Shown here piece after piece: positions 1 through 38,224 of a stretch of DNA of 38,224 nt. The stretch's first letter is position 1; each line of letters opens with the position of its first letter. The stretch comes from a virus. Its lineage: Duplodnaviria > Heunggongvirae > Uroviricota > Caudoviricetes. The stretch lies in IMG/VR virus record IMGVR_UViG_2541047899_000010, positions 1 through 38,224 of that record. The stretch is one strand, 5' to 3'. The notes beneath the pieces were generated by a model. That model searched no databases and was not told where the DNA came from. It saw nothing but the letters and a program-made list of their open reading frames with translations. Both the position numbers and the translations under genes were made by a program.

Positions 1-63
1 GGTATCCGTTCTGCTGAAGTGTCATGGCGTTGATTTTACGGTGACTCTTCGACAGTGAAAAGA

Positions 64-90
64 AAAAAGGCCGCAGAGCGGCCATAATCA
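64..90 (-). terminator. Rho-independent terminator ending the leftward C-int-cargo transcription unit
   Basis: GC hairpin ggccgc-aga-gcggcc; on the minus strand it is followed by a T-run (tttttcttttc). Lies just downstream of the CDS ending at 193. Confidence 0.55.
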
Positions 91-192
91 CATTCAAAAA
101 TCAACAAGTTAAATAATTATCAATAACTTACAGACACACAAAAACACAGTCAACCACAACAAGTAACAGTGATGTGGTCACTTTGTGGATCA

Positions 193-642
193 TCAGCCAA
201 CAAATTTTGCAATGAAATACGTAGCCGCCGCTGTAAAAAGCGAAGTAAAGATGGCTATACACACAGGTATAATGATGCCACTCAACCGCCACTTCGTATT
301 ATCATCAACTTTGTCAAACCGCCGATTCATCTCATCCATAATCTTGTCAAAGCGTTTATCCATCGCTTCGGCAATCTCACCCTTCAGGCTGTTAATGTCT
401 GATTTGATCTGCTCTTTCAGGTGAGCTGTATCAGATTTAAGCTCACCTTTCAGATTCGCAATATCGCATTTAAGATCACCTTTCAGATTCGCAATGTCTG
501 CTTTGAGCTCACCTTTAACCTCACCAACATCGGCTTTGGTTGAGAGGTTTGTAGTGCGTTCAGCAAGCGTCGCAAGGTCGTTTCTTGTTAGCGATAAATC
601 ACCTTCGAGCCGCTCAATTCGCCTTTCAAGTTTATCTGACAT
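193..642 (-). CDS. Coiled-coil protein with 11-residue repeats and C-terminal transmembrane helix (XhlA/DUF1640-like)
   Basis: ORF 193..735. Start preferred at the ATG at 642 (149 aa) because GGAGG lies 5 nt upstream; the longer form would use GTG at 735 and add a poly-Gly tail. Four to five 11-aa repeats (GELKADIANLK-type) and a hydrophobic C-terminus (IIIPVCIAIFTSLFTAAATYFIA). Function inferred from architecture only. Confidence 0.55.
   Translation of the reverse strand: MSDKLERRIERLEGDLSLTRNDLATLAERTTNLSTKADVGEVKGELKADIANLKGDLKCDIANLKGELKSDTAHLKEQIKSDINSLKGEIAEAMDKRFDKIMDEMNRRFDKVDDNTKWRLSGIIIPVCIAIFTSLFTAAATYFIAKFVG
378..542. repeat. About five degenerate 33-bp tandem repeats inside the coiled-coil gene
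   Basis: Units at 444..476 and 477..509 are near-identical (cacctttcagattcgcaat...), flanked by more diverged copies; they encode the 11-aa repeats. Confidence 0.7.
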
Positions 643-735
643 TCCGCCTCCACTATCACCGCCTCCCCCACCGAAAGAGTTGCCAATGTCCTCACGAATA
701 AGGGTTATGCCATGCTCACTTTTAGCATATGCCAC

Positions 736-1134
736 TCAGATTCCCTCCCAAACTATATATCCTTTGTCTCTTGCCCAACAAACAACTGTGTGGGCTGTAT
801 ATGTGGATGTGAAGCCGCAATAAGAACATGACACTTCATACCGAGTATTGTAGATGTTAATGGGCTCGTTCTCCTTGTGTATGGGAGTGACATATTCCCA
901 ATCATTTGAATCATCATAATCATCAAGTTCAGGGTCTGTGCCGTGAACAACCGTATGTGGAATAAACAAATCTGGGCGCCCACACGAGAGACAAGAGGTT
1001 CTGGCTCCTCTATCTTTAAGGAATTGAATAAATAATTTGGGCGAAATCTGTTGCAGAACCTGCAAATGCCCACGTTCATTATCATTAAGAGACCTGTCTG
1101 CATATGGAAAATCATCAAATTTAAGAGGCTTCAT
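736..1134 (-). CDS. Hypothetical Cys-rich protein (putative zinc ribbon), cargo gene downstream of int
   Basis: ORF 736..1149. ATG at 1134 preferred because GGAG lies 9 nt upstream; this start overlaps the int 3' end by 14 nt. CLSCG and CSYCG cysteine pairs. Its stop at 736..738 directly abuts the GTG at 735 of the next gene. No recognisable family. Confidence 0.5.
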   Translation of the reverse strand: MKPLKFDDFPYADRSLNDNERGHLQVLQQISPKLFIQFLKDRGARTSCLSCGRPDLFIPHTVVHGTDPELDDYDDSNDWEYVTPIHKENEPINIYNTRYEVSCSYCGFTSTYTAHTVVCWARDKGYIVWEGI

Positions 1135-2113
1135 ATAAGGCATCTCCAAGGGGATTAAATCTCACCGCATCCTGCAGGTAATCCGGCGCAAGATGGGCAT
1201 AAATCATCGTTGTCTGAATCTTTGCGTGCCCCAGAATTTTCTGGAGCGTCAGAATATTGCCGCCGTTCATCATGAAATGACTGGCGAAGGTGTGGCGCAG
1301 CGCATGAACAGCCTGGCCGTCAGGAACATCAGGTGCGACCGTTTTGATGACATCGCGAACCAATGGATAATCCAGCGTCGGAAACACCAGTTTCCCGCCC
1401 CGTTTTTTGATCTTTTCAAACAGGCTTTCAGAAATAGGAACGGTACGGTTTTTGCTGTTCTTCGTTTTTGAAAAAGTGATTCGACAATGAAGAACACGGC
1501 GCTGCTCCAGTGCCGCTACCTCGCCCCATCGCGCCCCGGTCGACAGAAGGATTTCGACAGCCAGCCGTTCATCGGGATTTTCAGCCAGTGCATCCAGCAA
1601 CTGAACACATTCAGACTTACTCAGATATCCCATTTCGCGCTCGTTAACCTTCATTCCTTTAAGGCCTTGAACGGGGTTATCGTTAAGAAAATGGCCGGAT
1701 GAGATGAGTGCGGTAAACATCGCGCTTAACGCCCCAATCTCTCGATTTATGGTGCTGGGCTGTATCCCCTGCTCTATCCTGGACACACGTAGCTCGGTGA
1801 GCATCGTTGTATTAAGTTTATGCACGCACGGGTCATCCATTGCCTCACTCAAGCGCAGCAATTTAAGGCGCGTGTTATGCCCTGACTTCATTAGCTGGCC
1901 GTGGTATTTCCACCACAAGTCAATAAGCACTGACAGCGGACGGCGATCAATGGAGTTTCCTTTCCACTCATTGTTATGCTGTTGCGCCAGCACCCACCGC
2001 TCATATAAAACTGCATCCGATTTCGTTTTAAATTTTTTGCGAATGCGTTTGCCTTTACGCCCCTCCGGGCGCATGTCAAGAAGATACCCTCCCGGAATTG
2101 ATTTTATGCTCAT
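1121..2113 (-). CDS. int: Tyrosine site-specific integrase (P2 Int-like)
   Basis: 330 aa from ATG at 2113 (MSIKSIPGGY...). C-terminal catalytic signature HALRHTFASHFMMNGGNILTLQKILGHAKIQTTMIYAHL with the R, H-x-x-R and Y residues of tyrosine recombinases. The upstream part of the 380-aa ORF has no support. Confidence 0.9.
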   Translation of the reverse strand: MSIKSIPGGYLLDMRPEGRKGKRIRKKFKTKSDAVLYERWVLAQQHNNEWKGNSIDRRPLSVLIDLWWKYHGQLMKSGHNTRLKLLRLSEAMDDPCVHKLNTTMLTELRVSRIEQGIQPSTINREIGALSAMFTALISSGHFLNDNPVQGLKGMKVNEREMGYLSKSECVQLLDALAENPDERLAVEILLSTGARWGEVAALEQRRVLHCRITFSKTKNSKNRTVPISESLFEKIKKRGGKLVFPTLDYPLVRDVIKTVAPDVPDGQAVHALRHTFASHFMMNGGNILTLQKILGHAKIQTTMIYAHLAPDYLQDAVRFNPLGDALYEAS

Positions 2114-2162
2114 TCGTGAAACCCCAGCGTTACAAGACCACCATGCCCCCAGCGCTCCATGA

Positions 2163-2474
2163 TTAGCCGGGCTGTGTGCCAGTCTTGCGGGGTTTTTGAG
2201 AAGGCGATGTGCTTTTTGGCCCATCAGGGGAGAGAGACGGACTGATCTGCCCAGCAGCCTCATTTGTTTCGTTACTCATCAACCACGTGGTGTATTTTTT
2301 AAAGTTCGGATGCATTGTGATTTTCAGTAAAACCTCCGTCCCCACACCTCTAATACCAGTCTCATATTGCTTAACTGTACCAACCGCAATACCTATTGAA
2401 TCCGCGAACTTTGCCTGGCTAAGTCCCTCAGATTCTCGAATTGCTTTTAGCTTCTTTGATATCTCTATTGACAT
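2163..2474 (-). CDS. C: P2 C-type immunity repressor (HTH)
   Basis: 103 aa from ATG at 2474 (MSIEISKKLKAIRESEGLSQAKFADSIG...). Length and sequence recalled as similar to P2 C, including the C-terminal ...KYTTWLMSNETNEAAGQISP... segment. Sits upstream of int on the same strand as in P2. Confidence 0.85.
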   Translation of the reverse strand: MSIEISKKLKAIRESEGLSQAKFADSIGIAVGTVKQYETGIRGVGTEVLLKITMHPNFKKYTTWLMSNETNEAAGQISPSLSPDGPKSTSPSQKPRKTGTQPG

Positions 2475-2569
2475 GGTGTGCACCTGAATACTATATTGGT
2501 TATCAGTTGAGTACCACTTGACGCCACAAAAAGCCACAAATAGCACCAGATTGAATAGGTTATCACATC
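2475..2569. promoter_or_regulatory. Divergent Pc/Pe-type promoter-operator region between C and the cox-like gene
   Basis: Direct repeats gccacaaa at 2523..2530 and 2533..2540 (one helical turn apart) and ggttatca at 2498..2505 and 2558..2565. -35-like ttgacg at 2518 on plus; tatagt -10-like element on minus about 15 nt upstream of the C start. P2 C is known to bind direct repeats. Confidence 0.45.
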
Positions 2570-2848
2570 ATGGCAAAAGTCCTGAACACATACGAACAAG
2601 CGGATTTTGAGCGTTTGGCGGCGTTCTACCCATACCGTGATGAGCATGGGTTACCTGTGCTTGAAGAAAGCCTGGAAGATTACGCGAAACGCACGAATCA
2701 AAGCATTCTTGCGGTAAGAAGGCAGGCCGACAGATCAGTAATCCCCGTCACCCAAGAAGGAAGAAACACAAAACGCAAAGTAAACCTTTTCGCAATATTC
2801 CTGAAAACCATCAGGAGCGCAGAGAAATACGTGCAGATGACAAAATAA
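2570..2848 (+). CDS. cox: Cox/Apl-like excisionase and early transcriptional regulator
   Basis: 92 aa, divergent from the repressor as in P2. Putative HTH segment ...SILAVRRQADRSVIPV... resembles the P2 Cox ...TGAVRRMIDKGKLPV... region (recalled). Confidence 0.55.
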   Translation: MAKVLNTYEQADFERLAAFYPYRDEHGLPVLEESLEDYAKRTNQSILAVRRQADRSVIPVTQEGRNTKRKVNLFAIFLKTIRSAEKYVQMTK

Positions 2849-2862
2849 CGAGGTGTAATTTT

Positions 2863-3201
2863 ATGCTGAAGCAACGCCATAATTTTCGTACCGGAACGGA
2901 ACGCCACGCTAACCGTTTCGCTACCAGTGCATCACGTAGTAACTCCCGCTACAGCCTGAGCGAAACACACGCTACACCTGATGGCCATCCCGTAAAACAA
3001 ATTGGTGAACACACCTGGCTGATTGAGAAAGCTGGAATCGTGGTTCACAGATGCCAACGCAACCCATTTACCGGAAACCGCATTTTTGCACTGAGCAACG
3101 GCGACACTCAGTTTGGACAGGATTTCACATTGTACGAAGCACTTCGCACGGTTGATCGTCTGCTTCGCGGGCAAAGTTTTATTAAACAGACTGATTTATA
3201 A
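2863..3201 (+). CDS. Hypothetical early protein
   Basis: 112-aa ORF with GAGGTG 8 nt upstream of the ATG; first gene after cox-like in the early operon. Confidence 0.5.
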   Translation: MLKQRHNFRTGTERHANRFATSASRSNSRYSLSETHATPDGHPVKQIGEHTWLIEKAGIVVHRCQRNPFTGNRIFALSNGDTQFGQDFTLYEALRTVDRLLRGQSFIKQTDL

Positions 3202-3211
3202 CAGGTGCGTT

Positions 3212-3490
3212 ATGACCAAAGAGCATGCACAAGGTGTATTTATCCGTTTTATTGATTTTCGCGGTGAACTGTTATTGCGCGCATCAGCTATTGATGGAGT
3301 TGTCCCATCAGAAAAAAATGCAGCTACTTACGTTTATCTGAACGGCACGCGCCTGACCGTAGAACTTCCGTACCAGACTGTACACGGAATCATTAGCGAA
3401 GCTGAAAAGGCACGTCAGGTTAATGGCAATGAACCCTATATCGAAATTATTTGCATGGATTCAGAAGCTGAAATCCAGAAAGCAGATTAA
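3212..3490 (+). CDS. Hypothetical early protein
   Basis: Internal ATG (MTKEHAQ...) of ORF 3113..3490; 92 aa; co-oriented and tightly spaced in the early operon. Confidence 0.5.
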   Translation: MTKEHAQGVFIRFIDFRGELLLRASAIDGVVPSEKNAATYVYLNGTRLTVELPYQTVHGIISEAEKARQVNGNEPYIEIICMDSEAEIQKAD

Positions 3491-3501
3491 AGGGTGTTGC
3501 A

Positions 3502-3744
3502 ATGGACAAAGAATATAAAACACTCATCAACAAAGCACTTGAGCGTTTTTATTTTCGCTTAAGCGCATCAGGCGTTCATGCTGAACGTGCAGCCCGTGAC
3601 TCATTGACCAGGGCAATCCGGAGTCTGTATGACGTGGCTTTTTACGCTGATGATCTGGATGCACTTAACGAACTTTCCGAGCTGATCTGTGCCGCAGAAT
3701 GCGGAGAACATATTGAACCGTATAAGCTGGGGAATATCGCATGA
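3502..3744 (+). CDS. Hypothetical early protein
   Basis: 80-aa ORF, co-oriented in the early operon. Confidence 0.45.
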   Translation: MDKEYKTLINKALERFYFRLSASGVHAERAARDSLTRAIRSLYDVAFYADDLDALNELSELICAAECGEHIEPYKLGNIA

Positions 3745-3854
3745 GTATATTTATCTCATGGCTTGTTCTGATTATTTCGGTGGCCTGCGCCATTGGGATT
3801 ATGCGAATTATTAATTCAGTGAAAAAGATCGAGCGTTTTTTCTCTGATGAATAA
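3741..3854 (+). CDS. Small hydrophobic protein (37 aa, single predicted TM helix)
   Basis: ATG at 3741 overlaps the preceding stop (ATGA). MSIFISWLVLIISVACAIGIMRIINSVKKIERFFSDE. Below the ORF-track length cutoff, found by reading the sequence. Confidence 0.35.
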   Translation: MSIFISWLVLIISVACAIGIMRIINSVKKIERFFSDE

Positions 3855-3947
3855 CGATACAAATAAAACATCAAATTAAATAAGAAAACGTGAAAACCAT
3901 CCGTATTAACGGAGGTATTCGCACACGCAAATAACGGAGATACAAAA

Positions 3948-4358
3948 ATGCACGCAAAAGAAGAAGGTATCATCAGAGCACTGAAAGAAATTTCAAAGAT
4001 GGAAAGCGAAGTAGCGAAAAAAGCCGTGGCCAATGCTCACATGGACGTCGCAACCCACACAATGATAGTCGCAAAAGTCACGGCAGAAGCTGCCAAAATC
4101 ATCGAAGAACAGGGTGTGGAACTTGCGCTTCTCAAAACTAAACCAGTCACCGGACTGGATTTATCTGACACCGGACGCCTTATTTACACTATTGGCTCGG
4201 AGTCACAGCGATACACCATTATCGCCGGATTACAGAACAAATACCTGATCACTCCTCATCCCATAAGGGAATCAGCGCTTCTGACAAATCTCCGCCTGAT
4301 AGAGCGCTCTCAAGTTGCATTCATTGATGACGCCCGACACACCGTATTTAACGCATAG
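3948..4358 (+). CDS. Hypothetical early protein
   Basis: 136-aa ORF with ACGGAG upstream of the ATG; preceded by an AT-rich intergenic stretch. Confidence 0.5.
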   Translation: MHAKEEGIIRALKEISKMESEVAKKAVANAHMDVATHTMIVAKVTAEAAKIIEEQGVELALLKTKPVTGLDLSDTGRLIYTIGSESQRYTIIAGLQNKYLITPHPIRESALLTNLRLIERSQVAFIDDARHTVFNA

Positions 4359-4381
4359 GGTTACTGGACAAAGGGGGTGCA

Positions 4382-4585
4382 ATGGCAATTAAGCATTTTC
4401 CCGTCGTTCGCTTTACCTCCAGAGGGCGCGAATACGAGGTCGACGAACGCCTGATTACCACTATCGACAAACATCGTTCGGAAAAGGATGCACACCACAT
4501 CTACCTCACTGACGGTACTTACTTCTGCGCCACCAACGTGGCGCGGGTGAATCTTATCCGACAGGTACAGGAGCCACGCAGATGA
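4382..4585 (+). CDS. Hypothetical early protein
   Basis: 67-aa ORF with AAGGGGG upstream of the ATG. Confidence 0.45.
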   Translation: MAIKHFPVVRFTSRGREYEVDERLITTIDKHRSEKDAHHIYLTDGTYFCATNVARVNLIRQVQEPRR

Positions 4586-4848
4586 CCATTCTGGACTACA
4601 TCGCTACTCATCCGGGTTGTAGCGGCGGAGAGATCGCCGCAGCACTGAATACTCCAACCACAGCCATTAATGCTGAGTTACGCCAACTTTGGCGCGGCGG
4701 CTTAGTCATCAGAACAAACCGCAGCACAGGTGGTCGCGCTCGCAAAACTGGAGGCCAGGCTTCTTACCACGTAAACCCGATGCCGTTCGGGTGTAGCAAT
4801 CCACTTACTCACATGTTTAACCAGCTACTGAAGGAAGCCAGAACATGA
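4582..4848 (+). CDS. Putative winged-helix DNA-binding protein
   Basis: 88 aa; start overlaps the previous stop (ATGA). Segment GCSGGEIAAALNTPTTAINAELRQLWRGGLV looks like a wHTH recognition region (inference). Confidence 0.45.
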   Translation: MTILDYIATHPGCSGGEIAAALNTPTTAINAELRQLWRGGLVIRTNRSTGGRARKTGGQASYHVNPMPFGCSNPLTHMFNQLLKEART

Positions 4849-5144
4849 GCACCATCAACCACCAGAAGCTACGCGAACTGGCATTTTCCCTGCAACGAAT
4901 GGCAACGCCTCAAAAATTACTGGCGTTTCGCGCAATGCTCTCGCCGTCTGCTGTGCTGGCACTGCTGGATGAGCAGGAGCACGCCAGAACCACGGCTCCT
5001 GCCATTCGCCTGACGCTCCATCATGAAATCGCTGATTTCTGCGCAACGCTGGGGGCACCTGGCGAACCGGAAACGCCGGAAGCAATGCAGCAAGAGCTGC
5101 TGCAACGCATTGACAAGGTTTTTGATTTTTTTCTGAACCAGTAA
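4845..5144 (+). CDS. Hypothetical early protein
   Basis: 99 aa; start overlaps the previous stop (ATGA). Confidence 0.45.
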   Translation: MSTINHQKLRELAFSLQRMATPQKLLAFRAMLSPSAVLALLDEQEHARTTAPAIRLTLHHEIADFCATLGAPGEPETPEAMQQELLQRIDKVFDFFLNQ

Positions 5145-5266
5145 GAAACCAGAACATGCACACACAAAAAAACCGCTTGCCATGCCGCAATCGGTCAGGT
5201 TACATTTCCGCTGCACCTCATAAAACGGGTGCCGGGATTCTCAACCCGATACAGAGCAAAGCGCAT

Positions 5267-5290
5267 AACCGCGCCAGCGGTTTTTTTGTG
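5267..5290 (+). terminator. Candidate intrinsic terminator inside the early-operon non-coding gap
   Basis: aaccgc-gcca-gcggtt hairpin followed by ttttttt. Confidence 0.45.
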
Positions 5291-5299
5291 CGTACTGTA

Positions 5300-5328
5300 T
5301 TGCCACGTCTTTTTCGCGTCAGAATTAT
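5300..5328 (+). promoter_or_regulatory. Candidate sigma70-like promoter downstream of the internal terminator
   Basis: ttgcca, 17-bp spacer, aattat. The -10 is weak. Confidence 0.3.
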
Positions 5329-5466
5329 GGCGGGGCGTACGGGGCCGACTTCGGTCGGGCCGGATTCTTTGCTCTCCGGTGTTGAGAACCCTGTACGTCT
5401 CGCCACCCCGAGATTCTCAACTCTGGATGGTGAGCTATTTCTATCACCGAGCAAAGAGGCCACACC

Positions 5467-5697
5467 ATGGCAAACCGCAAACAACAGCGCGCATACGCTG
5501 CGCGTCGTCACATCCAGACTGAAATCAACCGCAGACTTTCCCGCGCATCACGCGTCGCGCAAATCATGCACATCAATATGCTGCATGAGCGCAGCCACGC
5601 ACTATCAAACATTTATTCCGCCTCTGTTTTCAGCTATCTGGCGGATGATCTGCACGAGCTTCAACAGCTCATCCAGCAGCAAAACAAACTCCATTAA
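5467..5697 (+). CDS. Hypothetical early protein
   Basis: 76-aa ORF with AGAGG upstream of the ATG. Confidence 0.45.
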   Translation: MANRKQQRAYAARRHIQTEINRRLSRASRVAQIMHINMLHERSHALSNIYSASVFSYLADDLHELQQLIQQQNKLH

Positions 5698-5769
5698 TTC
5701 CTGTTCCGGGCCTTTCCTGCACCTTGCGGCGGGAGGCCTTCGCACATCTGTAGTAAAGAGAATTGCAGC

Positions 5770-6159
5770 ATGATTGACGCTCATGACTTCACAAGATGGG
5801 TGCGCACACAGGACACCCGTCTGGCTCCCGTTCTTCAGGGATTATTTGATCTCTACATCCGTGGTCGTGACAACAGAGCACGCACCACAAAACCAGAGAA
5901 TGCAGACACCCTTTATTTCACAGTAGACGACTGCTACCGCGTGGACTTCACACCACACGGGCTGGCGTTGCACTGCCTGACACCACACGGCGAATCACTA
6001 CTGGCGTATTACGACTCCCCGGCCTCCGTATTTGCGGCAATGCTGGCGCATCGCACTGCTGGCGGGTGTGCCTCGCTGAGTGAATACACCGCTGAATTTA
6101 ACCGCCTTTCCACCCTCTTCTCGCAGGAGTGGCAGCGCGTGACGGGATACCAGCCATGA
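5770..6159 (+). CDS. Hypothetical early protein, translationally coupled to gene A
   Basis: 129 aa; its stop overlaps the gene A start (ATGA at 6156). Confidence 0.5.
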   Translation: MIDAHDFTRWVRTQDTRLAPVLQGLFDLYIRGRDNRARTTKPENADTLYFTVDDCYRVDFTPHGLALHCLTPHGESLLAYYDSPASVFAAMLAHRTAGGCASLSEYTAEFNRLSTLFSQEWQRVTGYQP

Positions 6160-8996
6160 GTGAGTTTGCATGGAGCTGGAATGAACCACGGCCAGCCATT
6201 GATCCAGCCAGATTTACGGAGCACAGGCAGGAAACTGAAACCGACCTGCAACGCGCCATCCGTTACTACCTTGAGGCGGACAAAAGGGCACAGAAAGAAC
6301 AGGAAGCGAAGGAAGAAGCCTTTTTCGCACAATCCGCCATGGGTAAAAAACTCATGGCATCCCTTGAGGAAGCCGGACAGCGTGAAAAGCTGGCACAGAG
6401 CATCATCAGTAAGCGCCGGGCAACAGAACAAGACCCGGTAGCCCGTGCCTTTGCCACACTGAAGGCGCTTCCCGTTTATCTGCGAGAACCTCTGAGCCGC
6501 CACCTCTCTTTCCTGCGCAAGAAGCAGGAAGCCGATCGTCAGAAAGGCAAAAAGAGCTGGCAGGCGGAACGCTATGCACGCGGAACCCTGCGCAAAATAT
6601 TCGAACGTCTGGACCGCACCGACAGCCGCTGGCTGACACCGGGTTATCGCTCCCTTGCCGGACGCGAACGCCTGGACGATTTACTTTACCTGCCGCAGCT
6701 CAACAAACACCAGATACAGACGCTGGCCACCATGACGGCGGCGATGTTCAGCAGCACCTTCGAAAAACTCTGCGATGGCTTTGGCGCGACTGATGGCGAA
6801 CTGACCATGGATGTAACGCTGAAGGCGTATCAGATGCTGGCCCGCATGGCGTTACACCTGCACGCCATGCCTCCACATTATGACGCACTGACAACAGACA
6901 AAGACCGGAGGAACGAACCGGACACGGAGCTGCTGCCGGGCGCAATCCTTCGCCTGACTTGTGCGGAATGGTGGAAACGCAAACTGTGGCTGTTACGTTG
7001 CGAGTGGAGAGAAGAACAACTCCGCGCCGCCTGTCTGGTTTCCAGAAAAACATCACCCTATCTGAGCCAGGACGCGTTAAGCGAGTTTCGCGCACAGCGC
7101 GAGAAAACACGCGATTTCCTGAAAAGTTTCATGCTGGAAAATGAAGACGGGTTCACGATTGATCTCGAGACGGTGTATTACGCGGGAGTAAGTAACCCGG
7201 TTCACCGTAAGGCAGAAATGATGTCCACCATGAAGGGACTGGAACTTCTGGCCGAAGCCCGTGGCGACAGAGCGGTGTTTCTGACTGTCACCTGCCCGTC
7301 AAAATACCACGCAACAACGGAGAACGGTCATCCGAACCCCAAATGGAACGGGGCCACCATGCGCGACTCCAGCGATTACCTGGTTAACACGTTTTTTGCG
7401 GCGGTCCGCAAAAAACTGAACCGCGACGGTCTGCGTTGGTATGGCATCCGCACGGTGGAGCCTCACCATGACGGCACTGTGCACTGGCATATGATGGTCT
7501 TTGCACATCCGGACGAGATTGAAACCATCGTGTCCCACGTCTGCGATATTGCCATTCAGGAAGACCGCCACGAGCTGGGCGATGACATAACTCCGCGTTT
7601 TAAGGCAGAGTACGTAGACGGCTCAAAAGGCACACCAACCAGCTACATCGCCACCTACATCGGAAAGAACCTGGACAGCCGCGCCGTGGATGGCATCGAC
7701 CCGAAAACGGGCAAGCCACGCGTTGACCACGAAACCGGAAAATCAATGGCCGAGAGCGTGGAACGCGCCATCGGCTGGGCGCGCCTTCACCGGGTCCGCC
7801 AGTTCCAGTTCTTTGGTATCCCCTCCCGTCAGGTGTGGCGTGAACTGCGCCGCCTTGCCAGCCAGATGGCACGCAACCCGGAAGGCCCGCAACGGCTGAA
7901 GGATGACGCAATGGACGCGGTACTCGCTGCCGCTGATGCCGGATGTTTTGCCACCTACATTGAGAAACAGGGTGGCGTACTTGTTCCACGCAAAGACTAC
8001 CTGATTCGCACCGCCTACGACCTCGCAGATGAGCTGAACGATTACGGTGAACAGAGCGTACAGATTTACGGGATCTGGTCGCCGCTCATTGGGGAGTCTT
8101 CCCGCGTATGCACGCATCCGGATAACTGGAAGCTGGTAAGACGCAAACCGGAAGCGGAAGACAGCGCCCGCGAAAATGGTTTTGACCTTCAGGGCGGCCC
8201 TGCCGCCCCTTGGACTCGTGGCAATAACTGTCCCCGTGTACAGGAAACGGACAACAACGGGACAGAACAGCCGGAAGAACGGCCAGCACCGTGGCCGCAG
8301 CTCCCTGACGGCGTTGAAGTGAACGAATGGATGCGCTCACTGAAACGGCACGAACGCCGGGCGCTGATGCGTTCGCTTCGTGACAAACAGGCAAAAAACA
8401 GCAGTGATGAAATGCAGAGCTGGACACAGAGCCGCAAACAGCAGCGGCCTTTGCCTGATAACCACGAATTACTCGCTAAAGAATGGCGGGAGTCTGCTGA
8501 ATCTCTCGGCCTGCATATCGGTGAACAACAGATGCAGCACCTGTTACGGGGCGGCAGTCTGTACGTTGACGGCAGCATCATTGCACCGCAGGGATTTGAA
8601 ATTGTACGCAAACCGGATACCCGCCCGGACAGCCGAATCACGCAGCTCTGGCAGCGCCTGAGCCGTAATCACGGCGTAAGCAGCACGGAGATCCGCCATA
8701 ACCCGGTCGCCAGCTATCTGGCACAGCTGGGGGCATCAGACCCTGAAGCCGCCGCACGCCTGGCATCCACACTTCAGCAGGACCAGAACACCATGAAAAC
8801 CCCCGTTACCGTGCTTTCTGACATGCTGCGCGCCATCCGCGACGCAGAGCACGCACAGAGAATCAGTGAAACCACTGAACGCGCCCGCCGCAAAGCAGAC
8901 CTGCTGCGGAGTGGCCTGACCAGTGGAAACAAAAAACAGACAGAAACGGGACTCACGAATCCCGTAAATGAGCAAAAAACGCGCCGCGATATATGA
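6156..8996 (+). CDS. A: Rolling-circle replication initiator and nicking endonuclease (P2 gpA-like)
   Basis: 946 aa from ATG at 6156. Rep motifs HWHMMVF (HUH-type) and YIATYIGKN (catalytic Tyr), recalled as conserved in P2 A and the phiX174 A family. Longer than P2 A at the C-terminus. Confidence 0.9.
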   Translation: MSEFAWSWNEPRPAIDPARFTEHRQETETDLQRAIRYYLEADKRAQKEQEAKEEAFFAQSAMGKKLMASLEEAGQREKLAQSIISKRRATEQDPVARAFATLKALPVYLREPLSRHLSFLRKKQEADRQKGKKSWQAERYARGTLRKIFERLDRTDSRWLTPGYRSLAGRERLDDLLYLPQLNKHQIQTLATMTAAMFSSTFEKLCDGFGATDGELTMDVTLKAYQMLARMALHLHAMPPHYDALTTDKDRRNEPDTELLPGAILRLTCAEWWKRKLWLLRCEWREEQLRAACLVSRKTSPYLSQDALSEFRAQREKTRDFLKSFMLENEDGFTIDLETVYYAGVSNPVHRKAEMMSTMKGLELLAEARGDRAVFLTVTCPSKYHATTENGHPNPKWNGATMRDSSDYLVNTFFAAVRKKLNRDGLRWYGIRTVEPHHDGTVHWHMMVFAHPDEIETIVSHVCDIAIQEDRHELGDDITPRFKAEYVDGSKGTPTSYIATYIGKNLDSRAVDGIDPKTGKPRVDHETGKSMAESVERAIGWARLHRVRQFQFFGIPSRQVWRELRRLASQMARNPEGPQRLKDDAMDAVLAAADAGCFATYIEKQGGVLVPRKDYLIRTAYDLADELNDYGEQSVQIYGIWSPLIGESSRVCTHPDNWKLVRRKPEAEDSARENGFDLQGGPAAPWTRGNNCPRVQETDNNGTEQPEERPAPWPQLPDGVEVNEWMRSLKRHERRALMRSLRDKQAKNSSDEMQSWTQSRKQQRPLPDNHELLAKEWRESAESLGLHIGEQQMQHLLRGGSLYVDGSIIAPQGFEIVRKPDTRPDSRITQLWQRLSRNHGVSSTEIRHNPVASYLAQLGASDPEAAARLASTLQQDQNTMKTPVTVLSDMLRAIRDAEHAQRISETTERARRKADLLRSGLTSGNKKQTETGLTNPVNEQKTRRDI

Positions 8997-9041
8997 AGCG
9001 CACACAAAACAGGCAAAAGCGGGATTTCAGAATCCCGTAAA
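8947..9041. repeat. Two copies of a 22-bp hairpin motif flanking the gene A stop, upstream of parM-like
   Basis: cgggactcacgaatcccgtaaa at 8947..8968 and cgggatttcagaatcccgtaaa at 9020..9041; each has a cggga/tcccg inverted repeat. Candidate parC-like centromere, operator or gpA-associated site. Confidence 0.5.
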
Positions 9042-9072
9042 CGATTAATTAATCAACATAAGGAAAATCGAC

Positions 9073-10032
9073 ATGAAAATTTGTATCGACGACGGCTCCA
9101 CCAACATCAAGCTGGCATGGACTGAGAACGGCGAACGCCGCAACGCCATCAGCCCGAACAGCTTCAAGTCGGAATGGTCTGCGCCGTTCGGTGGCACGCA
9201 GCCCGCGAACTACATGCTTGATGGCGTGCGCTATGGTTTTGATCCGGTCAGCGATCGCTTTGTCCAGACGACCGACACGCAATACCAATACAGCGATGTG
9301 AATGTCATTGCCATTCATCACGCGCTGGTCAAATCAGGCATCACGCCACAGGAGGTGGATGTGGTTGTCACCCTGCCACTGAGCGAGTATTTCGACACAA
9401 ACGCACAGCCGGACATGGCCAACATCAACCGCAAAAAAGCGAACGTTATGCGCCCGGTGGAGTACCAGAACGGCGAAGCATTCACTATCCGTAACGTGCG
9501 GGTTATGCCTGAATCCATTCCGGCTGGCTTTAAGGCACTGGCTGACATGAGTCCGTTTGAATCCCTGCTGATTGTGGATTTGGGCGGAACCACGCTGGAT
9601 GTGGCAAAGGTTCAGGGGCAACTGGCAGGTATCAGCCAGGTGTTTTGCGATCCACACGTAGGCGTTTCTCTGATGGCCGATGCCGTACTGTCGGTGATGG
9701 CCACTAACGGTATGCGCACCAGTCACCACATCGCCAATACCATTATCGAACATCGCCATGATGAAGCCTGGCTGCGCCAGCACATCCACAATGACGCGCA
9801 TTACGACAGCCTGATGGCGGTTATTCGTGAAAAGGAAGAAACACTGAAACAACGAGTGATCCGCGCGCTGGCGGGTTTTTCGGGTTACGGGCGGGTGATG
9901 GTTGTCGGTGGAGGGGCGGAGATTGTGGCACCCGCTATCCGCGAAGCCTGCGGAGTTAATGCGACTTTCATCGCGGACGGGGTGCCACAGTTTGCTCTGG
10001 TCAATGGTTTGTACGCAATGGACAAGGAGTAA
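9073..10032 (+). CDS. parM: ParM/StbA-family actin-like segregation ATPase
   Basis: 319 aa. N-terminus MKICIDDGSTNIKLAW and later YSDVNVIAIHHAL, VDLGGTT and VVGGGA motifs recalled as matching plasmid R1 ParM (actin fold). AAGGAAAA upstream of the ATG. Confidence 0.8.
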   Translation: MKICIDDGSTNIKLAWTENGERRNAISPNSFKSEWSAPFGGTQPANYMLDGVRYGFDPVSDRFVQTTDTQYQYSDVNVIAIHHALVKSGITPQEVDVVVTLPLSEYFDTNAQPDMANINRKKANVMRPVEYQNGEAFTIRNVRVMPESIPAGFKALADMSPFESLLIVDLGGTTLDVAKVQGQLAGISQVFCDPHVGVSLMADAVLSVMATNGMRTSHHIANTIIEHRHDEAWLRQHIHNDAHYDSLMAVIREKEETLKQRVIRALAGFSGYGRVMVVGGGAEIVAPAIREACGVNATFIADGVPQFALVNGLYAMDKE

Positions 10033-10036
10033 ACCA

Positions 10037-10348
10037 ATGACGACACCAACCAGACGGATAAGTTTCTATCTGAAGCCCGCCGCCGTCAAGAACGAAGGCG
10101 AAGCATGCGCCTGGCTGGACAGCCTTACACCAGAAGCCCGCAAAAGCGGCCAACGCGTGGCTTTTCTGGCCGGGCTGGCACTTCTGAAAATGAATCCGGC
10201 AGAGGCTTACCGACTGGCTGCATGGGCTGACGATGAGGCGTTATCAGTGACACAAACCAGGGCAGAACGCCACATGTTACAGACAGCCCCCACCGCACAG
10301 ATAACCAGTCAGATGGCCGGAAATATCCGGGCGTTATTTCCCGATTAG
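10037..10348 (+). CDS. parR: ParR-like adaptor (putative ribbon-helix-helix centromere-binding protein)
   Basis: 103 aa; ATG 7 nt after AAGGAG and 4 nt after the parM stop. The N-terminal RISFYLKP beta-strand pattern resembles R1 ParR (recalled). Confidence 0.55.
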   Translation: MTTPTRRISFYLKPAAVKNEGEACAWLDSLTPEARKSGQRVAFLAGLALLKMNPAEAYRLAAWADDEALSVTQTRAERHMLQTAPTAQITSQMAGNIRALFPD

Positions 10349-10417
10349 AACTTTGCACGGGAGGTTTCCAGTTCTGAAAACAATCAACAAATAAGGAGTC
10401 GAACGTCAAAGATATAA

Positions 10418-10445
10418 GGCCGCCTAGCTGGCGGTCTTGTGTCTT
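10418..10445. terminator. Bidirectional hairpin terminator between convergent parMR and ATPase/Toprim operons
   Basis: ggccgcc-tagc-tggcggtc hairpin with T-rich flanks on both strands. Confidence 0.45.
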
Positions 10446-10478
10446 AAAATATGTTTATCTTAATGAGGACTATTATTT

Positions 10479-10997
10479 TTATAAAAAATAATCATCATGA
10501 GAGGAAACATGAAAATTATAATCTCTCAATTGGGGGATAATCCCTCTACTCCAAAGCAACGTTTTATTTAGTCCAAGTCCATCTAATTTCATCATCCTGT
10601 TGCGCAGCGCAATGAATTCATTCTTGAAGTTATCTGCAGAGATGATCTTTGGGCAAAAACAAGAATACAACTTTCTATTACTTACACCACAAGCATTGGC
10701 AAGCTCATCCTCAAAATTGCTTGTTTGTTGAAATAGGTGGATTGTGTGTTTTTTCGCCTTTAATAGATTGAGATTATTCTTAAATCTATCAAGATTCTCA
10801 ATCCTATCCGTATCAAAAACCACTATGATTTCGCTATTTTCGGTTAATGCTGGCATGTATTTATTTATATTAACATTCCATAAATTAGCAATTACTATTT
10901 TCTTAATAGGATAGCCTAGCAATGTTTTGAAATCCTGAAACAATGCTTTTTCCGTATCTCCCTCAACAAGAATAATAGCAAATTTCTTAACTGCCAT
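10479..10997 (-). CDS. Small Toprim-like protein (DUF4276/RloB-like), putative nuclease partner of the ATPase
   Basis: 172 aa from ATG at 10997, 2 nt after the ATPase stop and preceded by GAGGA. N-terminal ILVEGDTE (conserved Glu) and VVFDTDR (DxD) fit a Toprim-like fold. Locus is markedly AT-rich. Confidence 0.6.
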   Translation of the reverse strand: MAVKKFAIILVEGDTEKALFQDFKTLLGYPIKKIVIANLWNVNINKYMPALTENSEIIVVFDTDRIENLDRFKNNLNLLKAKKHTIHLFQQTSNFEDELANACGVSNRKLYSCFCPKIISADNFKNEFIALRNRMMKLDGLGLNKTLLWSRGIIPQLRDYNFHVSSHDDYFL

Positions 10998-10999
10998 AA

Positions 11000-12199
11000 T
11001 CAATCCTCAAATAGCATCTCTTCGATTAATGAAACGTCAGGTATTGTAGCAAAACAGTCATTTTTTACTTTATTTAAAAGATTGCGATCATTCTTTTTAT
11101 GATGTGTGGTAGCTTCAACAAAAGTGGTTACACCATCTACTTTTTTAGTAAAAGTATATGAATGCGTAGGCAGATCTAAGCTCAAGATATCATAATTATG
11201 TGTGGTGTATATAAATTGACCATATCTGCAAAGCTTAGATATAATCAGCGTGACCATCATTTTTTCTAATTCAGTATGAGTGAAGGCCATTTTCTCATCC
11301 AAAAAGTACACCCCACTGCAAGGGAAATTGAACTCTCGCTCTTCTATTTTATCTTCAAGCACTCCTGACAGGAGATGGGATATTTTTACTGCCTCATAAG
11401 TACCACGAGACAGTCTATCTTTATTTGTTATATCACCTTCCATATCAATAATAACTCTATCTCCATTATTGAAGACTACTGAATAACCCTGCAAATCCTC
11501 CTTTCCCTCATCATCTTTAAGAGTGAGTCCTGAGACAGATTTAACAGTATTGTCAAAGGTTTTTAATATGCTATTAAGCACATTCTTCTTAATTCGTGAT
11601 ATTTTATCCGTGTTCTCTTGGTTTTCAGATAGAATGAAATGCCAACCAAGAACAAAGTCCAAATCCTCTAAATATTGGGAAAATTCTTTTGAGTTAGCGT
11701 TTTCGGTTGAAAAAAATCTATTTTGACCATTTAATTCAAACTTTTGCGCATCCCACACAGCATCCAATCTTTTGGTCGTCTTTGCGCATGATTCCGAGCT
11801 TCTTAAATCAACAGATGCCATTGCAATTTTTTCTACAGCAACAGACTCATCCATAGCCCTAAGCCAGACACCTGCCCTAAACAAACATTTTAAATGACTC
11901 TGGAAAAAGTCAACCTCTATATATGCAGGTTTTCTTTTGTCAGTAATTTTTAACGGTTCTGGATTGAAAACACCACTACTGAGAAAACGCAACACAGAAA
12001 GCATCACGCGACCAAGAGATGTTTTACCAGATGCATTAGCACCAGAAACGATGCAAACCTTTTTGAAGTAGAACTTTTCAAATCCATCAATGTACTCACC
12101 TTCCAGTGAGCTGTTGATCGGGGGTCTGGAGAAGCTTAAGTCAAGGATGCTATTTTCAAAGCAAAACAGATTATCGATTCTGATTTTTGTAAAAGCCAT
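11000..12199 (-). CDS. ABC-type ATPase (AAA_15/AAA_21-like) of a candidate anti-phage module
   Basis: 399 aa. Walker A GANASGKTS, Walker B VYFLDE, H-loop TTHN, with a long helical insert between A and B as in OLD, AriA and AbiL-type ATPases. AAGGTGG upstream of the ATG. AT-rich. Confidence 0.75.
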   Translation of the reverse strand: MAFTKIRIDNLFCFENSILDLSFSRPPINSSLEGEYIDGFEKFYFKKVCIVSGANASGKTSLGRVMLSVLRFLSSGVFNPEPLKITDKRKPAYIEVDFFQSHLKCLFRAGVWLRAMDESVAVEKIAMASVDLRSSESCAKTTKRLDAVWDAQKFELNGQNRFFSTENANSKEFSQYLEDLDFVLGWHFILSENQENTDKISRIKKNVLNSILKTFDNTVKSVSGLTLKDDEGKEDLQGYSVVFNNGDRVIIDMEGDITNKDRLSRGTYEAVKISHLLSGVLEDKIEEREFNFPCSGVYFLDEKMAFTHTELEKMMVTLIISKLCRYGQFIYTTHNYDILSLDLPTHSYTFTKKVDGVTTFVEATTHHKKNDRNLLNKVKNDCFATIPDVSLIEEMLFED

Positions 12200-12377
12200 T
12201 TTGTTCCACCTTTTGGAAGTAAATATTGCTACCTGTTGAGTTTACATGTAATGAGCTGGTAAGCAATACAGGGATTCGATTTAGCGCACAATAGTGCACA
12301 AATTTGCACAATTTTTTTGAACGAATTTTTGCCCTTCTGGCCCGCGTGGCGGCTGGATCCGTCAGGGATCCGTGCGT

Positions 12378-12404
12378 GCACAAAAAAACGCGCTTTTTCT
12401 GCGC
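12378..12404 (-). terminator. Candidate terminator of the leftward Q-P late transcript
   Basis: On the minus strand cgcgc-agaaaaa-gcgcg followed by ttttttt. Confidence 0.4.
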
Positions 12405-12735
12405 GCAGGTGACGGGGGAACAGCCCGCGTTTCAGGGGGTAAATAGCATCCCCTGAACGATGTCGCAGCGACACAACAGAATGGCTGTATTTCTCACGCT
12501 GAGCGTGAAAAAGACGTGAGGGCTTTTGATTTGATGGGGTGGCAGATAAGGCCGTCAAAATCGCACTGAGGCGGCGAGAACATGCAGTCAGCGCGATGGG
12601 ATTGTGTAAGAGTCTGACTGTCGATGATGGCAATCAGCAGGAAAGCATCGTGAAATTATCTGACTGATACAGGAGCTGGAGAGTCGGGGCATAAATTTTT
12701 TATGCCCCGGCGAAGCAGCAGACAAGCGAAGCGCG

Positions 12736-13782
12736 TCAGGATGTGGGCTGGGTGTCTAACAGTGCGTAAGGGTTAAAGCGGATCACCTCTTCGCCAAGCC
12801 AGTCATTGATGTGCTTCATGGCCTCCATGACGGGCATCAGCTCGTTAATTGCGTAAACCCGCGCGGCCTTCTCCACATCACCAAACGCACTTTTTTCGCC
12901 CGGCATCGCCCCCATCAGTTGCGGCGGAACGCGGTGCGCAGCCAGCACATCATCACGGGATGCCGCCTTAACATTCATGAACTCATCCTTTGCGGTGATC
13001 TGCTGGAACGGCAAAATTTGCACCCCCTCTTTGCCCCCGTTAGGCGCATGAATGAGCACGTTTTTAAACGCACCACCACCACGCGCACCCTGTAACGTTT
13101 CTTTCAGGGAGTCCATGCTTTCGCGGTTTATCTGCGCTGCACCGATGTAGATGATGCACCCGGCGTGGGATCCATTGTCGTAATACAGTTTTCTGAACAT
13201 GTCCGCCGAATGAGACAGGCTGGCCGAGAGTAATGCACCAAGATATTCCGGCATGCCGTAGATTTCCTGGTTAATGTCAGGATTCATCAGGTGGCACACT
13301 TTGCCAGGGCGAAACTGAAACGCATCCTTGCCATCCTGCACATACCACCATGATTCAAGATCACTTCCGCGTCGCATGTATTTCGCCAGGGCGTGCCGTA
13401 ATTTAAGCGGTTCGCCGAGCATATTGCTCCGAAGCTCAAGGAATGCGTTACCGAACACAAACCAGTCCAGCGCCAGCGCCGAGAAATCCTGCCGGGAAAG
13501 CAGCGGGTGCGGAATATAGCAACCGAGCAATACATTGCGCTTAAAGTAAAGCGCAGACTGATGCCAGGACGTTTGCCGGGCAGCTCTTGCCAGACCGTAC
13601 CAGTCCACCGGGGTTTCATACCATCGCCCGTTATCAGCACAGTACATATTGTCCAGCAGGTCATGCCCGGTCAGGCGATAAGGACCATCAAATGTGAATG
13701 CACTGAGCGATGATTCTTTCCTGAGCGCATCAGCGAGATCAATGCGTGAACTCATGCGCACTTTTTTATTTTTTCTGCTCAT
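12736..13782 (-). CDS. Q: Portal protein (P2 gpQ-like)
   Basis: 348 aa, the size of P2 Q; sits just downstream of the terminase large subunit on the leftward strand as in P2. Confidence 0.85.
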   Translation of the reverse strand: MSRKNKKVRMSSRIDLADALRKESSLSAFTFDGPYRLTGHDLLDNMYCADNGRWYETPVDWYGLARAARQTSWHQSALYFKRNVLLGCYIPHPLLSRQDFSALALDWFVFGNAFLELRSNMLGEPLKLRHALAKYMRRGSDLESWWYVQDGKDAFQFRPGKVCHLMNPDINQEIYGMPEYLGALLSASLSHSADMFRKLYYDNGSHAGCIIYIGAAQINRESMDSLKETLQGARGGGAFKNVLIHAPNGGKEGVQILPFQQITAKDEFMNVKAASRDDVLAAHRVPPQLMGAMPGEKSAFGDVEKAARVYAINELMPVMEAMKHINDWLGEEVIRFNPYALLDTQPTS

Positions 13783-15533
13783 CAGAACTCCATAACCGTG
13801 AAACGCTCGTTTTCTCCTTCGCCGCCAATTGGTTCGTTAATGACAGCAAGCATGGTTGCCCACGCAAGGTCGCCGTGGCTGATCCCCCTCGCGCGGTCCG
13901 TTTCGTAAGTGATAAAGCCGCCCGGTGTTTTCACCTTACGCACGGCGTTAAAGGCCGCGACCAGCTCGCGTTCGGCGCGATCGTATTCCCACCGTCCGGC
14001 ACGCATTATTTGCAGCATTTTCAGTACCAGCGACCGTTTGGATGACAGCGTGAAGGTGTACGGAATAGCAGCAGGGAAAAACCGCTTCACTATCTGATAA
14101 ACAGCCTCCCCGTTCCCGCCCGTCACATCAATGCCGATGTGTTCCACGTTGTAGCGACACGTGAACTCTTCAATGACTCTGGCCTGTTCTTCAAACTCCA
14201 GCCCCTGAACGCGTCGCGTCTCCACCGTTCGAAAACGGCCACCAGGAACAGCCGGAGGAACCACCACGGACACAGCGCCGCTGTCGCCGTTGCCACTGCT
14301 GCCGTTTGCGTCATACCCAATCCATACCGGACGATTCCCCATCGGGCGGGGAGCAAAAGGTTTCCAGTCTTTCCAGTCGTCGTATCCGTCAACACCGCAG
14401 CCAATCAGGATATTCAGGTTAAATGCCGATTCCCCTTCGCGGACAAACTCACACATATAGAGATTGAGGAACTCGTCTTCGGTGTTTTCATCACGAATTT
14501 CGTCGATATCGGTGTGTTTCCAGCCGTGTTTAACCACATCTTCCAGCGTGACAATTTGCCGCCACGTCCGGTCAGGGCAGATAAGCCCGTTATGCAGCGT
14601 TTTCCAGTCCACAGAAAAACGCTGGCGTTTATGCGTGGCCTTTTTCTCGTTCCAGCGGTCGCCGTTCCAGTAGGCGTATGCCTCGTGCGTTTCGGTGGAT
14701 GGCGTGGAGAAGTAGGTGCGCCGCAGTCCGCTGAGGGTTGCCATAGCGCCAGCCACCTTGCGCAGTTCAGCAAAGCGACTGACCCAGAAAAATTCATCAA
14801 AATAAAAATTGCCCGTATAGGACTGTGCCGACGCAGCAGAAGTGCCGAGAAAATGCAGCTCTGCGCCGTTGGAGAGGATGATTTTATCGCCCCCTTTCAG
14901 CTCCACATCAACTTCAGCCGCGGCCTTCTGAATAATGCTTTTAAACTGGAACGCCTGACGACGCGACGCAGACAAAAAAATCTGGTTACGCTGGTAAGGT
15001 TGCGCCACATCGTCACGCAGCGCCATCAGCAGAGCTTCCTGTGCAAAATACCAGGTCGCCCCAATCTGTCGGGATTTCAGGATCATCCTGTTACGTATCC
15101 CGGCTTCCCTGCAAAGGGTCAGGGAGTCAAACCAGCCCCGCTGATGCCACTCCAGCCTGCTGATGATTTTTTCCCGCAGTGCGGCAATCTGTTCCGGCGT
15201 GAAATGATTTTTGAGTTTTTTCGCCCGGCCTTTCTTTCCTGTGGCCGTCGCATCCGGCTGGCCATCATGCAGTTTTTTAAGCTGCCGGGTCAGCAGGTCT
15301 ATTTCCTTGAAGTCACCACCTGTTTTATTCTGTTTTTCAGTGAGCTGGATGAGGCGCGCATCGATGGACTGCGTGACACGCTGCACGGGTGGCGTTTCAT
15401 CCCACTGGTCGCGTTTTTTCCACGCATAAATCGTGTTCGGGTTTATTCCCATCAGACGTGATATTTCTGCGGGCGGATAACCCTGCCAGTAAAGTTGCCG
15501 CGCACGCTGGCGCACAAAAGCGTCCTGAATCAT
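13782..15533 (-). CDS. P: Terminase large (ATPase) subunit (P2 gpP-like)
   Basis: 583 aa with GGGGGAG upstream of the ATG. Divergent from O across a 154-bp region, which is the P2 PP/PO arrangement. Confidence 0.85.
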   Translation of the reverse strand: MIQDAFVRQRARQLYWQGYPPAEISRLMGINPNTIYAWKKRDQWDETPPVQRVTQSIDARLIQLTEKQNKTGGDFKEIDLLTRQLKKLHDGQPDATATGKKGRAKKLKNHFTPEQIAALREKIISRLEWHQRGWFDSLTLCREAGIRNRMILKSRQIGATWYFAQEALLMALRDDVAQPYQRNQIFLSASRRQAFQFKSIIQKAAAEVDVELKGGDKIILSNGAELHFLGTSAASAQSYTGNFYFDEFFWVSRFAELRKVAGAMATLSGLRRTYFSTPSTETHEAYAYWNGDRWNEKKATHKRQRFSVDWKTLHNGLICPDRTWRQIVTLEDVVKHGWKHTDIDEIRDENTEDEFLNLYMCEFVREGESAFNLNILIGCGVDGYDDWKDWKPFAPRPMGNRPVWIGYDANGSSGNGDSGAVSVVVPPAVPGGRFRTVETRRVQGLEFEEQARVIEEFTCRYNVEHIGIDVTGGNGEAVYQIVKRFFPAAIPYTFTLSSKRSLVLKMLQIMRAGRWEYDRAERELVAAFNAVRKVKTPGGFITYETDRARGISHGDLAWATMLAVINEPIGGEGENERFTVMEF

Positions 15534-15687
15534 TGCTCCCCCTGAGTAATTACAGGAAGATTACCCGCGCGCGAAACTGTTCTCCTTAACCCCCTGTTCT
15601 GGCCGTTTTCTTACAACAAAAGCCCTTTGTATCAGCCTGTTACGCTTTGCCATCATGACTGAAGAACCAGTCAGAGGGGCAAAAACT

Positions 15688-16524
15688 ATGGCTAATGAAA
15701 AAAAGACATCCCGCAAAAAGTTTCGCGTGGCTGTCTCCGGTGTAACGGCAGACGGGCGCGAAATCAACGGCGACATGCTGAAAGCTGCCGCCACCAGTTA
15801 TAACCCGTCCGTTTATGGTGCACGTGTGAATATTGAGCACATCCTGTCACCACTCCCCGGTAGCGAGTTTTCCGCTATGGGCGATGTTGTGGGGTTGAGC
15901 ACCGAAGACATAACCGATGGCCCGCTGGCAGGTCGCACGGCACTGTATGCCGAAATTGAGCCGACCGCTCGCATGATGTCCCTGCTTAACGATGGTAAAA
16001 AAATTTACTCCAGTATTGAGCTGGAACCACAGTCAACCATCACGGGAGGCCCTTACCTGCGCGGGCTGGCAATGACCGACACCCCCGCCAGCCTGGGCAC
16101 GGAACGTCTGGCCTTTGCGGCACAACAACGTATGCAACTGATGACATTCAACTGTCAGCAGGGAGACGTGGCGATGTTTACCGCCGCTATGGAGTCAGAA
16201 CTTATCGAACTCACCGAACAACGTCAGGAAGAAGGCACCCAGTGGTTTAACCGCGTTATGGGGATTATTGGCCGTGGCCGCAAAGCGGATGACGCCAGTT
16301 TCTCCCGTATTCAGGAAGCGGTGGAAGGTGTCGCAACGTCACAGGCCGACATTATCGACCGTTTTAATGTGCTGGAAACCCGCCATCAGCAGGACAGCCA
16401 GAAAATCACTTTACTGACCACAGAGCTGGCAGCACTAAAGGAAAAACTGCGCACGCAGGACGGCGATCCGCAGAATCGGTTCACCGCAACGGGCGCAGCC
16501 TCCGACCAGCTGGCTGACTTCTGA
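15688..16524 (+). CDS. O: Capsid scaffolding protein (P2 gpO-like)
   Basis: ATG at 15688 preceded by GAGGGG. MANEKKTSRKKFRVAVSGVT... and GLAMTDTPASLGTERL recalled as matching P2 O (...LAVTDDPASLGTEYL...). Confidence 0.85.
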   Translation: MANEKKTSRKKFRVAVSGVTADGREINGDMLKAAATSYNPSVYGARVNIEHILSPLPGSEFSAMGDVVGLSTEDITDGPLAGRTALYAEIEPTARMMSLLNDGKKIYSSIELEPQSTITGGPYLRGLAMTDTPASLGTERLAFAAQQRMQLMTFNCQQGDVAMFTAAMESELIELTEQRQEEGTQWFNRVMGIIGRGRKADDASFSRIQEAVEGVATSQADIIDRFNVLETRHQQDSQKITLLTTELAALKEKLRTQDGDPQNRFTATGAASDQLADF

Positions 16525-16547
16525 TAAGACAAAGGAGCAAATTTTTT

Positions 16548-17600
16548 ATGAATCTGGTGATGTCAGATATTACCCGCAACAAGCTGGGTTGCTATATGGC
16601 GCAGCAGGCGTCGCTTAACAATATCCCGGTTTCCGCACTGGTATCGCGATTTACCGTGGAACCCTCGGTACAGCAGCGTTTTGAAAACGCCTCAAAGGAA
16701 AGCACCGAATTTACAAAAAGAATTAACGTGATCGGCGTGACCGACCAGAAAGGCGAAAAAATCCTCCTGGATACCACCGGGCCGATTGCGCGCACGAATA
16801 CCAGTTATGACGGCACAAAACGCCGTAACCCGAATAACGTGGTTGATCTGAAAAACCGCAAATACCAGTGCGAACAGGTGAACTACGACACGTTTATTTC
16901 GTATCCGCAGCTTGATGCCTGGTCGGCACACCCTGATTTTCAGTCCCGCATCAGCGCACAGATTGCCCGACAGGTGGCGCTTGACCGCATCATGATCGGT
17001 TTCAACGGCACGTCTCACGCGGATGAGTCCAACTTCAGCACCAACAAGCTGCTTCAGGACGTTAACGTGGGATGGCTGGAGCACATCAGAACCGACGCCA
17101 GCGAACGCGTTATGAATGACGTGACGCTGACCTCCCGCAACATGGACAACACCGTGGCGCACGCGGGTAAGTATGCGAACGCTGATGCACTGGTACAGGA
17201 CGCGCGTTCATCCCTGCTGGATGAATGGCACAAGGAAGCTGACGACCTCGTGGTGATTATGGGGCGCAACCTGTTTAACTCGCTGCGTCTGCCCGTGCTG
17301 AACAGCATCAGCGGCCAGAATCCCAATGCGGAATTACTCGCCGGGCAGCTCATCCTGTCATCGCGCACCATTGGCGGGCTGGGCGTGTTCCTTGCGCCGT
17401 TCTTCCCGGATGCAACGATGCTGATCACCTCGTTCAACAACCTGTCGATTTACTGGCAGAAAGGTTCAATGCGTCGCCTGATGAAAGACGAGCCGGAATA
17501 CAACCGCATCGCCACCTACCAGTCCATCAATGACGCTTATGTCGTTGAAGACTATGGCAAGTGCGCGATGGTCACTGGCCTGAAGTTCGCCGACAGCTAA
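16548..17600 (+). CDS. N: Major capsid protein (P2 gpN-like)
   Basis: 350 aa with AAAGGAG upstream; position between O and M. Confidence 0.85.
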   Translation: MNLVMSDITRNKLGCYMAQQASLNNIPVSALVSRFTVEPSVQQRFENASKESTEFTKRINVIGVTDQKGEKILLDTTGPIARTNTSYDGTKRRNPNNVVDLKNRKYQCEQVNYDTFISYPQLDAWSAHPDFQSRISAQIARQVALDRIMIGFNGTSHADESNFSTNKLLQDVNVGWLEHIRTDASERVMNDVTLTSRNMDNTVAHAGKYANADALVQDARSSLLDEWHKEADDLVVIMGRNLFNSLRLPVLNSISGQNPNAELLAGQLILSSRTIGGLGVFLAPFFPDATMLITSFNNLSIYWQKGSMRRLMKDEPEYNRIATYQSINDAYVVEDYGKCAMVTGLKFADS

Positions 17601-17645
17601 TCAACTCACGGCGGGCATCATGCCCGCCAGTAACGGAGAGAACAA

Positions 17646-18446
17646 ATGATTACTCCTGCACAGCAACACTGGCAGAACGTGATGGCACAGCGCGCAGGCC
17701 GGGCGAATGAAGGCGTGGACCACGCCGCGCGTACCGCGCATGAAGAGGTGCTGTATCGTCTGCGTCTGGCACAGGCCCGGCTTAAGGGCGTACAGGCCAG
17801 AAGCGCGAAAGCCGCCATCAAAAAAGAGTTGTTGCCGGATTTTTCCGGCTGGATTGAGGGAACGCTGGAGGCTGACGGCGGGCAGCAGGATGAAGTGATT
17901 GCCACGCTGATGGTGTGGGCGATTGACTGTGGCGATCTTCCGCTTGCGCTGCGTATCGGCGCGTATGTGGTCCGTCACAACCTCATCATGCCGGATAACT
18001 TTGGCCGTACTGCTGCCACGGTACTGACCGAAGAAATCTGTAATCCGGTACTGACGCAGGCCGGGACGGATGCCGACGCGGATTTGTCCGCCTTTATCGA
18101 ACCACTGGACACCCTCCGGGAGATTGTCACCGACCAGGACATGCCGGACGAAGTGCGCGCCAAATTATGCAAGGCGTGCGCCTTTGCCCGCCGTGGCCTG
18201 AGTGATGCGGACAGCATGGCCCTGTCACTGAAGCTGCTGCGCGAAGCAATGCACCTGAACCCGAACGCAGGTGTGAAACGCGAGATTGCAACCCTTTCCC
18301 GCGCCCTGAAAAAAGCCGATTCCGCAGCCGCACCAGAAGACGCCAGCGCACAGCAGGCGCAGGACGAAAGCAGCAAAAGTAAAAAGACAACGCGGAAGCC
18401 TGCGACACGAAAAACCACCGCGACGCAGAAGGCGAAGCGCGGTTAA
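17646..18446 (+). CDS. M: Terminase small (endonuclease) subunit (P2 gpM-like)
   Basis: 266 aa. MITPAQQHW... and ...DMPDEVRAKL... recalled as matching P2 M. Basic K/R-rich C-terminus. Confidence 0.85.
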   Translation: MITPAQQHWQNVMAQRAGRANEGVDHAARTAHEEVLYRLRLAQARLKGVQARSAKAAIKKELLPDFSGWIEGTLEADGGQQDEVIATLMVWAIDCGDLPLALRIGAYVVRHNLIMPDNFGRTAATVLTEEICNPVLTQAGTDADADLSAFIEPLDTLREIVTDQDMPDEVRAKLCKACAFARRGLSDADSMALSLKLLREAMHLNPNAGVKREIATLSRALKKADSAAAPEDASAQQAQDESSKSKKTTRKPATRKTTATQKAKRG

Positions 18447-18547
18447 CGACTGACCCCGTCAGCGGGCGGCGTGCGCGGTGTTCCGGTTTGACTCCGTGAC
18501 CGTTTACACCGCGCACCCACCGCCCGATTTTTTCAGGAGTGAACCCC

Positions 18548-19042
18548 ATGAGTATGGTTGCCAGAACCAACCCCGGACCCGCAGAGGACGACATCACCGA
18601 TACCGATGATGGTGATACCCGTATTTCAGCGGGTGCATTCTGGCCGGATATTGTGCTGCGTGAACTGCGTCTGGCGGTACGACTGCCGGGCCGTGTGACC
18701 ACCTCCCGCCTGCTGCATACCGCCACCGGGGCCGTGGCACACGTTACCCGCGAGCTGGAAGCGTGGCAGCAGGAACAGCAGGCGGCTGGCCATCAGACGC
18801 TGGCCGATGTTCCGGCACCCGTAATTAACGGAGAAAGCGTCAATCTCTGGCACTGGCGCAATGCGGTTTACACCGCCACACGCGCCCTGATTCTGGAGCG
18901 TTACCGCGATGCGGACACAACGGACAAGGGCGACCGCCGGGCGGACGCACTGGATATACAGACATCGGATTTGTGGCGCGATGTGAGCTGGGCCATCTCT
19001 GACATTCTGTGCCGCCCGCGAATCTTTGCGGAGTTGTGCTGA
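18548..19042 (+). CDS. L: Head completion/stabilisation protein (P2 gpL-like)
   Basis: ATG at 18548 has AGGAG 8 nt upstream; about 164 aa; position between M and X. Confidence 0.75.
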   Translation: MSMVARTNPGPAEDDITDTDDGDTRISAGAFWPDIVLRELRLAVRLPGRVTTSRLLHTATGAVAHVTRELEAWQQEQQAAGHQTLADVPAPVINGESVNLWHWRNAVYTATRALILERYRDADTTDKGDRRADALDIQTSDLWRDVSWAISDILCRPRIFAELC

Positions 19043-19242
19043 TGAAAGTGAAGGCACTGGAAGGCGACACCGTGGATTCGCTCTGTTTCCGGTACTACGG
19101 CACGACGCAGGGCGTCACCGAAAAGGTGCTGGATACCAACCCCGGACTCTGTCAGCAGGTATTTCTGGACGCCGGGCAGGAAGTGGAGATGCCGGAGCCG
19201 GAGAAGAAGAAACGAGAAATGATTCAGTTGTGGGGGGAGTAG
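19042..19242 (+). CDS. X: Tail protein X (P2 gpX-like)
   Basis: 66 aa. MKVKALEGDTVDSLCFRYYGTTQGV...NPGL recalled as matching P2 X (MKTFALQGDTLDAICVRYYG...). Start overlaps the L stop. Confidence 0.85.
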   Translation: MKVKALEGDTVDSLCFRYYGTTQGVTEKVLDTNPGLCQQVFLDAGQEVEMPEPEKKKREMIQLWGE

Positions 19243-19244
19243 CA

Positions 19245-19568
19245 GTGAGCACCATTCAAACAGGGATCACAGAGCAGGTTATTGCGTGGCTCTTTGACCA
19301 CCTGCCAACGGTGTATGCAGTAGGCGCGGCGGTCAGCATTTCCGCGCTGATGAGTCTTTATGACGGACGAACACTGGTTCAGACCGTAACGGGATCGCTG
19401 GCGTGCGGCGTTCTTGCCATGGCCGTGGCCGGGTCGTTGCGCTTCTTCGGGTTTCCTGAAGATGCCGTGACGTTTATCGGCGCATCAATCGGTTTTATGG
19501 GCGCAGAGAAAGCACGCGACAAGGTTATTGCGGCCTTTAATCGCAGGGTGAAGGAGAAGGACGAATGA
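19245..19568 (+). CDS. Holin (gpY position)
   Basis: GTG start preceded by TGGGGGGAG; 107 aa with three hydrophobic segments. The longer ORF from 19026 overlaps X out of frame and is rejected. Confidence 0.6.
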   Translation: MSTIQTGITEQVIAWLFDHLPTVYAVGAAVSISALMSLYDGRTLVQTVTGSLACGVLAMAVAGSLRFFGFPEDAVTFIGASIGFMGAEKARDKVIAAFNRRVKEKDE

Positions 19569-19957
19569 GCAACACATTTAAATTCAGCAGCCGGAGCGAA
19601 AAGAATTTGCAGGGCGTAAATCCTGATCTGGTGAAAGTGACCCGACGGGCACTGGAAATTTCGGAAGTGGATTTTGGTATCACCGAAGGGTTGCGCAGCC
19701 GTTACCGCCAGAAGCAACTGGTGGCCACGGGTAAGAGCCAGACCATGAACAGCCGCCACCTTACGGGACATGCCGTGGATGTTGTGGCTTATATCGGCAG
19801 CCAGGTGTCATGGGAATGGCCGCTGTACGAAAAAATCGCAGCAGCATTCAGACAGGCCAGCCGGGAACTGAATATTCCGGTGGAATGGGGCGGCGACTGG
19901 AAGACCCTGAAAGACGGACCGCATTTTCAGTTACCACACGGAGCCTATCCGGCATGA
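19565..19957 (+). CDS. Endolysin, L-alanyl-D-glutamate peptidase (Peptidase_M15-type)
   Basis: 130 aa; ATGA-coupled to the holin. Zinc-ligand-like H/D/H spacing (SRH..DVV...GPHFQL) resembles T5-type M15 endolysins, not the P2 K lysozyme fold. Confidence 0.7.
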   Translation: MSNTFKFSSRSEKNLQGVNPDLVKVTRRALEISEVDFGITEGLRSRYRQKQLVATGKSQTMNSRHLTGHAVDVVAYIGSQVSWEWPLYEKIAAAFRQASRELNIPVEWGGDWKTLKDGPHFQLPHGAYPA

Positions 19958-20361
19958 AGCTCTGGCCCACGCTGGGTGTCGCTTTCCTTCTGATTGCCGC
20001 ATGGGGAACATCCATGCGCCTGTCGTGGTCGCTGGGCCGGGAGAACGCCAGAAACGAAGCGCAGGCCAGCGCCCTGAAAAGTACCGTCGACACCCTGAAT
20101 ATCATCAGCACCGGGGTGCAGGATATGCAGCAGGTGCTGGCGCAACTCCGCGTGGAAAATCAGCAACGCAATCAGGACGGAGAGGCCAGACGTGAACAGC
20201 TACGCAACGATATTGCAAAAGATGAATGCGCCCACGCTTTGCCTGACGCTCGTTTTACTGACAGGTTGCGCAGGCACGCAGAACGCGCCACGGCCAGCGC
20301 CGTCAGTCCGGCTTATACCGCAGACGCTGACCATACCGGTAACGCCTCCCCCCTTCCCTGA
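19954..20361 (+). CDS. lysB: LysB-like inner-membrane spanin
   Basis: Internal ATG at 19954 overlaps the endolysin stop (ATGA). N-terminal TM (MKLWPTLGVAFLLIAAWG) then coiled coil. Confidence 0.6.
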   Translation: MKLWPTLGVAFLLIAAWGTSMRLSWSLGRENARNEAQASALKSTVDTLNIISTGVQDMQQVLAQLRVENQQRNQDGEARREQLRNDIAKDECAHALPDARFTDRLRRHAERATASAVSPAYTADADHTGNASPLP

Positions 20362-20512
20362 CTCTCCCACATGGGGAAATCTCGGTATATGGGGCGACCG
20401 CCTTCTGGATGCACTGGAAACCTGTAACACGGATAAACGGGCCATTGAATTACTGGAACAGCGCAGGCTGCAAAGACTGAACAACGAGGACAACAACCAT
20501 GCTGAAAACTGA
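20222..20512 (+). CDS. lysC: LysC-like outer-membrane lipoprotein spanin
   Basis: Begins inside lysB in another frame; signal peptide plus lipobox LLTGC; Pro-rich. Confidence 0.55.
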   Translation: MNAPTLCLTLVLLTGCAGTQNAPRPAPSVRLIPQTLTIPVTPPPFPDSPTWGNLGIWGDRLLDALETCNTDKRAIELLEQRRLQRLNNEDNNHAEN

Positions 20513-20966
20513 TTCCCTGCGTGAAGCCATGACCCGTTCATGCCGATGGTGTCAGGCCAACCCGGAAAAATTCACCATTTTCGTGGAGAGCGGCAACATT
20601 GAAACGACAGGAGAAACCCCATCGTTTGTTTACCGCTATCAGATGGTGATGTTTGTCATGGATTACGCCGGGGAGCTGGACGACCTCACGCTGCCGCTGC
20701 TGGCGTGGTTATCCGAAAATCAGCCACAGTTGTTGCTCAACCCTGAGCGTAATCAGGACATCAAATTCTCCGCCGTTATCAATGACGATGACAGCGCCGA
20801 TCTCCTGTTTACGCTCCCCCTGCGGGAACGCGTTCGCATCACGCGCAGCAGTCAGGGCACACCGCAGGCAGAACACCTGCCGGAGCCAAAACCCCGCCTG
20901 CCATCTTCCGAAGGCGACTGGTCGCATGTATTCCAGGATGTGACGTGGGGTGAAAGCGATGGATAA
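20499..20966 (+). CDS. R: Tail completion protein R (P2 gpR-like)
   Basis: 155 aa, same length as P2 R. MLKTDSLREAMT...FVESGNIETTGE recalled as matching. Confidence 0.8.
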   Translation: MLKTDSLREAMTRSCRWCQANPEKFTIFVESGNIETTGETPSFVYRYQMVMFVMDYAGELDDLTLPLLAWLSENQPQLLLNPERNQDIKFSAVINDDDSADLLFTLPLRERVRITRSSQGTPQAEHLPEPKPRLPSSEGDWSHVFQDVTWGESDG

Positions 20967-21594
20967 GGCATTCACCCGCGTGGATGAAACCTTTGAGGCC
21001 ATCCGCGACAGCCTGAATCAGCAGGCCATCAATAACATCGCCAGAAAGCTGGCACAGGATTTACGCCGCGCCCAGCAGGCGCGTATCCGGTCACAGAAAG
21101 CGCCGGACGGGACCGCGTGGACACCACGCAGACGCCGCGTAACCCGGATACAGGAGCGCATTCGCTTTATCTGGAATAACGAAGCACGCACGCTGAAAAA
21201 CTGGCATCACGACACGGGGAAATACGGGCGAACCATTACCGGGTGGGATGAGGATAAAAACAATATCCGCACGTTTTACCGGGATGACATCGACCGTTTT
21301 CTGGAAATACGCACCCGGCGCATCAACCAGGACAGCACAAAGCGCGTCCCCATGTTCGTAAAACTGCGCACCGCCCGCTACCTGAAAGCCCGTGCAGATG
21401 CTTCCGGTGTGACGGTGGGTTACAGCGGCGTGGCCGCACGTATTGCACGCGTTCATCAGTTCGGTGAGCGCGATCAGGTTGCGCCGGGCATTTTCACCGA
21501 TTACCCGGTACGTGAGCTGCTGGGTATCAGCCAGGCAGATGAGCGCCTGATTTATAACACGGTGCTGGGCCGGATTGCGGAGGCTGTACGGTGA
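20959..21594 (+). CDS. S: Tail completion/virion morphogenesis protein S (gpS-like)
   Basis: ATG at 20959 overlaps the R stop; position between R and V. Longer than P2 S. Confidence 0.65.
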   Translation: MDKAFTRVDETFEAIRDSLNQQAINNIARKLAQDLRRAQQARIRSQKAPDGTAWTPRRRRVTRIQERIRFIWNNEARTLKNWHHDTGKYGRTITGWDEDKNNIRTFYRDDIDRFLEIRTRRINQDSTKRVPMFVKLRTARYLKARADASGVTVGYSGVAARIARVHQFGERDQVAPGIFTDYPVRELLGISQADERLIYNTVLGRIAEAVR

Positions 21595-22172
21595 GCGCAG
21601 AACTCATGCGACTGCTGAGCAATATCATCCGCACCGGGATCATCTCTGAAGTTGATGAGGAATCCTGGTGCGTGCGCGTTCGCAGCGGCGAACTGGAAAC
21701 AGGCTGGTTGCGCTGGAACACCACGCGCGCGGGAGCCTTCAATGTGTGGCTGCCGCCATCACCAGGCGAACAGGTGGTAATTGCCTGCATTGGCGGCAAC
21801 CCGGAAACCGCCATGATAATTGGCAGCCTGTGGAGTGATGCCAGTCCGGCCCCCGGCAAAAGCCTGAAAGAAATCGTGGTCAGCGCGCCGGATGGCGCGG
21901 TGTTCCGCTACGACGCGGACGCAGGCGCACTGAGCGCCAGCGGCATGAAAACGGCCACTTTACAGGCATCCGTCAGCGTGACACTGGACACGCCCGTCGT
22001 GGAATGCACAGACCTTCTGAGAACGGCGACGCTTGACGTCACAAAAGGGGGAAAGATGAGCGGCAATATCACGCACAGCGGCGGCAATTTCACCTCAAAC
22101 GGCATTACCGTGCATACGCATAAACACGGTGGCGTGAAAGGTGGCAGCGATTCGACAGGAGGCCCGCAGTGA
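21591..22172 (+). CDS. V: Baseplate spike/assembly protein V (P2 gpV-like)
   Basis: ...RTGIISEVD..., VVIACIGG and GNITHSGGNFTSNGITVHTHKHGG recalled as matching P2 V (...GNIEHTGGELSSNGKVLHTHKHPG...). GTG start overlapping the S stop; an ATG at 21606 is an alternative. Confidence 0.8.
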   Translation: MSAELMRLLSNIIRTGIISEVDEESWCVRVRSGELETGWLRWNTTRAGAFNVWLPPSPGEQVVIACIGGNPETAMIIGSLWSDASPAPGKSLKEIVVSAPDGAVFRYDADAGALSASGMKTATLQASVSVTLDTPVVECTDLLRTATLDVTKGGKMSGNITHSGGNFTSNGITVHTHKHGGVKGGSDSTGGPQ

Positions 22173-22519
22173 CAACCCGCTACACAGGAATGAACCCGGA
22201 CGGAACGGGAAACCTGAACGAAATGGAGCACCTGAAACAGTCAGTCAGGGACATCCTGACCACCCCGCTGGCAAGCCGGGTTATGCGACGGGAATATGGC
22301 AGCCTTGTGCCTGATTTGATTGACGAACCCATGAATAACACCACGCGTCTGCAATGCATGAGTGCTGCCGTGATTGCGCTGACACGATGGGAACCCCGCA
22401 TTGCCCTGGATGCCATCGACGTTGTCTGGAAAGCGGGAGGCCGCGCCGGGGTGACGCTGTCGGGCACTGTCATGCAGACCATGCAGAATGTTGAATTAAC
22501 CATCACGCTGAGGGAGTAA
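22169..22519 (+). CDS. W: Baseplate wedge protein W (GPW/gp25 family)
   Basis: MTTRYTGMN...VMRREYGSL recalled as matching P2 W (MTARYLGMN...VMRRDYGSL). GTG start overlapping the V stop. Confidence 0.8.
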   Translation: MTTRYTGMNPDGTGNLNEMEHLKQSVRDILTTPLASRVMRREYGSLVPDLIDEPMNNTTRLQCMSAAVIALTRWEPRIALDAIDVVWKAGGRAGVTLSGTVMQTMQNVELTITLRE

Positions 22520-22522
22520 ATC

Positions 22523-23419
22523 ATGCCCGCCGTTGACCTTTCACAATTACCGGAACCCGCCATCATAGCGGAGCCTGACTTTGAGGCAATTCTGGCTGAC
22601 ACAAAGGCCATGATGATTGCGTCCTATCCTGCCGAACAGCGTGAAGCCGTCTCCGCCGCGCTGGAGCTGGAATCGGAACCCCTGAACGTTATCGCTCAAA
22701 CCATGTCTTTTCGTGAAATGCTGTTACGCCAGCGGGTTAACGAGGGCGCACGCGCCTGCATGTTAAGCCACGGTTCAGGGACAAACCTGGACAACCTCGC
22801 GGGCAATATGAACACAAAGCGCCTGGTTATCACTCCGGCAACGGATACCACCGACGCGGTGATGGAGAGCGACACCTCGCTGAGATTGCGGGCGCAGCGG
22901 GCGTACGACGGCCTGAGTGTTGCTGGCCCGTCAGGTGCATACGAGTATTTTGCACGCAGCGCCAGCGGTCTGGTGCGCGATGCGCGAGCTATCAGCCCGT
23001 CTCCGGCCTGTGTGACGGTTTCCATTCTGTCCACTGAAGGCGACGGCACAGCAACGGAGGCGTTGCTTAATACCGTTCGCGCCGTTCTGAATGCAGAGGA
23101 TACCCGCCCGGTGGCCGACCGCCTGACGGTACAGAGCGCCAGAATCGTGACATGGCGGCTGAAGGCAAAACTGTACTTTTATCCCGGCCCGGAATCCGAA
23201 CCTATTCTGGCTGCGGCTGAATCGTCGTTCAGGAAGTGGCTGGCTGAGCAGGGGCTTATCGGTCAGGACGTGGCGTTGTCCGCCATTGCTGCCGCACTGC
23301 ATGTGCACGGTGTGCAACGCGTGGAGATAATCGAACCCACACAGAATATGGCCATCAGCGACATACAGGCGGCGCGCTGTGAGTCATTCACCATCAGCGA
23401 AGGTGGGCGTAATGAGTAA
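22523..23419 (+). CDS. J: Baseplate assembly protein J (P2 gpJ-like)
   Basis: 298 aa; size and position between W and I. Confidence 0.8.
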   Translation: MPAVDLSQLPEPAIIAEPDFEAILADTKAMMIASYPAEQREAVSAALELESEPLNVIAQTMSFREMLLRQRVNEGARACMLSHGSGTNLDNLAGNMNTKRLVITPATDTTDAVMESDTSLRLRAQRAYDGLSVAGPSGAYEYFARSASGLVRDARAISPSPACVTVSILSTEGDGTATEALLNTVRAVLNAEDTRPVADRLTVQSARIVTWRLKAKLYFYPGPESEPILAAAESSFRKWLAEQGLIGQDVALSAIAAALHVHGVQRVEIIEPTQNMAISDIQAARCESFTISEGGRNE

Positions 23420-23942
23420 TTCGTTGTTACCACCATCAGCCAGCAATTTCATGCGTTGTGCCGAAGCCGTCGGAACACGCATTACAGACATTCCGGTAGA
23501 CCTCAACACGCTGTGGTCGCCGGACACCTGCCCGGTGCATCTGCTGCCTTATCTCGCCTGGGCGTTTTCCGTTGACCGCTGGGATCGCAACTGGCCGGAA
23601 GAGACAAAGCGACAGGTTATTCGTGATGCATGGCTGATACACCGACACAAAGGGACCATCAGCGCACTGCGCCGGGCCATTGAGCCGCTGGGATACCTCA
23701 TTCGCGTGTCTGAGTGGTGGGAGTTCGGCGGAGAACCGGGAACATTTACCGTTGAAGTCGGCACGCTGGACAGTGGCGTGACGGAGGAAATGTATCTGGA
23801 AATGGAGCGGTTGATTGCTGATGCCCGTCCGGTCAGCCGCCACATGACAGGGCTGAATATCATTCAGGAGATCCCGGGAGATATTTTCGCGGCGGCAGCA
23901 ACTTACGACGGTGAAGTCATTACCATTTATCCGGACGATTAA
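23412..23942 (+). CDS. I: Baseplate protein I (P2 gpI-like)
   Basis: ATG at 23412 overlaps the J stop; 176 aa, the size of P2 I. Confidence 0.75.
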   Translation: MSNSLLPPSASNFMRCAEAVGTRITDIPVDLNTLWSPDTCPVHLLPYLAWAFSVDRWDRNWPEETKRQVIRDAWLIHRHKGTISALRRAIEPLGYLIRVSEWWEFGGEPGTFTVEVGTLDSGVTEEMYLEMERLIADARPVSRHMTGLNIIQEIPGDIFAAAATYDGEVITIYPDD

Positions 23943-23944
23943 GC

Positions 23945-26095
23945 ATGAGTACCACAACACGTAAATTTAAAACCGTTATCACCGATACGGGTGCCAAAAA
24001 ATTAGCTCAGGCAGCCGCGCCAGATGGTAAGCCTGTCCGCCTGACTCATATGGCCGTGGGCGACGGTGGCGGTACATTGCCCACACCTGACAGTAAGCAG
24101 ACCCGTCTGGTGCATGAGGTGTGGCGACATACTGTTAATCGCGTCATCCTGGACGCAACACATCAGAACCGTATTATTGCAGAGCTGGTTATTCCTCCTG
24201 AAACGGGCGGATTCTGGATCCGGGAAATTGGTGTATTTGATGAGCACGGCGATTTAATCGCGGTGGGCAATACTGCCGAAAGTTACAAGCCAGCCGTTGC
24301 CGAAGGGTCCGGTCGTGCACAAACATTTCGCACCATTCTGACCGTATCCAGCACTGCCACCGTGGCGCTTACCGTGGATAACACCATGGTGATGGCCACA
24401 GTGGATTACGTGGATGACAAACTGAAAGAGCATGAACAGTCACGACGTCACCCGGACGCCTCGCTGACCGCAAAAGGCTTTGTTCAACTCAGTAGCGCTA
24501 CTAACAGCGTGTCTGAAACGCAGGCTGCAACGCCGAAAGCAGTAAAGGCCGCGTATGACCTTGCTAACGGTAAATATACTGCGCAGGATGCCAGCACGAC
24601 GCGAAAAGGCCTTGTCCAGCTCAGTAGCGCCACCAACAGCACGTCTGAAACGCAGGCTGCAACGCCGAAAGCAGTAAAGGCCGCGTATGACCTTGCTAAC
24701 GCAAAATATACCGCTCAGGACGCCACGACGGCACAAAAAGGGATAGTCCAGCTCAGTAGTGCCACCAACAGCACGTCTGAAACACTGGCCGCGACATCGA
24801 AAGCGGTTAAGGCGGTAATGGATGAAACGAACAAGAAAGCGCCCTTAAACAGTCCTGCGCTGACCGGAACGCCAACAACGCCAACTGCGCGACAGGGAAC
24901 GAATAATACCCAAATCGCAAGCACGGCTTTCGTTATGGCTGCGATTGCCGCCCTTGTAGATTCGTCACCTGACGCACTGAATACGCTGAACGAGTTAGCG
25001 GCGGCGCTGGGAAACGACCCGAATTTTGCGACCACCATGACTAACGCGCTTGCGGGTAAGCAACCGAAAGATGCCACCCTGACGGCGCTGGCCGGGCTTG
25101 CTACTGCGGCAGACAGGTTTCCGTATTTTACGGGGAATGATGTCGCCAGCCTGGCAACCCTGACAAAAGTCGGGCGGGATATTCTTGCGAAATCGACCGT
25201 TGCTGCCGTTATCGAATACCTCGGTTTACAAGAAACGGTAAACAGGGCTGGTAACGCCGTGCAAAAAAATGGCGATACTTTGTCCGGTGGGCTTACTTTT
25301 GAAAATGACTCAATCCTTGCCTGGATTCGAAATACTGACTGGGCGAAGATTGGATTTAAAAATGATGCCGATGGTGACACTGATTCATACATGTGGTTTG
25401 AGACAGGCGACAACGGCAATGAATATTTCAAATGGAGAAGCAAACAAAGCACCACAACAAAAGACCTGATGACGCTGAAATGGGATGCACTAAATATTCT
25501 TGTTAATGCCGTCATTAATGGCAGCCTTGGAGTTGGTACGACGAATGCGTTAGGTGGTAGCTCTATTGTTTTTGGTGATAATGATACCGGATTTAAACAG
25601 AATGGAGACGGTATTCTTGATGTTTATGCTAATAGTCAGCGTGTATTCCGCTTTCAGAATGGAGTGGCTATTGCTTTTAAAAATATTCAGGCTGGGGATG
25701 GTAAAAAATTCACGCTATCCAGCTCCAACAACTCCACGAAGAACGTAGGGTTTAATTTATGGGGCGCTTCATCAAGACCAACTGTTGCAGAGCTTGGTGA
25801 TGATTCAGGCTGGCATTTCTATAGTCAGCGAAATACAGATAACTCGGTGATATTTGCTGTAAACGGTCAGATACAACCCAGCAACTGGGGGAATTTTGAT
25901 TCACGCTATGTGAGAGATGTCAGACTTGGCACGCGTGTTGTTCAAACTATGCAAAAAGGCGTGATGTATGAAAAATCAGGCCATGCAATTACGGGGCTTG
26001 GCATTGTCGGCGAAGTTGATGGCGATGATCCGGCTGTGTTCAGACCAATACAAAAATACATCAATGGCACATGGTATAACGTTGCACAGGTATAA
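23945..26095 (+). CDS. H: Tail fibre protein H with constant N-terminal part and invertible C-terminal part (current orientation)
   Basis: 716 aa with three tandem 39-aa phage tail-fibre repeats (QLSSATNSTSETQAATPKAVKAAYDLAN). The crossover site at 25209..25234 lies in frame within the gene (...AAVIEYLGLQE...). Confidence 0.9.
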   Translation: MSTTTRKFKTVITDTGAKKLAQAAAPDGKPVRLTHMAVGDGGGTLPTPDSKQTRLVHEVWRHTVNRVILDATHQNRIIAELVIPPETGGFWIREIGVFDEHGDLIAVGNTAESYKPAVAEGSGRAQTFRTILTVSSTATVALTVDNTMVMATVDYVDDKLKEHEQSRRHPDASLTAKGFVQLSSATNSVSETQAATPKAVKAAYDLANGKYTAQDASTTRKGLVQLSSATNSTSETQAATPKAVKAAYDLANAKYTAQDATTAQKGIVQLSSATNSTSETLAATSKAVKAVMDETNKKAPLNSPALTGTPTTPTARQGTNNTQIASTAFVMAAIAALVDSSPDALNTLNELAAALGNDPNFATTMTNALAGKQPKDATLTALAGLATAADRFPYFTGNDVASLATLTKVGRDILAKSTVAAVIEYLGLQETVNRAGNAVQKNGDTLSGGLTFENDSILAWIRNTDWAKIGFKNDADGDTDSYMWFETGDNGNEYFKWRSKQSTTTKDLMTLKWDALNILVNAVINGSLGVGTTNALGGSSIVFGDNDTGFKQNGDGILDVYANSQRVFRFQNGVAIAFKNIQAGDGKKFTLSSSNNSTKNVGFNLWGASSRPTVAELGDDSGWHFYSQRNTDNSVIFAVNGQIQPSNWGNFDSRYVRDVRLGTRVVQTMQKGVMYEKSGHAITGLGIVGEVDGDDPAVFRPIQKYINGTWYNVAQV
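24464..24820. repeat. Three tandem 117-bp repeats within tail fibre gene H
   Basis: A 55-nt core (gaaacgcaggctgcaacgccgaaagcagtaaaggccgcgtatgaccttgctaacg) recurs exactly at about 24518 and 24648, with a third diverged copy. Confidence 0.8.
25209..25234. other. Left 26-bp gix/hix-like crossover site for the DNA invertase
   Basis: TTATCGAATACCTCGGTTTACAAGAA; inverted match to the site at 27887..27912; resembles the Mu gix sequence (recalled). Confidence 0.8.
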
Positions 26096-26098
26096 ATC

Positions 26099-26626
26099 AT
26101 GCAGCATTTAAAAAACATTACTGCTGGCAATCCTAAAACAAAAGAGCAATATCAGCTAACAAAGAATTTTGATGTTATCTGGTTGTGGTCAGAAGATGGG
26201 AAAAACTGGTACGAGGAATTAAAGAACTTTCAGGAAGACACAATAAAAATTCTTTATGACGAGAATAATATTATTGTCGCCATCACCAAAGATGCCTCCA
26301 CGCTTAACCCTGAAGGCTATAGCGTCGTTGAAGTTCCTGATATTACAGCTAATCGCCGTGCCGATGATTCAGGTAAGTGGATGTTTAAGGACGGGGCTGT
26401 AGTTAAGCGGATTTATACGGCAGACGAACAGCAACAACAGGCCAAATCACAAAAGGCCGCATTACTTTCCGAAGCTGAATCAGTTATCCAGCCACTGGAA
26501 CGCGCTGTCAGGCTGAACATGGCGACGGATGAGGAACGCGCACGACTGGAGTCATGGGAACGCTACAGCGTTCTGGTCAGCCGTGTGGATACAGCAAATC
26601 CCGAATGGCCACAAAAGCCTGAATAA
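26099..26626 (+). CDS. G: Tail fibre assembly chaperone G
   Basis: 175 aa; N-terminus [22 protein letters not shown]; immediately follows H. Confidence 0.85.
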
Positions 26627-26632
26627 AAATTA

Positions 26633-26651
26633 AGGCCCGATAGCGGGCCTT
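26633..26651. terminator. Hairpin between convergent G and G'
   Basis: aggcccg-atag-cgggcct stem-loop; the T-run is on the minus-strand side. Confidence 0.4.
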
Positions 26652-26654
26652 GTC

Positions 26655-27188
26655 TCATTCAGGTTGTTTGGGAAATGTTACTGGCAGGCTGGAGGTGTCT
26701 GTGGATTCGACTTTCTGCGCGTAGAGCATCCACTCTGTTAATTTTTGTTTATTCTCGTCGGAAATGATACCCAGCCGTAGCTGTGAGTCCCATAGCTGGG
26801 TTTTATCCCTGACGAGCTGTAGCAAGCTTTGCTTTTCATTTTCCGCTTGTTGCCTCTGCTCTTCCTCGGTATAAGTTCGCTTTACCACTACGCCATCTTT
26901 GAACATCCATTTACCCGAAATATCAGCCCGGCGATTTGCTGTAATATCAGGTAATTCAACGACGCTTGCGCCTTCTGGATTAATTGCTGAAACATCCTTT
27001 TCAATACAAATAATAACGCCGTTATGGTCATAGACCATTTTCAACGTATCAGACTGGAAATTCTTTTGTTCCTCATACCAGTTTTTTCCATCCTCTGTAT
27101 AAAGCCATTTGATGTTAAATTGCTTTGTTAGCTGATATTGCTCTTTTGTTTTAGGATTGCCAGCAGTAATGTTTTTTAAGTGCATCAT
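26655..27188 (-). CDS. Alternative tail fibre assembly chaperone G' (expressed after inversion)
   Basis: 177 aa; N-terminus [22 protein letters not shown] is near-identical to G for about 22 residues, then diverges. Confidence 0.8.
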   Translation of the reverse strand: MMHLKNITAGNPKTKEQYQLTKQFNIKWLYTEDGKNWYEEQKNFQSDTLKMVYDHNGVIICIEKDVSAINPEGASVVELPDITANRRADISGKWMFKDGVVVKRTYTEEEQRQQAENEKQSLLQLVRDKTQLWDSQLRLGIISDENKQKLTEWMLYAQKVESTDTSSLPVTFPKQPE

Positions 27189-27190
27189 CG

Positions 27191-27904
27191 TTAAATACTC
27201 CCCGCGTTATACCACGTCCCATTAATGCAATACTGAATTGGCCTTGCCTGAGTTGTATCAATTAATTCGTCACGGTTTCCGTTAACTGAACCTGTAACGA
27301 CATAACCTGACTTATCAGACCAACCAGGCCCATTCCATGTTTGAACAGATGACAGTCCTCCTAAACGGACACCTGTAATAAATCGTGAATTACATTCCGC
27401 TTTAGTATATGCACCAACATCTCCTGCTGAAGGTTTTCTGGTGGTGGTGTAAAATTCGGACCAGTCGGCTTCAAAACCATAACCATCACGGGCTGAACGA
27501 TAAAAAATACCGCCATTTTTATAATTAATCCGAAACTGAGCTGCAGGACAACTTCCTTCTCCCATATAAAAATGAATAATTAACGTTGATGCACCACTAA
27601 TAGTTGCGTTATAGGCTCCGCTACTCCAGTTCCATCCAACTGCTTTATCATTCGCAACGGTGCTTCCTGTTTTCCCTAAGGCAAACGCACCAACATGACT
27701 TGCTTTTAATGTGATATCGGAGGAACCATCAAAAGCCACATTGCTTATTTTCCTGGCAGTTTTTAATTTTGCAGCTGTAGAAGCATTGCCGGATAGTTCA
27801 CCAGAAAGGCCACCGCTGAATGTTTGTCGATTAGTCCAGGTATTCGCTGTACTGAGTAACGGTATTTTCTCCCCGCTTGTGCCGAGTTCTCGTAAACCGA
27901 GGTT
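27191..27904 (-). CDS. Alternative tail fibre C-terminal segment Hv' (promoterless, fuses to the H constant part after inversion)
   Basis: The frame is open from 27904 and continuous with the H frame through the crossover site (predicted junction ...IEYLGLRELGTSGEK...). No start codon of its own. The 5' boundary is approximate. Confidence 0.7.
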   Translation of the reverse strand, partial: NLGLRELGTSGEKIPLLSTANTWTNRQTFSGGLSGELSGNASTAAKLKTARKISNVAFDGSSDITLKASHVGAFALGKTGSTVANDKAVGWNWSSGAYNATISGASTLIIHFYMGEGSCPAAQFRINYKNGGIFYRSARDGYGFEADWSEFYTTTRKPSAGDVGAYTKAECNSRFITGVRLGGLSSVQTWNGPGWSDKSGYVVTGSVNGNRDELIDTTQARPIQYCINGTWYNAGSI

Positions 27905-27912
27905 TTAGATAA
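27887..27912. other. Right 26-bp gix/hix-like crossover site
   Basis: TTCTCGTAAACCGAGGTTTTAGATAA; its reverse complement matches the left site at 21 of 26 positions. Confidence 0.8.
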
Positions 27913-27966
27913 TGGCCGTTTCTGACCTGCATGGCATGATTTACGCTTTTGGACGGGAGATTCAGC

Positions 27967-28554
27967 GTGCTGATTGGCTATGTAAGGGTATCAACAAATG
28001 ACCAGAATACAGACCTGCAACGAAACGCTCTTGTTTGTGCAGGATGTGAACAAATATTTGAAGATAAATTAAGCGGGACAAAGACAGACCGACCGGGATT
28101 AAAACGCGCTTTAAAGCGCCTTCAAAAAGGTGACACGCTGGTTGTCTGGAAACTGGATCGCCTCGGGCGAAGCATGAAACATCTGATTTCTCTCGTCGGG
28201 GAACTACGGGAGCGAGGGATTAATTTTCGCAGTCTGACCGACAGCATAGATACATCTTCTCCAATGGGGCGTTTTTTCTTCCACGTGATGGGTGCCCTGG
28301 CTGAAATGGAACGTGAATTAATTGTTGAACGTACACTGGCCGGACTGGCGGCAGCGCGTGCACGGGGGCGCACAGGCGGACGTCGACCGAAGCTGACAAA
28401 AGAACAGCATGAGCAAATAGCAAGGCTGATCAAAAACGGGCACGACAGAAAACAACTGGCAATAATTTACGGCATTGGTATATCGACGATTTATCGTTAC
28501 CACCCCGCAGGAGAATCAAGCGGAACAATAGAGAAGAGTCAGGAAACAAAATAA
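27967..28554 (+). CDS. Serine DNA invertase (Gin/Hin/Cin/Pin family)
   Basis: GTG start giving (M)LIGYVRVSTNDQNTDLQRNAL with the catalytic Ser in the canonical position; C-terminal HTH (GISTIYRY). About 195 aa. Adjacent to the right crossover site. Confidence 0.9.
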   Translation: MLIGYVRVSTNDQNTDLQRNALVCAGCEQIFEDKLSGTKTDRPGLKRALKRLQKGDTLVVWKLDRLGRSMKHLISLVGELRERGINFRSLTDSIDTSSPMGRFFFHVMGALAEMERELIVERTLAGLAAARARGRTGGRRPKLTKEQHEQIARLIKNGHDRKQLAIIYGIGISTIYRYHPAGESSGTIEKSQETK

Positions 28555-28585
28555 CCGCTAATCTGACCATTAGCGGTTTTTGTGT
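28554..28585 (+). terminator. Intrinsic terminator after the invertase gene
   Basis: accgctaat-ctgacc-attagcggt hairpin followed by ttttgtgtt. Confidence 0.6.
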
Positions 28586-28589
28586 TAAA

Positions 28590-29078
28590 TCAGAACAGCC
28601 CTTTAACTGAACTGGCCGCGCTGTTAAGAGATGATGTCACCTTATCTTTGAAGCCGGACAGCATATCGCTGAACGATGAGGATTGCAGGCGCTCCCGCAA
28701 ATCCTCATCACAGCGTTCAAGGGTCAGTGAAAATTCTATCTTTTTCGCCTTACCGTAGCGATCAAACTCGGAACGGGTCGTATTCGTTTCAGTCAGCACA
28801 TACATGCCGTAAATCTGCCCGACACCATCAATCAGAGGCCAGGGGCGTCCTGTATATGCCTGCGTGGTCAGCAACGAAAGCGACACTTCGCCACCTGTAA
28901 TTTCAGGATAAAGCACGCCAGAAAGCACAATGCGATCATCACCTGCACCGATATACTGCCAGCTTGCTGAGCGGTTAACGCGTTCATTTTTCACATGCCG
29001 CCAGCTTTTGTTTTGCTGTAACTGCTGATGCGGCAATGTGCGCAGCTCAAAAACAAACATGCCGTAGATCATCATCAT
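28590..29078 (-). CDS. U: Tail protein U (P2 gpU-like)
   Basis: From M3 (MMMIYGMFVFELRTLP...) recalled as matching the P2 U N-terminus (MMMVLGLFVF..); GAGGAG 8 nt upstream of this ATG. Confidence 0.8.
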   Translation of the reverse strand: MMMIYGMFVFELRTLPHQQLQQNKSWRHVKNERVNRSASWQYIGAGDDRIVLSGVLYPEITGGEVSLSLLTTQAYTGRPWPLIDGVGQIYGMYVLTETNTTRSEFDRYGKAKKIEFSLTLERCDEDLRERLQSSSFSDMLSGFKDKVTSSLNSAASSVKGLF

Positions 29079-29090
29079 GGCCATGACTCC

Positions 29091-31907
29091 TCAATCTTTA
29101 TCGTAAAAACTGCCACGTCCGGCACGGGCGCGCCGTTCCATCTCTGCCCTGACCATTTCACCGACCAGTTTCGCCAGTTCGCGGGGATTCTGCGTAACAA
29201 CGTTATGCAGATGGACATGAATTTCACCACCAAATCCGGAGGCAACAGGCTCCCGGTTACGGGAAGTTACAGGAACTGATGCCACTGGCGATCGTATGGC
29301 CTCCGCCACCGGGCGGGAGCTGGCCGCAACAACAGGGACCAGCGCCGGAGGCAGCGGAGCCGGGACCACGGGGGTGATATTAATTGCGGGGGCAGGCTTA
29401 CTGACCTGCGCAATCTTCCGCTCCTGCCACTCCCCACGAACAGCAAGTGCGCGGGGCAGGTTCTTAAAGACAATATCGCCGGGGCCAATGCGTTTTTTCG
29501 TCTCATCAACCAGCTTACCTGTGTTATCAGCAATTTTGCTGAGTCTGCGTAGCGTCCCGGTATTGCTGTCTGTGAGCGGTTTGTTGTCTTTGGGTTTATC
29601 ACCTCCGGTGCCATTGCCATTTTCCACAGGCTTCGGCGGATTGATTTTCGCCAGGTCCCCCTGAAGCAAGGCAACCTTGTCCTGAAGAATGGCCGCACGC
29701 TGTGCGTCTTCGATTTTCTTGCGCGCCCTTTCCGCTTCATCCGGAAGGACGCCAAGTTTTTCAAGTATCCACGCCAGCGTATCCAGTAGCATTTTTGCAG
29801 GTGTCAGAACAAGTTGTAACGCACCGCCAAGAACGTTACCGAATATCTCGCCAGCACTGGTACATTTATCCAGCGTTTCCTTGCTGGACTCCATCGGTGA
29901 CAGCAGCGATTTAAACCAGTTAAACACCAGGCTGATCCCGCTTCCGATTGCGTCAAAAACAGGACCAAACCGTTCAAAGGTTTCGCGCAACGGGGTCAGC
30001 CTTTCCATAATCCCGCTGAACACCCCGGCAAAAAATGCCCTGATGGGATCCCAGTATTTCCAGATAAGAACGGCAGCTCCGGCAAGCGCAGCCACGATAA
30101 GACCAACCGGACTGAACAGCGCCCCGATAGCGCCTCCCAGTAAAGAAACGGAACCCGTCACCATTCCCCACAGCGCAGGCAACACCCTGACGACATTCAT
30201 TGACCGGGTAAGAATGTCAAAACCAAGACGCAGGGTGGCCAGCTTCCCGTAAAGCACCCCAATAACCAGCGACAACGAGCCAATCGTTGCAGTCATTGCC
30301 AGCAACGCACCGCCTGCTATCAGTAGCTGGCGCGTCAGCACCGGATGGGCCTGCGCCAGCGAGGTGATTTTTTCAAGCACCCGCGTGAGCCACTGCGTGA
30401 CAGAACGCAGCGGACCGTCAACCAGATCACTGATGCGAATACGAAGACCTTCCCATGCGCTGTCGAGATTTTTCAGGTCCCCATCAAGATTATCGGCCAT
30501 TACTTTTGCGACGCGATCGGCCTCTCCCCTTGCCCCCTGCAATTCTCTGGTCAGTTTTTGCAGCTCTCCTGAACCAGCCGCCGCAACAAGCGTCTGCAAA
30601 CCAACGAACGCCTCTTCTCCGGCGATGTCCTTGAAGAAGGAAACCTGGTCCACCTGTCCGTATTTTTGTGTCGCCTTATAGAGATCAAGCAGCACATCCT
30701 CCATCGGGCGCATTTTGCCTCTGGCGTCAGCAACTGACACTCCCAGCTCTTTCAGCGCATCAGCCGCAGCTTTTGGCGGTGATGCAAGGCGGGACAGACT
30801 TGCGCGCATGGCCGTACCAGCATCGCTTCCGCGAAGACCATTATTGGCAAGCATCCCGGCCATGGCTGCCGCTTCTTCAAGACTGATACCAAGTTTTGCG
30901 GCAACCGGACCGGTATACTTCATGGTTTCGCCCAGCGCGCGTAAATCAGTATTGGTCCGGGTGAATGCCGCTGTCAGCGTATCGCCAACCCGGTCCATTT
31001 GATCGGCTGTCAGGTTGAACTGTGTGAGGATATTGGAGCCTATATCAGCCGTCTCGCCGAGTTCGACGCCACCTGCCAGCGCCATATTAAGAACACCGGG
31101 CAATGCGGCCTGAATGGCCTGCGGAGTAAAACCAGCCATTGCCAGAAAGCTCTGCCCACTGGCGGCATCACTCGCAGTAAACTGTGTTTCAGAGCCAAGT
31201 TTTAACGCCTGCTCACGCAGCGCCTTAAACTGCGGGCTGTTTTTGTCGATTCGCGTCAGTGCCTGAACGCGGGACATCTCTTTGCCGAACCCGATCGCAG
31301 GCTGCAAAAAACGCCCGGCAGCATAGCCGCCCGCCGCTGCCGCACCAATTGCCAGTGCACCACCTGTTTTCAGTTTTCCCGCTGTTTCCTGCGCGCGCGA
31401 ATACCGCTCACGCGCCCGCGTTACACGCGCAAGCGCCTGCCGTTCGCGTTCAAGCTGGTTGTTGTACTGTTCGGTGCGTCTGATGGCCTGCTGGATGGTG
31501 TTATCGCTGCCTGTCAGGGAAATGCCGTGGCGTTTCAGCTCTCCGCCAAGCTCCCGCATTTTTTGAATTTCCCGTGTGCGCGATTCATTCAGGCGTTCAA
31601 GCCGGGTGCTTAACTGCTGCATCAGCTTTTGTTGTTTTTCGCTGAGCACTGTACCCGTGCGTTGTAACTGATTAAGGGCGTTAAGCTGGCGTCGTGCTTT
31701 CACGATGCCCGCATCCGCTTTACTGACAGCGTCACGGGCGCGCTCAAATGAACGCGCCTGACGCTCGAGATTTTTGATCGCCCCCTGCGTTCGCTGGATG
31801 GAGTCACCAAACTGCCCCATCAGGCGGCGGGCGTTTTCGGCAGGCCGGGTCAGCCTGTCAACGGCGCTGAAAGCGACCCGGATATCAAGAGTCTTCATTA
31901 TCTGCAT
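29091..31907 (-). CDS. T: Tail tape measure protein (P2 gpT-like)
   Basis: 938 aa, coiled-coil-rich N-terminal third and Gly/Ala-rich hydrophobic stretches typical of tape measure proteins. An ATG at 31898 is an alternative start. Confidence 0.85.
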   Translation of the reverse strand: MQIMKTLDIRVAFSAVDRLTRPAENARRLMGQFGDSIQRTQGAIKNLERQARSFERARDAVSKADAGIVKARRQLNALNQLQRTGTVLSEKQQKLMQQLSTRLERLNESRTREIQKMRELGGELKRHGISLTGSDNTIQQAIRRTEQYNNQLERERQALARVTRARERYSRAQETAGKLKTGGALAIGAAAAGGYAAGRFLQPAIGFGKEMSRVQALTRIDKNSPQFKALREQALKLGSETQFTASDAASGQSFLAMAGFTPQAIQAALPGVLNMALAGGVELGETADIGSNILTQFNLTADQMDRVGDTLTAAFTRTNTDLRALGETMKYTGPVAAKLGISLEEAAAMAGMLANNGLRGSDAGTAMRASLSRLASPPKAAADALKELGVSVADARGKMRPMEDVLLDLYKATQKYGQVDQVSFFKDIAGEEAFVGLQTLVAAAGSGELQKLTRELQGARGEADRVAKVMADNLDGDLKNLDSAWEGLRIRISDLVDGPLRSVTQWLTRVLEKITSLAQAHPVLTRQLLIAGGALLAMTATIGSLSLVIGVLYGKLATLRLGFDILTRSMNVVRVLPALWGMVTGSVSLLGGAIGALFSPVGLIVAALAGAAVLIWKYWDPIRAFFAGVFSGIMERLTPLRETFERFGPVFDAIGSGISLVFNWFKSLLSPMESSKETLDKCTSAGEIFGNVLGGALQLVLTPAKMLLDTLAWILEKLGVLPDEAERARKKIEDAQRAAILQDKVALLQGDLAKINPPKPVENGNGTGGDKPKDNKPLTDSNTGTLRRLSKIADNTGKLVDETKKRIGPGDIVFKNLPRALAVRGEWQERKIAQVSKPAPAINITPVVPAPLPPALVPVVAASSRPVAEAIRSPVASVPVTSRNREPVASGFGGEIHVHLHNVVTQNPRELAKLVGEMVRAEMERRARAGRGSFYDKD

Positions 31908-32423
31908 TCCCGCTGCGAAGTGCCGCCCGCTCGCGCCAGCTAACCACTTCGCCGGGCGTCATCATGAAGATTTCGGCGGGCGACCAGTTAAAAATGGCGG
32001 CAATATCCGCCACCAGATCTTCGATGTGCTCAAAGCACACCAGGGTGATTACGCTGCCGTCTCCTGCACGCTCTTCGCGCCAGAGTCTGGCTCGCTCATA
32101 AAATTTACAGCCACAGCGCACAACTGAATAAAATCGCGTGACGACATTTTTTTAATCATCACTTCATCCAGTCGTGGCGAGGTCACGCGAGGCAACAGCG
32201 TAAACATGGTATCCGCTTTCAGATTCAGCACATCAGACAGCGACAGACCACGCAGGGATCCAGCCTGCTCAATAGCCCCGGTGATCTCCACATACGTGAT
32301 TTTTTCGCCACCACGCTCAATTGGTCGGGTCAGTTTTACGCCACGTTCGACAGCCATATCCTCACCTGCCGTCACATCATCCGCCACGGTGTTATTCCGG
32401 GTTTCAGTATCGATGTCTTTCAT
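31885..32423 (-). CDS. Tail assembly chaperone E+E' produced by programmed -1 frameshift
   Basis: The E' frame (ORF 31885..32121) is -1 relative to E and open from 32151. An A7 run at 32147..32153 (ATT AAA AAA ATG) is the candidate slip site. The P2 E/E' precedent is recalled. Confidence 0.6.
32049..32423 (-). CDS. E: Tail assembly chaperone E (P2 gpE-like)
   Basis: 124 aa; AAGGAG 8 nt upstream of the ATG at 32423; sits between FII and T. Confidence 0.75.
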   Translation of the reverse strand: MKDIDTETRNNTVADDVTAGEDMAVERGVKLTRPIERGGEKITYVEITGAIEQAGSLRGLSLSDVLNLKADTMFTLLPRVTSPRLDEVMIKKMSSRDFIQLCAVAVNFMSEPDSGAKSVQETAA

Positions 32424-32478
32424 CAGTTGTCTCCTTTTCAGTCAGAGGCGACGCACTGCGCCGCCTGCATATTACTTA

Positions 32479-32991
32479 TCAGCCAAGCCCAAGCGCGGAA
32501 CGGATACGGTCAGGCACAATGTCCTTGCCGTCCTTCCGGTAGATGTGGTTCAACAGGTCGATTTCCCACAGCGGGCGATCGTTAACGCTCAGCTTGTAGT
32601 AGGTGTTTTTGACAGCGTAAGTGTGTGATGTGGCTTCGCCCTGTTTGGCTTCCCCCATATCAATTTCCGTCACACGCCCGCGCATCTCGATTTCATACAG
32701 ATCGCTTTCTGCATCGGTGTAGTATTCACCCGCAAAACGCAGCAGCGTGCCGTCAATCGTGCCGCCATATTTAAGGAACAGCGCACGAACAGCTCCCCCC
32801 ATAACAAAACTCGCATCAAGCGCGGAGTCGTCCAGACCGAGATCAATACTTACCGCCCCCATCATGCCACCACCACGATAGCTGTCGGTTTTGCGCGTCA
32901 GTTTGGGCGGCGTGACGGACGTCACCTTACCCACTTCGTTTTCACCATCCACAAACAGCGTAAAAAAGCGAAGATGTTTTGGTACAGCCAT
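32479..32991 (-). CDS. FII: Tail tube protein FII
   Basis: 170 aa (P2 FII is about 172); start overlaps the FI stop. Confidence 0.85.
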   Translation of the reverse strand: MAVPKHLRFFTLFVDGENEVGKVTSVTPPKLTRKTDSYRGGGMMGAVSIDLGLDDSALDASFVMGGAVRALFLKYGGTIDGTLLRFAGEYYTDAESDLYEIEMRGRVTEIDMGEAKQGEATSHTYAVKNTYYKLSVNDRPLWEIDLLNHIYRKDGKDIVPDRIRSALGLG

Positions 32992-34175
32992 CAGGCACCT
33001 CCCAGCACCGCAAATGCGGGACCAAAGAATTCATCAGTAAACGACTGGTAAAGCTCCATGTCTTCCAGCGGAGGAACGGGCGTATATTTGTAGCGAATAC
33101 GCACACGCCCCTGACGTAAATTCGTGGTGCTGTTATCCACGATGTCATACCAGCACTCCGCGCCAATCAGTTTCCCGGCAGTAACCAGTGAATCCAGTTT
33201 TGCCCTGATGGCACTGATAACATCCTTCACGTTCGCAGGCGTCAGTGGACTGTCGATGGTTTCAAACTGCGCTTCCGCAATTGAATCAGCCAGCACCTGT
33301 GCGGTTCGGGTATACACCTCAAAGATGTAGGCGTTCGTTTCCGGTGTGCGGTTGCCCCAGAAGCGGAACCCGTTGCGACGAATAATGGTCGTGATTTCTT
33401 TGTTGTTGAGGCTGTTGGCATCGCTGTCTTCGGCCTGCAACGACCAGAACACATGCCTGGACATCCCCAGCACATTTTTAACCGGAACGTTGGACAGTGA
33501 TTTGTGCCATCCCTGCTCATGGTCAATGTACGCACGAAGGCCGCACGCATAGGCAGGCGCGGGGAACGTTTCGTTTTTGCCACTTTTCGGGTTGTAGGCG
33601 ATGAAGTCCGGCCATAAGAGCATCACCTCACGTTCATTGAATTTCTGGCGGTAGGTAATCGCCTCAGCCATCGTGTTACAGCCGTGACATGAGGCATACA
33701 CAAACGCGCGCAGTTTACCCGCAATCACGCACAGGGATTTTGTTACCGCCTCCGTGTCCAGCTCCGGCGCGGCCAGAATACGCGGACGGTATCCGATGCT
33801 TTCATCCTGCTCTGCAACAAGCAGCGCATACATCCCCGTATAGCTGCCGTCAGATTCAGAACCACCGATAACCAGTTGATCCTGCGTTTTTCCGTCTTCT
33901 TCTTTGTGTTCAGCCACGCGAACGACGATCACCTTTGTGCTCACCTGGTCTGCGATGGCCTTAAGCGCACGATAAAGCGTCCCCGTTGTTCCGCATTTTC
34001 CCAGCACGTCATTGACGCGGGTCAGCAGTGTGGGCTTGTTCAGCGGGAACAGCTCCGCGTCCGCAGCATCCGCCGTTGCCACGATACCGATAACACTGGA
34101 ATCAACATCATTAATCGCTGTTACCAGGTCGGTACTTTCCGTAACACGGGCACCATGAAAACGAGTTTCACTCAT
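32991..34175 (-). CDS. FI: Contractile tail sheath protein FI
   Basis: 394 aa (P2 FI is about 396); sheath-like sequence (...FRFWGNRTPETNAYIFEVYTRTAQ...). Confidence 0.9.
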   Translation of the reverse strand: MSETRFHGARVTESTDLVTAINDVDSSVIGIVATADAADAELFPLNKPTLLTRVNDVLGKCGTTGTLYRALKAIADQVSTKVIVVRVAEHKEEDGKTQDQLVIGGSESDGSYTGMYALLVAEQDESIGYRPRILAAPELDTEAVTKSLCVIAGKLRAFVYASCHGCNTMAEAITYRQKFNEREVMLLWPDFIAYNPKSGKNETFPAPAYACGLRAYIDHEQGWHKSLSNVPVKNVLGMSRHVFWSLQAEDSDANSLNNKEITTIIRRNGFRFWGNRTPETNAYIFEVYTRTAQVLADSIAEAQFETIDSPLTPANVKDVISAIRAKLDSLVTAGKLIGAECWYDIVDNSTTNLRQGRVRIRYKYTPVPPLEDMELYQSFTDEFFGPAFAVLGGA

Positions 34176-34332
34176 AGCTTCAGCCCCTTGTATCCGTTAA
34201 ATGATTCGGCAACAATCATCACCCACCACGCGCGTAATCTCACCCCTGCGCCGTTCTCCCGACCCGGCGACAACAAAAAGCAGTAACCCCCTCCGCACGC
34301 ACATGCGACCATGCCGCACAGGGAGGGAACAG

Positions 34333-35442
34333 ATGACCGATACCACCATGCAATTGCTCAGTCAGGGCACAGACCCCGTGAAAATGCCGGATTTTGATAT
34401 TCTCGCGGAGGGTAAAACGCTGTCAGGCGTGGCAGAGCGCCTGATGAGCCTGTCACTGACCGACAACCGGGGATTTGAGGCGGACCAGCTCACCATCACG
34501 CTGGATGATGCGGATGGTCAGTTGCAGCTACCGCCACGGGGCGCGCGCCTGACGGTTCTCATTGGCTGGAAAGGAGAACCGCTGACAGAAAAAGGCACTT
34601 ACATTGTTGATGAAATCGCTCACGAAGGACCGCCGGACAGGCTGACTGTTTCAGCCAGAAGCGCAGATTTTCGGGATGAATTTAACGTTAAACGTGAGGT
34701 GTCCTGGCATGATGTGACCGTTGAGCGTGTGGTATCCGCCATCGCTCATCGGTATGGTCTGAAACCGCAAATCAGCGAAATGCTGATGGATATCGAAATC
34801 GACCACGCCGACCAGACCGAAGAAAGCGACATGTCCTTTCTTACGCGCATGGCGGAAATGCTGGGCGCAATCACCACGGTAAAAAGCGGTAATCTGTTAT
34901 TCATTATGCCAGGCGGTGGCGTGAACGCACAGGGCCAGCCGTTGCCATCGTTCGCCATTACACGCAGCAGCGGCGATCGCCATCAGTTCCGCATTGCTGA
35001 CCGCGAGGCGTATACGGGTGTACGCGCCTACTGGCTTGATCTTAATTACGGGAAAAAGAAAAAAGTCAGCGTGAAACGCCGCAAACCGCCAAAACCCAAA
35101 AAGGAGAAAAGCAGTAGCCGTGAAGGTGATTATATGGAAGGCGCGGAAGGCAATGTGTTTGTGTTACGCAAGACTTATCAGAACGAGCAGGCAGCAAGAC
35201 GCGCAGCGGCGGCAAAGTGGCAGCAGCTACAACGCGGAGCCGCATCATTCTCCATCATGCTGGCACGTGGACGCGCAGAACTCTACCCCGAAATGCATGG
35301 CACGGTAACAGGATTTAAAAGCGAGATTGATAATCAGGACTGGATTATTGCGAAAGCCGAGCACACCATTGATAACAGCGGCTTTACCACGCAGCTTGAG
35401 CTTGAAGCAAAAATCCCGGAATGGATAGCAGAAACAGAGTGA
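34333..35442 (+). CDS. D: Tail protein D (P2 gpD-like)
   Basis: ATG at 34333 preceded by GGGAGGGAA; 369 aa; position before ogr. The upstream part of the long ORF from 34201 is unsupported. Confidence 0.8.
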   Translation: MTDTTMQLLSQGTDPVKMPDFDILAEGKTLSGVAERLMSLSLTDNRGFEADQLTITLDDADGQLQLPPRGARLTVLIGWKGEPLTEKGTYIVDEIAHEGPPDRLTVSARSADFRDEFNVKREVSWHDVTVERVVSAIAHRYGLKPQISEMLMDIEIDHADQTEESDMSFLTRMAEMLGAITTVKSGNLLFIMPGGGVNAQGQPLPSFAITRSSGDRHQFRIADREAYTGVRAYWLDLNYGKKKKVSVKRRKPPKPKKEKSSSREGDYMEGAEGNVFVLRKTYQNEQAARRAAAAKWQQLQRGAASFSIMLARGRAELYPEMHGTVTGFKSEIDNQDWIIAKAEHTIDNSGFTTQLELEAKIPEWIAETE

Positions 35443-35791
35443 GCAACTTGGATGCATTAGCTCAGACCAAAGCTGGCACGCTTACGACGCAGAACCAAAC
35501 CTAATCTGACAGTCCGCTTTGTACCAGAAGCAGACATTAATAACATTATTTGCAATAACCAATTGATATTGTTTTTATTGCGTGTTATTAAAGCATATCC
35601 ACTTGTGGTCATTACCAACTACTCGTCTATTTTTATTTGTGAACAAAATCAGATTTTAGCTAGAAACATTTTGTGAAAAAAATAGCGAAATTTTTGTAGG
35701 AAGTAAGTCAAGCAGATATAGCAGCAGATCGGAAGTTATTGGTCATGCGTTATTTACTCTAAGCAAAAAAACTTAGTACAGGAAAAAATAA

Positions 35792-37375
35792 ATGGCAAGT
35801 AAAGCTAACCTTGTTAATTTGGATGCGATGATTTCAAGAGAGGATTTCTCTGCTCAATCCGATAATGATTTATCTTTCGAATCTATACAAAATATAGCTA
35901 TGAGAGATATCGGAATGTTGTCTGGCCTACTCAGAAAACCAGATTTTCAGAGAGAAACAAATCACTGGACTCCAGAGCAAGTAGTTTCATTACTAAAGAG
36001 TTTTGTCACAGGTGATTTAATACCATCCGTGATTTTATGGAAGAGTTCTTTTGTGTTTGTTATAGACGGTGGTCATAGACTTAGTGTTTTAAGAGCATGG
36101 AAAGAAAATGACTATGGTGATGGCACTATATCGCAAAAATTCTTTGGAAATAGTATTTCCGGAGAGCAAAGAAAGATCGCACAAAAAACAAGAGAATTGG
36201 TTGACTCCACAGTTGGTAAATGGTCTGAGATAGAAAGAAAAATGCAGGATTCTAATAATGACCATGATGAGAGTAGAAGGCTTACAAATATTTACGTAAG
36301 GGCTTTGCAAGTCCAGTGGGTTAAAGGTGATTCCGATAAGGCAGAAACGTCTTTTTTCAATATAAATAAAAAAGGTACTCCTTTAGATGAGGTTGAGGAA
36401 ACTTTACTTAGGCATAGGAAGAAACCTATATCTATCGCTGCGAGAGCAATAATACGAGCAGGAAAAGGACATAGATACTGGTCCTCTTTCCCTGAGGATA
36501 AGACTAAAAAGATAGAAGAGCTTTCCTCAAATATAAACTCCTCTCTTTTCGATCCAGACGTTAAATCTCAAATTAAAACACTCGATCTACCTCTGGGTGG
36601 CTCACGCGGTGTGAGGTTAGCTCTTGATATCTTAATAGATCTTATGTCTATTTCCGTGTCCCAGAGCGAAAATTATCAAAAAGAATTGCTTAATCAAATC
36701 GAAGATTCAGATGGAAGCGAAACTGTTGTTGTTCTGGAAAAAACCGCAAAATTACTAAATTGGATTACTGGAAATGACAAGGGCAGCTTAGGATTACATC
36801 CGGCCGTGTATTTTTATAGTGCATCAGGCAGACATGTGAATCCTATGTTTTTAGGGACGACTCTGTTTATAGCGAAAAAATTAAAATTTAATGATAAGAA
36901 CTTCTTCAAAAAATTCACAAGTATTAGGTTTAATTTAGAGAAAACTCTAATAAACAATAAGTCTATGCTAGCATCGTTAGTGAACAGAGCAGGACATAAG
37001 AAAAGAACTGAGTATTACTCTAATTTATTTGAGTCAATGATTGATTTCCTTCTTGAGGTAAAAAAGAAAGACAAAAGCATGAGTGATTTCAGCCTTACAG
37101 AAAGTGAAATACTCCAGCTTGCTCACTTTGAAGGTAATATCCTATCTGGGACAAGTATCAGCAATGCAACTAAAATTAGTGAGGAAGCGAAGAATGCTGT
37201 ATTCATTGATACTGCATTAGCTTCAGCAATTACATGTCCTATCTGCCAGGGATATTTAGATCCTTCAAAATCTGTCTCATATGATCACATCAAAAGAGTT
37301 GCAGATGGTGGTAAAGGTTCGGCAAAAAATACTCAGTTAACTCACCCGTATTGCAATATGTCTGTCAAAAATTAG
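35792..37375 (+). CDS. GmrSD/DUF262-DUF1524-like protein: N-terminal ParB-like NTPase domain fused to C-terminal HNH nuclease (candidate type IV restriction or defence enzyme)
   Basis: 527 aa in an AT-rich island. N-terminal DUF262 hallmarks (PDFQRE...W then VIDGGHR, equivalent to the DGQQR motif). C-terminal His-Me finger (CPICQGY...DHIKRVADGG...NTQLTHPYCN). Confidence 0.7.
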   Translation: MASKANLVNLDAMISREDFSAQSDNDLSFESIQNIAMRDIGMLSGLLRKPDFQRETNHWTPEQVVSLLKSFVTGDLIPSVILWKSSFVFVIDGGHRLSVLRAWKENDYGDGTISQKFFGNSISGEQRKIAQKTRELVDSTVGKWSEIERKMQDSNNDHDESRRLTNIYVRALQVQWVKGDSDKAETSFFNINKKGTPLDEVEETLLRHRKKPISIAARAIIRAGKGHRYWSSFPEDKTKKIEELSSNINSSLFDPDVKSQIKTLDLPLGGSRGVRLALDILIDLMSISVSQSENYQKELLNQIEDSDGSETVVVLEKTAKLLNWITGNDKGSLGLHPAVYFYSASGRHVNPMFLGTTLFIAKKLKFNDKNFFKKFTSIRFNLEKTLINNKSMLASLVNRAGHKKRTEYYSNLFESMIDFLLEVKKKDKSMSDFSLTESEILQLAHFEGNILSGTSISNATKISEEAKNAVFIDTALASAITCPICQGYLDPSKSVSYDHIKRVADGGKGSAKNTQLTHPYCNMSVKN

Positions 37376-37405
37376 CAATGAGTTAACAATTTTATATCAG
37401 ATAAC

Positions 37406-37430
37406 AGCCTTCTATAATTGAAGGCTTTTC
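37406..37430 (+). terminator. Intrinsic terminator after the GmrSD-like gene
   Basis: agccttc-tataatt-gaaggct hairpin followed by tttc. Confidence 0.5.
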
Positions 37431-37632
37431 GTATGATGCTTTCTTCAATAGAAATGTTGAGTATGATGGAAGATCTCTAATAGTGAATGGTTCGGTTAGG
37501 CCAGATACCTACCACTCTACACAAAACTTTGTGTCCGATCCTCGCTCACAGCAGTCGCTCCCAAGGGTTTCAGTTGGAGTCTGAGCTAGTACAACTTAGA
37601 ATAGCGGCAGCACCACGTTAAGGGAGGTCGCT

Positions 37633-37893
37633 ATGTTCCGTTGTCCGCTTTGTGGCGCATCTGCCCGTATCCGCACCAGTCGTCCGGAAAATGATTCAAA
37701 CACCGTGCGGCAAAAGTATTACCAGTGTAACAATCTGGAATGCGGCGTATGCTTCTCAACACTGGAAGCTTTCCATAAATTCACATCAAAACACGCCTCC
37801 GGCGTTCACTCTTCAGAAGGTATCCCGTGGCATGAGCTGCCAGCTTCACACAGGGGAAACAATCAGATGAGCTTGCCTTTACCTCAGAATTAA
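37633..37893 (+). CDS. ogr: Ogr/Delta-family zinc-finger late-gene transcription activator
   Basis: MFRCPLCGASARIRTSR...YYQCNNLECGVCF recalled as matching P2 Ogr (MFHCPLCQHAAHARTSR...YHQCQNVNCSATF), with four Cys in the same spacing. GGGAGG upstream. Confidence 0.85.
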   Translation: MFRCPLCGASARIRTSRPENDSNTVRQKYYQCNNLECGVCFSTLEAFHKFTSKHASGVHSSEGIPWHELPASHRGNNQMSLPLPQN

Positions 37894-38083
37894 CAGGCAG
37901 AATTGCCGGAGCAACAAAAAAGCGATAGATTACGCGCGGGTGCCTTTCGGCTGATGGTCGGAGGGAATACCCGAAGGTCAGATGTGGAAAGGCCCCGGAA
38001 AACACTTTTGTTTAACCGAGGCCCTAACCGTCTACCCTAAGCAAGTGATAGGTTAGCGCCTCCCCGAAAAAGGAGCAAGCGCT

Positions 38084-38224
38084 ATGTCGCAAAAATCGCT
38101 TACGGCCATCACGTTCTGCGTGACGGCAATCCTCATCATCTGGATGCTGCACGGTTCGCTGTGCGAAATACGGATGAGCTTCTGGGGAGCGGAGTTTGCG
38201 GCGTTCTTACAGTGTAAGCAGTAA
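38084..38224 (+). CDS. hok: Hok/Gef-family type I toxin (small membrane peptide)
   Basis: 46 aa, not in the ORF track (below cutoff). TM helix then SLCEIR...EFAAFL, the Hok/Gef signature (compare R1 Hok ...SLCEIRYRDGHREVAAF...). AGGAG 7 nt upstream. The stop is the last codon of the window. Confidence 0.6.
   Translation: MSQKSLTAITFCVTAILIIWMLHGSLCEIRMSFWGAEFAAFLQCKQ

Follow-up and report, generated by a model that had tools for sequence, protein, structure and literature searches.

A two-gene accessory module, here termed A-B, was identified downstream of int in a P2-like prophage of E. coli integrated between btuC and ihfA. The product of the first gene (A) is small and soluble and has four cysteines that are invariant among its relatives, and the second (B) encodes a membrane-anchored coiled-coil protein resembling the DUF1640/CCDC90 family. 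It is quite possible, if short of probable, that the pair constitutes an exclusion or abortive-infection module expressed in the lysogen and following a RexAB-like logic; this anti-phage reading is based on position, architecture, and one adjacency to an AbiJ-like gene (locus L048). The classic exclusion systems rexAB, sieA/B, and glo of K139 are found in prophage immunity operons, and A-B recurs in such positions in at least three types of temperate phages. To our knowledge, P2 itself carries nothing between int and attP. The P2 int–att interval has only recently been counted as a defence hotspot, and as a minor one (10.64898/2026.02.27.708500), while a cI–int hotspot has been reported in K139-like phages (PMC9122126). 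The components of A-B match no characterised system and are absent from PADLOC 2.0.0. All coordinates given below refer to the window, that is, to the whole 38,224-bp stretch of DNA analysed.

Prophage setting and borders of the gene pair

The following features delimit the pair and its surroundings:

59..83, unstranded: attL core, 25 bp (AAAGAAAAAAGGCCGCAGAGCGGCC), identical in attL, attR, and the empty attB (btuC/ihfA)
59..83, minus strand: intrinsic terminator hairpin (stem 69–83, T-run 59–68; terminator scan)
84..192, unstranded: phage arm of att, from the core to the end of gene B, common to prophages with different cargo
193..735, minus strand: gene B (ORF list), 180 aa, tail-anchored DUF1640/CCDC90-like coiled coil, GTG start
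736..1134, minus strand: gene A, 132 aa, acidic, soluble, four invariant cysteines (zinc-ribbon-like), overlapping the int stop
1121..2113, minus strand: P2-type tyrosine integrase gene int (Int_N 1.6e-28, Phage_integrase 8e-20; DEC5B annotation), exact start uncertain (PGAP start 2074)
2163..2474, minus strand: C-type immunity repressor gene (HTH_3 1.5e-9, phrog_147 2e-32; annotation)

Positions 1–83 of the window were matched in 5426 of 5426 E. coli genomes, and the match to host sequence stopped at position 83. The 25-bp core was found again at attR (positions 7110–7135 of L003) and in the empty attB (L004). Since the core occurs at 59–83, at attR, and at attB, attL lies beyond both genes and not between int and them; A and B are prophage cargo located between attL and attR, as the first-pass annotation had supposed. 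The rival explanation, according to which the two genes belong to the host or are a remnant of another element outside the prophage, is refuted by this mapping and retains practically no probability; moreover, in Salmonella, K. aerogenes, and other hosts, the same pair follows int at three further chromosomal sites, and it was also found in a phage contig (L019) in which int is followed by ogr and D. In E. coli 95NR1 and C3, the match was confined to positions 1–193 (94–95% identity) and was followed by an unrelated 123-aa ORF. The btuC/ihfA att site is not mentioned in a 2011 paper on P2 regulatory regions.

The C repressor gene is the first gene of the leftward lysogenic operon, and a divergent promoter-like site was found by scanning at 2468–2497 on the plus strand. 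Further defence-type cargo of the same prophage comprises an AbiL-like pair, a GmrSD-like gene, and hok, the hok/gef gene being located at the prophage end opposite to the gene pair.

The ATG codon of gene A (1132–1134) is preceded by GGAG 9 nt upstream, as read from the sequence, and its choice as the start is supported by the relatives of A, all of which begin with MK(P/T). Gene A lies on the same minus strand as int and overlaps the int stop codon (1121–1123) by 14 nt, and the GTG start of gene B (733–735, GGGAGGG 7 nt upstream) abuts the TGA of gene A (736–738), so that both junctions described initially, namely, the overlap with the 3' end of int and the immediate succession of the two genes, were confirmed. 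The abutting or overlapping stops and starts of A and B suggest translational coupling. A read-through fusion of A and B was considered and rejected: the genes are in the same frame with one intervening TGA in the window and in L007 and L008, whereas they occupy different, overlapping frames in L006, L009, L012, and other loci.

The first terminator-like site downstream of int–A–B in the terminator scan was the hairpin at 59–83. A terminator 3' of the pair had been postulated, and a hairpin is indeed present there, but it belongs to the host, being the terminator of ihfA, and lies inside the att core: in the empty site this hairpin stands after ihfA, and it is rebuilt at attL. In the lysogen, the pair would most likely be transcribed at the end of the C–int message, which would terminate at this att-core hairpin; the basis for co-transcription within the window is a crude scan in which no consensus promoter or terminator was found.

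Properties of proteins A and B

Within the two genes, the following segments were distinguished, all on the minus strand:

982..993, minus strand: first CxxC knuckle of A (C48, C51), invariant in 75 sequences
817..828, minus strand: second CxxC knuckle of A (C103, C106, then G107), invariant or nearly so in 75 sequences
673..735, minus strand: N-terminal tail of B, residues 1–21, MAYAKSEHGITLIREDIGNSF, proposed docking peptide for A
640..672, minus strand: Gly-rich linker of B (residues 22–31) and the invariant Met32 codon (640–642), candidate internal start
526..543, minus strand: STKADV, residues 65–70 of B, matching the beta-layer motif with which the DUF1640 stalk begins
313..510, minus strand: stalk of B, residues 76–141, 11-residue (33-nt) repeats with strain-variable copy number
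208..279, minus strand: membrane helix of B, residues 153–176 (Kyte–Doolittle), the only one, followed by 4 residues

The paired CxxC motifs of protein A, pointed out in the first-pass annotation, are real and beyond chance, since C48/C51 and C103/C106, together with W120, are invariant across 75 diverse relatives. In the AF2 model of A (pLDDT 85), which replaced an earlier model built from 10 close sequences that was too weak (pLDDT 67), strands flank both CxxC knuckles. Thus, the arrangement of a zinc ribbon, with two CxxC knuckles that are conserved in the 75 sequences and are brought close by beta hairpins in the model, is present in A, and a single zinc ion is probably coordinated by this cysteine quartet. 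The isoelectric point of A is 5.1; the A-family median of 5.3 makes nucleic-acid binding unlikely. The family comprises 79 cluster representatives among 1.84 billion proteins, and A matched phrog_4293, whose function is not known (2.5e-30). No Pfam, NCBIfam, or PADLOC family was matched by gene A, the fold search yielded no structural relative (only non-significant matches to TFIIS- and NrdR-type ribbons). A sequence search against solved structures returned only coiled-coil or zinc-knuckle noise. No homologue of A was found on plasmids, where the search with B gave only distant DUF1640 and Bdr matches.

Protein B scored 27.9 bits against PF07798 (E = 2.5e-6), below the cut-off of 33.5, so family membership was not reached by score; B also matched phrog_9415 (2e-15), and its relatives at 59–93% identity have precomputed PF07798 matches and carry the NCBI names DUF1640/CCDC90. 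NCBIfam gave nothing meaningful for the gene pair. The initial statement that no known family is recognisable consequently holds for A with respect to Pfam, NCBIfam, and PADLOC, but not for its PHROG match or for B, which is DUF1640/CCDC90-like. Three elements of the DUF1640 build, namely, the stalk, the single C-terminal anchor, and the ATK-type beta-layer motif, were found in B. The motif at the stalk start of DUF1640 proteins has been described as [aliphatic]-A-T-K-[polar]-[DE] (PMC4786415), and relatives of B carry FATKSD or FATKAD in place of STKADV. The 19-residue Kyte–Doolittle maximum of B (2.19) falls at residue 153, and a C-terminal hydrophobic segment was present in all partner proteins of A examined.

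The 11-residue repeats reported initially are also real (TRF: period 33, 3.1 copies, 414–516; a register of 11 in the protein from about residue 76 to 141), but they form the coiled coil and not the membrane helix. The lengths of B relatives were 112, 123, 134, 145, and 156 aa, as well as 170, 181, and 192 aa; such freely varying lengths speak against the stalk being a strict ruler. The designation of B as XhlA-like was abandoned, as the score against PF10779 was 16.8 bits with a cut-off of 34.7 (E = 0.0077), and a DUF1640/CCDC90-like assignment fits better. That B assists lysis in the manner of XhlA, a holin, or a spanin is accordingly very improbable. Such a role could be suggested by the C-terminal membrane helix and by weak matches to XhlA (E 0.008), to a hemolysin-annotated PHROG, and to Rz-like spanin PHROGs; however, these matches are far below the cut-offs and confined to coiled-coil segments, and the genes, being part of the leftward lysogenic operon, are distant from the lysis genes and lie between repressor and integrase elsewhere. 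The identity of B as an XhlA, holin, or spanin protein was rejected on both grounds, the sub-cut-off matches and the wrong operon.

The N-terminal tail of B is kept in frame (indels in multiples of three, dN < dS), and the Met32 codon that follows the linker is preceded by GGAGG 4 nt upstream; the PGAP annotation of gene B corresponds to the short form (193–642). Methionine after the Gly run was found in 17 of the 17 B homologues parsed. GGAGG preceded it in 12 of the 17, compared with 4.2 ± 1.7 expected from synonymous codon shuffling; an origin of the motif as a by-product of glycine codons was rejected on this difference, the relatedness of the sequences weakening the test. Counted by eye, GGAGG was present in roughly 9 of the approximately 11 distinct B lineages. 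GGAGG before Met32 is thus maintained by codon choice, which suggests the existence of a long and a short B isoform.

Distribution of the pair in temperate phages and its exchange

A B-type gene (tail, Gly run, coiled coil, and C-terminal hydrophobic helix) was located directly after A at every locus with enough sequence. The A-B pair was detected in Salmonella, Klebsiella, Citrobacter, Raoultella, and Rahnella, in 27 IMG/VR contigs, and in one cultured Enterobacter phage. The order int–A–B–att was found in the window, in L005–L008, and in L048, where an AbiJ-like gene follows the pair. The order C–A–B–int was found in L009, L019, L042, L044, L046, and L049, with overlapping stops and starts among these loci, and in phage ENT1 the pair follows a cI gene (HTH and S24 peptidase). 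Immunity regions of P22-like type also carry the pair. In a P22-like contig (L022/L023), A-B was located between the injection genes and the tailspike gene, and ant- or Bro-type genes adjoin the pair in other temperate phages (L022/L023, also L050). The proposed inclusion of the pair in the lysogenic C–int transcript is well supported by this synteny, in which A-B appears between C and int or after a cI-type repressor gene.

The constant proximity to repressor and integrase genes is also what would be expected if the pair modulated the lysis–lysogeny switch of its own phage, for example, with A binding the repressor, Int, or another regulator and B sequestering A at the membrane, or if it acted on host envelope physiology (lysogenic conversion) instead of defence. 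In the equivalent position, lambda RexA binds CI and aids the shift to lytic growth (10.1101/2021.04.19.439022); a role as membrane scaffolds is ascribed to MCUR1/CCDC90B, the eukaryotic relatives of B, and Borrelia Bdr, which has a similar build and is also prophage-borne, is without a known defence role. We nevertheless regard this explanation as unlikely, for the pair is accessory and rare (gene B in 39 of 5426 complete E. coli genomes). In addition, A-B occurs with unrelated repressors (P2 C, 186-like, and lambdoid cI) and, in L012 and L014, without any phage, which argues against a specific switch partner. It should be noted that no obvious defence island was seen around A-B at these two non-phage loci.

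The dN/dS values were 0.19–0.30 for A and 0.09–0.38 for B, indicating purifying selection on both genes; together with the occurrence of the same pair in many phages, these values show that A-B is not a chance pair of ORFs. Recombination further outlined a block that extends beyond gene A:

664..1143, minus strand: exchange unit, gene A and the first ~24 codons of B, exchanged en bloc in prophages of the RM9872 type that occupy this att site

In the blastn comparison of the window with L015, positions 1–663 were 91.7% identical and positions 1144–2299 were 98.4% identical, with no match between them; the L015 replacement for A is a 166-aa member of the A family. One recombinant breakpoint thus lies at the Gly linker and the other at the 3' end of int, so that A and the tail of B behave as one unit.

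The mobility of the pair between phages and chromosomal islets would also suit an addiction module of the toxin–antitoxin type, in which the prophage would be stabilised by B as a toxin that damages the membrane and by A as the labile protein that neutralises it, with no sensing of phages. A pair of small, coupled genes in which the acidic soluble protein precedes the membrane protein is in line with such a module, and a hok/gef gene is carried by the same prophage, at its other end. We consider this decidedly unlikely, given that a single tail-anchor helix with a long polar stalk is atypical for a pore-forming toxin and that no toxin–antitoxin family was matched in Pfam, PADLOC, or NCBIfam; many toxin–antitoxin modules are defensive anyway, and this explanation therefore overlaps with the anti-phage reading.

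Proposed function and comparison with known systems

In the anti-phage reading, A-B would be a self-contained moron, an accessory module of two genes carried by temperate phages and inserted in this prophage between int and the phage arm of attP. A would be a small acidic cytoplasmic protein, and B is predicted to be held in the inner membrane by its tail anchor, with the stalk of 11-residue repeats projecting into the cytoplasm. A trimeric state, reported for the DUF1640 family and seen in the published MCUR1/CCDC90B structures, is also probable for this stalk, which would be capped by the flexible Gly-rich linker and the N-terminal tail of ~20 residues. A may dock on this tail and would thus be held at the tip of the membrane-anchored stalk, while the internal start at Met32 would yield tail-less B and set the number of docking sites per stalk. 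The pair would protect the lysogen from other phages in one of two ways: either A may sense or regulate while B carries out the effector step in the membrane, similar to abortive infection by RexA/RexB, or both proteins may interfere with incoming DNA at the inner membrane (exclusion). Against a defence function, it should be noted that B has essentially no periplasmic part and cannot sense events outside the membrane.

A more specific proposal, namely, that A-B is a previously unrecognised anti-phage system in the immunity operons of P2-like, lambdoid, and P22-like phages, built as a zinc-ribbon sensor on a membrane stalk of variable length and with valency tuned by the dual start, deserves consideration but is rather doubtful. 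If true, bacterial DUF1640 proteins would for the first time become accessible to functional study, and this might extend to Borrelia Bdr and to the fold common with mitochondrial MCUR1/CCDC90B. We know of no bacterial DUF1640 member with a known function. As the DUF1640/CCDC90 family of B spans bacteria and mitochondria, an assay of a bacterial member would be useful beyond phages; the cassette is about 0.95 kb and easy to clone, which makes the defence question directly testable, and the apparent dual start and the swap of A with the B tail lead to falsifiable predictions on the fit between the two proteins.

Searches of PADLOC-DB 2.0.0 gave 0 families for A and only weak coiled-coil matches for B (ZorA tail, LmuB, and LeoBC; E of at least 2.6e-5), so that a known defence family was ruled out for the pair, the matches of B being compositional; no homology link to any known defence system was found. 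The supplements that accompany DefensePredictor and the 2026 preprint on P2/P4 hotspots contained neither accessions nor family names of the pair, the literature on DUF1640 or CCDC90 with phage or defence contained nothing relevant, and the pairing of DUF1640 with a four-cysteine protein is not described in searchable papers.

Lambda rexAB lies downstream of cI and is co-transcribed with the repressor gene in lysogens, and RexB is a multi-pass membrane protein. A-B resembles RexA/RexB as a two-gene module of a soluble and a membrane protein, located in ENT1 in the same place after cI; however, B has one tail-anchor helix, unlike RexB, and A is acidic, whereas RexA binds DNA and CI (10.1101/2021.04.19.439022). 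Pfam, PHROGs, PADLOC, and the fold searches revealed no homology of A-B to RexA/RexB. The gp30/gp31 pairs of Butters, a two-component prophage defence of a cytoplasmic and a membrane protein (PMC7542560), and of Sbash, also a prophage defence (PMC6426596), are similar in combining a cytoplasmic with an interacting membrane protein, in being expressed in the lysogen, and in lying near the integration/immunity cassette. They differ in that their proteins, hosts, and phages are unrelated to those of A-B and in that they are experimentally supported, whereas A-B is known from sequence alone.

ZorA of the Zorya system extends a long membrane-anchored coiled coil into the cytoplasm and communicates with soluble partners (PMC11946911). 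B shares with it the membrane-anchored cytoplasmic coiled coil and matches the tail region with E = 2.6e-5, a match attributed to coiled-coil composition, and homology was rejected. ZorA is a multi-pass motor subunit with a pentameric tail of ~70 nm, the shortening of which abolishes function, whereas B is a single-helix protein without a motor, and its stalk is far shorter and freely variable in length.

In comparison with the DUF1640/CCDC90 family (PF07798, including the mitochondrial MCUR1 and CCDC90B), B shows the same coiled-coil stalk, C-terminal anchor, and ATK-type motif; however, B is below the Pfam cut-off and lacks a globular head, having only the tail of ~20 residues and the Gly linker. 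Bdr of the Borrelia cp32 prophages, the function of which is not known (PMC10016077), belongs to hosts and phages unrelated to those of A-B; no A-type partner was seen beside the one Bdr gene examined, and the Bdr NCBIfam model was absent among the matches of B. Like B, Bdr is prophage-borne, inner-membrane-associated, and repetitive and has a hydrophobic C-terminal end, and the tblastn comparison of B with Bdr (E = 1e-6, 37.6% identity) covered only residues 73–167 of B, that is, a similarity limited to the repeats and the anchor that may be largely compositional.

Prophage ends and limits of the insert

The window is a P2-like prophage of Escherichia coli, at the left end of which the following elements are arranged, the genes being read leftward:

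2163-2474, minus strand, C-type repressor
1121-2113, minus strand, P2-type tyrosine integrase (int), after C
736-1134, minus strand, ORF A (132 aa), after int
193-735, minus strand, ORF B (180 aa), after A
84-192, phage arm of att, between the att core and B

ORF A starts with ATG at 1134, preceded by GGAG 9 nt upstream, and overlaps the int stop codon (1121-1123) by 14 nt, and ORF B starts with GTG at 735 directly after the TGA of A, with GGGAGGG 7 nt upstream. Re-reading of the ORFs and of their abutting or overlapping ends thus reproduced the layout described in the first-pass annotation, which had proposed a two-gene cargo cassette here.

Window 1-83 was present in each of the 5426 complete E. 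coli genomes searched, most of which matched in that part only. In the closest genome, O55:H7 DEC5B (99.4% identity over 1-1200), the left edge of the window directly borders btuC, whereas the far prophage end carries ogr and a hok/gef gene with ihfA beyond them; at the empty site, btuC adjoins ihfA and the junction reads ...gtgaaaagaaaaaaggccgcagagcggcctttttagttag.... The 25-bp core AAAGAAAAAAGGCCGCAGAGCGGCC corresponds to window 59-83 (attL), and its second copy was found at attR (7110-7135 of locus L003, which bears this end), approximately 270 bp past the right end of the window, which therefore does not contain the whole prophage. Since the host match ends at position 83 and the core is present at attL, attR and the empty site, A and B lie within the prophage, flanked by int and the phage arm. 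An attL between int and the two genes, which would have made them host genes, was looked for, and the core was found only beyond them; host origin is thus refuted.

On the minus strand, the core forms a hairpin (stem 69-83, T-run 59-68). The terminator previously placed at 64-90 is a real hairpin; it belongs to the host ihfA gene and forms part of the att core. The att core is the rho-independent terminator of ihfA, sited upstream of btuC; the phage inserts into this terminator, and the hairpin is regenerated at both junctions. Prophages at the same site with other cargo still have window 1-193 in common, and the similarity of the integrase to its relatives ends at about 1143; therefore, the insert spans approximately 193-1143, in agreement with the 193-1134 first noted. 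Its G+C content (0.42-0.47) is slightly lower than that of int (about 0.50).

Proteins encoded by genes A and B

Gene A was assigned to no family in Pfam, NCBIfam or PADLOC, and neither these nor fold searches yielded a characterised relative; it matched phrog_4293, a PHROG of unknown function (E-value = 2.5 × 10−30). A word-indexed search returned only 9 relatives, and 79 were recovered at E ≤ 0.001 when 1.84 billion cluster representatives were searched exhaustively with a profile. In the alignment of 75 relatives (identity to the query down to about 20%), residues C48, C51, C103, C106 and W120 were invariant and G107 nearly so, with the consensus VTPELFxxFL...CxxCG...P...YV...YxxxCxNCG...V..W.E. 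The family has no hydrophobic segment and is acidic (median pI 5.3, median charge −4.4), which would make a nucleic-acid-binding role unlikely. The AlphaFold2 model, built from a 23-sequence alignment, was confident (pLDDT 85, pTM 0.79) and comprised two N-terminal helices, a small sheet bearing both cysteine knuckles, and a C-terminal helix. A thus appears to be a zinc-ribbon-like protein with putative metal binding, representing a new small family.

The product of gene B, earlier described as XhlA-like, matched XhlA with 16.8 bits (cut-off 34.7), whereas its best Pfam match was CCDC90-like/DUF1640 (E-value = 2.5 × 10−6, 27.9 bits, cut-off 33.5). Its close relatives are annotated as DUF1640 or CCDC90 and have precomputed PF07798 hits. 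B probably belongs to this family and would work like its members, although it scores under the Pfam threshold and is without the head domain. The following parts were distinguished in B:

residues 1-21, short tail, MAYAKSEHGITLIREDIGNSF
residues 22-31, glycine-rich run
from Met32, helical segment, MSDKLERRIERLE...
residues 65-70, STKADV

The STKADV element fits the beta-layer motif with which, as described by Hartmann et al. (PMC4786415), the DUF1640 stalk starts. Residues 76-141 follow a register of 11 encoded by 33-nt tandem repeats, and the sole hydrophobic helix (residues 153-176) is followed by 4 residues. Because B is anchored at its C-terminus and has no signal peptide, its stalk is predicted to be cytoplasmic. 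The lengths of B relatives step by 11 residues (112, 123, 134, 145 and 156; also 170, 181 and 192), and the number of 33-nt repeats (window 313-510; proteins P0010-P0050) varies among otherwise near-identical alleles; therefore, repeat number is polymorphic between strains. Distant partners of A have stalks made of quite different repeats. In contig L046, the B partner (4329-4967) has six tandem nine-residue ATKADLQxF units, which are copies of the beta-layer motif and not 11-residue repeats.

B also matched Borrelia Bdr proteins (E-value = 1 × 10−6), the match being limited to the repeats and the anchor; Bdr proteins are prophage-borne and inner-membrane-associated, their function being unknown (PMC10016077). 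On Borrelia turcica lp27 (L051, 1869-2276), a B-like gene of the Bdr family lies between the phage terminase large subunit and portal genes, with no A-like gene beside it.

A Met directly followed the glycine run in 17 of the 17 B homologues parsed, and GGAGG was found 4-9 nt 5′ of the ATG equivalent to Met32 in 12 of them, most others having a G run. Under synonymous reshuffling of the seven codons by E. coli codon usage, GGAGG was expected in 4.2 ± 1.7 of 17 sequences, and a count of 12 was never reached in 5000 trials; these homologues are not independent, and by eye about 9 of about 11 distinct lineages have GGAGG. Codon choice thus seems to keep GGAGG in this region (window 640-672, residues 22-32), which suggests an internal start at Met32 that would give a tail-less B besides the full-length one. 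PGAP annotates only the short form, from Met32 (193-642). Nevertheless, dN was lower than dS in the tail and its indels were in multiples of three; the long, GTG-started form is therefore translated.

Pairing, genomic positions and exchange of the two genes

The neighbourhoods of A-family genes were compared in a Klebsiella phage-like record; in Salmonella, K. aerogenes, one further contig and Citrobacter; in Rahnella and Citrobacter chromosomal islets; in Raoultella and relatives; in a P22-like contig; in Enterobacter phage ENT1; in 27 IMG/VR contigs; and in RM9872-type E. coli prophages at the same att site. In every locus with enough sequence, the gene after A was of the B type, i.e., it encoded a short tail followed by a run rich in Gly and Asp, a Met, a helical segment of the LERRVExLE type, usually an ATK motif, and then a variable stalk that leads to a hydrophobic helix at the C-terminus. 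The ends of A and B abutted or overlapped by 1-36 nt, and dN/dS values of 0.19-0.30 for A and 0.09-0.38 for B point to purifying selection on both. The pair is rare: of the 5426 complete E. coli genomes, 39 had the B gene and 14 had all of window 1-1200. It is well supported that A-B is a real two-gene module, both conserved and mobile, belonging to temperate phages. An addiction-type toxin-antitoxin pair, one of the main rival readings of its role, is distinctly unlikely.

Four arrangements were observed. The order int-A-B-att is that of the window; it was also seen in Salmonella and K. aerogenes, at different chromosomal sites, and in the IMG/VR P2-like contig L048 (5242-7107), in which B precedes a 288-aa gene without a match, a 300-aa AbiJ-like gene (AbiJ_NTD4, Abi_C, DUF7014) and then host DNA. 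In 186- or P2-like prophages, C is followed by other small genes, A, B and int, with overlapping stops and starts. In phage ENT1, cI (HTH_3 + Peptidase_S24), divergent from a cro-like gene, is followed by A and B, i.e., in the place of rexA-rexB in lambda. Finally, A-B lies beside ant- or Bro-type genes in a P22-like contig (L022/L023, between injection genes and the tailspike) and in L050. All four are positions of lysogen-expressed genes, and the location of A-B inside this prophage in such a position is well supported; a lysis accessory is a very improbable role for the pair. A crude consensus scan from the C promoter region to the att-core hairpin revealed no minus-strand promoter-like and no further terminator-like site, which lends slight support to a single C-int-A-B transcript. 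The int-att interval of P2 is counted as a minor defence hotspot with 3% of P2's systems in a 2026 preprint (10.64898/2026.02.27.708500), and a cI-int hotspot was described in K139-like phages by Rousset et al. (PMC9122126). A-B is classed here with the lysogen-expressed prophage accessory modules in immunity-region hotspots.

In the prophages with the order C-A-B-int, a protein of about 200 aa with a hydrophobic C-terminal end is often encoded between C and A (Flk_N hit in L019-L021), and small secreted or lipoprotein-like ORFs are also present there (L019 3074-3973; L042 3370-4005; L046 2708-3800; L049 2653-3951). This interval looks like a multi-gene cargo array within the lysogenic operon.

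The RM9872-type prophage (L015) at the same att site was 98.4% identical to the window over 1144-2299 (int) and 91.7% over 1-663, whereas window 664-1143 and L015 4152-4741 had nothing in common. The swapped block comprises all of A and the first 24 or so codons of B; its replacement encodes a 166-aa A-family member (about 22% identical) and a different B tail (MGNAARNLF...). The breakpoints are in the glycine linker of B and at the 3′ end of int. Thus, A and the B tail, replaced as a single block, travel as one unit. Such a joint swap would be expected if the B tail were the docking site of A, and simple adjacency may explain it too. The replacement block was observed in RM9872-, O157- and O103-type prophages, with flanks 92-98% identical. 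The last 8 or so int codons (window 1121-1143) differ with the cassette, ending in ...RFNPLGDALYEAS in the window and ...RFNPLGGM in the RM9872 type (int ORF, L015 4734-5861); therefore, the cassette junction rewrites the Int C-terminus.

The following role is put forward tentatively, as the likeliest of the readings considered. B would form a membrane-anchored cytoplasmic stalk holding A on its flexible tip, and the ratio of long to short B would set the number of docking sites. The lysogen would be protected from other phages either by a sensor and membrane effector, as with RexAB or Butters gp30/gp31, or by a block of entry at the inner membrane. A-B resembles RexAB, Butters gp30/31 (PMC7542560, PMC6426596) and the ZorA tail (PMC11946911) in logic, but is unlike them in sequence and fold. 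Among the main rivals, a part in the lysis-lysogeny switch of the phage itself or in the physiology of the host envelope is rather unlikely, although RexA itself binds CI (10.1101/2021.04.19.439022), which speaks for a switch role. It holds moderate interest as a compact, unannotated and directly testable module that is widespread in informative positions.

Other cargo of the prophage

A gene of the Hok/Gef toxin family (38085-38224), the ORF end of which coincides with the window end, separates ogr from attR at the end of the prophage remote from A-B. A visibly A+T-rich 527-aa gene (35792-37375), inserted between gene D and ogr, matched GmrSD_N (E-value = 8.7 × 10−13) and is a GmrSD restriction endonuclease domain protein in RefSeq; it had no match in PADLOC. 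The classic P2 hotspot, flanked by the replication gene on one side and by the portal-side genes on the other (9073-12633), is occupied by several cargo genes:

within 9073-12633, ParM-like actin (StbA_N + ParM_N, E-value = 1 × 10−82)
within 9073-12633, AbiL-type pair, a 399-aa ATPase (PADLOC AbiLi, 3 × 10−27) and a 174-aa partner
within 9073-12633, 134-aa ORF without a match

A plasmid-partition actin is unusual in a P2-like prophage. In window 26655-28554, a Hin/Cin-type invertase gene (Resolvase + HTH_7, 27949-28554) adjoins oppositely oriented tail-fibre C-terminal and tail-fibre assembly genes (26655-27739), which suggests an invertible host-range segment.

Follow-up and report, generated by a model that had tools for sequence, protein, structure and literature searches.

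Known antisense-RNA immunity systems

The antisense-RNA immunity switch is already known from phage P1 and from the satellite P4. In P4, the elements follow the order PLE - seqA - CI RNA - seqC - kil/eta - epsilon - orf151 - alpha, and the P4-type mechanism and its relatives have been described (PMC10111431, PMC3632133). The immI region of P1/P7 has the layout P51 - a1 b1 - c4 - a2 b2 - icd - ant, and the mechanism of P1 c4 has been described as well (PMC12197685). A third arrangement, isrK - orf45 (STnc1160) - anrP, is found in Gifsy-1 of Salmonella, where IsrK occurs in a short form that stops at its own terminator and in a read-through form; in the published model IsrK is a trans-activator, while STnc1160 is not treated as a C4 repressor (PMC4825925). 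The effect of IsrK differs in sign between the studied systems: in P4 it acts as a co-repressor site, in Gifsy-1 as a trans-activator.

We searched these systems with the Rfam models, and it turned out that P4, P1 and Gifsy-1 contain the isrK and C4 families in the same order and spacing, the homologous leaders matching either RF01394 (isrK) or its sister model RF03163 (c4-a1b1). The C4 family consists of mature RNAs of about 77 nt, which are cut from a longer transcript by RNase P. In the P2 family, the prototype P2 is non-inducible, and coliphage 186 has its own anti-repressor gene (Tum) outside the Pe/Pc switch, which provides an induction route absent from P2 itself. The module described below is absent from P2 and from 186, the latter having neither isrK nor C4.

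An IsrK/C4-type module in a P88-type prophage

The window, i.e. the whole analysed stretch of 38,224 nucleotides, is a complete P88-type (Xuanwuvirus) P2-like prophage. It encodes GpA and ParM, its P2-like late region is complete and shares 95% identity with Xuanwuvirus phages, and it is not a P4-like satellite. The original prediction had pointed to a 320-bp gap in its early operon, listing a terminator, a promoter, a GC-rich hairpin and several short repeats, all of which were found at the given positions or a few bases away. We consider this gap very probably an IsrK/C4-type RNA secondary immunity module, homologous to P4 seqA-CI-seqC and to P1/P7 immI. Its setting is the early operon of a P88-type P2-like E. 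coli prophage, 5' of an anti-repressor gene and the replication gene. Recognition of the module accounts for the conspicuous "gap" in the early operon. The features are summarized in Table 1, in which the names of the boxes (a1, b1, a', b', a2, b2) follow the P1 record.

Table 1. Features of the module and the adjoining genes, as positions in the window
Feature	Position	Strand	Remark
Spanning frame, 205 codons	5156..5773	+	covers promoter, IsrK, C4 and epsilon-like gene
Inverted repeat, 5' arm	5160..5180	+	21 nt, 19/21 complementary to 5273-5293
Internal sigma-70 promoter candidate	5177..5206	+	-35 TTGCCA 5177-5182, 18-nt spacer, -10 TACATT 5201-5206
IsrK-type leader sRNA	5213..5287	+	Rfam RF01394, full-length match, 62.8 bits (cut-off 50), E 2.8e-11
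IsrK hairpin 1	5213-5232	+	
IsrK hairpin 2	5233-5248	+	presents box a1
Box a1	5235-5245	+	IsrK leader
Box b1	5253-5261	+	in single-stranded IsrK linker
IsrK intrinsic terminator	5267-5287	+	terminator scan
C4-type antisense RNA	5329..5407	+	Rfam RF01695, match 5323-5410, full-length, 78.5 bits (cut-off 45), E 6.6e-14
C4 outer acceptor-like stem	5328-5344 with 5389-5405	+	
C4 hairpin 1	5345-5358	+	UUCG loop
C4 hairpin 2	5359-5380	+	box b' in 12-nt loop (5364-5375)
Box b'	5366-5375	+	C4
C4 single-stranded junction	5381-5388	+	core of box a'
Box a'	5381-5391	+	C4
Downstream target region	5412..5457	+	counterpart of P4 "seqC"
Box a2	5412-5421	+	downstream of C4
Small hairpin	5429-5448	+	between a2 and b2
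Box b2	5449-5457	+	overlaps Shine-Dalgarno AAGAGG (5454-5459) of ATG 5467
Epsilon-like "derepression" gene, 76 aa	5467..5697	+	Pfam PF25738 Derepression, 32.9 bits (cut-off 27)
orf129	5770-6159	+	stop overlaps A start as ATGA
Replication gene A	ATG 6156, end 8996	+	Pfam Phage_GPA, E 2.9e-129

In the Rfam covariance-model search, which had been suggested as a check together with RNA folding, isrK and C4 both scored above their curated cut-offs. The segment 5213-5480 folds far more stably than shuffled sequence (z = -4.4), and 5328-5405 has a minimum-energy fold (-47 kcal/mol) that matches the consensus structure of the C4 family, i.e. a closing stem and two hairpins with an exposed loop and junction. 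The GC-rich hairpin with a UUCG loop (CCGAC-UUCG-GUCGG), already noticed in the sequence, is hairpin 1 of C4. The mature ends of C4 were taken from the P1 record (model position 7 to position 82 plus 2), and the prerequisites for its processing, the closing stem and a 3' GCCACC tail, are present in the sequence. Neither RNA family had been named in the original prediction, nor had the next ORF been seen as an epsilon-type anti-repressor.

The leader, 5213-5287, consists of two hairpins followed by a Rho-independent terminator, as is characteristic of isrK, and is the counterpart of the P4 "seqA" region and the P1 a1/b1 leader. The predicted intrinsic terminator was recovered as a stem at 5267-5282 and then seven T at 5281-5287.

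Promoters and the upstream inverted repeat

Two candidate promoters were compared. The start predicted from the site at 5177-5206 by the promoter scan, G5213, is position 1 of the isrK model match in Rfam, and the P88-like variants all keep the hexamers and the distance between them, including those with a different spacer sequence (L030, L069, L074). By its sequence, this site appears the better promoter candidate, and it is the positional equivalent of P4 PLE, P1 P51 and the Gifsy-1 isrK promoter. The promoter proposed earlier, 5300-5328, does exist as a site (9/12 matches), but is unlikely to be the one that matters. Its -10 element coincides with the AAUUAU leader conserved in C4, and a start about 7 nt downstream would fall within the outer stem of C4, so that a complete C4 could not be made from there; besides, its -35 hexamer is variable among relatives, and the P1 record annotates no promoter at the equivalent position. 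We therefore rejected 5300-5328 as the C4 promoter.

These data also bear on another reading of the gap, namely a mere operon boundary with a terminator for the early genes and a restart promoter for the replication genes, without antisense regulation. Terminator-like and promoter-like sites do exist, but the promoter lies 5' of the terminator rather than 3', the downstream site has the two defects just given (its start in the C4 stem and its variable -35 hexamer), and six co-varying boxes, the three-way structure of C4 and the family matches would be left unaccounted for, which makes such a boundary extremely unlikely.

The IsrK/C4-type module also contains a long inverted repeat, whose 3' arm (5273-5293) is made up of the 3' half of the IsrK terminator together with its U-tract, and whose 5' arm places an A7 tract immediately 5' of the -35 hexamer. 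In a transcript derived from upstream (5145-5296), the minimum-energy fold is the 5160/5293 helix rather than the terminator hairpin (z = -4.75). A 14-bp core of the repeat is kept in P88-like relatives; covariation is not seen because the 3' arm is invariant among them. An antiterminator role was considered and rejected: the helix is thermodynamically favoured, but what the 5' arm competes for is the terminator's 3' half, and the 5' half is not sequestered. The repeat may be an UP-element, an RNase III or other processing helix, or a structure specific to transcripts from upstream.

No LexA-like box was found within the gap or near the module, and a comparison for C-repressor operators gave no k-mer of 9 nt or longer common to the module and the Pe/Pc switch region.

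Recognition boxes co-vary as reverse complements

All six boxes are present, and the exposed C4 segments are complementary to two upstream and two downstream sites. The direct repeat GATTCTCAAC occurs as exact copies at 5236 and 5412 (chance expectation in the window 0.13). The "inverted copy" at 5381, GTTGAGAACC, is complementary over 8 contiguous bases (TTCTCAAC) and then has one mismatch. The second pairing held as described, CTTTGCTCT (5367-5375) being complementary to AGAGCAAAG (5253-5261). A third b-type box, GAGCAAAGA (5449-5457), which lies on the ribosome-binding site of the next gene, had been overlooked. The original prediction had joined the repeats into one long-range helix; the complementarity is real, but it is better read as trans or alternative pairing of C4 with two target regions than as one static fold.

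For 21 distinct P88-like relatives, we compared the downstream boxes with the C4 loops, and 95.8% of the cells were paired, with compensatory change in 10 of 18 pairs, against 39-47% pairing in slid controls. For the second box set in the P88-like class, 96.5% of the cells were paired and 11 of 19 pairs had changed on both sides. Taking both sets in this class, slid controls were paired at 30-56%, and none of 500 shuffles was as good. In these relatives the boxes change together. In a wider set of viral contigs with 69 distinct loop combinations, the boxes of the same locus matched over at least 7 nt in 54-65, compared with 4-7% in cross-locus controls. Three of the four loop-target duplexes are more stable than almost every duplex formed with a mononucleotide-shuffled target (2-10 of 500 as good); the duplex of a' with the a2 region is not exceptional (105 of 500 as good). 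The boxes co-vary as reverse complements and G.U cells are included, which indicates pairing at the RNA level. Together with the two curated sRNA families and the position of b2 on the Shine-Dalgarno sequence, this supports the predicted small RNA and/or attenuator between the early and the replication genes.

The same pattern speaks against protein-binding DNA sites, i.e. an operator- or iteron-like cluster, the third reading that had been offered. Several short repeats, direct and inverted, are present indeed, and CACAAAAA is found in the C-operator-like direct repeats of the switch region (2523, 2533) as well as in both arms of the 5160/5293 repeat. However, the boxes diversify freely provided that they can still pair with the C4 loops, and some of these pairs are G.U wobbles, which are meaningless in DNA; with no k-mer of 9 nt or longer shared with the switch region and no LexA box nearby, we regard a binding-site cluster as extremely unlikely.

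An open frame spans the whole module

The statement that the gap holds no credible ORF was too strong, since the frame 5156-5773 crosses it and stays open in relatives. Its ATG lies 12 nt after the stop of the upstream ORF, before the point where internal transcription would start; a further AUG in this frame, at 5327, is the one conserved at the 5' end of C4; and the stop of the frame overlaps the start of orf129 (ATGA, 5770-5773). The frame relative to C4 is identical to that of P4 eta and Gifsy-1 orf45, and we regard it as a candidate analogue of both, judging from sequence. In 18 variants differing at up to 58 of 231 nt there are zero stops, compensating +1 and +2 indels in two relatives (L083, L110) keep the frame, and the differences in isrK-to-C4 spacing between classes are all multiples of 3. 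Stop-avoidance is suggestive at most (P = 0.008-0.08 with resampled codons; 0.18-0.49 with permuted codons). Similarity of its product to P4 Eta is marginal and limited to the RNA-coding stretches, and homology to Eta at the protein level was rejected.

One may ask whether 5156-5773 is mainly a protein-coding "Ash/Eta-like" gene, the RNA-family matches then being a side effect of conserved coding. Nearly all P88-like and P4-like relatives keep the frame open, its product matches Pfam Phage_ASH weakly (E 0.002) and PHROG 995, 821 and 6928 down to 1e-15, and one phage record labels the region "similar to ash family protein". But the Phage_ASH match is under the Pfam family cut-off, the product is of low complexity, and for two thirds of its length it is the epsilon-like gene read in another frame; in this overlap, substitutions alter more residues in the spanning frame than in the epsilon frame (34 vs 26 of 76). 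Moreover, the variable positions are compensatory base pairs between distant boxes, G.U included, which protein constraint does not predict. In P4 the eta frame and the RNAs coexist, and an open frame is therefore no argument against the RNAs. A mainly coding role for this stretch seems very unlikely to us.

Epsilon-like gene and downstream genes

The first gene after b2 encodes a 76-aa protein of the PF25738 family, in which P4 epsilon itself scores 170 bits (E 9e-51). BLASTP between the two gave 33% identity over 51 aa (E 1e-9). The isrK and C4 RNAs are directly upstream of every epsilon-like homologue examined, and this gene is the presumed direct translational target of C4. The repressor of the prophage, 103 aa long and encoded at 2163-2474, is of the P2-C type, with 39% identity to P2 C, the protein bound by P4 epsilon. 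We found no Ant or KilAC domain downstream that would indicate an Ant-type anti-repressor. The model NF033153 matches P1 Icd and P4 Kil, but not the 76-aa protein, orf129 or the spanning ORF; as the Icd-like leader of P1 and P4 is absent here, the control logic may differ. In P1, ant expression depends on translation of icd.

The following genes, orf129 (without homology to P4 orf151) and A, are presumed to be controlled through polarity or translational coupling. From 5480 to 5720 the sequence is rich in C and poor in G (C/G 1.5-2.2), a composition that would suit the loading of Rho. Because gene A is essential and an intrinsic terminator precedes it, transcripts from Pe must read through efficiently.

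Comparison with P4, P1, Gifsy-1 and 186

With P4, the locus shares isrK followed by C4, two-box pairing on both sides of the antisense RNA, a spanning frame that starts 5' of the internal promoter and is in the same reading frame, and an epsilon-family gene followed by the element's replication gene. The differences are that the host is a complete P2-like phage with a late region instead of a satellite, that kil is absent and the epsilon homologue follows b2 directly (at +126 from the C4 core, vs +124 for kil), that this homologue has 76 aa instead of 95 aa, again with 33% identity, that the replication gene is P2-type GpA while P4 has the alpha primase, and that the box sequences differ.

The geometry is nearly identical to that of P1, where a2 begins 4 nt after C4 and b2 ends 10 nt before icd; here a2 follows after a few bases and b2 ends 9 nt before the ATG. 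The P1 C4 scores 68.8 bits, and the P1 leader matches c4-a1b1 and, weakly, isrK. The presumed logic is shared too: an antisense RNA covers the ribosome-binding site of the first gene, by which the anti-repressor comes under its control, beside a protein repressor (bipartite immunity). Unlike P1, however, the P88-type locus has an epsilon-type anti-repressor in place of Ant and lacks an Icd-like leader ORF; its candidate promoter showed no repressor operator, and its transcription unit extends to the replication gene.

Gifsy-1 likewise contains isrK (79 bits) and then a C4 homologue (69 bits), followed by an anti-repressor gene with its Shine-Dalgarno sequence after the last box. The AUG of orf45 is the one conserved at the C4 5' end, in the frame of the spanning ORF, and its stop overlaps the start of the downstream gene as ATGA. 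In contrast, the Gifsy-1 host is a lambdoid prophage with an anti-repressor of another family, and orf45 ends at the start of the anti-repressor gene, whereas the spanning ORF passes the epsilon-like gene and reaches orf129. Coliphage 186 resembles the P88-type phage as a P2-family phage with an anti-repressor gene of its own, but Tum is under transcriptional LexA control and unrelated in sequence.

Proposed mechanism

By analogy with P1, P4 and Gifsy-1, the module would most likely work as follows, as regards promoter use, RNA ends, RNase P and Rho. A constitutive internal promoter (5177-5206) would start transcripts at 5213, the majority of which would end at the IsrK terminator to give a 75-nt sRNA, while those reading through would carry C4. 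C4 would be released as a tRNA-like substrate, its 5' end cut by RNase P and its 3' end trimmed, and would bind a2 and b2 on the read-through mRNA, blocking translation of the epsilon-like gene. The untranslated C-rich RNA may then undergo Rho-dependent termination, leaving orf129 and A silent from the internal promoter in the lysogen. The IsrK leader would compete for or cooperate with C4, because it bears the same boxes. Release from C4 control would let the epsilon-like protein inactivate the P2-C-type repressor, and the prophage would be induced. Transcripts from the early promoter Pe probably escape C4 control, because ribosomes would translate 5156-5773, which overlaps orf129 by ATGA, orf129 itself overlapping A. 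This would parallel eta in P4, whose translation overrides immunity, and orf45 in Gifsy-1.

As an extension, P88-type phages could possess a two-layer immunity, in which a P2-C repressor stands over an RNA switch that gates the epsilon-type anti-repressor and the replication gene through start-stop overlaps that link the spanning ORF to orf129 and orf129 to A, with the IsrK:C4 balance as an SOS-independent trigger of induction. The same RNAs could mediate cross-immunity or cross-induction between helper and satellite, since the a and b boxes of helper-type phages and P4-like satellites come from a common, reassorting pool. We offer this extended model tentatively and consider it, as a whole, somewhat unlikely.

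Distribution and specificity variants

The P88-like class comprises at least 13 combinations of specificity, with a and b boxes that reassort independently of each other; individual boxes are common to P88-like and other classes. This pattern is expected under diversifying selection for heteroimmunity, and it raises the question whether the same module serves mainly in conflicts between mobile elements, either as cross-immunity against P4-like satellites or other P88-like phages of matching box specificity or through a trans-acting anti-repressor against other P2-type prophages, its role in the phage's own lysogeny being secondary. An anti-satellite role has been proposed by Barquist et al. 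for IsrK-C4 in lambdoid prophages (PMC3632133), and trans-acting anti-repressors are known among Gifsy phages (PMC3121763). The module, however, lies in cis, 5' of the phage's own replication gene, and in the sample no identical a'+b' combination was found between a P88-like phage and a P4-like element, and conflict as the main role is in our opinion quite improbable. Recognition of the module also ties a helper-type P2-like phage to the immunity system and the anti-repressor (epsilon) of the satellite P4, and suggests a derepression route for P88-type prophages despite their P2-C-type repressor. The co-varying specificity variants are also a natural set of orthogonal antisense/target pairs.

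Generally, the module is common in E. coli, being present in about 22% of complete genomes (1178 of 5426). A taxonomic scan of genome contigs gave three loci only, in Salmonella enterica, E. albertii and a probably contaminated "Vagococcus" assembly. Our literature search found no description of the module in Xuanwuvirus or Peduoviridae, and nothing is annotated at it in the RefSeq records examined. The P88 GenBank record has a minus-strand CDS over the module, which is probably spurious.

RNA genes in the intergenic gap

A complete P2-like E. coli prophage of the P88/Xuanwuvirus type makes up the window, and its late region shares about 95% identity with Xuanwuvirus P884B11 and Citrobacter phage Shae_phiSM. 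We searched the full length of the window for Rfam families, using gathering thresholds, and obtained exactly two matches, isrK and C4 antisense RNA, both inside the gap between an Ead/Ea22-like ORF (4845-5144) and a 76-codon ORF (5467-5697). This region folds far more stably than shuffled sequence (z = -4.4). The terminator, UUCG hairpin and repeats of the original prediction are all present in the sequence, though the inverted copy of GATTCTCAAC is exact across only 8 bases, and a third copy of the GAGCAAAG box (5449-5457), on the ribosome-binding site (RBS) of the next gene, had been overlooked.

Features of the RNA module and its surroundings
Feature	Position	Strand	Details
Integrase	1121-2263	minus
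P2-C-type repressor	2163-2474	minus	39% identity to P2 C
Early operon	begins 2570	plus
Spanning frame	5156-5773	plus	open through whole module
Candidate promoter	5177-5206		TTGCCA-18-TACATT; predicted start G5213, the first position of the isrK model
isrK	5213-5287		RF01394; 62.8 bits vs 50
Box a1	5235-5245		mostly within loop of IsrK hairpin 2
Box b1	5253-5261
C4 antisense RNA	5323-5410		RF01695; 78.5 bits vs 45
Box b'	5366-5375		loop of C4 hairpin 2
Box a'	5381-5391		C4 junction
Box a2	5412-5421		begins a few bases past C4 3' end
Box b2	5449-5457		overlaps AAGAGG (5454-5459) before ATG at 5467
Replication gene A			Pfam Phage_GPA, E 2.9e-129; ParM gene next

The isrK and C4 pair occurs in the same order in satellite phage P4, phage P1 and Gifsy-1. 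In P4 the two are named seqA leader and CI immunity RNA (PMC3632133, PMC10111431), while the P1 record annotates promoters P51a/b, a1, b1, a 77-nt c4 RNA, a2 and b2, with icd and ant behind them. In Gifsy-1 (locus: PMC4825925), IsrK is followed by the "orf45/STnc1160" segment, a C4 homologue (69 bits). Previous work has established these RNA families, the two-box antisense mechanism and their presence in lambdoid prophages, P1, P7, P4 and N15 (PMC3632133, PMC4825925, PMC10111431, PMC12197685). The module is absent from P2 and 186, and our literature search found no description of it for P2-like (Peduoviridae/Xuanwuvirus) phages. We found it in 1178 of 5426 complete E. coli genomes, and nothing is annotated at it in the RefSeq E. 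coli records examined. In the GenBank record of P88 (KP063541), a "hypothetical protein" CDS (AIZ95121.1; 5033-5221, minus strand) lies over the isrK and C4 genes, whose Rfam matches (5028-5102 and 5138-5225) are on the opposite strand; this CDS is probably spurious.

Promoter and flanking inverted repeat

The hexamers and spacing of the candidate promoter are invariant in P88-like variants, spacer differences notwithstanding. A promoter had originally been placed at 5300-5328; the site exists, but its start would fall within the C4 closing stem, and its "-10" is AAUUAU, a leader that is also conserved in P1 and Gifsy-1 and differs in P4. In P1 and Gifsy-1 this leader precedes C4, and the precursor is known or thought to undergo processing.

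The IsrK gene is flanked by a 21-nt inverted repeat (5160-5180/5273-5293; 19 of 21 positions complementary), in which the 3' half and U-tract of the IsrK terminator are complementary to an A7-CCGC element immediately next to the -35 hexamer. When transcription comes from upstream, the minimum-energy fold of the RNA has the repeat helix in place of the terminator hairpin (z = -4.75). There is no covariation between the two arms, and a role of the 5160-5180 element as an UP element is as plausible as a helix replacing the terminator. Besides, CACAAAAA is found in both arms and recurs in the Pe/Pc switch region, where it is part of the direct repeats GCCACAAA (2523 and 2533).

Covariation of the recognition boxes

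The complementary boxes are named as in P1 (a1/b1 in the IsrK leader, a'/b' in C4, a2/b2 downstream), and their distances agree with P1, where a2 begins 4 nt past C4 and b2 ends 10 nt before icd. With a C4-core pattern we retrieved more than 100 loci from viral contigs, and these have 69 distinct loop and junction combinations, of which 54-65 have complementary boxes of at least 7 nt at fixed positions; as a control, loops of other loci match the same flanks in 4-7% of cases. The a boxes reassort independently of the b boxes.

Within the P88-like class (22 sequences, 21 distinct; alignment A1), C4 loops and a2/b2 have 95.8% paired cells, with both sides changed in 10 of 18 pairs; none of 500 shuffles was equally good, and sliding the partner by 1-3 columns left 39-47% paired. 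For C4 loops and a1/b1 the value is 96.5% (11 of 19 pairs changed on both sides; slid partner, 30-56%). G.U cells are present among these pairings, therefore the constraint is on RNA, not DNA. At least 13 specificity combinations exist within the P88-like lineage alone.

A small hairpin (5429-5448) between a2 and b2 is conserved in position and differs in sequence among variants, with arms GGTGA...TCACC in the window and GTGAGTTTT/AAAACTTAC in others; a hairpin occupies this position in P4-like loci as well.

The presumed target gene

Pfam places the 76-aa ORF in PF25738 "Derepression" (32.9 bits vs 27), the family defined by P4 epsilon (E 9e-51), to which it is 33% identical in pairwise comparison (E 1e-9). 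According to literature cited in PMC8628076, P4 epsilon is an anti-repressor that binds P2 C. Both RNA genes lie immediately upstream of every examined homologue of this protein (P88, Shae_phiSM, about 20 viral contigs and three species-representative genomes). Directly past b2, P4 and P1 have an Icd-like gene, Kil and Icd both matching NF033153; such a gene is absent from the window, where the epsilon homologue fills the slot (+126 vs +124 from the C4 core). The noteworthy cargo here is the phage's own epsilon-type anti-repressor, which C4 would control directly and which precedes the replication gene.

One IMG/VR contig (L074) carries two C4 modules, one P88-like and the other P4-like by spacing, and the latter has an 85-aa epsilon-family protein directly past b2 in place of Kil. 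Evidently, the cargo slot of the module is exchangeable. A contig of a Firmicute assembly (NZ_JBQPOM010000071.1, "Vagococcus sp. WN89Y") likewise has isrK and C4 ahead of an epsilon-like gene of 93% identity, most likely through enterobacterial contamination of the assembly.

Proposed mechanism and the spanning reading frame

The RNA genes, the boxes with their covariation, the RBS overlap and the downstream gene identities are direct observations, and by homology with the known systems they would most likely work as follows. Constitutive transcription from the candidate promoter would yield IsrK of about 75 nt plus read-through, from which C4 would be excised (about 5329-5407). Pairing of b' with b2 and a' with a2 would occlude the RBS of the epsilon-like gene, and Rho-dependent termination would follow in the stretch 5480-5720, which is C-rich and G-poor (C/G 1.5-2.2), so that in the lysogen neither epsilon, orf129 (5770-6159) nor A would be expressed from this promoter. 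Judging from its sequence, IsrK must interact with C4 through the same boxes; here it may reinforce repression, as in P4, or relieve it, as in Gifsy-1.

Relative to C4, the spanning frame is in register with P4 eta and Gifsy-1 orf45. Orf45 has as its first AUG the conserved one at the 5' end of C4 (5327 in the window), and the start codon of the spanning frame, like that of eta, precedes the internal transcription start. The spanning-frame stop and the orf129 start overlap as ATGA (5770-5773), and so do the orf129 stop and the gene A start (ATGA, 6156-6159), a chain suggesting that translation is coupled from the C4 region through to the replication gene. No stops occur in this frame in 18 variants differing at up to 58 of 231 nt across the epsilon overlap, +1 and +2 indels compensate each other in L083 and L110, and classes differ in spacing by multiples of three; the stop-avoidance statistics are only suggestive. 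Translation of eta and orf45 has been reported to override termination or to be needed for downstream-gene expression (PMC10111431, PMC4825925). Because of these features and reports, we lean slightly towards the view that translation of the spanning frame carries transcripts from the early promoter Pe past the terminator and C4 to gene A. In variants L025 and L083 the frame runs into the next gene in-frame with no stop.

Pfam Phage_ASH (PF10554) and PHROGs 6928, 995 and 821 ("transcriptional regulator/repressor") match the translated isrK-C4 region (window 5156-5773; P4 8168-8767, minus strand), and therefore these families are at least partly shadows of conserved RNA genes.

Other genes of the prophage

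A perfect LexA-box-like CTGTCCCCGTGTACAG at 8228-8243, within gene A, is probably a chance match. Just past gene A lies a full-length ParM/StbA actin-like partition protein (9073-10032, plus strand; Pfam StbA_N, E 1.8e-82), an unusual cargo for an integrating P2-like phage; in P88 this protein is labelled "recombinase". Downstream of it, in a variable hotspot, two adjoining genes (10479-12199, minus strand) resemble an AbiL-type defence pair: a 399-aa AAA ATPase with a PADLOC AbiLi match (E 3e-27) and a 174-aa TOPRIM-like protein with weak matches to AbiLii and GajA.

Follow-up and report, generated by a model that had tools for sequence, protein, structure and literature searches.

An R1-type parM-parR module and a candidate two-site centromere beside the replication gene of P88-like prophages

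Organization of the locus

The window, the whole stretch of 38,224 nucleotides that was analysed, is a P88-like (Xuanwuvirus) prophage of the P2-like group from E. coli. The initial annotation had described an integrase-bearing P2-like prophage, and both the integrase (1121-2263, minus strand) and a full P2-like gene set were found. Gene A, encoding a replication endonuclease of 955 aa, occupies 6129..8996 on the plus strand (Pfam Phage_GPA, 2.9e-129; phrog_91, 'nicking at origin of replication') with its stop codon at 8994-8996. It is the cistron directly 5' of a module that consists, in order, of a two-site set of upstream repeats, parM (9073-10032, plus strand) and parR (10037-10348, plus strand). 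The gene A stop is separated from parM by 76 nt, the parR start codon lies 4 nt past the parM stop, and a Shine-Dalgarno-like AAGGAAAA (9060..9067, plus strand) ends 5 nt before the parM ATG.

The module adjoins a defence hotspot, with an AbiL-like pair directly 3' of it. A GC-rich hairpin at 10418..10436 separates the module from the convergent defence genes and is the probable end of its transcription unit. It was scored as a terminator-like site on the minus strand (10434-10420); read on the plus strand, this stem has a weaker T-tract behind it. Upstream, an isrK/C4 RNA module (5213-5410), which includes a terminator-like hairpin, separates gene A from the early promoter Pe and makes the limits of the actual transcription unit less certain.

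The module is real, strongly conserved and already annotated, and it has been remarked on in print: the system was noted by Rousset et al. 2022 (PMC9122126) with a one-line suggestion of plasmid maintenance. The present analysis adds its lineage conservation, the single phage clade of its ParM, the conserved spacing of the two sites and the missing sigma-70 promoter.

The ParM and ParR proteins

The parM product, a protein of 319 aa that begins MKICIDDGSTNIKLAW, was identified as an actin-like ATPase by Pfam (StbA_N, 1.8e-82; ParM C-terminal domain, 1e-68), by phrog and by alignment with R1 ParM. The latter (PDB 1mwk) aligned end to end over residues 2-316 with an E value of 1.3e-92, in agreement with the earlier claim that a ParM/StbA homologue follows gene A. 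Loss of the ATPase motifs had been named as evidence against that claim, but DDGSTNIK, MPESIPAG, DLGGTTLD and GGGAE each line up residue by residue with their counterparts in R1 ParM, and the phosphate 1, catalytic Glu region, phosphate 2 and adenosine motifs are all intact. These nucleotide-binding motifs were invariant across nine phage ParMs. The ALP_N profile scored 25.7 bits, under its cut-off of 26.3.

The parM gene is under purifying selection. Its dN/dS is 0.08, lower than that of the C-terminal part of gene A (0.14), nucleotide diversity (pi) is 0.0055 at codon positions 1+2 as against 0.052 at position 3, and only 1 of 86 copies carries an internal stop. For parR, dN/dS is about 0.3.

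The small protein of 103 aa, taken at first to be ParR-like, belongs to the stbB family (Pfam PF10784 Plasmid_stab_B, 2.4e-24; phrog_2515). It has a predicted N-terminal DNA-binding domain made up of a strand, RRISFYLKP, and a helix, QRxAFLAGLAL, followed by a hypervariable linker (approximately residues 64-93) and a C-terminal tail, N-I-(R/Q)-A-(L/F)-F-P-(E/D), also given as N-I/A-x-x-L/F-F-P-E/D, that is kept in all phage ParR alleles. Residues R6, F10, L12, P14, R40, A45, G46 and L49 are invariant and common to R1 StbB, as are N96 and L100 of the tail, which in R1 reads KKNAMKLIN. A profile search of the PDB gave 2jd3, 'StbB protein', as the top match over residues 8-74, a weak one (E 0.005). 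The AlphaFold2 model of the ParR monomer, with a mean pLDDT of 58 and the N-terminal strand unmodelled, was too poor for fold confirmation, and a Foldseek search with this low-quality model returned nothing under E 4.5. Several ParR alleles exist, yet the DNA-contacting strand and the candidate centromere are identical across them, so the alleles do not mark out specificity groups. Together, the profile matches and alignments showed that the predicted ParM and ParR are members of the R1-type ParM/ParR family.

The upstream repeats

A search of the 38-kb window for CGGGA-N6-9-TCCCGTAAA found CGGGA-N8-TCCCGTAAA exactly twice, at 8947-8968 and 9020-9041, with a start-to-start spacing of 73 bp; none were expected from 100 shuffles. 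The coordinates and spacing of the pair first described as 22-bp hairpins thus stood, but the repeated unit proved to be 43 nt long. The two units, 8929..8971 and 9002..9044, are direct repeats with 79% identity. Each comprises an A-rich tract, a palindrome (8947-8964, CGGGACT-CACG-AATCCCG; 9020-9037, CGGGATT-TCAG-AATCCCG) and a TAAA flank. The pair had been placed directly upstream of parM, which holds for the intergenic unit 2, whereas site 1 is inside the gene A coding sequence, among its last ~17 codons. Aligned over 82 related prophages, the element has the consensus CGGGATT-N4-AATCCCG, an inverted repeat with perfect arms of 7 bp.

A pair of YGGG-N10-CCCR sites was present at -126/-53 from the parM ATG in Escherichia, -132/-60 in Plesiomonas and -129/-56 in Hafnia. 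The spacing is 72-73 bp in all three genera despite divergence of the intervening and flanking sequence, and none of the 22 non-phage loci had such a pair. This pattern supports the two repeats as the best centromere candidate, as had been suggested when they were described as a possible minimal parC.

Whether the repeats are hairpins is more doubtful. The E. coli copies fold better than shuffled sequences (z -2.7 and -5.7), but the Plesiomonas and Hafnia equivalents, at -1 to -3.2 kcal/mol, do not, and retain only the outer GGG/CCC with its fixed 10-bp spacing. The conserved feature is thus a spaced sequence and not a structure, and since hairpin stability is not kept across genera, the repeats are probably double-stranded DNA binding sites. 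In the 82 sequences, pi is 0.039 in the palindrome arms and 0.178 in their centres, although the E. coli arms are barely less variable than neutral sites (0.051).

Transcription signals

A sigma-70 promoter scan of 8700-10700 gave no match of at least 9 of 12. The best upstream matches at nine phage loci reached only 7-8.5 of 12, compared with 8-11.5 at 22 plasmid-type loci, about three quarters of which scored at least 9.5, mostly at about -90 to -130 from the ATG. Between gene A and parM, the plus strand showed no terminator-like site. Both repeats score as terminator-like on the minus strand, each a stem followed by a T-rich tail, while on the sense strand no U-tract follows either one.

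An element at 9044..9056 (plus strand), ATTAATTAATCAA, lies approximately 20 nt 5' of the parM start and is conserved as ATTAATCAA in Escherichia, Plesiomonas and Hafnia, with a pi of 0.029 as against 0.051 at other intergenic positions. It could serve as a weak -10 element or as an element of the leader. A weak, non-consensus promoter may overlap site 2 (ATTAAT, 9044-9053), which would count against a reading in which parM and parR are expressed by co-transcription alone.

Distribution and descent

Among 5426 complete E. coli genomes, 1303-1308 carry the module. Gene A of this type occurs in ~1320-1385 genomes, the count varying with the coverage cut-off, and ~97-99% of them retain the module. 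Comparison of the A-to-Q interval in related prophages, which the initial annotation had proposed, showed parM-parR as a constant neighbour of gene A, whereas beyond parR the gene content differs between strains; the module thus occupies the constant end of the A/Q hotspot. All ParMs at least 53.6% identical to that of the window come from P2-like prophages, where their gene immediately follows a GPA gene; this holds for none of those at most 52% identical. The A-parM-parR synteny extends to Escherichia, Salmonella, Plesiomonas, Hafnia, Serratia and Enterobacter at 54-63% protein identity, a count that leaves out one probably contaminated record, and the phage-borne ParMs are monophyletic (NJ bootstrap 84). 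These relationships indicate that the module descends vertically within a phage-specific ParM clade and is conserved with its lineage, contrary to the suggestion that it is cargo. Likewise, defence cargo of the P2 A/Q hotspot was considered as a counterpart and rejected because neither ParM nor ParR had a PADLOC match and because the genes are constant beside gene A.

Of the module copies in complete E. coli genomes, 1454/1456 are chromosomal, and the integrase was kept in all copies examined. One circular P88-like genome of 34,461 bp has been deposited as a plasmid, pZ1323PEC0009-2; its integrase type is chromosomal in 311/311 copies. The episomal persistence envisaged at the outset is, as a habitual state, not supported by these numbers, this single circular 34.5-kb 'plasmid' record notwithstanding.

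Interpretation

The chances appear roughly even that the locus encodes a functional type II ParMRC machine whose substrate is the extrachromosomal phage circle present upon infection or induction. The module would have been captured once, by an ancestor of one P2-like phage lineage, and would now be a fixed part of the replication region. We infer that dimers of ParR bind the two palindromic sites (CGGGATT-N4-AATCCCG), which lie 73 bp, about seven helical turns, apart, one on each side of the gene A stop codon. ParR would then use its conserved C-terminal tail to capture the ends of ATP-ParM filaments, and a growing filament would drive the ParR-bound DNA molecules apart. In view of the lack of a promoter within the putative centromere and the 76 nt past gene A without a terminator, parM and parR are most likely transcribed along with gene A. 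Co-transcription would keep both genes off while the prophage is integrated and repressed, and would restrict their activity to the extrachromosomal circle.

The fuller version of this proposal, advanced more tentatively, is that throughout the P2-like clade that carries it the module is a promoterless cassette, co-transcribed with the rolling-circle initiator A, with a reduced two-site centromere overlapping the 3' end of gene A, that moves or spaces replicating circles in a brief extrachromosomal phase. The separation or positioning of replicating circles after infection or induction could improve replication and packaging, or could place a copy in both daughter cells before integration. A permanent plasmid prophage would not be maintained by it. 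Any benefit would be accessory, since P2, 186 and most of the remaining P2-like phages do without a system of this kind.

One alternative is that the module maintains the prophage as a low-copy plasmid, for instance in a host whose attachment site is lacking or already taken, and works as it does on R1. ParM and ParR do belong to a bona fide plasmid partition family, a complete circular P88-like genome was deposited as a plasmid, and this function has been suggested in print (PMC9122126). However, the lone circular record may represent replicating circles that were excised in an induced culture and assembled from it, and both the almost exclusively chromosomal location of the copies, including all those with the integrase type of that record, and the retention of the integrase argue against plasmid maintenance. 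Moreover, replication relies on a P2-type A endonuclease, and the autoregulated promoter of plasmid parMR operons is missing. Replication by P2-type A is rolling-circle and cis-acting and does not amount to a copy-controlled plasmid replicon. A stable plasmid prophage is thus considered unlikely and is ranked below a role in the extrachromosomal phase.

It is also conceivable, at rather long odds, that in the lysogen the target of the module is other DNA, through partition incompatibility or exclusion directed at incoming related phages or plasmids with a matching centromere, or through handling of the host chromosome. It adjoins a defence hotspot with the AbiL-like pair directly downstream, and several ParR alleles with a hypervariable linker represent a kind of diversity known from conflict genes; against this, the DNA-contacting strand and parC do not differ among the alleles, a promoter for lysogenic expression was not detected in the module, PADLOC matched neither protein, and the genes are on the constant, not the variable, side of the hotspot.

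Similarly improbable is that the repeats are not a centromere at all, but stem-loops of an A-parM mRNA involved in processing or translation, or minus-strand terminators that oppose antisense transcription from the hotspot. The minus-strand terminator scores and the folding of the E. coli copies are what such elements would give; the stems are conserved, the loops are variable, and a common CCCG-to-CCTG variant would retain a G-U pair. However, folding is not preserved in Plesiomonas and Hafnia, Rfam gave no match for the repeats, the sense strand has no U-tract after them, and a better terminator already lies directly after parR.

Although P2-like phages without the module are fully viable, the idea of a relic, decaying or neutral and with no current function, of a plasmid cassette acquired by recombination is already contradicted by the selection on both genes, the single interrupted parM copy, the near-complete retention with this gene A type and the shared synteny in six genera, and has very little to recommend it.

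Comparison with known systems

The closest known system is the ParMRC (parA/stb) locus of R1/NR1. The two share the order centromere, parM, parR, a full-length ParM match with all nucleotide-binding motifs kept, and a ParR of the same Pfam family with a common N-terminal strand and helix and a tail resembling KKNAMKLIN. The differences lie mainly upstream. In R1 parC, the operon promoter is flanked by two blocks, each of five A/C-rich direct iterons of 11 bp, whereas the phage module has two palindromic sites, one of them inside the upstream coding sequence, and the consensus autoregulated sigma-70 promoter within parC was not found in it. In addition, R1 is a low-copy plasmid, while the phage module resides in an integrating P2-like phage. 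The centromeres of pB171 are arrays of many short repeats. Its ParR (PDB 2jd3) shares the family of the N-terminal DNA-binding domain, with weak similarity.

Cytoskeletal partition cassettes also occur in other tailed temperate phages, the phage-plasmids D6 (P1-like, with a StbA-type ParM 47.8% identical to that of the window) and Clostridium phage c-st (TubZRC). P1, N15 and D6 are episomal prophages, and D6 and c-st are maintained as plasmids with plasmid replicons. P88-like phages, in contrast, integrate: the integrase is present and >99% of the copies are chromosomal.

A precedent for the proposed role is the integrated CGP3 prophage of Corynebacterium glutamicum, which encodes an actin-like ATPase, AlpC, and a DNA adaptor, AlpA, with upstream adaptor-binding repeats, alpS (Donovan et al. 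2015, PMC4446434). Once the prophage has excised, the alp genes are induced early, and efficient replication of the phage DNA requires them (PMC4446434); by analogy the role proposed for the P88 module would be the same. The two systems differ in that AlpC is of its own family, while the P88 protein is a true ParM for which ALP_N is sub-threshold; in that the adaptor gene comes first in CGP3 (alpA then alpC, PMC4446434), whereas in P88 the motor precedes the adaptor; and in that CGP3 belongs to an unrelated phage type in a Gram-positive host. If the proposal is correct, the module would be the enterobacterial counterpart of CGP3 AlpAC, carried silently in about a quarter of E. coli chromosomes.

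Predicted products of the module

Gene A, the replication endonuclease gene of the P2-like prophage, occupied positions 6129-8996 of the + strand (Pfam Phage_GPA, 2.9e-129) and was followed on the same strand by two open reading frames. The first, called as an ORF at 9073-10032, encoded 319 residues with the N-terminus MKICIDDGSTNIKLAW. The initial annotation had described this protein as a ParM/StbA homologue, and the description was upheld: the protein matched both ParM Pfam domains (1.8e-82 and 1e-68), aligned with crystallised R1 ParM over residues 2-316 (E 1.3e-92) and kept the phosphate-1 (DDGSTNIK), MPESIPAG, phosphate-2 (DLGGTTLD) and adenosine (GGGAE) motifs of R1 ParM, so that the ATPase motifs were present. 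The identity to the solved structure was so high that structure prediction was unnecessary to settle the fold and, as judged by homology, the protein is a ParM.

The second open reading frame (10037-10348) started 4 nt past the parM stop codon and encoded 103 residues. The view that this small protein is ParR-like also stood: it matched Pfam PF10784 (Plasmid_stab_B, StbB/ParR family; 2.4e-24), the top PDB match of a profile of 21 homologues was 2jd3, 'StbB protein' (E 0.005), and alignments showed that the N-terminal strand and helix (RRISFYLKP ... QRxAFLAGLAL) are conserved and shared with R1 StbB, and that a hypervariable linker leads to a likewise conserved C-terminal tail, N-I-(R/Q)-A-(L/F)-F-P-(E/D). 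The phage tail resembles the R1 tail, KKNAMKLIN, which is reportedly the ParM-binding peptide (PDB 4a62). The 103-residue protein can be identified, as far as its sequence allows, as a ParR with the classical layout. An AlphaFold2 monomer computed from the 21-sequence alignment was of low confidence (pLDDT 58) and gave chance-level matches only when compared with the PDB by Foldseek, so that the RHH fold is predicted from family membership and sequence.

Several ParR alleles were found in otherwise near-identical prophages with ParMs 98-99% identical (loci L011, L012, L015 and L016; proteins P0149-P0182). The alleles were about 50% identical overall and had the DNA-contacting strand, the C-terminal tail and the candidate parC in common; the N-terminal 63 and last 8 residues were conserved and a linker of about 30 residues was hypervariable. 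DNA homology between allele types ended near window position 10182, in the middle of the gene.

Candidate centromere

The motif CGGGA-N8-TCCCGTAAA was present twice upstream of parM, at 8947-8968 and 9020-9041, with no third copy in the window and no occurrence in 100 shuffles. Two upstream repeats 73 bp apart had been reported initially, and their positions were correct, but the repeat finder gave a longer unit of 43 nt (8929-8971 and 9002-9044, 79% identical, 73 bp apart), each with an 18-bp palindrome between an A-rich tract and a TAAA flank, and copy 1 fell within the last codons of gene A.

A pair of YGGG-N10-CCCR sites, a pattern with a background frequency of 0.1-0.4 per kb, recurred in three genera whose phage ParMs form a sub-clade with bootstrap 100. 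Relative to the parM start codon, sites 1 and 2 were at -126 and -53 in Escherichia, -132 and -60 in Plesiomonas, and -129 and -56 in Hafnia, a spacing of 72-73 bp or about seven helical turns. None of the 22 non-phage loci had the pattern upstream of parM, nor did the Serratia/Enterobacter sub-clade. In Plesiomonas and Hafnia the elements gave folding energies of -1 to -3.2 kcal/mol and were not more stable than shuffled sequences. Hairpin stability is not conserved across genera and the spaced sequence is, as would be expected of a protein site on double-stranded DNA. The earlier proposal of a minimal parC is kept for a spaced pair conserved in three genera, whose elements are probably double-stranded binding sites rather than hairpins.

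In P88-type loci the two copies shared the consensus CGGGATT-N4-AATCCCG, and nucleotide diversity (pi) was 0.039 in the palindrome arms, 0.178 in the 4-bp centres and 0.051 at other intergenic positions; the 38-kb window held no further full site. Within E. coli the A-parM intergenic region as a whole showed no detectable extra constraint (diversity 0.061 versus a parM dS of 0.062), and only the contrast between arms and centre stood out. Read by eye, the A-rich tracts (CAAAAAAC, CAGAAAC, CGTAAAT etc.) suggested 11-bp iterons phased as in R1, but this was indistinguishable from base composition and stays no more than an idea.

P2-like phages of Serratia and Enterobacter (loci L007, 7887-7940, and L008, 7883-7950) had no GGG-N10-CCC pair upstream of parM; in its place was an inverted repeat of 14-20 bp, GAAATAGAAAAATG / CATTTTTCTATTTC, whose arms are 26-28 nt apart. 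Its core, TTCTAT, resembles the TTCTCT iterons of plasmid-type relatives, and the ParR strand of these phages was RKISFYLKP, not RRISFYLKP.

Transcription of parMR

In plasmid-type relatives, the 200 nt upstream of parM contained sigma-70 matches with scores of 8-11.5 out of 12. Roughly three in four scored at least 9.5, and most were situated around -90 to -130 relative to the start codon. The best score at nine phage loci was only 7-8.5. A promoter scan of 8700-10700 found none. The gene A stop and the parM start were separated by 76 nt with no terminator-like site on the + strand, and a GC-rich hairpin was located 3' of parR. The motif ATTAATCAA, about 20 nt before the parM start codon and conserved in three genera, could be a weak -10 element. 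We infer that parMR is probably transcribed mainly with gene A. Among early promoter matches the strongest (2468-2497) was ahead of cox, opposite the C-type repressor; since isrK, C4 and a derepression gene intervene between it and gene A, the exact transcription unit is uncertain.

These intervening elements were an isrK Hfq-binding sRNA (5213-5287, +; 62.8 bits, cut-off 50), at whose end a terminator-like hairpin (5267-5282) precedes a T7 run, and a C4 antisense RNA (5323-5410, +; 78.5 bits, cut-off 45), both above the Rfam gathering score and directly upstream of a 76-residue 'derepression protein' ORF (5467-5697, +). The arrangement looks like a P1/P7 immI-style antirepressor control module set in the P2-like early region, just before gene A. 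A consensus LexA box (CTGT-N8-ACAG), sought as a sign of an SOS-controlled promoter for gene A and parMR, matched only within gene A, at chance frequency.

Distribution and retention

The window is a P88-like phage of the genus Xuanwuvirus, Peduoviridae. Phage P88 and its relatives matched the region at 94-97.5% identity; their records read 'plasmid segregation protein ParM' and 'partition protein', and the PHROG family of each protein bears the label 'partition protein'. P88 itself can be induced with mitomycin and forms plaques (PMC5285337). The module was present in 1308 of 5426 complete E. coli genomes (parM alone in 1303, the parC region in 1304), and 1454 of 1456 copies were chromosomal, so that the episomal persistence suggested in the initial annotation is not supported as a habitual state. 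Gene A of this type was found in about 1385 E. coli genomes at 90% identity or more and in 1320 at no less than 80% query coverage; set against the module counts, these numbers indicate that about 97-99% of genomes with this gene A type have kept the module.

The order A-parM-parR was constant and the genes after parR varied between strains, for example an AbiL-like pair (in the window), ead/Ea22 genes, an IS element, or an S8 peptidase together with an AAA ATPase. Because the variable genes begin after parR, the module lies on the constant flank of the A/Q hotspot, the variable defence-gene interval between gpA and gpQ. Its fixed place beside gene A speaks against the alternative first offered, that the module is cargo, and hotspot cargo was ruled out on retention. 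An IMG/VR scan gave 80 loci, all 99-100% P88-type with no new lineages, and served population variation only.

In ten copies, dN/dS was 0.08 for parM, 0.14 for the C-terminal part of gene A and about 0.3 for parR. Diversity in 82 copies of parM was 0.0055 at codon positions 1 and 2 versus 0.052 at position 3, and one of 86 copies had an internal stop.

The hotspot of the window held a convergent two-gene defence candidate (10479-11003, -; 11000-12199, -), one protein being an AAA_15 ATPase (PADLOC AbiLi, 3.3e-27; weakly AriA) and the other a small OLD-type TOPRIM protein matching AbiLii and the GajA TOPRIM region. A type IV restriction-like protein of 527 residues with GmrSD_N and HNH domains was encoded at 35792-37375 (+), just past gpD at the right end of the prophage. 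In E. coli O157:H7 strain 4276 (L012), IS1203 cuts the prophage directly after parR, beyond which it resumes in a gene for tail fibre assembly. Although this prophage is a remnant, its gene A, parM and parR were annotated as intact.

Evolutionary origin

The protein database showed a gap between P88-type ParMs (92-99% identity) and the next relatives (54-63%). All four of the latter with context read were in P2-like prophages (Plesiomonas, Hafnia, Serratia, Enterobacter), in the order GPA, ParM, Plasmid_stab_B, variable genes, portal, terminase. With one genome per species, GPA was upstream of every ParM of at least 53.6% identity and of none at 52% or below. By neighbour-joining, the phage-associated ParMs formed one clade (bootstrap 84) nested among plasmid-type ParMs including R1, a topology that fits one ancient capture and inheritance within P2-like phages since then.

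Three further loci were observed. In a mosaic phage of Escherichia albertii NBRC 107761 (L018), gene A and parM were 89-99% identical to the window and the portal and large terminase 30-40%, indicating that the A-parMR block travels between P2-like late-gene modules. A 98%-identical E. coli-type P88-like prophage in a Gram-positive-labelled assembly (L020, Vagococcus sp. WN89Y contig) is best explained by contamination or a wrong assembly label. A 44-kb plasmid, Apirhabdus apintestini unnamed1 (L045), carried a split or truncated ParM-like ORF whose identity, 62% over 135 residues, equals that of the closest phage-borne relatives. No GPA gene was present within 4 kb of this ORF, which may represent a plasmid-borne relation of the phage clade.

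Role of the module

The reading we favour, at roughly even probability, is that the module is a working ParMRC machine in which parMR would be expressed together with gene A and would act on extrachromosomal phage circles after infection or induction. A precedent is the integrated Corynebacterium glutamicum prophage CGP3, which has an actin-like protein, AlpC, an adaptor, AlpA, and upstream alpS repeats, with early induction; loss of AlpC/AlpA/alpS halves the phage DNA copy number (PMC4446434).

Stable plasmid carriage of the P88-like prophage is less likely than action in an extrachromosomal phase, and we regard it as unlikely. Its one supporting observation is a circular 34.5-kb record deposited as a plasmid, but almost all copies were integrated, the integrase was kept in every copy examined and the plasmid-style autoregulated promoter was missing. 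That record (L002, NZ_CP148288.1, E. coli plasmid pZ1323PEC0009-2) is a complete circular P88-like genome of 34,461 bp with an integrase. It may be a genuine episome or an excised circle captured in the assembly; the E. coli genome collection contained no chromosome of its strain. It is improbable that the module acts in the lysogen against other elements, although it adjoins the A/Q hotspot; a defence system was rejected, neither protein having a PADLOC match. We give an equally low probability to the palindromic repeats being RNA or terminator elements, Rfam having returned nothing for the hairpins in 8800-9150 at E up to 1. A dead or decaying remnant is scarcely credible in view of the retention and dN/dS.

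The consequences are several, 1) about a quarter of sequenced E. coli strains, O157:H7, O104:H4 and ST131 among them, carry this actin-like segregation cassette, 2) it lies inside an integrated prophage, yet is under strong purifying selection, 3) if active in an extrachromosomal phase, it would offer a tractable E. coli model of cytoskeleton-assisted phage genome positioning and a naturally minimal two-site ParR centromere for studying ParR-DNA capping of ParM filaments, 4) if plasmid carriage were true, a second and so far unrecognised way of lysogeny would be open to P2-like phages and 5) the role of the module in an integrating phage is directly testable in E. coli.

Comparison with known partition systems

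The existence of the module is already known, since it is annotated in GenBank, RefSeq and PHROGs, and Rousset et al. 2022 noted the system in P2-like phages and proposed plasmid maintenance (PMC9122126). Our search of the accessible literature, which included a 2026 survey of P2-like virus diversity, found no paper testing it. The phage-specific ParM clade, the status of the module as a constant rather than cargo element, the conserved two-site candidate centromere and the missing promoter appear to be undescribed.

Both window proteins belong to the R1-type family. However, the centromere architecture, embedded promoter and plasmid location of R1 ParMRC are not matched. R1 parC, read from an IncF plasmid, consists of two blocks of A/C-rich 11-bp direct iterons around a promoter, and the phage layout differs. 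The element probably works like ParMRC, but in a form adapted to the phage.

Follow-up and report, generated by a model that had tools for sequence, protein, structure and literature searches.

A two-gene ABC-ATPase and Toprim cassette at the gpA-gpQ hotspot of a P88-like prophage, probably an anti-phage defence system

What is a short, AT-rich pair of genes doing at the place where phage P2 carries old and tin, and to which known family does it belong? The window analysed here is the whole 38,224-nucleotide stretch of IMG/VR virus record IMGVR_UViG_2541047899_000010 (Caudoviricetes). An earlier note had proposed that two coupled minus-strand genes in it encode an ABC-type ATPase and a Toprim-like nuclease, forming a candidate anti-phage system.

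The host prophage is a P88-like peduovirus, in which the cassette lies between parM/stbB and the portal gene Q. The early operon runs on the plus strand (gpA, 6129..8996; parM, 9073..10032; stbB, to 10348), and the two cassette genes are convergent with it. The interval between gpA and gpQ is the place of old and tin in P2, as the earlier note had it, and the orientation is also the same. Other P88-like prophages are 97-99% identical to the window up to position 10347 and again from 12286, with unrelated DNA between, and this comparison gives sharp breakpoints at 10348 and 12285.

10348..12285, no strand assigned: variable, cargo-bearing segment at the prophage hotspot (flank matching to other P88-like prophages, GC content)

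This segment of 1,938 bp contains only the two genes, whose coordinates proved exact as first read. Its GC content is about 0.34, against 0.53-0.58 outside (0.33-0.36 across 10501-12000), and this AT-rich composition argues that the cassette is foreign. The flanks occur in 1111 of 5426 complete E. coli genomes and the cassette in only six; as more than 99% of the related prophages lack it, it is dispensable. The cassette has moved between different peduoviruses at one hotspot: copies with 84-88% identity in protein and 76-78% in DNA occupy the Q-A interval of other peduoviruses, whose portal proteins are 48-70% and gpA proteins about 30% identical to those of the window. The P2-family hotspot has been defined as the gpA-gpQ interval, and defence systems located there are known experimentally (Rousset et al. 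2022, PMC9122126). Both marks of hotspot cargo, a position between gene A and the portal gene Q and variability among related prophages, are found here.

The first gene of the cassette, and the motifs conserved in its product, are as follows.

11000..12199, minus strand: ABC/SMC-type ATPase gene, AbiLi-like, proposed sensor and regulator (AAA_15, AbiLi, AlphaFold/Foldseek)
12020..12043, minus strand: Walker A, G53-T60 (GANASGKT); G53, N55, G58 and K59 invariant in 45 homologues
11399..11416, minus strand: ABC signature-like motif, R262-T267 (RLSRGT); R262, S264, G266 and T267 invariant in 45 homologues
11294..11311, minus strand: Walker B, V297-E302 (VYFLDE); D301 and E302 invariant in 45 homologues
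11195..11206, minus strand: H-loop, T332-N335 (TTHN); T332, T333, H334 and N335 invariant in 45 homologues

The open reading frame starts with ATG and encodes 399 aa. Its product matched Pfam AAA_15 at 34.5 bits (cut-off 32.1). Among defence models, PADLOC PDLC02335, AbiLi, ranked first (93.4 bits, E 3.3e-27, residues 3-392), followed by mad3 (41.8 bits) and AriA (31 bits). All 45 ATPase family members examined matched the AbiLi model (best 6e-32), whereas AriA matches were weak and confined to 20 of the 45. The AlphaFold model (pLDDT 88.5) matched PtuA, the SMC head, Rad50 and Thermus OLD in Foldseek (E 4e-11 to 8e-8, probability 1.00), and Rad50/SbcC heads were matched as well. The motifs first read from the letters, GANASGKTS (53-61), VYFLDE (297-302) and TTHN (332-335), are all present, and the ABC/SMC-like assignment stands; the long helical insert that the earlier note had also described does not, the roughly 200 residues between Walker A and the signature motif being predicted as mixed alpha/beta with no long coiled coil. 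A PDB search with the ATPase profile returned P-loop matches only, and hence no close solved relative; among deposited phage genomes there were just two distant homologues (33% and 27% identity). In hhalign, the stretch from signature motif to H-loop aligned with residues 257-343 of P2 Old.

The second gene is considerably smaller.

10479..10997, minus strand: gene for a stand-alone OLD-type Toprim protein of 172 aa, proposed nuclease effector (OLD-like_TOPRIM, hhalign, model)
10950..10967, minus strand: Toprim glutamate motif, V11-E16 (VEGDTE), right after strand 1; E12, G13 and E16 at least 90% conserved in 72 members
10806..10814, minus strand: Toprim DxD, D62-T-D64, end of strand 3; D62 and D64 invariant in 72 members
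10704..10712, minus strand: second acidic cluster, E96-D-E98, after strand 4; E98 invariant, E96 at least 90% conserved in 72 members

As listed, this open reading frame spans 10479..11003 (minus strand) with a TTG start and 174 aa. The real start is likely the ATG at 10997, because all 12 aligned relatives start there, the RefSeq annotation likewise gives 172 aa, and a GAGGA Shine-Dalgarno sequence lies 6 nt upstream. With this start, 2 nt lie between the two genes (TGAttATG); a start at the TTG would instead give a 4-nt overlap.

Does the small protein belong to the Toprim family? Pfam OLD-like_TOPRIM (PF20469) was reached at 24.2 bits against a cut-off of 23.2, a margin of 1 bit. Weaker matches were found to RloB (17.6 bits, Pfam cut-off 31.5), mad4 (20 bits), AbiLii, and the Toprim portions of GajA, ATPase-Toprim_I-B and a retron Eco8 effector. 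The AbiLii match of the window protein is poor, at 21.7 bits (E 6e-5) over just 25 of the 170 profile positions; 44 of 72 relatives reached AbiLii at E <= 0.01 (best 5.9e-7). The family profile matched the Toprim domain of PDB 1t6t (E 0.0015), and hhalign placed the partner on residues 392-540 of P2 Old with low probabilities (28-33%), the template being a single sequence. The alignments to GajA, ATPase-Toprim_I-B, the Eco8 effector, P2 Old and 1t6t share the same E and DxD motifs throughout: VEGDTE aligns with VEGKTE in P2 Old and VEGKND in 1t6t, and the DxD with DCD and DLD, respectively. The two motifs quoted in the earlier note, ILVEGDTE (8-16) and VVFDTDR (59-65), are thus in place, and the core of the OLD family (a glutamate after strand 1, DxD after strand 3 and more acidic residues) is present, with strands taken from the predicted model. 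Across the 72 family members, which have 23-55% pairwise identity to the window protein, K125 is also at least 90% conserved; we regard E12, D62xD64 and E96/E98 as putative catalytic residues. The model is good (pLDDT 87) and has a beta-alpha-beta core, but a fold search with it returned nothing Toprim-specific, only generic CheY/flavodoxin-like alpha/beta folds. The Toprim assignment is therefore based on sequence profiles, conserved residues and strand topology.

The partner had been thought unusually short. A length of about 170 aa is usual for the family (155-200 aa in 141 of the 150 best representatives); none of the 150 best relatives (all 85-199 aa) is fused to an ATPase. The gene lies immediately downstream of the ATPase gene in 23 of 26 genome loci, from Proteobacteria, Firmicutes, Spirochaetes and Mollicutes, and in all 29 viral loci having downstream sequence. 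Both open reading frames have full-length homologues with invariant catalytic-type residues in several phyla, which makes them more than a chance reading. The earlier suggestion of an undescribed variant did not hold, as Rousset et al. 2022 (PMC9122126) already list the identical pair in their Table S5B, where it is P2-hotspot system #90, annotated "AAA_15/AAA_21/SMC_N | RloB" with 37 occurrences. We found no experiment on the cassette in the literature, could not identify it among the systems cloned and tested by Rousset et al., and found no papers by RefSeq protein accession. The hotspot, the architecture and the cassette itself are already in the literature, and the finding is otherwise expected.

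Upstream and downstream of the genes, we found three candidate regulatory elements.

12204..12218, minus strand: 15-nt palindrome TTCCAAAAGGTGGAA (TTC-N9-GAA), candidate operator or leader hairpin (conserved inverted repeat)
12239..12266, minus strand: possible sigma-70 promoter (TTGCTT, 16 nt, TAAACT), low confidence (read by eye)
10420..10434, minus strand: GC-rich hairpin CCGCCagctaGGCGG, possible terminator between the convergent operons (terminator-like scan)

The palindrome ends 4 nt before the ATPase ATG and overlaps its Shine-Dalgarno sequence GGTGGA. It occurs once in the window (expected 0.03), and 29 of 37 family loci have a perfect inverted repeat whose arms measure 4 nt or more (shuffles: mean 1.0, maximum 5), with covariation of the inner pairs across loci. 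Folded as RNA, the window copy of the palindrome is weak (-3.8 kcal/mol, z -0.5), and we therefore claim no self-sufficient RNA structure for it; Rfam gave no match at the cassette locus, and we did not find this palindrome described in the literature. Lying at the ribosome-binding site, it may serve in autoregulation. The promoter is given low confidence because a consensus scan upstream of the ATPase yielded nothing convincing and the reading was made by eye; its TTGCTT and TAAACT blocks are conserved in cassette copies of other peduoviruses. The cassette is probably expressed from its own upstream region. The hairpin CCGCCagctaGGCGG lies 45 nt past the partner stop codon and is not kept in other cassette copies.

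The cassette is probably a defence system. We consider it reasonably probable, in the more specific form, that the two genes were acquired horizontally and form a self-contained module of anti-phage cargo, placed at the cos-proximal hotspot of a P88-like prophage. The module groups with the split ABC-ATPase and Toprim systems (AbiL, MADS3-4, RloAB and PARIS), whose counterparts are fused in OLD and GajA. The substrates of related Toprim effectors vary: DNA for GajA and a Vibrio class-1 OLD, tRNA for AriB and P2 OLD. In PARIS, AriA sequesters AriB, a Toprim tRNase (PMC11464382; PMC12409363), and P2 OLD has been reported as a tRNase (bioRxiv 10.64898/2026.07.10.737580). By analogy with PARIS and P2 OLD, the 399-aa ATPase would oligomerise and keep the 172-aa Toprim nuclease switched off. 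A trigger of phage origin, either a protein or an aberrant nucleic acid, would then cause ATP-dependent release or activation of the nuclease, whose two-metal site (E12, D62, D64, E96, E98) might cut tRNA or DNA and so abort the infection, shielding the lysogen population and the resident prophage against competing phages. On this analogy, the likely arrangement is one of abortive infection in which the ATPase acts as sensor and holds back the Toprim nuclease as effector; sequestration and release, and the substrate, are proposed purely by analogy.

A narrower version of the defence reading, which we rate as less likely than not, is that the cassette represents a distinct minimal split-OLD clade with a profile-level AbiLi match and a regulatory logic of its own. 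In this version the palindrome, which recurs across phyla at the ribosome-binding site or transcript start, would be recognised by the complex of ATPase and Toprim protein, either as an operator for autoregulation or as a leader hairpin, and would couple expression to activation state. More speculatively, the palindrome could mimic a stem-loop substrate of the nuclease.

The same palindrome at the operon start resembles the autoregulatory operators typical of toxin-antitoxin modules, and the cassette adjoins the ParM/StbB partition pair, suggestive of a plasmid state. It could thus be an addiction module, with a Toprim toxin and an ATPase antitoxin, whose main role would be to stabilise the prophage or plasmid state and not to exclude other phages; AAA ATPases do neutralise TOPRIM_OLD toxins, such pairs behaving as antitoxin and toxin in NetFlax assays (PMC10440598). 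We think this rather unlikely: deletion of either PARIS gene is not toxic (PMC9122126), and members of the ATPase-partner family are also found elsewhere in phages and chromosomes, at sites lacking partition genes. Toxin-antitoxin behaviour and abortive defence are, moreover, not mutually exclusive.

A role in phage replication, recombination or packaging near cos, as a RecF/RecR-like or Rad50-like DNA-processing pair, is very improbable. In its favour, RecF belongs to the SMC-like ABC ATPases, RecR bears a Toprim domain, the ATPase model also matches Rad50/SbcC heads, and the cassette lies beside the cos/packaging region; however, the best matches are all defence models and the cassette is AT-rich and mostly missing from related prophages, and a RecF/RecR-like repair function was rejected because no RecF, RecR or SbcCD model was matched in Pfam/NCBIfam at E <= 1.

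Reading the sequence alone had singled out genuine defence-type cargo at a phage hotspot. The cassette is a compact added representative of the ABC-ATPase and Toprim superfamily, with a predicted function. PARIS, OLD and Gabija have been explained only recently and differ in triggers and substrates; with only 399 and 172 aa, the present pair may suit the study of Toprim nuclease restraint by an ATPase sensor, and its leader palindrome is a concrete regulatory feature open to testing.

How does the cassette compare with the known systems? PARIS (AriA/AriB), also a split ABC ATPase and Toprim effector often found at P2/P4 hotspots, offers the precedent whose mechanism is best understood: its hexameric sensor frees a tRNase. 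The published PARIS rule asks for DUF4435 (PF14491) at 27 bits or more and an ATPase with AAA_15 at 32 or more or AAA_21 at 27 or more (Rousset et al. 2022, PMC9122126). The ATPase scores above its threshold in this rule, but Pfam found no DUF4435 in the partner at E <= 1. That the cassette is PARIS proper, with anti-restriction proteins such as Ocr as trigger, is therefore highly doubtful, despite the equal architecture (AAA_15 ATPase, then Toprim), the mobile-element hotspot and the weak AriA matches: AbiLi outscores AriA threefold, and both proteins are smaller than those of PARIS, the 172-aa partner comparing with an AriB described as 35 kDa (PMC11464382). AbiL-type systems are also structurally distinct from PARIS (Deep et al., PMC10802264).

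P2 Old, of class 1, shares hotspot, strand orientation and domain order with the cassette, but is one 586-aa polypeptide where the cassette has two genes, and the similarity is remote (hhalign probability about 30%); class-1 OLD was rejected, as there are two open reading frames with an intervening stop codon and no single polypeptide. Gabija was rejected likewise: GajA is a fused ATPase-Toprim, the proteins here are split, and there is no GajB-type UvrD-like helicase frame in 10348..12285. Septu PtuA and retron-associated PtuA give the best structural match of the ATPase (Foldseek E 4e-11), but PtuB is an HNH nuclease and the partner here is a Toprim protein with no HNH match, so that Septu was rejected too. 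MADS3-4 and RloAB are, like the cassette, pairs of an ATPase and a small Toprim protein. MADS was rejected because the cargo segment holds mad3/mad4 matches yet no other mad genes, and RloAB because RloB (PF13707) fell under its cut-off and the cassette is flanked by parM/stbB and the portal gene, with no type I restriction-modification genes nearby.

AbiL of Lactococcus lactis (AbiLi/AbiLii) likewise has an ABC/Rad50-like ATPase gene first and a small OLD-type Toprim gene second. To our knowledge it has been known since 1999 and is still without a mechanism. A tblastn search of a plasmid collection with the window ATPase and a Firmicutes family member gave no Lactococcus match, so the link to AbiL is drawn solely through the PADLOC profile models. 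As in AbiL, the cassette is an adjacent, co-oriented bicistronic operon with the ATPase first, and this first gene matches the AbiLi model; both systems ride on mobile elements, a lactococcal plasmid in one case and the P2-like prophage of a Gram-negative host in the other. Judged by profile similarity and gene order, AbiL is the closest model for the cassette.

The two genes of the cassette fill the interval 10479-12199 of the window exactly, both on the minus strand as the earlier note had claimed, and all of the sequence motifs quoted in that note were found in the two encoded proteins. The features that define the locus are as follows.

1121..2263: integrase, followed by an HTH repressor
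6129..8996, plus strand: gpA-like replication endonuclease, toward the end of the early operon
9073..10032, plus strand: parM (StbA), early operon
up to 10348, plus strand: stbB (Plasmid_stab_B), end of the early operon
10479..11003, minus strand: partner gene as ORF-called, TTG start, 174 aa
11000..12199, minus strand: ATPase gene, ATG start, 399 aa
12204..12218, minus strand: palindrome TTCCAAAAGGTGGAA, TTC-N9-GAA, 15 nt
12736..13782: portal Q, beyond the cassette
13782..15533: terminase P, with late genes after it

The partner almost certainly starts at the ATG at 10997 and so measures 172 aa: M-x-x-K-K at this ATG is the beginning of 12 of 12 aligned relatives, the RefSeq annotation has the same length, and GAGGA lies 6 nt 5' of it. 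As only 2 nt separate the ATPase stop from this ATG (TGAttATG), the genes are tightly coupled. GC content is 0.33-0.36 over 10501-12000 versus 0.53-0.58 in the adjoining phage genes, in keeping with the AT-richness first noticed. The cassette is real and intact.

The window belongs to the P88-like group of P2-family prophages (Xuanwuvirus, Peduoviridae), and a near-identical E. coli copy has its integration site beside btuC. The plus-strand early operon is followed by the minus-strand cassette and then by portal Q, terminase P and the late genes; at the corresponding place P2 has A, orf91, tin(-), old(-) and cosR. The proposed old/tin position is therefore correct, and it falls within the gpA-gpQ stretch defined as a hotspot for defence systems by Rousset et al. 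2022 (PMC9122126). Alignments of other P88-like prophages to the window break off after 10347 and resume at 12286, with unrelated DNA between, which delimits a cargo segment (10348..12285) whose only genes are the two of the cassette. What occupies this site instead is a single 135-aa gene in one strain; in phage PhiR44_2 it is six small genes. Among 5426 complete E. coli genomes, the flanks are found in 1111 and the cassette in six records, two of them of the same strain. Copies with 84-88% identical ATPase protein (76-78% at the DNA level) lie between Q and A of other peduoviruses that are otherwise much less similar to the window (portal 48-70% identical, gpA only about 30%); thus, the cassette moves between lineages at the hotspot, and about 115 bp of upstream region travels with it.

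Two further elements were observed near the segment. At its right junction (12282..12315), three TGTGC(A/G) repeats, spaced by about 10 nt, form an overlapping palindrome, AATAGTGCACAAATTTGCACAATTTT; they are kept upstream of cassette copies in other peduoviruses and may bind a regulator or be associated with cos. The early operon closes, within the hotspot, with the ParM (StbA) and Plasmid_stab_B partition pair (9073..10348, plus strand); such a pair is present in about a quarter of P2-like phages (Rousset et al., PMC9122126), a hint that they may have the option of being maintained like a plasmid.

Profile searches bear out the ATPase. It scores 34.5 bits on Pfam AAA_15 (cut-off 32.1), and its best PADLOC model is AbiLi (93.4 bits, E 3.3e-27, residues 3-392), followed by mad3 (41.8), AriA (31) and then PDC-M12A. 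AbiLi is matched by all 45 of the diverse relatives examined, mad3 by 43. In 45 homologues of 34-87% identity, the invariant residues include those of Walker A (G53, N55, G58, K59), an ABC signature-like RLSxGT (R262, S264, G266, T267), Walker B (D301, E302) and the H-loop (T332-N335). AlphaFold gave a high-confidence model (pLDDT 88.5, pTM 0.88), whose Foldseek matches (probability 1.00, E 4e-11 to 1e-7) are Septu and retron PtuA, SMC heads, Rad50/SbcC and Thermus OLD. Between Walker A and the signature, the model gives a compact mixed alpha/beta insert and no long coiled coil, contrary to the long helical insert claimed earlier. A search by sequence for a solved structure near the ATPase gave nothing closer than a bare P-loop match.

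The partner scores 24.2 bits on Pfam OLD-like_TOPRIM (cut-off 23.2; residues 9-66) and 17.6 on RloB, under its cut-off of 31.5. Its PADLOC/NCBIfam matches to fused OLD-type proteins all fall on the Toprim segment (GajA, positions 389-474 of 596; ATPase-Toprim_I-B, 350-474 of 623; retron Eco8 effector, 378-469 of 679). Across 72 family members, which share 23-55% identity with the window protein, D62, D64 and E98 never vary, and conservation is 90% or more at E12, G13, E16, N38, N75, Q91, E96 and K125. A Toprim signature has a Glu after strand 1 and a DxD ending strand 3; in the model (pLDDT 87; strands 7-11, 31-36, 56-62 and 85-91, alternating with helices) these positions are taken by E12 and D62xD64, respectively. 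The sole PDB match of the family profile is 1t6t (E 0.0015), through VEG and FDxD, and this fragment has a clear Pfam Toprim domain (44.5 bits). By hhalign, the ATPase family falls on P2 Old residues 257-343 and the partner family on 392-540, both at low probabilities (28-33%), as the P2 Old template is a single sequence. The recurring Pfam families among partner members are OLD-like_TOPRIM (10), RloB (5), DUF3226 (3) and Toprim (2), every one Toprim-type or Toprim-related, and the sole recurring PADLOC family is AbiLii (44 of 72). Public annotations of the relatives differ (RloB, DUF4276, DUF4435, TOPRIM), so the family sits between existing Pfam models. A fold search with the partner model had no OLD or Toprim chain among the matches listed. 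The Toprim assignment is thus well supported by profiles, conserved acidic residues and strand topology, and is not supported by the fold search. The partner had also been thought unusually short, hence perhaps a distinct variant; an exhaustive profile search gave 342 cluster representatives, and of the best 150, 141 measure 155-200 aa and not one carries a fused ATPase, which makes short length the family norm.

With our own HMMs of both families run over all fetched loci, 26 genome loci gave a strong ATPase match, and in 23 of them the next gene downstream, in the same orientation, is the partner (Enterobacterales, Pasteurellaceae, Neisseriaceae, Alcaligenaceae, Lachnospiraceae, Bacilli, Treponema and Acholeplasmatales). 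All 29 viral contigs having downstream sequence show this layout too. The family is rare in deposited phage genomes and plasmids. In one E. coli locus (L003, 6001..7736, GCA_041269625.1), a paralogous ATPase-Toprim pair (43%/42% identical) has chromosomal genes on one side and a lambdoid (RecE/DicB-type) prophage integrase on the other, so in E. coli the family also occupies prophage cargo sites of other kinds.

The most original element of this analysis is the leader palindrome, which ends 4 nt before the ATPase ATG and overlaps the Shine-Dalgarno sequence. Its motif occurs once in the window versus 0.03 expected. Of 37 family loci, 29, from several phyla, have a 15-nt TTC-N9-GAA inverted repeat whose arms are 4 nt or longer (mononucleotide shuffles: mean 1.0, maximum 5 loci); the other loci mostly depart from it by a single mismatch. 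The Proteobacteria version is TTCCA..TGGAA, 4-9 nt 5' of the ATG; Firmicutes/Mollicutes versions (TTCAA..TTGAA, TTCG..CGAA or TTCT..AGAA) lie mostly 16-30 nt 5' of the ATG and are followed by a canonical GGAGG. In many loci -10-like sequences lie 6-12 nt upstream, which would place the repeat at or just after the transcript start. The fourth pair covaries (CG 20, AU 5, UG 3, GC 2, UA 2), in an alignment that was hand-anchored on the repeat and so leans towards structure. As RNA, some Firmicutes versions fold strongly (-9.5, z -3.8), whereas the window copy folds weakly (-3.8 kcal/mol, z -0.5). Given that the span is always 15 nt and that TTC/GAA does not vary, a site bound by protein, be it a DNA operator or an RNA hairpin, is more likely than free RNA structure. 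The palindrome is a candidate autoregulatory operator or leader hairpin. Neither ATPase nor partner has an obvious DNA-binding domain, and no published description of the palindrome was found.

Elsewhere in the window, a 527-aa ORF (35792..37375, plus strand) follows gpD at the right prophage end in an AT-rich island at 35.5-37.5 kb (GC 0.33-0.37). Its GmrSD_N/DUF262 domain exceeds the cut-off (49 bits), while its C-terminal HNH match is weak and falls short of its own cut-off (19.8 bits); similar to a type IV restriction enzyme, the ORF is another candidate for defence cargo. Two early-region Rfam matches above their gathering scores, isrK Hfq-binding RNA (5213..5287, plus strand, 62.8 bits) and C4 antisense RNA (5323..5410, plus strand, 78.5 bits), are as in P1/P7-type immunity regions. 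A perfect 11-bp hairpin, CGGGGCATAAA-ttt-TTTATGCCCCG (12685..12709), just downstream of portal Q on the minus strand, is probably the Q-P operon terminator. The following genes look like a Gin/Cin-type invertible host-range segment (23945..28554).

23945..26095, plus strand: tail fibre gene
26099..26626, plus strand: assembly gene
26655..27188, minus strand: Caudo_TAP gene, inverted
27191..27739, minus strand: gp37_C fibre tip, inverted
27949..28554, plus strand: serine recombinase/invertase

What is directly established for the cassette is its domains, conserved catalytic-type residues, operon and cargo behaviour. The split ATPase and Toprim operon read from the sequence is confirmed as an observation, and its interpretation is supported: the cassette is probably a functional defence-type module. 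We think it reasonably likely to be an anti-phage ATPase-Toprim abortive system, and hold any specific trigger or substrate with considerably less confidence. By analogy with PARIS and P2 OLD, an ATPase oligomer would hold the Toprim nuclease in check until a phage cue, after which the nuclease would cut tRNA or DNA and abort the infection. AriA sequesters the tRNase AriB (PMC11464382; PMC12409363), P2 OLD is reported to form a tetramer, which opens for tRNA cleavage (bioRxiv 10.64898/2026.07.10.737580), and TOPRIM_OLD toxins are neutralised by AAA ATPases (PMC10440598). As GajA and a Vibrio class-1 OLD act on DNA, the substrate is not predictable.

The suggestion of an undescribed variant does not hold, as the pair is already catalogued as P2-hotspot system #90, "AAA_15/AAA_21/SMC_N | RloB", with 37 occurrences (Rousset et al. 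2022 Table S5B, PMC9122126), its ATPase differing at two residues and its partner identical. The locus is also in Table S5A, with both genes labelled hypothetical, and is not among the systems that the paper describes as validated; a literature search by the protein accessions of the pair found no citing paper. The cassette is thus a predicted defence module of a known kind, in a hotspot described before. Among named systems, MADS is rejected as the other mad genes are absent; PARIS fails its published rule, the partner being without DUF4435; RloAB is rejected on the sub-threshold RloB score (17.6 vs 31.5) and the lack of restriction-modification context; and class-1 OLD does not have its domains split over two genes. 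Septu (the partner is not an HNH nuclease), Gabija (neither fused GajA nor helicase) and RecF/RecR (no such model among Pfam/NCBIfam matches) can be set aside. The ATPase is clearly a member of the AbiLi model, whereas the partner is marginal on AbiLii (21.7 bits; mad4, 20 bits), and the link to AbiL of lactococci is visible through profile models alone. Deep et al. (PMC10802264) regard AbiL, RloAB and a Nostoc system as structurally distinct from PARIS and uncharacterised, and a 2026 lactococcal review reaches the same conclusion. AbiL-type is the best label for the cassette. Burman et al. 2024 (PMC11464382) count AbiL and MADS3-4 among the systems that pair an ABC-ATPase with Toprim.

Follow-up and report, generated by a model that had tools for sequence, protein, structure and literature searches.

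The tail-fibre gene H of this prophage runs into a two-state invertible segment that is a homologue of the phage Mu G segment, a reading to which we give a probability of about 0.92, and the prophage itself is P2-like and of the P88 type (Xuanwuvirus, Peduoviridae). The locus, which lies in a window of 38,224 nt (the whole stretch of DNA analysed), has the features of a Gin/Hin/Cin/Pin switch: a serine recombinase with Ser9, two inverted crossover sites, cassettes in frame with H, and inversion across genomes. Its anatomy is shown, the fusion of the alternative cassette to H is in frame, its catalytic and regulatory residues are intact, and natural genomes have it in either orientation, the crossover falling inside the site. 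The locus is an ordinary one, as this prophage type is common in E. coli, and it adds little because the arrangement is already known: the mechanism is that of textbook Mu, and annotated database records of the arrangement exist for P88-type phages as well as for hundreds of E. coli genomes. The features to which we refer below are as follows.

23945..25220, plus strand: Hc, the constant N-terminal part of tail-fibre gene H (ORF 23945-26095; Pfam Phage_tail_fib and Phage_fiber_2).
25209-25234, plus strand: left crossover site, gixL-like and within the reading frame of H, sequence TTATCGAATACCTCGGTTTACAAGAA.
25221..26095, plus strand: variable C-terminal cassette now joined to Hc (Sv-equivalent, P2 H-type).
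26099..26626, plus strand: tail-fibre assembly chaperone of the expressed cassette (gpG/U; Pfam Caudo_TAP, E = 4e-36).
26655..27188, minus strand: alternative chaperone (U'-equivalent; Pfam Caudo_TAP, E = 1.4e-36), silent in the present orientation.
27191..27900 (right end approximate), minus strand: alternative C-terminal cassette (S'v-equivalent; Pfam gp37_C).
27887-27912, minus strand: right crossover site (gixR-like), whose reverse complement is TTATCTAAAACCTCGGTTTACGAGAA.
27967..28554, plus strand: Gin-type serine DNA invertase, 195 aa, with a GTG start (Pfam Resolvase and HTH_7).
27968..28076, no strand assigned: candidate recombinational enhancer (sis-equivalent, with putative Fis binding), within the invertase gene at its 5' end.
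28553..28578, no strand assigned: terminator-like hairpin, bidirectional (10-bp stem, T-run on either strand); the invertase and gpU genes converge on it, and the repeat search also recovered it.

The prophage looks complete, with an integrase, gpA, a portal, a terminase, lysis genes, a full tail set and ogr. Pfam domains across it include GpU, tape measure, tube, sheath and GPD, as well as GPA, portal and terminase, and the P2-like tail module proposed in an earlier note on this DNA is borne out by the P2-type gene order together with the tail domains. Between the two sites, about 2.65 kb holds two opposed sets, each made up of a tail-fibre C-terminus and a chaperone, such that the layout given in that note (Hv-G on the plus strand, G'-Hv' on the minus strand) agrees with the ORFs and Pfam domains. 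The orientation sequenced is the expressed state, equivalent to G(+). The first 428 aa of H, encoded by Hc, are common to the resident and inverted forms and include three 132-nt (44-aa) Phage_fiber_2 repeats at 24454-24813, and the alternative C-terminal cassette has neither a start codon nor a promoter of its own. Inverting the segment in silico at the central dinucleotide leaves an uninterrupted frame and yields an H of 661 aa, against 716 aa in the resident form, as expected from the further claim that the alternative cassette is in frame with the H constant region through the crossover site. The silent set, cassette and chaperone alike, has intact ORFs, which argues against a rival reading of the locus as a frozen relic, with sites and invertase present, no useful inversion rate, and genome differences left by old events or by exchange of the whole tail-fibre module. 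We consider this rival very unlikely, although P2 does carry a relic of just this kind: its H has one degraded site (TTATCGAATATCTCGGTTTACAGGAA), and both a partner site and an invertase are missing.

Two inverted 26-bp gix/hix-like sites, one of them inside H, are found exactly where the earlier note had placed them. Around its core the left site reads TTATCGAATACC-TC-GGTTTACAAGAA and the right site, in reverse complement, TTATCTAAAACC-TC-GGTTTACGAGAA; the two stand in inverted orientation, are identical at 23/26 positions and share the central dinucleotide TC, and the left site also matches Mu gix (TTATCCAAAACCTCGGTTTACAGGAA) at 23/26. A repeat search recovered the pair as a 30-nt inverted repeat (25205-25234 / 27887-27916, 87% complementary), along with a second inverted repeat formed by the two chaperone genes (357 nt, 73% identical). 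Scanning the whole 38-kb window with the gix/hix consensus TTATCNNAAACCNNGGTTTNCNNGAA, allowing up to 3 mismatches, returned two loci where 0.01 would be expected by chance; both are the crossover sites, each with 0-1 mismatch. That both have kept the full consensus and identical cores is again difficult to reconcile with a relic. No third crossover site was found in the whole window at up to 3 mismatches, nor with AAACCNNGGTTT and looser core matches.

The "shufflon" label used in the earlier note is a misnomer, as two sites and a serine recombinase make a simple two-state invertible segment. We rejected a shufflon of the multiple-inversion, R64 type, for which at least three sites with several invertible sub-segments are required and of which the locus has two. 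A Rci-type tyrosine recombinase was likewise rejected for the switch: the adjoining recombinase is a serine resolvase/invertase, and the window has one tyrosine recombinase only, the integrase of the prophage (1121-2263).

Immediately to the right of the segment, with its ORF ending at 28554 as the note had it, lies the predicted Gin/Hin-type serine invertase, identified by its Pfam domains (Resolvase, E = 1.3e-50, residues 3-135; HTH_7, E = 1.6e-13, residues 138-181), by its matches to PHROG 125 "DNA invertase" (E = 4e-97) and PDB Gin 4M6F (E = 3e-101), and by its Gin-like sequence. It is 99% identical to the P88 invertase and 80.5% identical overall to Mu Gin, from which it differs at two positions within residues 1-120 (K39R and V120I). 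Its start is probably GTG 27967 and the listed TTG 27949 probably wrong; we favour the GTG because it gives VLIGYVRVST, the N-terminus of Mu Gin. The protein has Ser9 (VLIGYVRVS9T), the catalytic serine of Gin, and a wild-type Met114, the residue whose change to valine (M114V) makes Gin Fis-independent (PMC3575834). It also keeps K46/R47/K50 and R153/L154 (numbering offset from Hin), the Hin counterparts of which are enhancer-contact and Fis-contact residues (PMC3798978). The earlier note had named a single orientation in deep long-read data together with an inactive invertase, for example with a mutated catalytic Ser, as grounds for abandoning its proposal; the ORF is intact and Ser9 is kept. 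An intact ORF with two differences from active Gin over residues 1-120 also counts against the relic, while the result of a simple promoter scan, which predicted no sigma-70-type promoter for the invertase, favours it, and expression of the invertase is accordingly an assumption in our reading.

The invertase gene is a mosaic of a Gin-like catalytic domain and a C-terminal HTH domain of P88-lineage type: the nucleotide mismatch rate rises sharply at ~28327, and identity to Gin falls to ~54% in the DNA-binding domain. We assume that this variant domain recognises the two sites. A far-reaching interpretation starts from the invertase as a natural chimera, its Gin catalytic domain and the enhancer embedded there being joined at ~28327 to a different DNA-binding domain that P88-type phages share. 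The swap may have retuned site recognition and so insulated the switch from co-resident Mu, P1 or e14 invertases; the invertase, whose gene lies right at the breakpoint, may also have been what inverted the FI-FII-E-T-U tail operon in an ancestor, a difference that sets Xuanwuvirus apart from P2. We regard this interpretation as improbable.

At its 5' end the invertase gene is 100% identical to Mu gin over its initial 110 nt; an ungapped alignment shows this identity for the whole of 27968-28076, synonymous positions included, and the flanking DNA diverges. A degenerate Fis motif scan placed putative centres at 28007 and 28044, both of which are kept in Mu. Kahmann reportedly placed the enhancer, in 1985, in the 5' part of gin at ~100 bp from the crossover site. 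The same position, in the 5' part of gin/hin and ~100 bp from a crossover site, is described in published work (PMC3798978), and by analogy the present switch would be expected to depend on Fis and this candidate enhancer.

In the promoter arrangement that we infer for the segment, H transcription and translation would enter it from the left, presumably via a P2-type late operon V-W-J-I-H-G, and in the orientation sequenced Hc (428 aa) would be joined to the P2-H-type C-terminus, followed by the U/G-type chaperone. The Gin-type invertase, encoded just outside the right site, would bind both 26-bp sites as dimers, and both sites would be brought into synapsis with the Fis-bound enhancer in the 5' end of the invertase's own gene. 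Ser9 would then cut at the central TC, one half of the tetramer would turn through 180 degrees, and the ends would be rejoined, flipping 2.68 kb and placing Hc in frame with a C-terminus of Mu S' type, with the U'-type chaperone next in line. Phage from a lysogen population could carry either of two receptor-binding tips, giving two host ranges. Such a host-range switch is predicted from sequence: we expect the two states to differ because the G(-)-type cassette is Mu S'-like and the G(+)-type cassette P2 H-like.

The DNA inversion predicted in the earlier note is backed by comparison of natural genomes: they carry the same segment either way round, and the breakpoints lie within the 26-bp sites. 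A flipped left junction built in silico has 100% identity over 700 nt to E. coli E423, in which the segment 25205-27916 is reversed (99.5% identity) between collinear flanks (98.1% and 97.2%), and in which the RefSeq annotation lists the 661-aa fibre (1986 nt). Two O111:H8 isolates carry ~99% identical prophages (flanks 99.2% and 99.8%) in which a 2712-bp segment is inverted. In this pair the outer half-sites are kept and the inner half-sites swapped, and the crossover therefore took place within ACCTCGGTTTAC, 12 bp around the central TC; an inversion of such precision is a further argument against the relic. Across complete E. coli genomes, the invertase-side junction is in the window's orientation in 374 and flipped in 121, counts that hinge on cassette similarity and do not represent a flipping rate. 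The sequenced Xuanwuvirus phage genomes are all (3/3) in the window's orientation, as a relic would have it.

These genomes also bear on whether orientation differences could be made by RecA-dependent homologous recombination, acting on the short inverted repeats or on the 357-nt chaperone repeat, and not by the invertase. Inverted homology for such a route does exist, in the form of both the 30-nt repeat and the 73% identical chaperone repeat. However, both E423 and the O111:H8 pair have their breakpoints within the 26-bp sites and outside the chaperone repeat, the O111:H8 exchange is limited to 12 bp around the central dinucleotide, and recombination in the chaperone genes leaves the H fusion unchanged. 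Imperfect homology of 26-30 bp is, moreover, a very poor RecA substrate, and we consider this route extremely unlikely.

Related junctions are present at up to 6-7 places per genome in many E. coli genomes. This multiplicity can be cited for an alternative in which the main selected role of the switch lies in the lysogen and not in phage host range, either because the invertase acts in trans on other invertible segments of the same genome or because inversion yields a product with an effect on the cell surface or on phage defence. A recent parallel is claimed for PinQ and PinR of cryptic prophages, in which Pin-type inversions are reported to block T2 adsorption (PMC12529663; bioRxiv 10.1101/2025.03.28.646004). 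Against this, the prophage looks complete, H, as a late structural gene, should be silent in a lysogen, and the window shows no sign of a separate cassette promoter; we give this alternative very little weight.

Reading the locus as a two-state invertible tail-fibre segment matters for annotation, as pipelines label the silent cassette a truncated or pseudogene tail fibre, and the fibre protein assigned to one and the same prophage varies with the orientation caught at sequencing. It also matters for host-range work on P88-type phages, whose lysates may mix two fibre types.

The closest relatives, Xuanwuvirus P88, P884B11 and Citrobacter phage Shae_phiSM, have the same gene order and orientation, and the window matches the Xuanwuvirus order of V-W-J-I-H-G, invertible cassette, invertase, U-T-E-FII-FI (on the opposite strand) and D. 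Nucleotide identity to these phages is 92-97%, the locus itself matching P884B11 and phiSM at 92%, with crossover sites at equivalent positions, and window positions 19000-31500 are collinear with NC_049391 at 93.7% identity. Members differ in their cassettes and in the number of 44-aa H repeats (H has 716 aa here, 764 in P88 and 672 in phiSM). Their GenBank records already annotate a "DNA invertase", two tail-fibre assembly proteins and a tail-fibre fragment, and the P88 paper (PMC5285337) treats tail-fibre host-range determinants and leaves the invertase and inversion unmentioned. P2 is the fixed, single-state version: H as a whole is 81% aa identical to P2 gpH and the chaperone 92% to P2 G, and the site sequence recurs at the corresponding point of the P2 H frame, but this one site is degraded (ACC to ATC beside the core) and P2 has neither an inverted cassette nor an invertase.

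The P1 C segment with Cin, the e14 P segment with Pin, Fels-2 Fin and the P2-like prophages of EPEC E2348/69 are systems of the same kind, in which a serine invertase swaps tail-fibre C-termini. Part of the query aligns with the P1 C segment at 88% nt identity, and the inverted repeats of P1 are 0.6 kb long; pin-type sites (AAACCTTGGTTTGGGAGAA) and segments of ~1.9 kb are found in the EPEC and e14 elements, one of which has three sites and four states. In e14 and in EPEC prophages of the Mu-like and P2-like kinds, sequencing and PCR have shown flipping in clonal cultures (PMC4272514), and a Fels-2 inversion has been inferred between LT2 and LT7 (PMC7953296).

Mu is a transposable phage, whereas the genome here is a P2-like prophage, and the constant part of the fibre is of P2 gpH type, with 15% identity to Mu S. 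H residues 423-714, the expressed P2-H-type cassette, are 49% identical to Mu S; the S'v cassette, translated from the site, is 85 aa shorter than that of Mu (234 against 319 aa), each site differs from gix at 3 outer positions, and the DNA-binding domain of Gin is replaced by the variant described above. The central TC of the sites is nevertheless the same, the C-terminal 165 aa of the alternative cassette are 90% identical to S', and the expressed and alternative chaperones are 94% and 97% aa identical to U and U', respectively. The architecture Sc, gixL, Sv-U, U'-S'v, gixR, gin is shared with Mu/D108, as is ~91% nt identity over U, U', distal S'v, gixR and the 5' two-thirds of gin. The earlier description of the locus as "Mu G-segment-like" was thus right as to homology and understated its degree, given ~91% nt identity to the Mu/D108 G segment and gin.

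Repeat searching of the window recovered two inverted arms of 30 nt (25205-25234 and 27887-27916; 87% complementary) separated by 2652 nt, and within these arms lie two crossover sites of the gix type. When the whole 38-kb window was scanned with the gix/hix consensus TTATCNNAAACCNNGGTTTNCNNGAA, allowing up to three mismatches, only the sites at 25209-25234 and 27887-27912 matched, against 0.01 matches expected from shuffled sequence; an earlier note had claimed inverted 26-bp gix/hix-like sites at exactly these positions, and both searches agree with it. The left site reads TTATCGAATACC-TC-GGTTTACAAGAA and the right site, in reverse complement, TTATCTAAAACC-TC-GGTTTACGAGAA; the two agree at 23 of 26 positions, have the same central dinucleotide TC and face each other in inverted orientation. 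At the same tolerance the scan found no third crossover site in the window, and since the element consists of two sites plus a serine recombinase, shufflon, the label under which it had been introduced, does not apply.

Features of the invertible segment and its borders
23945-26095, plus strand: H, the resident tail-fibre gene (716 aa; Pfam Phage_tail_fib and three Phage_fiber_2 repeats), with the left site inside it
26099-26626, plus strand: expressed chaperone, downstream of H (Pfam Caudo_TAP)
26655-27188, minus strand: silent chaperone (Pfam Caudo_TAP)
27191 to about 27900, minus strand: silent tail-fibre C-terminus (gp37_C domain), lacking a start codon and extending into the right site
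27967-28554, plus strand: invertase, probable GTG start, 195 aa (Resolvase and HTH_7 domains)
28553-28578: hairpin with T-runs on both strands, between the invertase gene and the convergent gpU gene

Inverting the segment in silico, with cuts at the central dinucleotides, produces an uninterrupted H of 661 aa whose first 428 residues, the constant part Hc, are those of the resident protein; the alternative cassette is thus in frame with the constant region through the crossover site, as had been proposed. The Gin-type invertase said to adjoin the segment on its right is indeed there, beginning 54 bases beyond the right site. Against NCBIfam, neither the invertase nor H nor the chaperones gave a match above curated cut-offs. 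The three Phage_fiber_2 repeats lie in tandem within Hc (132 nt or 44 aa each; 24454-24813) and are mutually 74-87% identical. The fibre measures 716 aa in the window, 672 in Citrobacter phage Shae_phiSM and 764 in phage P88, and because the alignment of the window with phiSM is offset by one 44-aa repeat, the comparison suggests that the copy number of this shaft repeat varies among relatives.

We tested the predicted inversion by comparison with public genomes, with a flipped left junction built in silico from 350 nt of Hc and 350 nt of the silent cassette as query. This junction was present at a coverage of at least 80% in 324 of 5426 complete genomes, and in E. coli E423 it matched at 100% identity over 700 nt. 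The flanks in E423 are collinear with the window (98.1% and 97.2% identity) while the counterpart of 25205-27916 is reversed (99.5% identity), the alignment blocks overlapping exactly on both sites, and the fibre annotated there by RefSeq is 661 aa long, equal to the length obtained in silico. The junction on the invertase side, which can be matched only by invertase-bearing loci, occurs in the orientation of the window in 374 genomes and flipped in 121. These counts were used in place of the native-orientation left-junction count (355 genomes), which was left out of the evidence because non-invertible P2-type H genes match that junction too.

The point of exchange can be located in the prophages of two O111:H8 isolates from bovine faeces in Nebraska, whose flanks are 99.2% and 99.8% identical and between which a 2712-bp segment is inverted (99.8% identity). 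In this pair the outer halves of the two sites can be told apart at positions 6 and 9, and the inner halves at 22-23. Inner half-sites are swapped between the strains while outer half-sites are retained, which places the crossover inside ACCTCGGTTTAC, around the central TC; such half-site exchange is the signature of site-specific exchange. The chaperone genes share 357 nt of inverted homology, and recombination within that homology could be proposed as the source of the inversion, but it does not fit a crossover that falls inside the site around TC. Inversion at the crossover sites, as the earlier note predicted, is therefore borne out by E423, by the orientation counts and by the O111:H8 pair.

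RefSeq treats the silent cassette at 8641-9351 of L008 (NZ_CP077515.1; coordinates are counted on each handle) as an incomplete pseudogene, 'missing N-terminus'; the switch accounts for this label, which is an artefact of annotation. In L006 (E. coli O111:H21 strain 15A, NZ_CP077477.1; 1893-12700) mirror-image copies of V-W-J-I-Hc border the segment at either end, each site has the H-type outer half, and no invertase lies beside the segment. The layout is either a palindromic rearrangement, in which two prophage copies recombined at the crossover sites, or the product of reads in mixed orientation that were misassembled.

A classical Gin-type switch is the best explanation of the element. Invertase dimers would bind the two sites, an enhancer bound by Fis at the 5' end of the invertase gene would assemble the invertasome, and Ser9 would cleave at the 2-bp core, followed by subunit rotation and religation of the DNA. 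Read in from beyond the segment, presumably from a late promoter, the fibre gene would thereby end in one or the other of two C-termini, each with its matching chaperone; given expression of the invertase, which we infer, the host range would be expected to change with it.

The invertase itself closely resembles its Mu counterpart. The start called by the ORF finder, TTG at 27949, adds six residues absent from Gin, so translation more probably begins at the GTG at 27967. The first 120 residues show two differences from Mu Gin, identity over the whole protein is 80.5% with Gin and 99% with the enzyme of P88, and the closest solved structures are those of Gin (4M6F and 3UJ3, E about 1e-100). The earlier note had given a mutated catalytic serine as its example of an inactive invertase; Ser9, which serves Gin as catalytic nucleophile (PMC3575834), is present. 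Crystallised Gin bears M114V, with which Fis is no longer needed (PMC3575834), and because residue 114 of the window invertase is the wild-type Met, Fis dependence would be expected here. Carried over by a one-residue offset between Hin and Gin numbering rather than by alignment, K46, R47 and K50 probably match the helix-B residues of Hin that contact the enhancer, and R153 and L154 those contacted by Fis (PMC3798978).

Relative to Mu gin the invertase gene shows 0-7 mismatches per 60 nt through 28326 and 25-32 per 60 nt beyond, and it is a mosaic, with a nearly identical 5' part of 360 nt, a breakpoint near 28327 and a divergent C-terminal DNA-binding domain (~54% identical to that of Gin) common to P88-type phages and a few others, including a phage annotated 'Hin2'. 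Within the 5' part, 27968-28076 matches Mu gin with 100% identity, even at synonymous positions. Kahmann reportedly located the enhancer inside the invertase gene in 1985. Enhancers of the family sit within that gene, about 100 bp from a crossover site (PMC3798978), and 27968-28076 is a well-founded candidate for the recombinational enhancer. Scanning with a degenerate Fis motif produced two conserved matches with a spacing of 37 bp (centres 28007 and 28044), plus a less stringent match at 28067. The published Fis sites in hin are 48 bp apart; our claim for these matches is limited to sequence conservation. No sigma-70-like promoter that could serve the invertase turned up when the interval from the right site to the invertase start codon was scanned.

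The surrounding module is P2-like, as had been stated: the window has the gene order of Xuanwuvirus P884B11, P88 and phiSM (V-W-J-I-H-G, cassette, invertase, U-T-E-FII-FI on the opposite strand, D), and Pfam confirmed these genes. In P2 the order is H-G-FI-FII-E-T-U-D, all on one strand, whereas in the window the block of gpU, tape measure, E, FII tube and FI sheath (28590-34175) lies on the minus strand and D (34201-35442) on the plus strand. Since P884B11, P88 and phiSM have the same layout, the reversed block is a genus trait. The invertase is located exactly at its left breakpoint; at the other, the FI/D boundary, a gix-like pseudo-site was sought as the cause of the reversal and none was found.

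Elsewhere in the prophage, a GmrSD_N and HNH protein (35792-37375, plus) is inserted between D and ogr (37633-37893), and adjoining AAA_15 and OLD-like TOPRIM ORFs (10479-12199, minus) resemble an OLD/Gabija-type nuclease apparently split in two; both look like anti-phage cargo at P2-type hotspots. A ParM-type actin-like partition protein is encoded at 9073-10032 (plus). A Hok/Gef-like small toxin ORF (MSQKSLTAITFCVTAILIIWMLHGSLCEIR..., 38084-38224, plus) reaches the right end of the window, and relatives have a Hok/Gef or MokW-like gene annotated downstream of ogr. Neither att direct repeats nor tRNA genes that might bound the prophage were found in the window, and its right end falls beyond the window.

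The element belongs with the tail-fibre switches of the Gin/Hin/Cin/Pin family. Among programmed inversions, tail fibres are known to be an over-represented class (PMC9881135); e14 and Mu-like and P2-like prophages of EPEC have been shown to flip such segments in clonal cultures (PMC4272514), and flipping was inferred for Fels-2 (PMC7953296). We rejected identity with the P2-like invertible loci of EPEC E2348/69, which have pin-type repeats and ~1.9-kb segments (PMC4272514); they are the same kind of system but a different element. The arrangement was already known, the records of P884B11, P88 and phiSM having a DNA invertase, two tail-fibre assembly proteins and a tail-fibre fragment annotated. 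P884B11 and phiSM are 92% identical to the region over its full length, and P88 is closely related to it. The description of P88 that maps its host-range determinants does not mention an invertase or inversion (PMC5285337), so the lysates in that study may have included both types of fibre.

The earlier term "Mu G-segment-like" was right about homology and too weak about its degree: nucleotide identity to the Mu/D108 G region is ~91% over U, U', the distal S' cassette, the right site and most of gin. At the protein level the expressed chaperone is 94% identical to Mu U and 92% to P2 G, the silent chaperone 97% to Mu U', and the C-terminal 165 aa of the silent cassette 90% to Mu S', while the whole resident H is 81% identical to P2 H. 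P2 gene H retains a single degraded site, TTATCGAATATCTCGGTTTACAGGAA, at the same frame position (L009, phage P2, NC_001895, 2406-2431), with ACC changed to ATC beside the core; because it has this one relic, no partner site and no invertase, P2 is a relative frozen in a single state. Against this background only two points are mildly unusual, the chimeric invertase and its position at the breakpoint of the genus-typical reversed tail operon.

Follow-up and report, generated by a model that had tools for sequence, protein, structure and literature searches.

The tail block of this element, in which the genes from U to the sheath gene FI lie on the minus strand, is an ordinary, fixed and inherited layout and not a recent rearrangement. 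Taken as a whole, the stretch of 38,224 nt that we analysed (hereafter the window) is very probably best explained as a P88-like prophage that carries the inverted block standard for its clade, produced by one old inversion of about 5.7 kb, with putative shared-box control of FI and D.

The minus-strand tail block and its surroundings

The prophage in the window is of the P88-like type (Xuanwuvirus, Peduoviridae), and its closest match is an E. coli O145:H28 chromosome, 99.9% identical. Positions 26000-36000 are colinear with P88, P884B11, phiSM, 500465-2 and others at 92-96% nucleotide identity, and positions 1100-26000 are 78-80% covered at about 95% identity. Phages are placed in one genus by the ICTV when they share at least about 70% nucleotide identity over the genome length. 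Coverage times identity against P88 was about 0.78 x 0.96 (1100-26000) and 0.92 x 0.93 (26000-36000), figures that are computed on two overlapping stretches and are not a formal whole-genome value, and which place the window in Xuanwuvirus. The contractile tail gene set of the Peduoviridae is present, with FI, FII, T, gpU and gpD clustered and with Pfam matches above the curated cut-offs (PF04984/PF17482, PF04985, PF10145, PF06995 and PF05954). The genes of the block and those that follow it are listed below.

28590-29084, minus: gpU-like tail protein U (PF06995, 5.5e-39), last gene of the leftward tail operon
29091-31907, minus: tape measure protein T (PF10145, 1.6e-56)
31885-32423, minus: predicted E+E' -1 frameshift product of 179 aa, ending at about 31885, at the T start (sequence-based prediction)
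32049-32423, minus: tail assembly chaperone E (weak PF10109 match, below the curated cut-off)
32479-32991, minus: tail tube protein FII (PF04985, 2.1e-45)
32991-34175, minus: tail sheath protein FI (PF04984, PF22671, PF17482), first gene of the leftward operon
34176-34332, no strand: divergent control region between FI and D, 157 bp
34333-35442, plus: gpD, late control D / baseplate hub (PF05954), 99% identical to D of P88 and phiSM
37633-37893, plus: ogr, Ogr/Delta-type zinc-finger late activator (PF04606, 5.1e-14), 99-100% identical to ogr of P88 and phiSM

An earlier note on this DNA had placed U, T, E/E', FII and FI on the minus strand and H, G, D and ogr on the plus strand; this assignment is borne out by the ORF layout and the profile matches, and the FI-D gap has the coordinates given there. 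The match of E to PF10109 scored 20.6 against a cut-off of 25 bits. The heptamer AAATTTT (X_XXY_YYZ) at 32100-32106 in E is a candidate -1 frameshift signal, and in the P88 annotation the E and E' pieces are entered separately. The D ORF opens at 34201; the start at 34333 is the one that agrees with the P88 annotation, and a Shine-Dalgarno sequence, GGGAGGG, precedes it at 34322-34328.

The P2 F operon contains the same genes in the same internal order, and P2 and the window both have an Ogr-type zinc-finger activator, with proteins that are only 33-49% identical; the window may also resemble P2 in a candidate E/E' frameshift. In P2, FI-FII-E-T-U-D form one unit that is co-directional with V-W-J-I-H-G and in which the D start overlaps the U stop. 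The window lacks this organisation: U (minus) and D (plus) are 5.2 kb apart and not adjacent, the inverted segment runs from pF to U, and D forms a divergent unit of its own.

To the left, the block abuts an invertible tail-fibre segment of 2.7 kb, bounded by two crossover sites, and its invertase gene.

23945-26095, plus: tail fibre gene H (tblastn and ORF layout; matches the P88 'tail fiber protein')
25205-25234, no strand: left crossover site TTATCGAATACCTCGGTTTACAAGAA, a 30-nt inverted repeat, 87% complementary to 27887-27916 and 16/18 against the consensus
26099-26626, plus: tail fibre assembly gene G (ORF; 95-96% identical to G of P88 and phiSM)
26655-27188, minus: alternative G', inside the invertible segment (PF02413/PF12604 across the G'+H' region)
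27191-27739, minus: alternative H' C-terminal fragment, inside the invertible segment (same profile matches)
27887-27916, no strand: right crossover site TTCTCGTAAACCGAGGTTTTAGATAA, inverted repeat, 18/18 against the invertase-site consensus
27949-28554, plus: Gin/Cin/Pin-type serine DNA invertase (PF00239, 1.5e-50; PF02796), outside the inverted tail block
28545-28586, no strand: hairpin with T-runs on both strands, inverted repeat 89% complementary, -13.2 kcal/mol, downstream of U

H ends the rightward row of baseplate and fibre genes and extends with its 3' part into the invertible segment; G and G' form a 357-nt inverted repeat. The invertase and U genes converge on the hairpin, which is predicted to act as an intrinsic terminator in both directions. 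The leftward operon would stop at this two-way terminator, which would also close the convergent fibre and invertase transcription. A terminator-like hairpin after U that fitted our criteria was found in only 21 of 62 clade members, and a clade-wide conserved terminator was dropped on this count.

Spread of the inverted layout

The earlier note was unsure whether the arrangement is unusual for the wider family, and held that related phages commonly sharing the orientation would make it typical of a lineage. Our synteny comparison gave this second outcome. The same strands are annotated in P88, phiSM, SEN5 and Klebsiella phages of two further genera, and the layout is the norm for Xuanwuvirus and for at least three more Peduoviridae genera, namely Senquatrovirus, Reginaelenavirus and Reipivirus. 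From J to D, the genes of Escherichia phage P88 (Xuanwuvirus), P884B11 and Citrobacter phage phiSM have the order and strands of those in the window, at 92-96% nucleotide identity; the shared features include the minus-strand block, the invertase with its invertible fibre segment, the 157-bp gap and the box described below. They differ in what has been added: about 45 nt lie between D and ogr in P88 and phiSM, whereas in the window a low-GC insert of 2.2 kb, encoding a DUF262/GmrSD_N+HNH protein, separates the two genes, and the cargo beside the portal gene differs as well. Salmonella phage SEN5 (Senquatrovirus) and the Reginaelenavirus/Reipivirus Klebsiella phages resemble the window in the inverted U-T-E-FII-FI block, the divergent D-ogr and the box distances, with a D that is only 63-72% identical; SEN5 has no invertase beside U, and none was detected beside U in the two Klebsiella phages.

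The same colinear layout was present in 1344 of 5426 complete E. coli genomes, about a quarter, when at least 80% of 27900-35500 was required in one colinear piece, and a joined P2-type U-D junction was found in none of 1414 E. coli genomes. These counts leave next to no probability for the 5.7-kb block being an actively invertible segment or an assembly artefact. A case of this kind might be seen in the metagenome-derived contig L079, which is rearranged, T being split and the invertase present twice, but this scrambled contig is the one exception among the scorable ones of 80 close viral contigs, all others having an identical orientation.

The boundary of the layout was sought across Enterobacterales in the best 80 loci by match to the D of the window, a sample beyond which intermediate or exceptional layouts are possible. 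All 65 classifiable loci with a D at least 61% identical to that of the window, a number that includes the window and five phage reference loci, had the inverted block, and all 16 classifiable loci with a D at most 53% identical had the P2 order. Pairwise identity alone was dropped as a separator of the two layouts, as the minimum within the inverted group (0.58) lies below the maximum between groups (0.60). As identity did not separate them cleanly, we used tree monophyly instead: the inverted loci were monophyletic in NJ trees of both D and FI, with stem lengths of 0.19 and 0.29, in trees made from tblastn segments, without bootstrap support and rooted on P2, which assumes the polarity.

Origin and polarity of the inversion

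Compared with P2 and Fels-2, exactly the segment pF-FI-FII-E/E'-T-U is inverted, with its left junction within the hairpin at 28545-28586 and its right junction within 34275-34332. The idea of an ancestral inversion next to the invertase locus, put forward in the earlier note, thus holds for the inverted segment but not for a link with the invertase, which lies outside the block and is missing beside U in most clade members. We propose that one old inversion of about 5.7 kb would have flipped the F-operon promoter together with FI to U. Its cut would lie between U and D, two genes that overlap in P2, with D and ogr left behind. The invertase beside the block would be variable cargo in the slot between G and FI/U, with nothing linking it to the event. 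Since the inverted loci form one clade, and this clade includes genera free of the invertase, such as that of SEN5, the data point to one old inversion with no detectable invertase link.

Salmonella phage Fels-2 (Felsduovirus) is informative in this respect. Like the window, it combines an invertible H/G segment with a Gin/Cin-type invertase (74% identical) between the fibre and sheath genes; unlike the window, it has the P2 order, with the invertase, FI to U, D and ogr all on one strand. This layout may be what the immediate precursor looked like. The Fels-2 order H G G' H' inv FI...U D would also be a plausible precursor if the adjacent Gin/Cin-type invertase had itself made the inversion by means of secondary (quasi) crossover sites at the U and FI-D ends. 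Recombination at secondary sites is known for Cin of P1, and in the window, as in P88 and phiSM, the block lies directly beside the invertase gene. We nevertheless consider this origin very unlikely. Neither junction carries a crossover-like sequence: in a scan for degenerate invertase sites both scored 10-11/18, which is background, while the genuine sites at 25209 and 27887 scored 16 and 18, in agreement with the earlier observation that there is no hix-like site at the other end. The 5.7-kb block therefore lacks the inverted 26-bp crossover sites at both ends that define a Gin/Hin-type segment, and none of the top pairs of short inverted repeats flanking the block fell at the junctions. Moreover, an inversion from the real site at 27887-27916 would have turned the invertase gene as well, and that gene lies outside the block; most clade members, including the whole SEN5 genus, have no invertase beside U; the orientation is constant among the 1414 E. 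coli genomes; and Fels-2, L149 and L163 keep the P2 order with an invertase in the same G-FI slot.

One old inversion with no detectable link to the invertase, the reading that we prefer, also presupposes a direction. Orientation alone is symmetric and trees rooted on P2 presuppose the polarity, and the divergent FI/D layout could on these grounds be ancestral, with the colinear order of P2, 186 and Fels-2 derived. We regard this as most improbable, given that U and D are adjacent on the same strand in distant Burkholderia, Ralstonia, Acidovorax, Xanthomonas, Mannheimia and Pseudomonas phages (beta- and gammaproteobacteria), and that the inverted layout was seen in one Enterobacterales clade only. 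Among phage records, 387 of 521 had U and D adjacent on one strand.

In the literature on P88, Xuanwuvirus, Peduoviridae and FETUD, and in the phiSM paper, we found no discussion of this inversion. In a paper on a Xenorhabdus tailocin (PMC13280938), the sheath gene and a fragment of a tail-fibre gene flank a variable region; we rejected this tailocin, xnp1, as an inverted example, reading the placement given there as the P2 order.

Proposed late control from the FI-D gap and its implications

As D has no upstream gene on its own strand, it needs a promoter of its own, which supports what the earlier note had deduced from the divergent arrangement. The gap in which such a promoter would lie measures 140-179 nt across the clade (median 153), and in the window it contains one candidate site.

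34253-34274, no strand: Ogr-type box GTTCTCCCGACCCGGCGACAAC, GTTCT-N12-ACAAC (TCT-N12-ACA), one base off TGT-N12-ACA, predicted activator site

No obvious TGT-N12-ACA box had been noticed in the gap before. There is indeed no exact match, but this one-mismatch version is present and is perfect in relatives: the homologous position holds GTTGT-N12-ACAAC in 13 of 55 unique relatives, with the spacing conserved. An exact TGT-N12-ACA was found neither in the FI-D gap nor in the P-O gap, so its absence from the former says nothing. The exact GTTCT-N12-ACAAC occurs at three places only in the window, namely the P-O gap, the FI-D gap and gene T (29813-29834, minus).

The box would sit at the pF position. 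Its distances to the start codons of FI and D are 77 and 58 nt in the window, with medians of 71 and 58 nt in the 55 unique relatives, and the P2 pF box is 71 nt from the FI ATG, so that a box about 71-77 nt upstream of FI is common to P2 and the window. Conserved -10-like blocks are found about 29-32 nt from the box on each side; on the D side the block, CGCGCGCG-TGAAA, is about 29 nt away and similar to the P2 pF -10, and the window's own version (GACCAT region) is weaker than that of its relatives.

From this geometry, a single dyad-symmetric box between divergent genes at P2 late-promoter distances on both sides, we infer that one shared Ogr-type box drives FI and D in both directions. The box would activate two promoters, one leftward for FI-U with a predicted start near 34208, the other rightward for D with a predicted start near 34319 and hence a predicted D leader of only about 14 nt. 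The rightward transcript would extend from D through ogr in those relatives in which ogr comes immediately after D. The model is a comparative-sequence one throughout.

P2 offers a precedent, in which one annotated activator site serves both pP and pO, with transcription starting 45 nt beyond each box edge. The two regions are alike in having one dyad box and two divergent late genes with starts 56-84 nt from the box edge (box-to-gene distances of 67 and 84 nt for pP/pO, and 77 and 58 nt for FI-D). They differ in that the P2 site is experimentally annotated and belongs to packaging and head genes, and the FI-D site is predicted from sequence and belongs to tail genes.

Alternatively, the box may serve FI only, D being transcribed from a separate promoter, either constitutive or with another activator site, which we judge rather unlikely. 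Use by FI alone would account for the box, as the clade median distance to FI equals that of P2 pF exactly, and the weak D-side -10-like block of the window would fit as well. A sigma-70 consensus scan of 27800-35600 gave fewer promoter-like sites than shuffled sequence and no good one on the plus strand of the gap, a result that speaks for this alternative and is also what is expected of activator-dependent promoters. Against it, the spacing from box to D is as tightly conserved as that to FI (median 58 nt, 25th-75th percentile 57-67) down to 61% D identity, the D-side block resembles the P2 pF -10, P2 already has one site for two divergent late promoters, and a median gap of 153 nt leaves scant room for a second site.

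With the shared box as the preferred reading for the gap, it is conceivable, though we hold this only tentatively, that the old inversion rewired late regulation clade-wide, with one Ogr box firing both ways and a short Ogr-activated D-ogr unit uncoupled from the tail operon. If so, the D-ogr unit would be a direct positive feedback on the activator, in the window additionally split by the inserted GmrSD-like gene.

In conclusion, the practical value of the finding is mainly negative: the layout is normal in a clade that about one in four complete E. coli genomes carries, so annotators of P2-like prophages should not mark it as a rearrangement. The orientation of the genes from sheath to U relative to D is a clean binary marker of two Enterobacterales P2-like groups, with no exception in our survey. 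The FI-D gap itself may add to pP/pO of P2 a second, compact and naturally occurring case in which a single Ogr-type site is positioned to serve two divergent late promoters.

Layout of the tail block in the window and in its close relatives

The window holds an almost complete P2-like prophage with an integrase at one end and an Ogr-type gene at the other, and all of its components are of the P2 family.

Main genes and sites of the prophage
1121-2263, minus strand, integrase
23945-26095, plus strand, H
26099-26626, plus strand, G
after G, genes on the minus strand, invertible segment carrying G' and an H' fragment
25205-25234 and 27887-27916, crossover sites bounding the invertible segment
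27949-28554, plus strand, Gin/Cin-type invertase
28590-29084, minus strand, U
29091-31907, minus strand, T
31885-32423, minus strand, E/E'
32479-32991, minus strand, FII
32991-34175, minus strand, FI
start 34333 (reading frame open from 34201), plus strand, D
37633-37893, plus strand, Ogr-type gene (ogr)

The earlier note had described these identities and strands correctly, with H, G and D on the plus strand and U, T, E/E', FII and FI on the minus strand. The D start at 34333 fits the annotation of Escherichia phage P88 and has a Shine-Dalgarno sequence, so the FI-D gap spans 34176-34332, as had been claimed. Compared with the P2 F operon, the one feature missing here is the co-directional linkage of U and D. 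D and ogr do share the plus strand, but they are not adjacent, since a low-GC insert of 2.2 kb (35443-37632, GC 36-42%) intervenes. The product of its gene (35792-37375, plus strand) has 527 aa, a GmrSD_N/DUF262 domain and, at the C-terminus, an HNH motif, and the insert is likely anti-phage cargo; in P88 and Citrobacter phage phiSM it is absent and ogr directly follows D. Elsewhere in the prophage, an AbiL-like gene pair (10479-12199, minus strand) lies next to the portal gene, where P2 has old/tin, in an island of 35% GC, and encodes a 399-aa AAA_15 ATPase (PADLOC AbiLi, 3e-27) together with an AbiLii-like OLD-type TOPRIM protein of 174 aa. A ParM/StbA actin-like segregation protein (9073-10032, plus strand; PF06406, 1.8e-82), encoded just past replication gene A, hints at a plasmid-like partition function.

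Region 26000-36000 is colinear and 92-96% identical in P88, Xuanwuvirus P884B11, phiSM, 500465-2, 520873, 503458, PhiR44_2 and Chuche, and the strands annotated in P88 and phiSM are those of the window. The remainder of the prophage is also P88-like (78-80% coverage, about 95% identity). Among 5426 complete E. coli genomes, 1344 carry at least 80% of 27900-35500 in one colinear piece, the closest being an O145:H28 chromosome (99.9% identical). In E. coli O157:H7 (matches H64-H68), the tail block is broken by IS30 and IS1203/IS3-family elements, and these copies are likely defective. Using a hypothetical P2-type junction, in which the 3' end of U was fused to the 5' end of D, we found the joined form in none of the 1414 E. 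coli genomes holding both halves of the query, showing that the orientation of the block is fixed and not switching.

Reach of the inverted layout across Enterobacterales

We searched 50,697 phage records with a chimeric U+D protein query; of the 521 matching records, 387 have U and D as neighbours on one strand, including distant phages of Burkholderia, Ralstonia, Acidovorax, Xanthomonas, Mannheimia and Pseudomonas. Matches to D alone revealed the inverted block in three more genera, Reginaelenavirus and Reipivirus (Klebsiella phages) and Senquatrovirus (Salmonella phage SEN5). Publicly available annotated genomes show the layout in at least four genera of Peduoviridae. We then scanned one genome per species by D-protein alignment, kept the best 80 loci for the window's D across Enterobacterales, and scored synteny by tblastn; the tallies add the window and phage reference loci and leave out seven loci whose short length prevented classification. 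Where D is at least 61% identical to that of the window, the layout is inverted in all 65 classifiable loci (U, T, E, FII and FI on minus, then D on plus), with ogr following on plus in every case except one locus (L119); where D is at most 53% identical, P2 order was found (16/16). The genera in which inverted loci were found are Escherichia, Salmonella, Citrobacter, Enterobacter, Klebsiella, Kosakonia, Pantoea, Erwinia, Brenneria, Pectobacterium, Symbiopectobacterium, Serratia, Edwardsiella, Yersinia, Hafnia, Providencia, Morganella, Xenorhabdus and Photorhabdus.

The earlier note had taken the arrangement to be possibly unusual unless related phages commonly shared it, and this is what the synteny comparison found: the inverted block is ordinary and typical of its lineage. 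In neighbour-joining trees of D and FI, the inverted loci form one clade (stem lengths 0.19 and 0.29, respectively) with no P2-order sequence within. Because the colinear order is common to distant outgroups, the simplest reading is that the clade's ancestor underwent a single inversion. Our literature search found no paper commenting on the layout.

Locus L079 (IMGVR_UViG_2654587728_000014, 433-7585) has a tape measure gene broken at about residue 446, and some 2.5 kb are flanked by two invertase copies in opposite orientations, with the C-terminal piece of U/T mirrored, reflecting either recombination of two related prophages or misassembly. L089 (NZ_JBQPOM010000071.1, 'Vagococcus sp. WN89Y') is an enterobacterial prophage region with a 98% identical D on a contig assigned to Gram-positive Vagococcus, probably an assembly contamination.

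Boundaries of the flip and the adjacent invertase

Comparison with P2 and Fels-2 shows that the flipped segment consists of the F-operon promoter and the genes from FI to U. Since the stop of U and the start of D overlap in P2, the cut fell exactly between these two genes, and D then gained a ribosome-binding site of its own. On the right, the junction falls between the end of an Ogr-type box (34274) and the D start; on the left, it falls within the 35 bp separating the invertase stop from the U stop. Fels-2, with H G G' H' invertase FI...U D ogr all on one strand, offers a plausible precursor-like layout.

The ancestral inversion and the separate D promoter proposed in the earlier note are both reasonable, but the suggested tie to the neighbouring invertase is not supported. 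The enzyme sits outside the flipped block, and both junctions match only 10-11 of 18 consensus positions of the crossover site, compared with 16 and 18 for the true sites, in agreement with the earlier note, which had seen no hix-like site at the end away from the invertase locus; about 200 positions in the window score 10/18. Moreover, U is adjoined by G or other cargo in most clade members, SEN5 has no invertase anywhere in the corresponding region, and P2-order phages hold invertases in the same slot between G and the sheath gene. This G-to-sheath/U junction is a variable cargo site, occupied in P2 by fun(Z).

At the end of the leftward operon, a hairpin with T-runs on both strands (28553-28578) should stop the convergent transcription of the invertase gene as well. 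Only 21 of the 62 relatives have a hairpin after U that satisfies our criteria, and we therefore do not generalise the terminator to the clade.

A predicted shared late promoter between FI and D

P2 late promoters use a TGT-N12-ACA-type Ogr-binding box (PMC3931495). The exact motif is absent from the FI-D and P-O gaps of the window alike. The earlier note had seen no obvious Ogr box in the FI-D gap, but an Ogr-type box is present there: GTTCT-N12-ACAAC (that is, TCT-N12-ACA) occurs in both gaps, at 34253-34274 (FI-D) and 15596-15617 (P-O). The only other exact match in the window is at 29813-29834, on the minus strand inside gene T. The single P-O box is separated by 62 nt from the ATG of P (15533), and its position favours the second ATG at 15689, with GAGGGG just before it, as the start of O instead of 15655. 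A further site, GTTCTCCCGGCCCAGCGACCAC at 20025-20046 (minus strand), is identical to the FI-D box at 19 of 22 positions, spacer included; it falls within the lysis genes, with no gene start at the usual 56-77 nt, and is perhaps a third late-promoter site, perhaps a copy that arose by chance or by duplication.

Across 55 unique FI-D gaps of the clade (140-179 nt long), GTTGT-N12-ACAAC at the box position is perfect in 13, and 33 more keep 8 or 9 of the 10 half-site bases. The median distance from the box is 58 nt to the D ATG and 71 nt to the FI ATG, the latter as in P2 pF, whose box (GTTGT-N12-CCAAC) is also 71 nt away from the ATG of FI and whose mapped start is 46-48 nt past the box. This spacing argues that, in the window, the box is the pF activator site and moved together with the inverted block.

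The geometry of the gap copies the P2 pP/pO arrangement, in which, according to the annotation, one activator-binding site serves both divergent promoters and transcription starts 45 nt beyond each box edge. Box-anchored alignment also revealed conserved -10-like blocks on both sides of the box, at a distance of about 29-32 nt: GATTAT on the FI strand in the clade (GATGAT in the window) and CGCGCGCG-TGAAA on the D side, comparable to TGAAAAT of P2 pF. From the geometry and these blocks together, we infer that one shared box drives both the FI-U and the D promoters. The predicted starts are near 34208 leftward and near 34319 rightward, the latter giving a 14-nt leader carrying GGGAGGG.

This predicted shared bidirectional late promoter would be the only mildly new element of the layout. 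In most clade members ogr lies within about 50 nt after D; where it directly trails D, the rightward unit would be D-ogr and, if this unit is real, a positive feedback loop on the late activator Ogr is possible.
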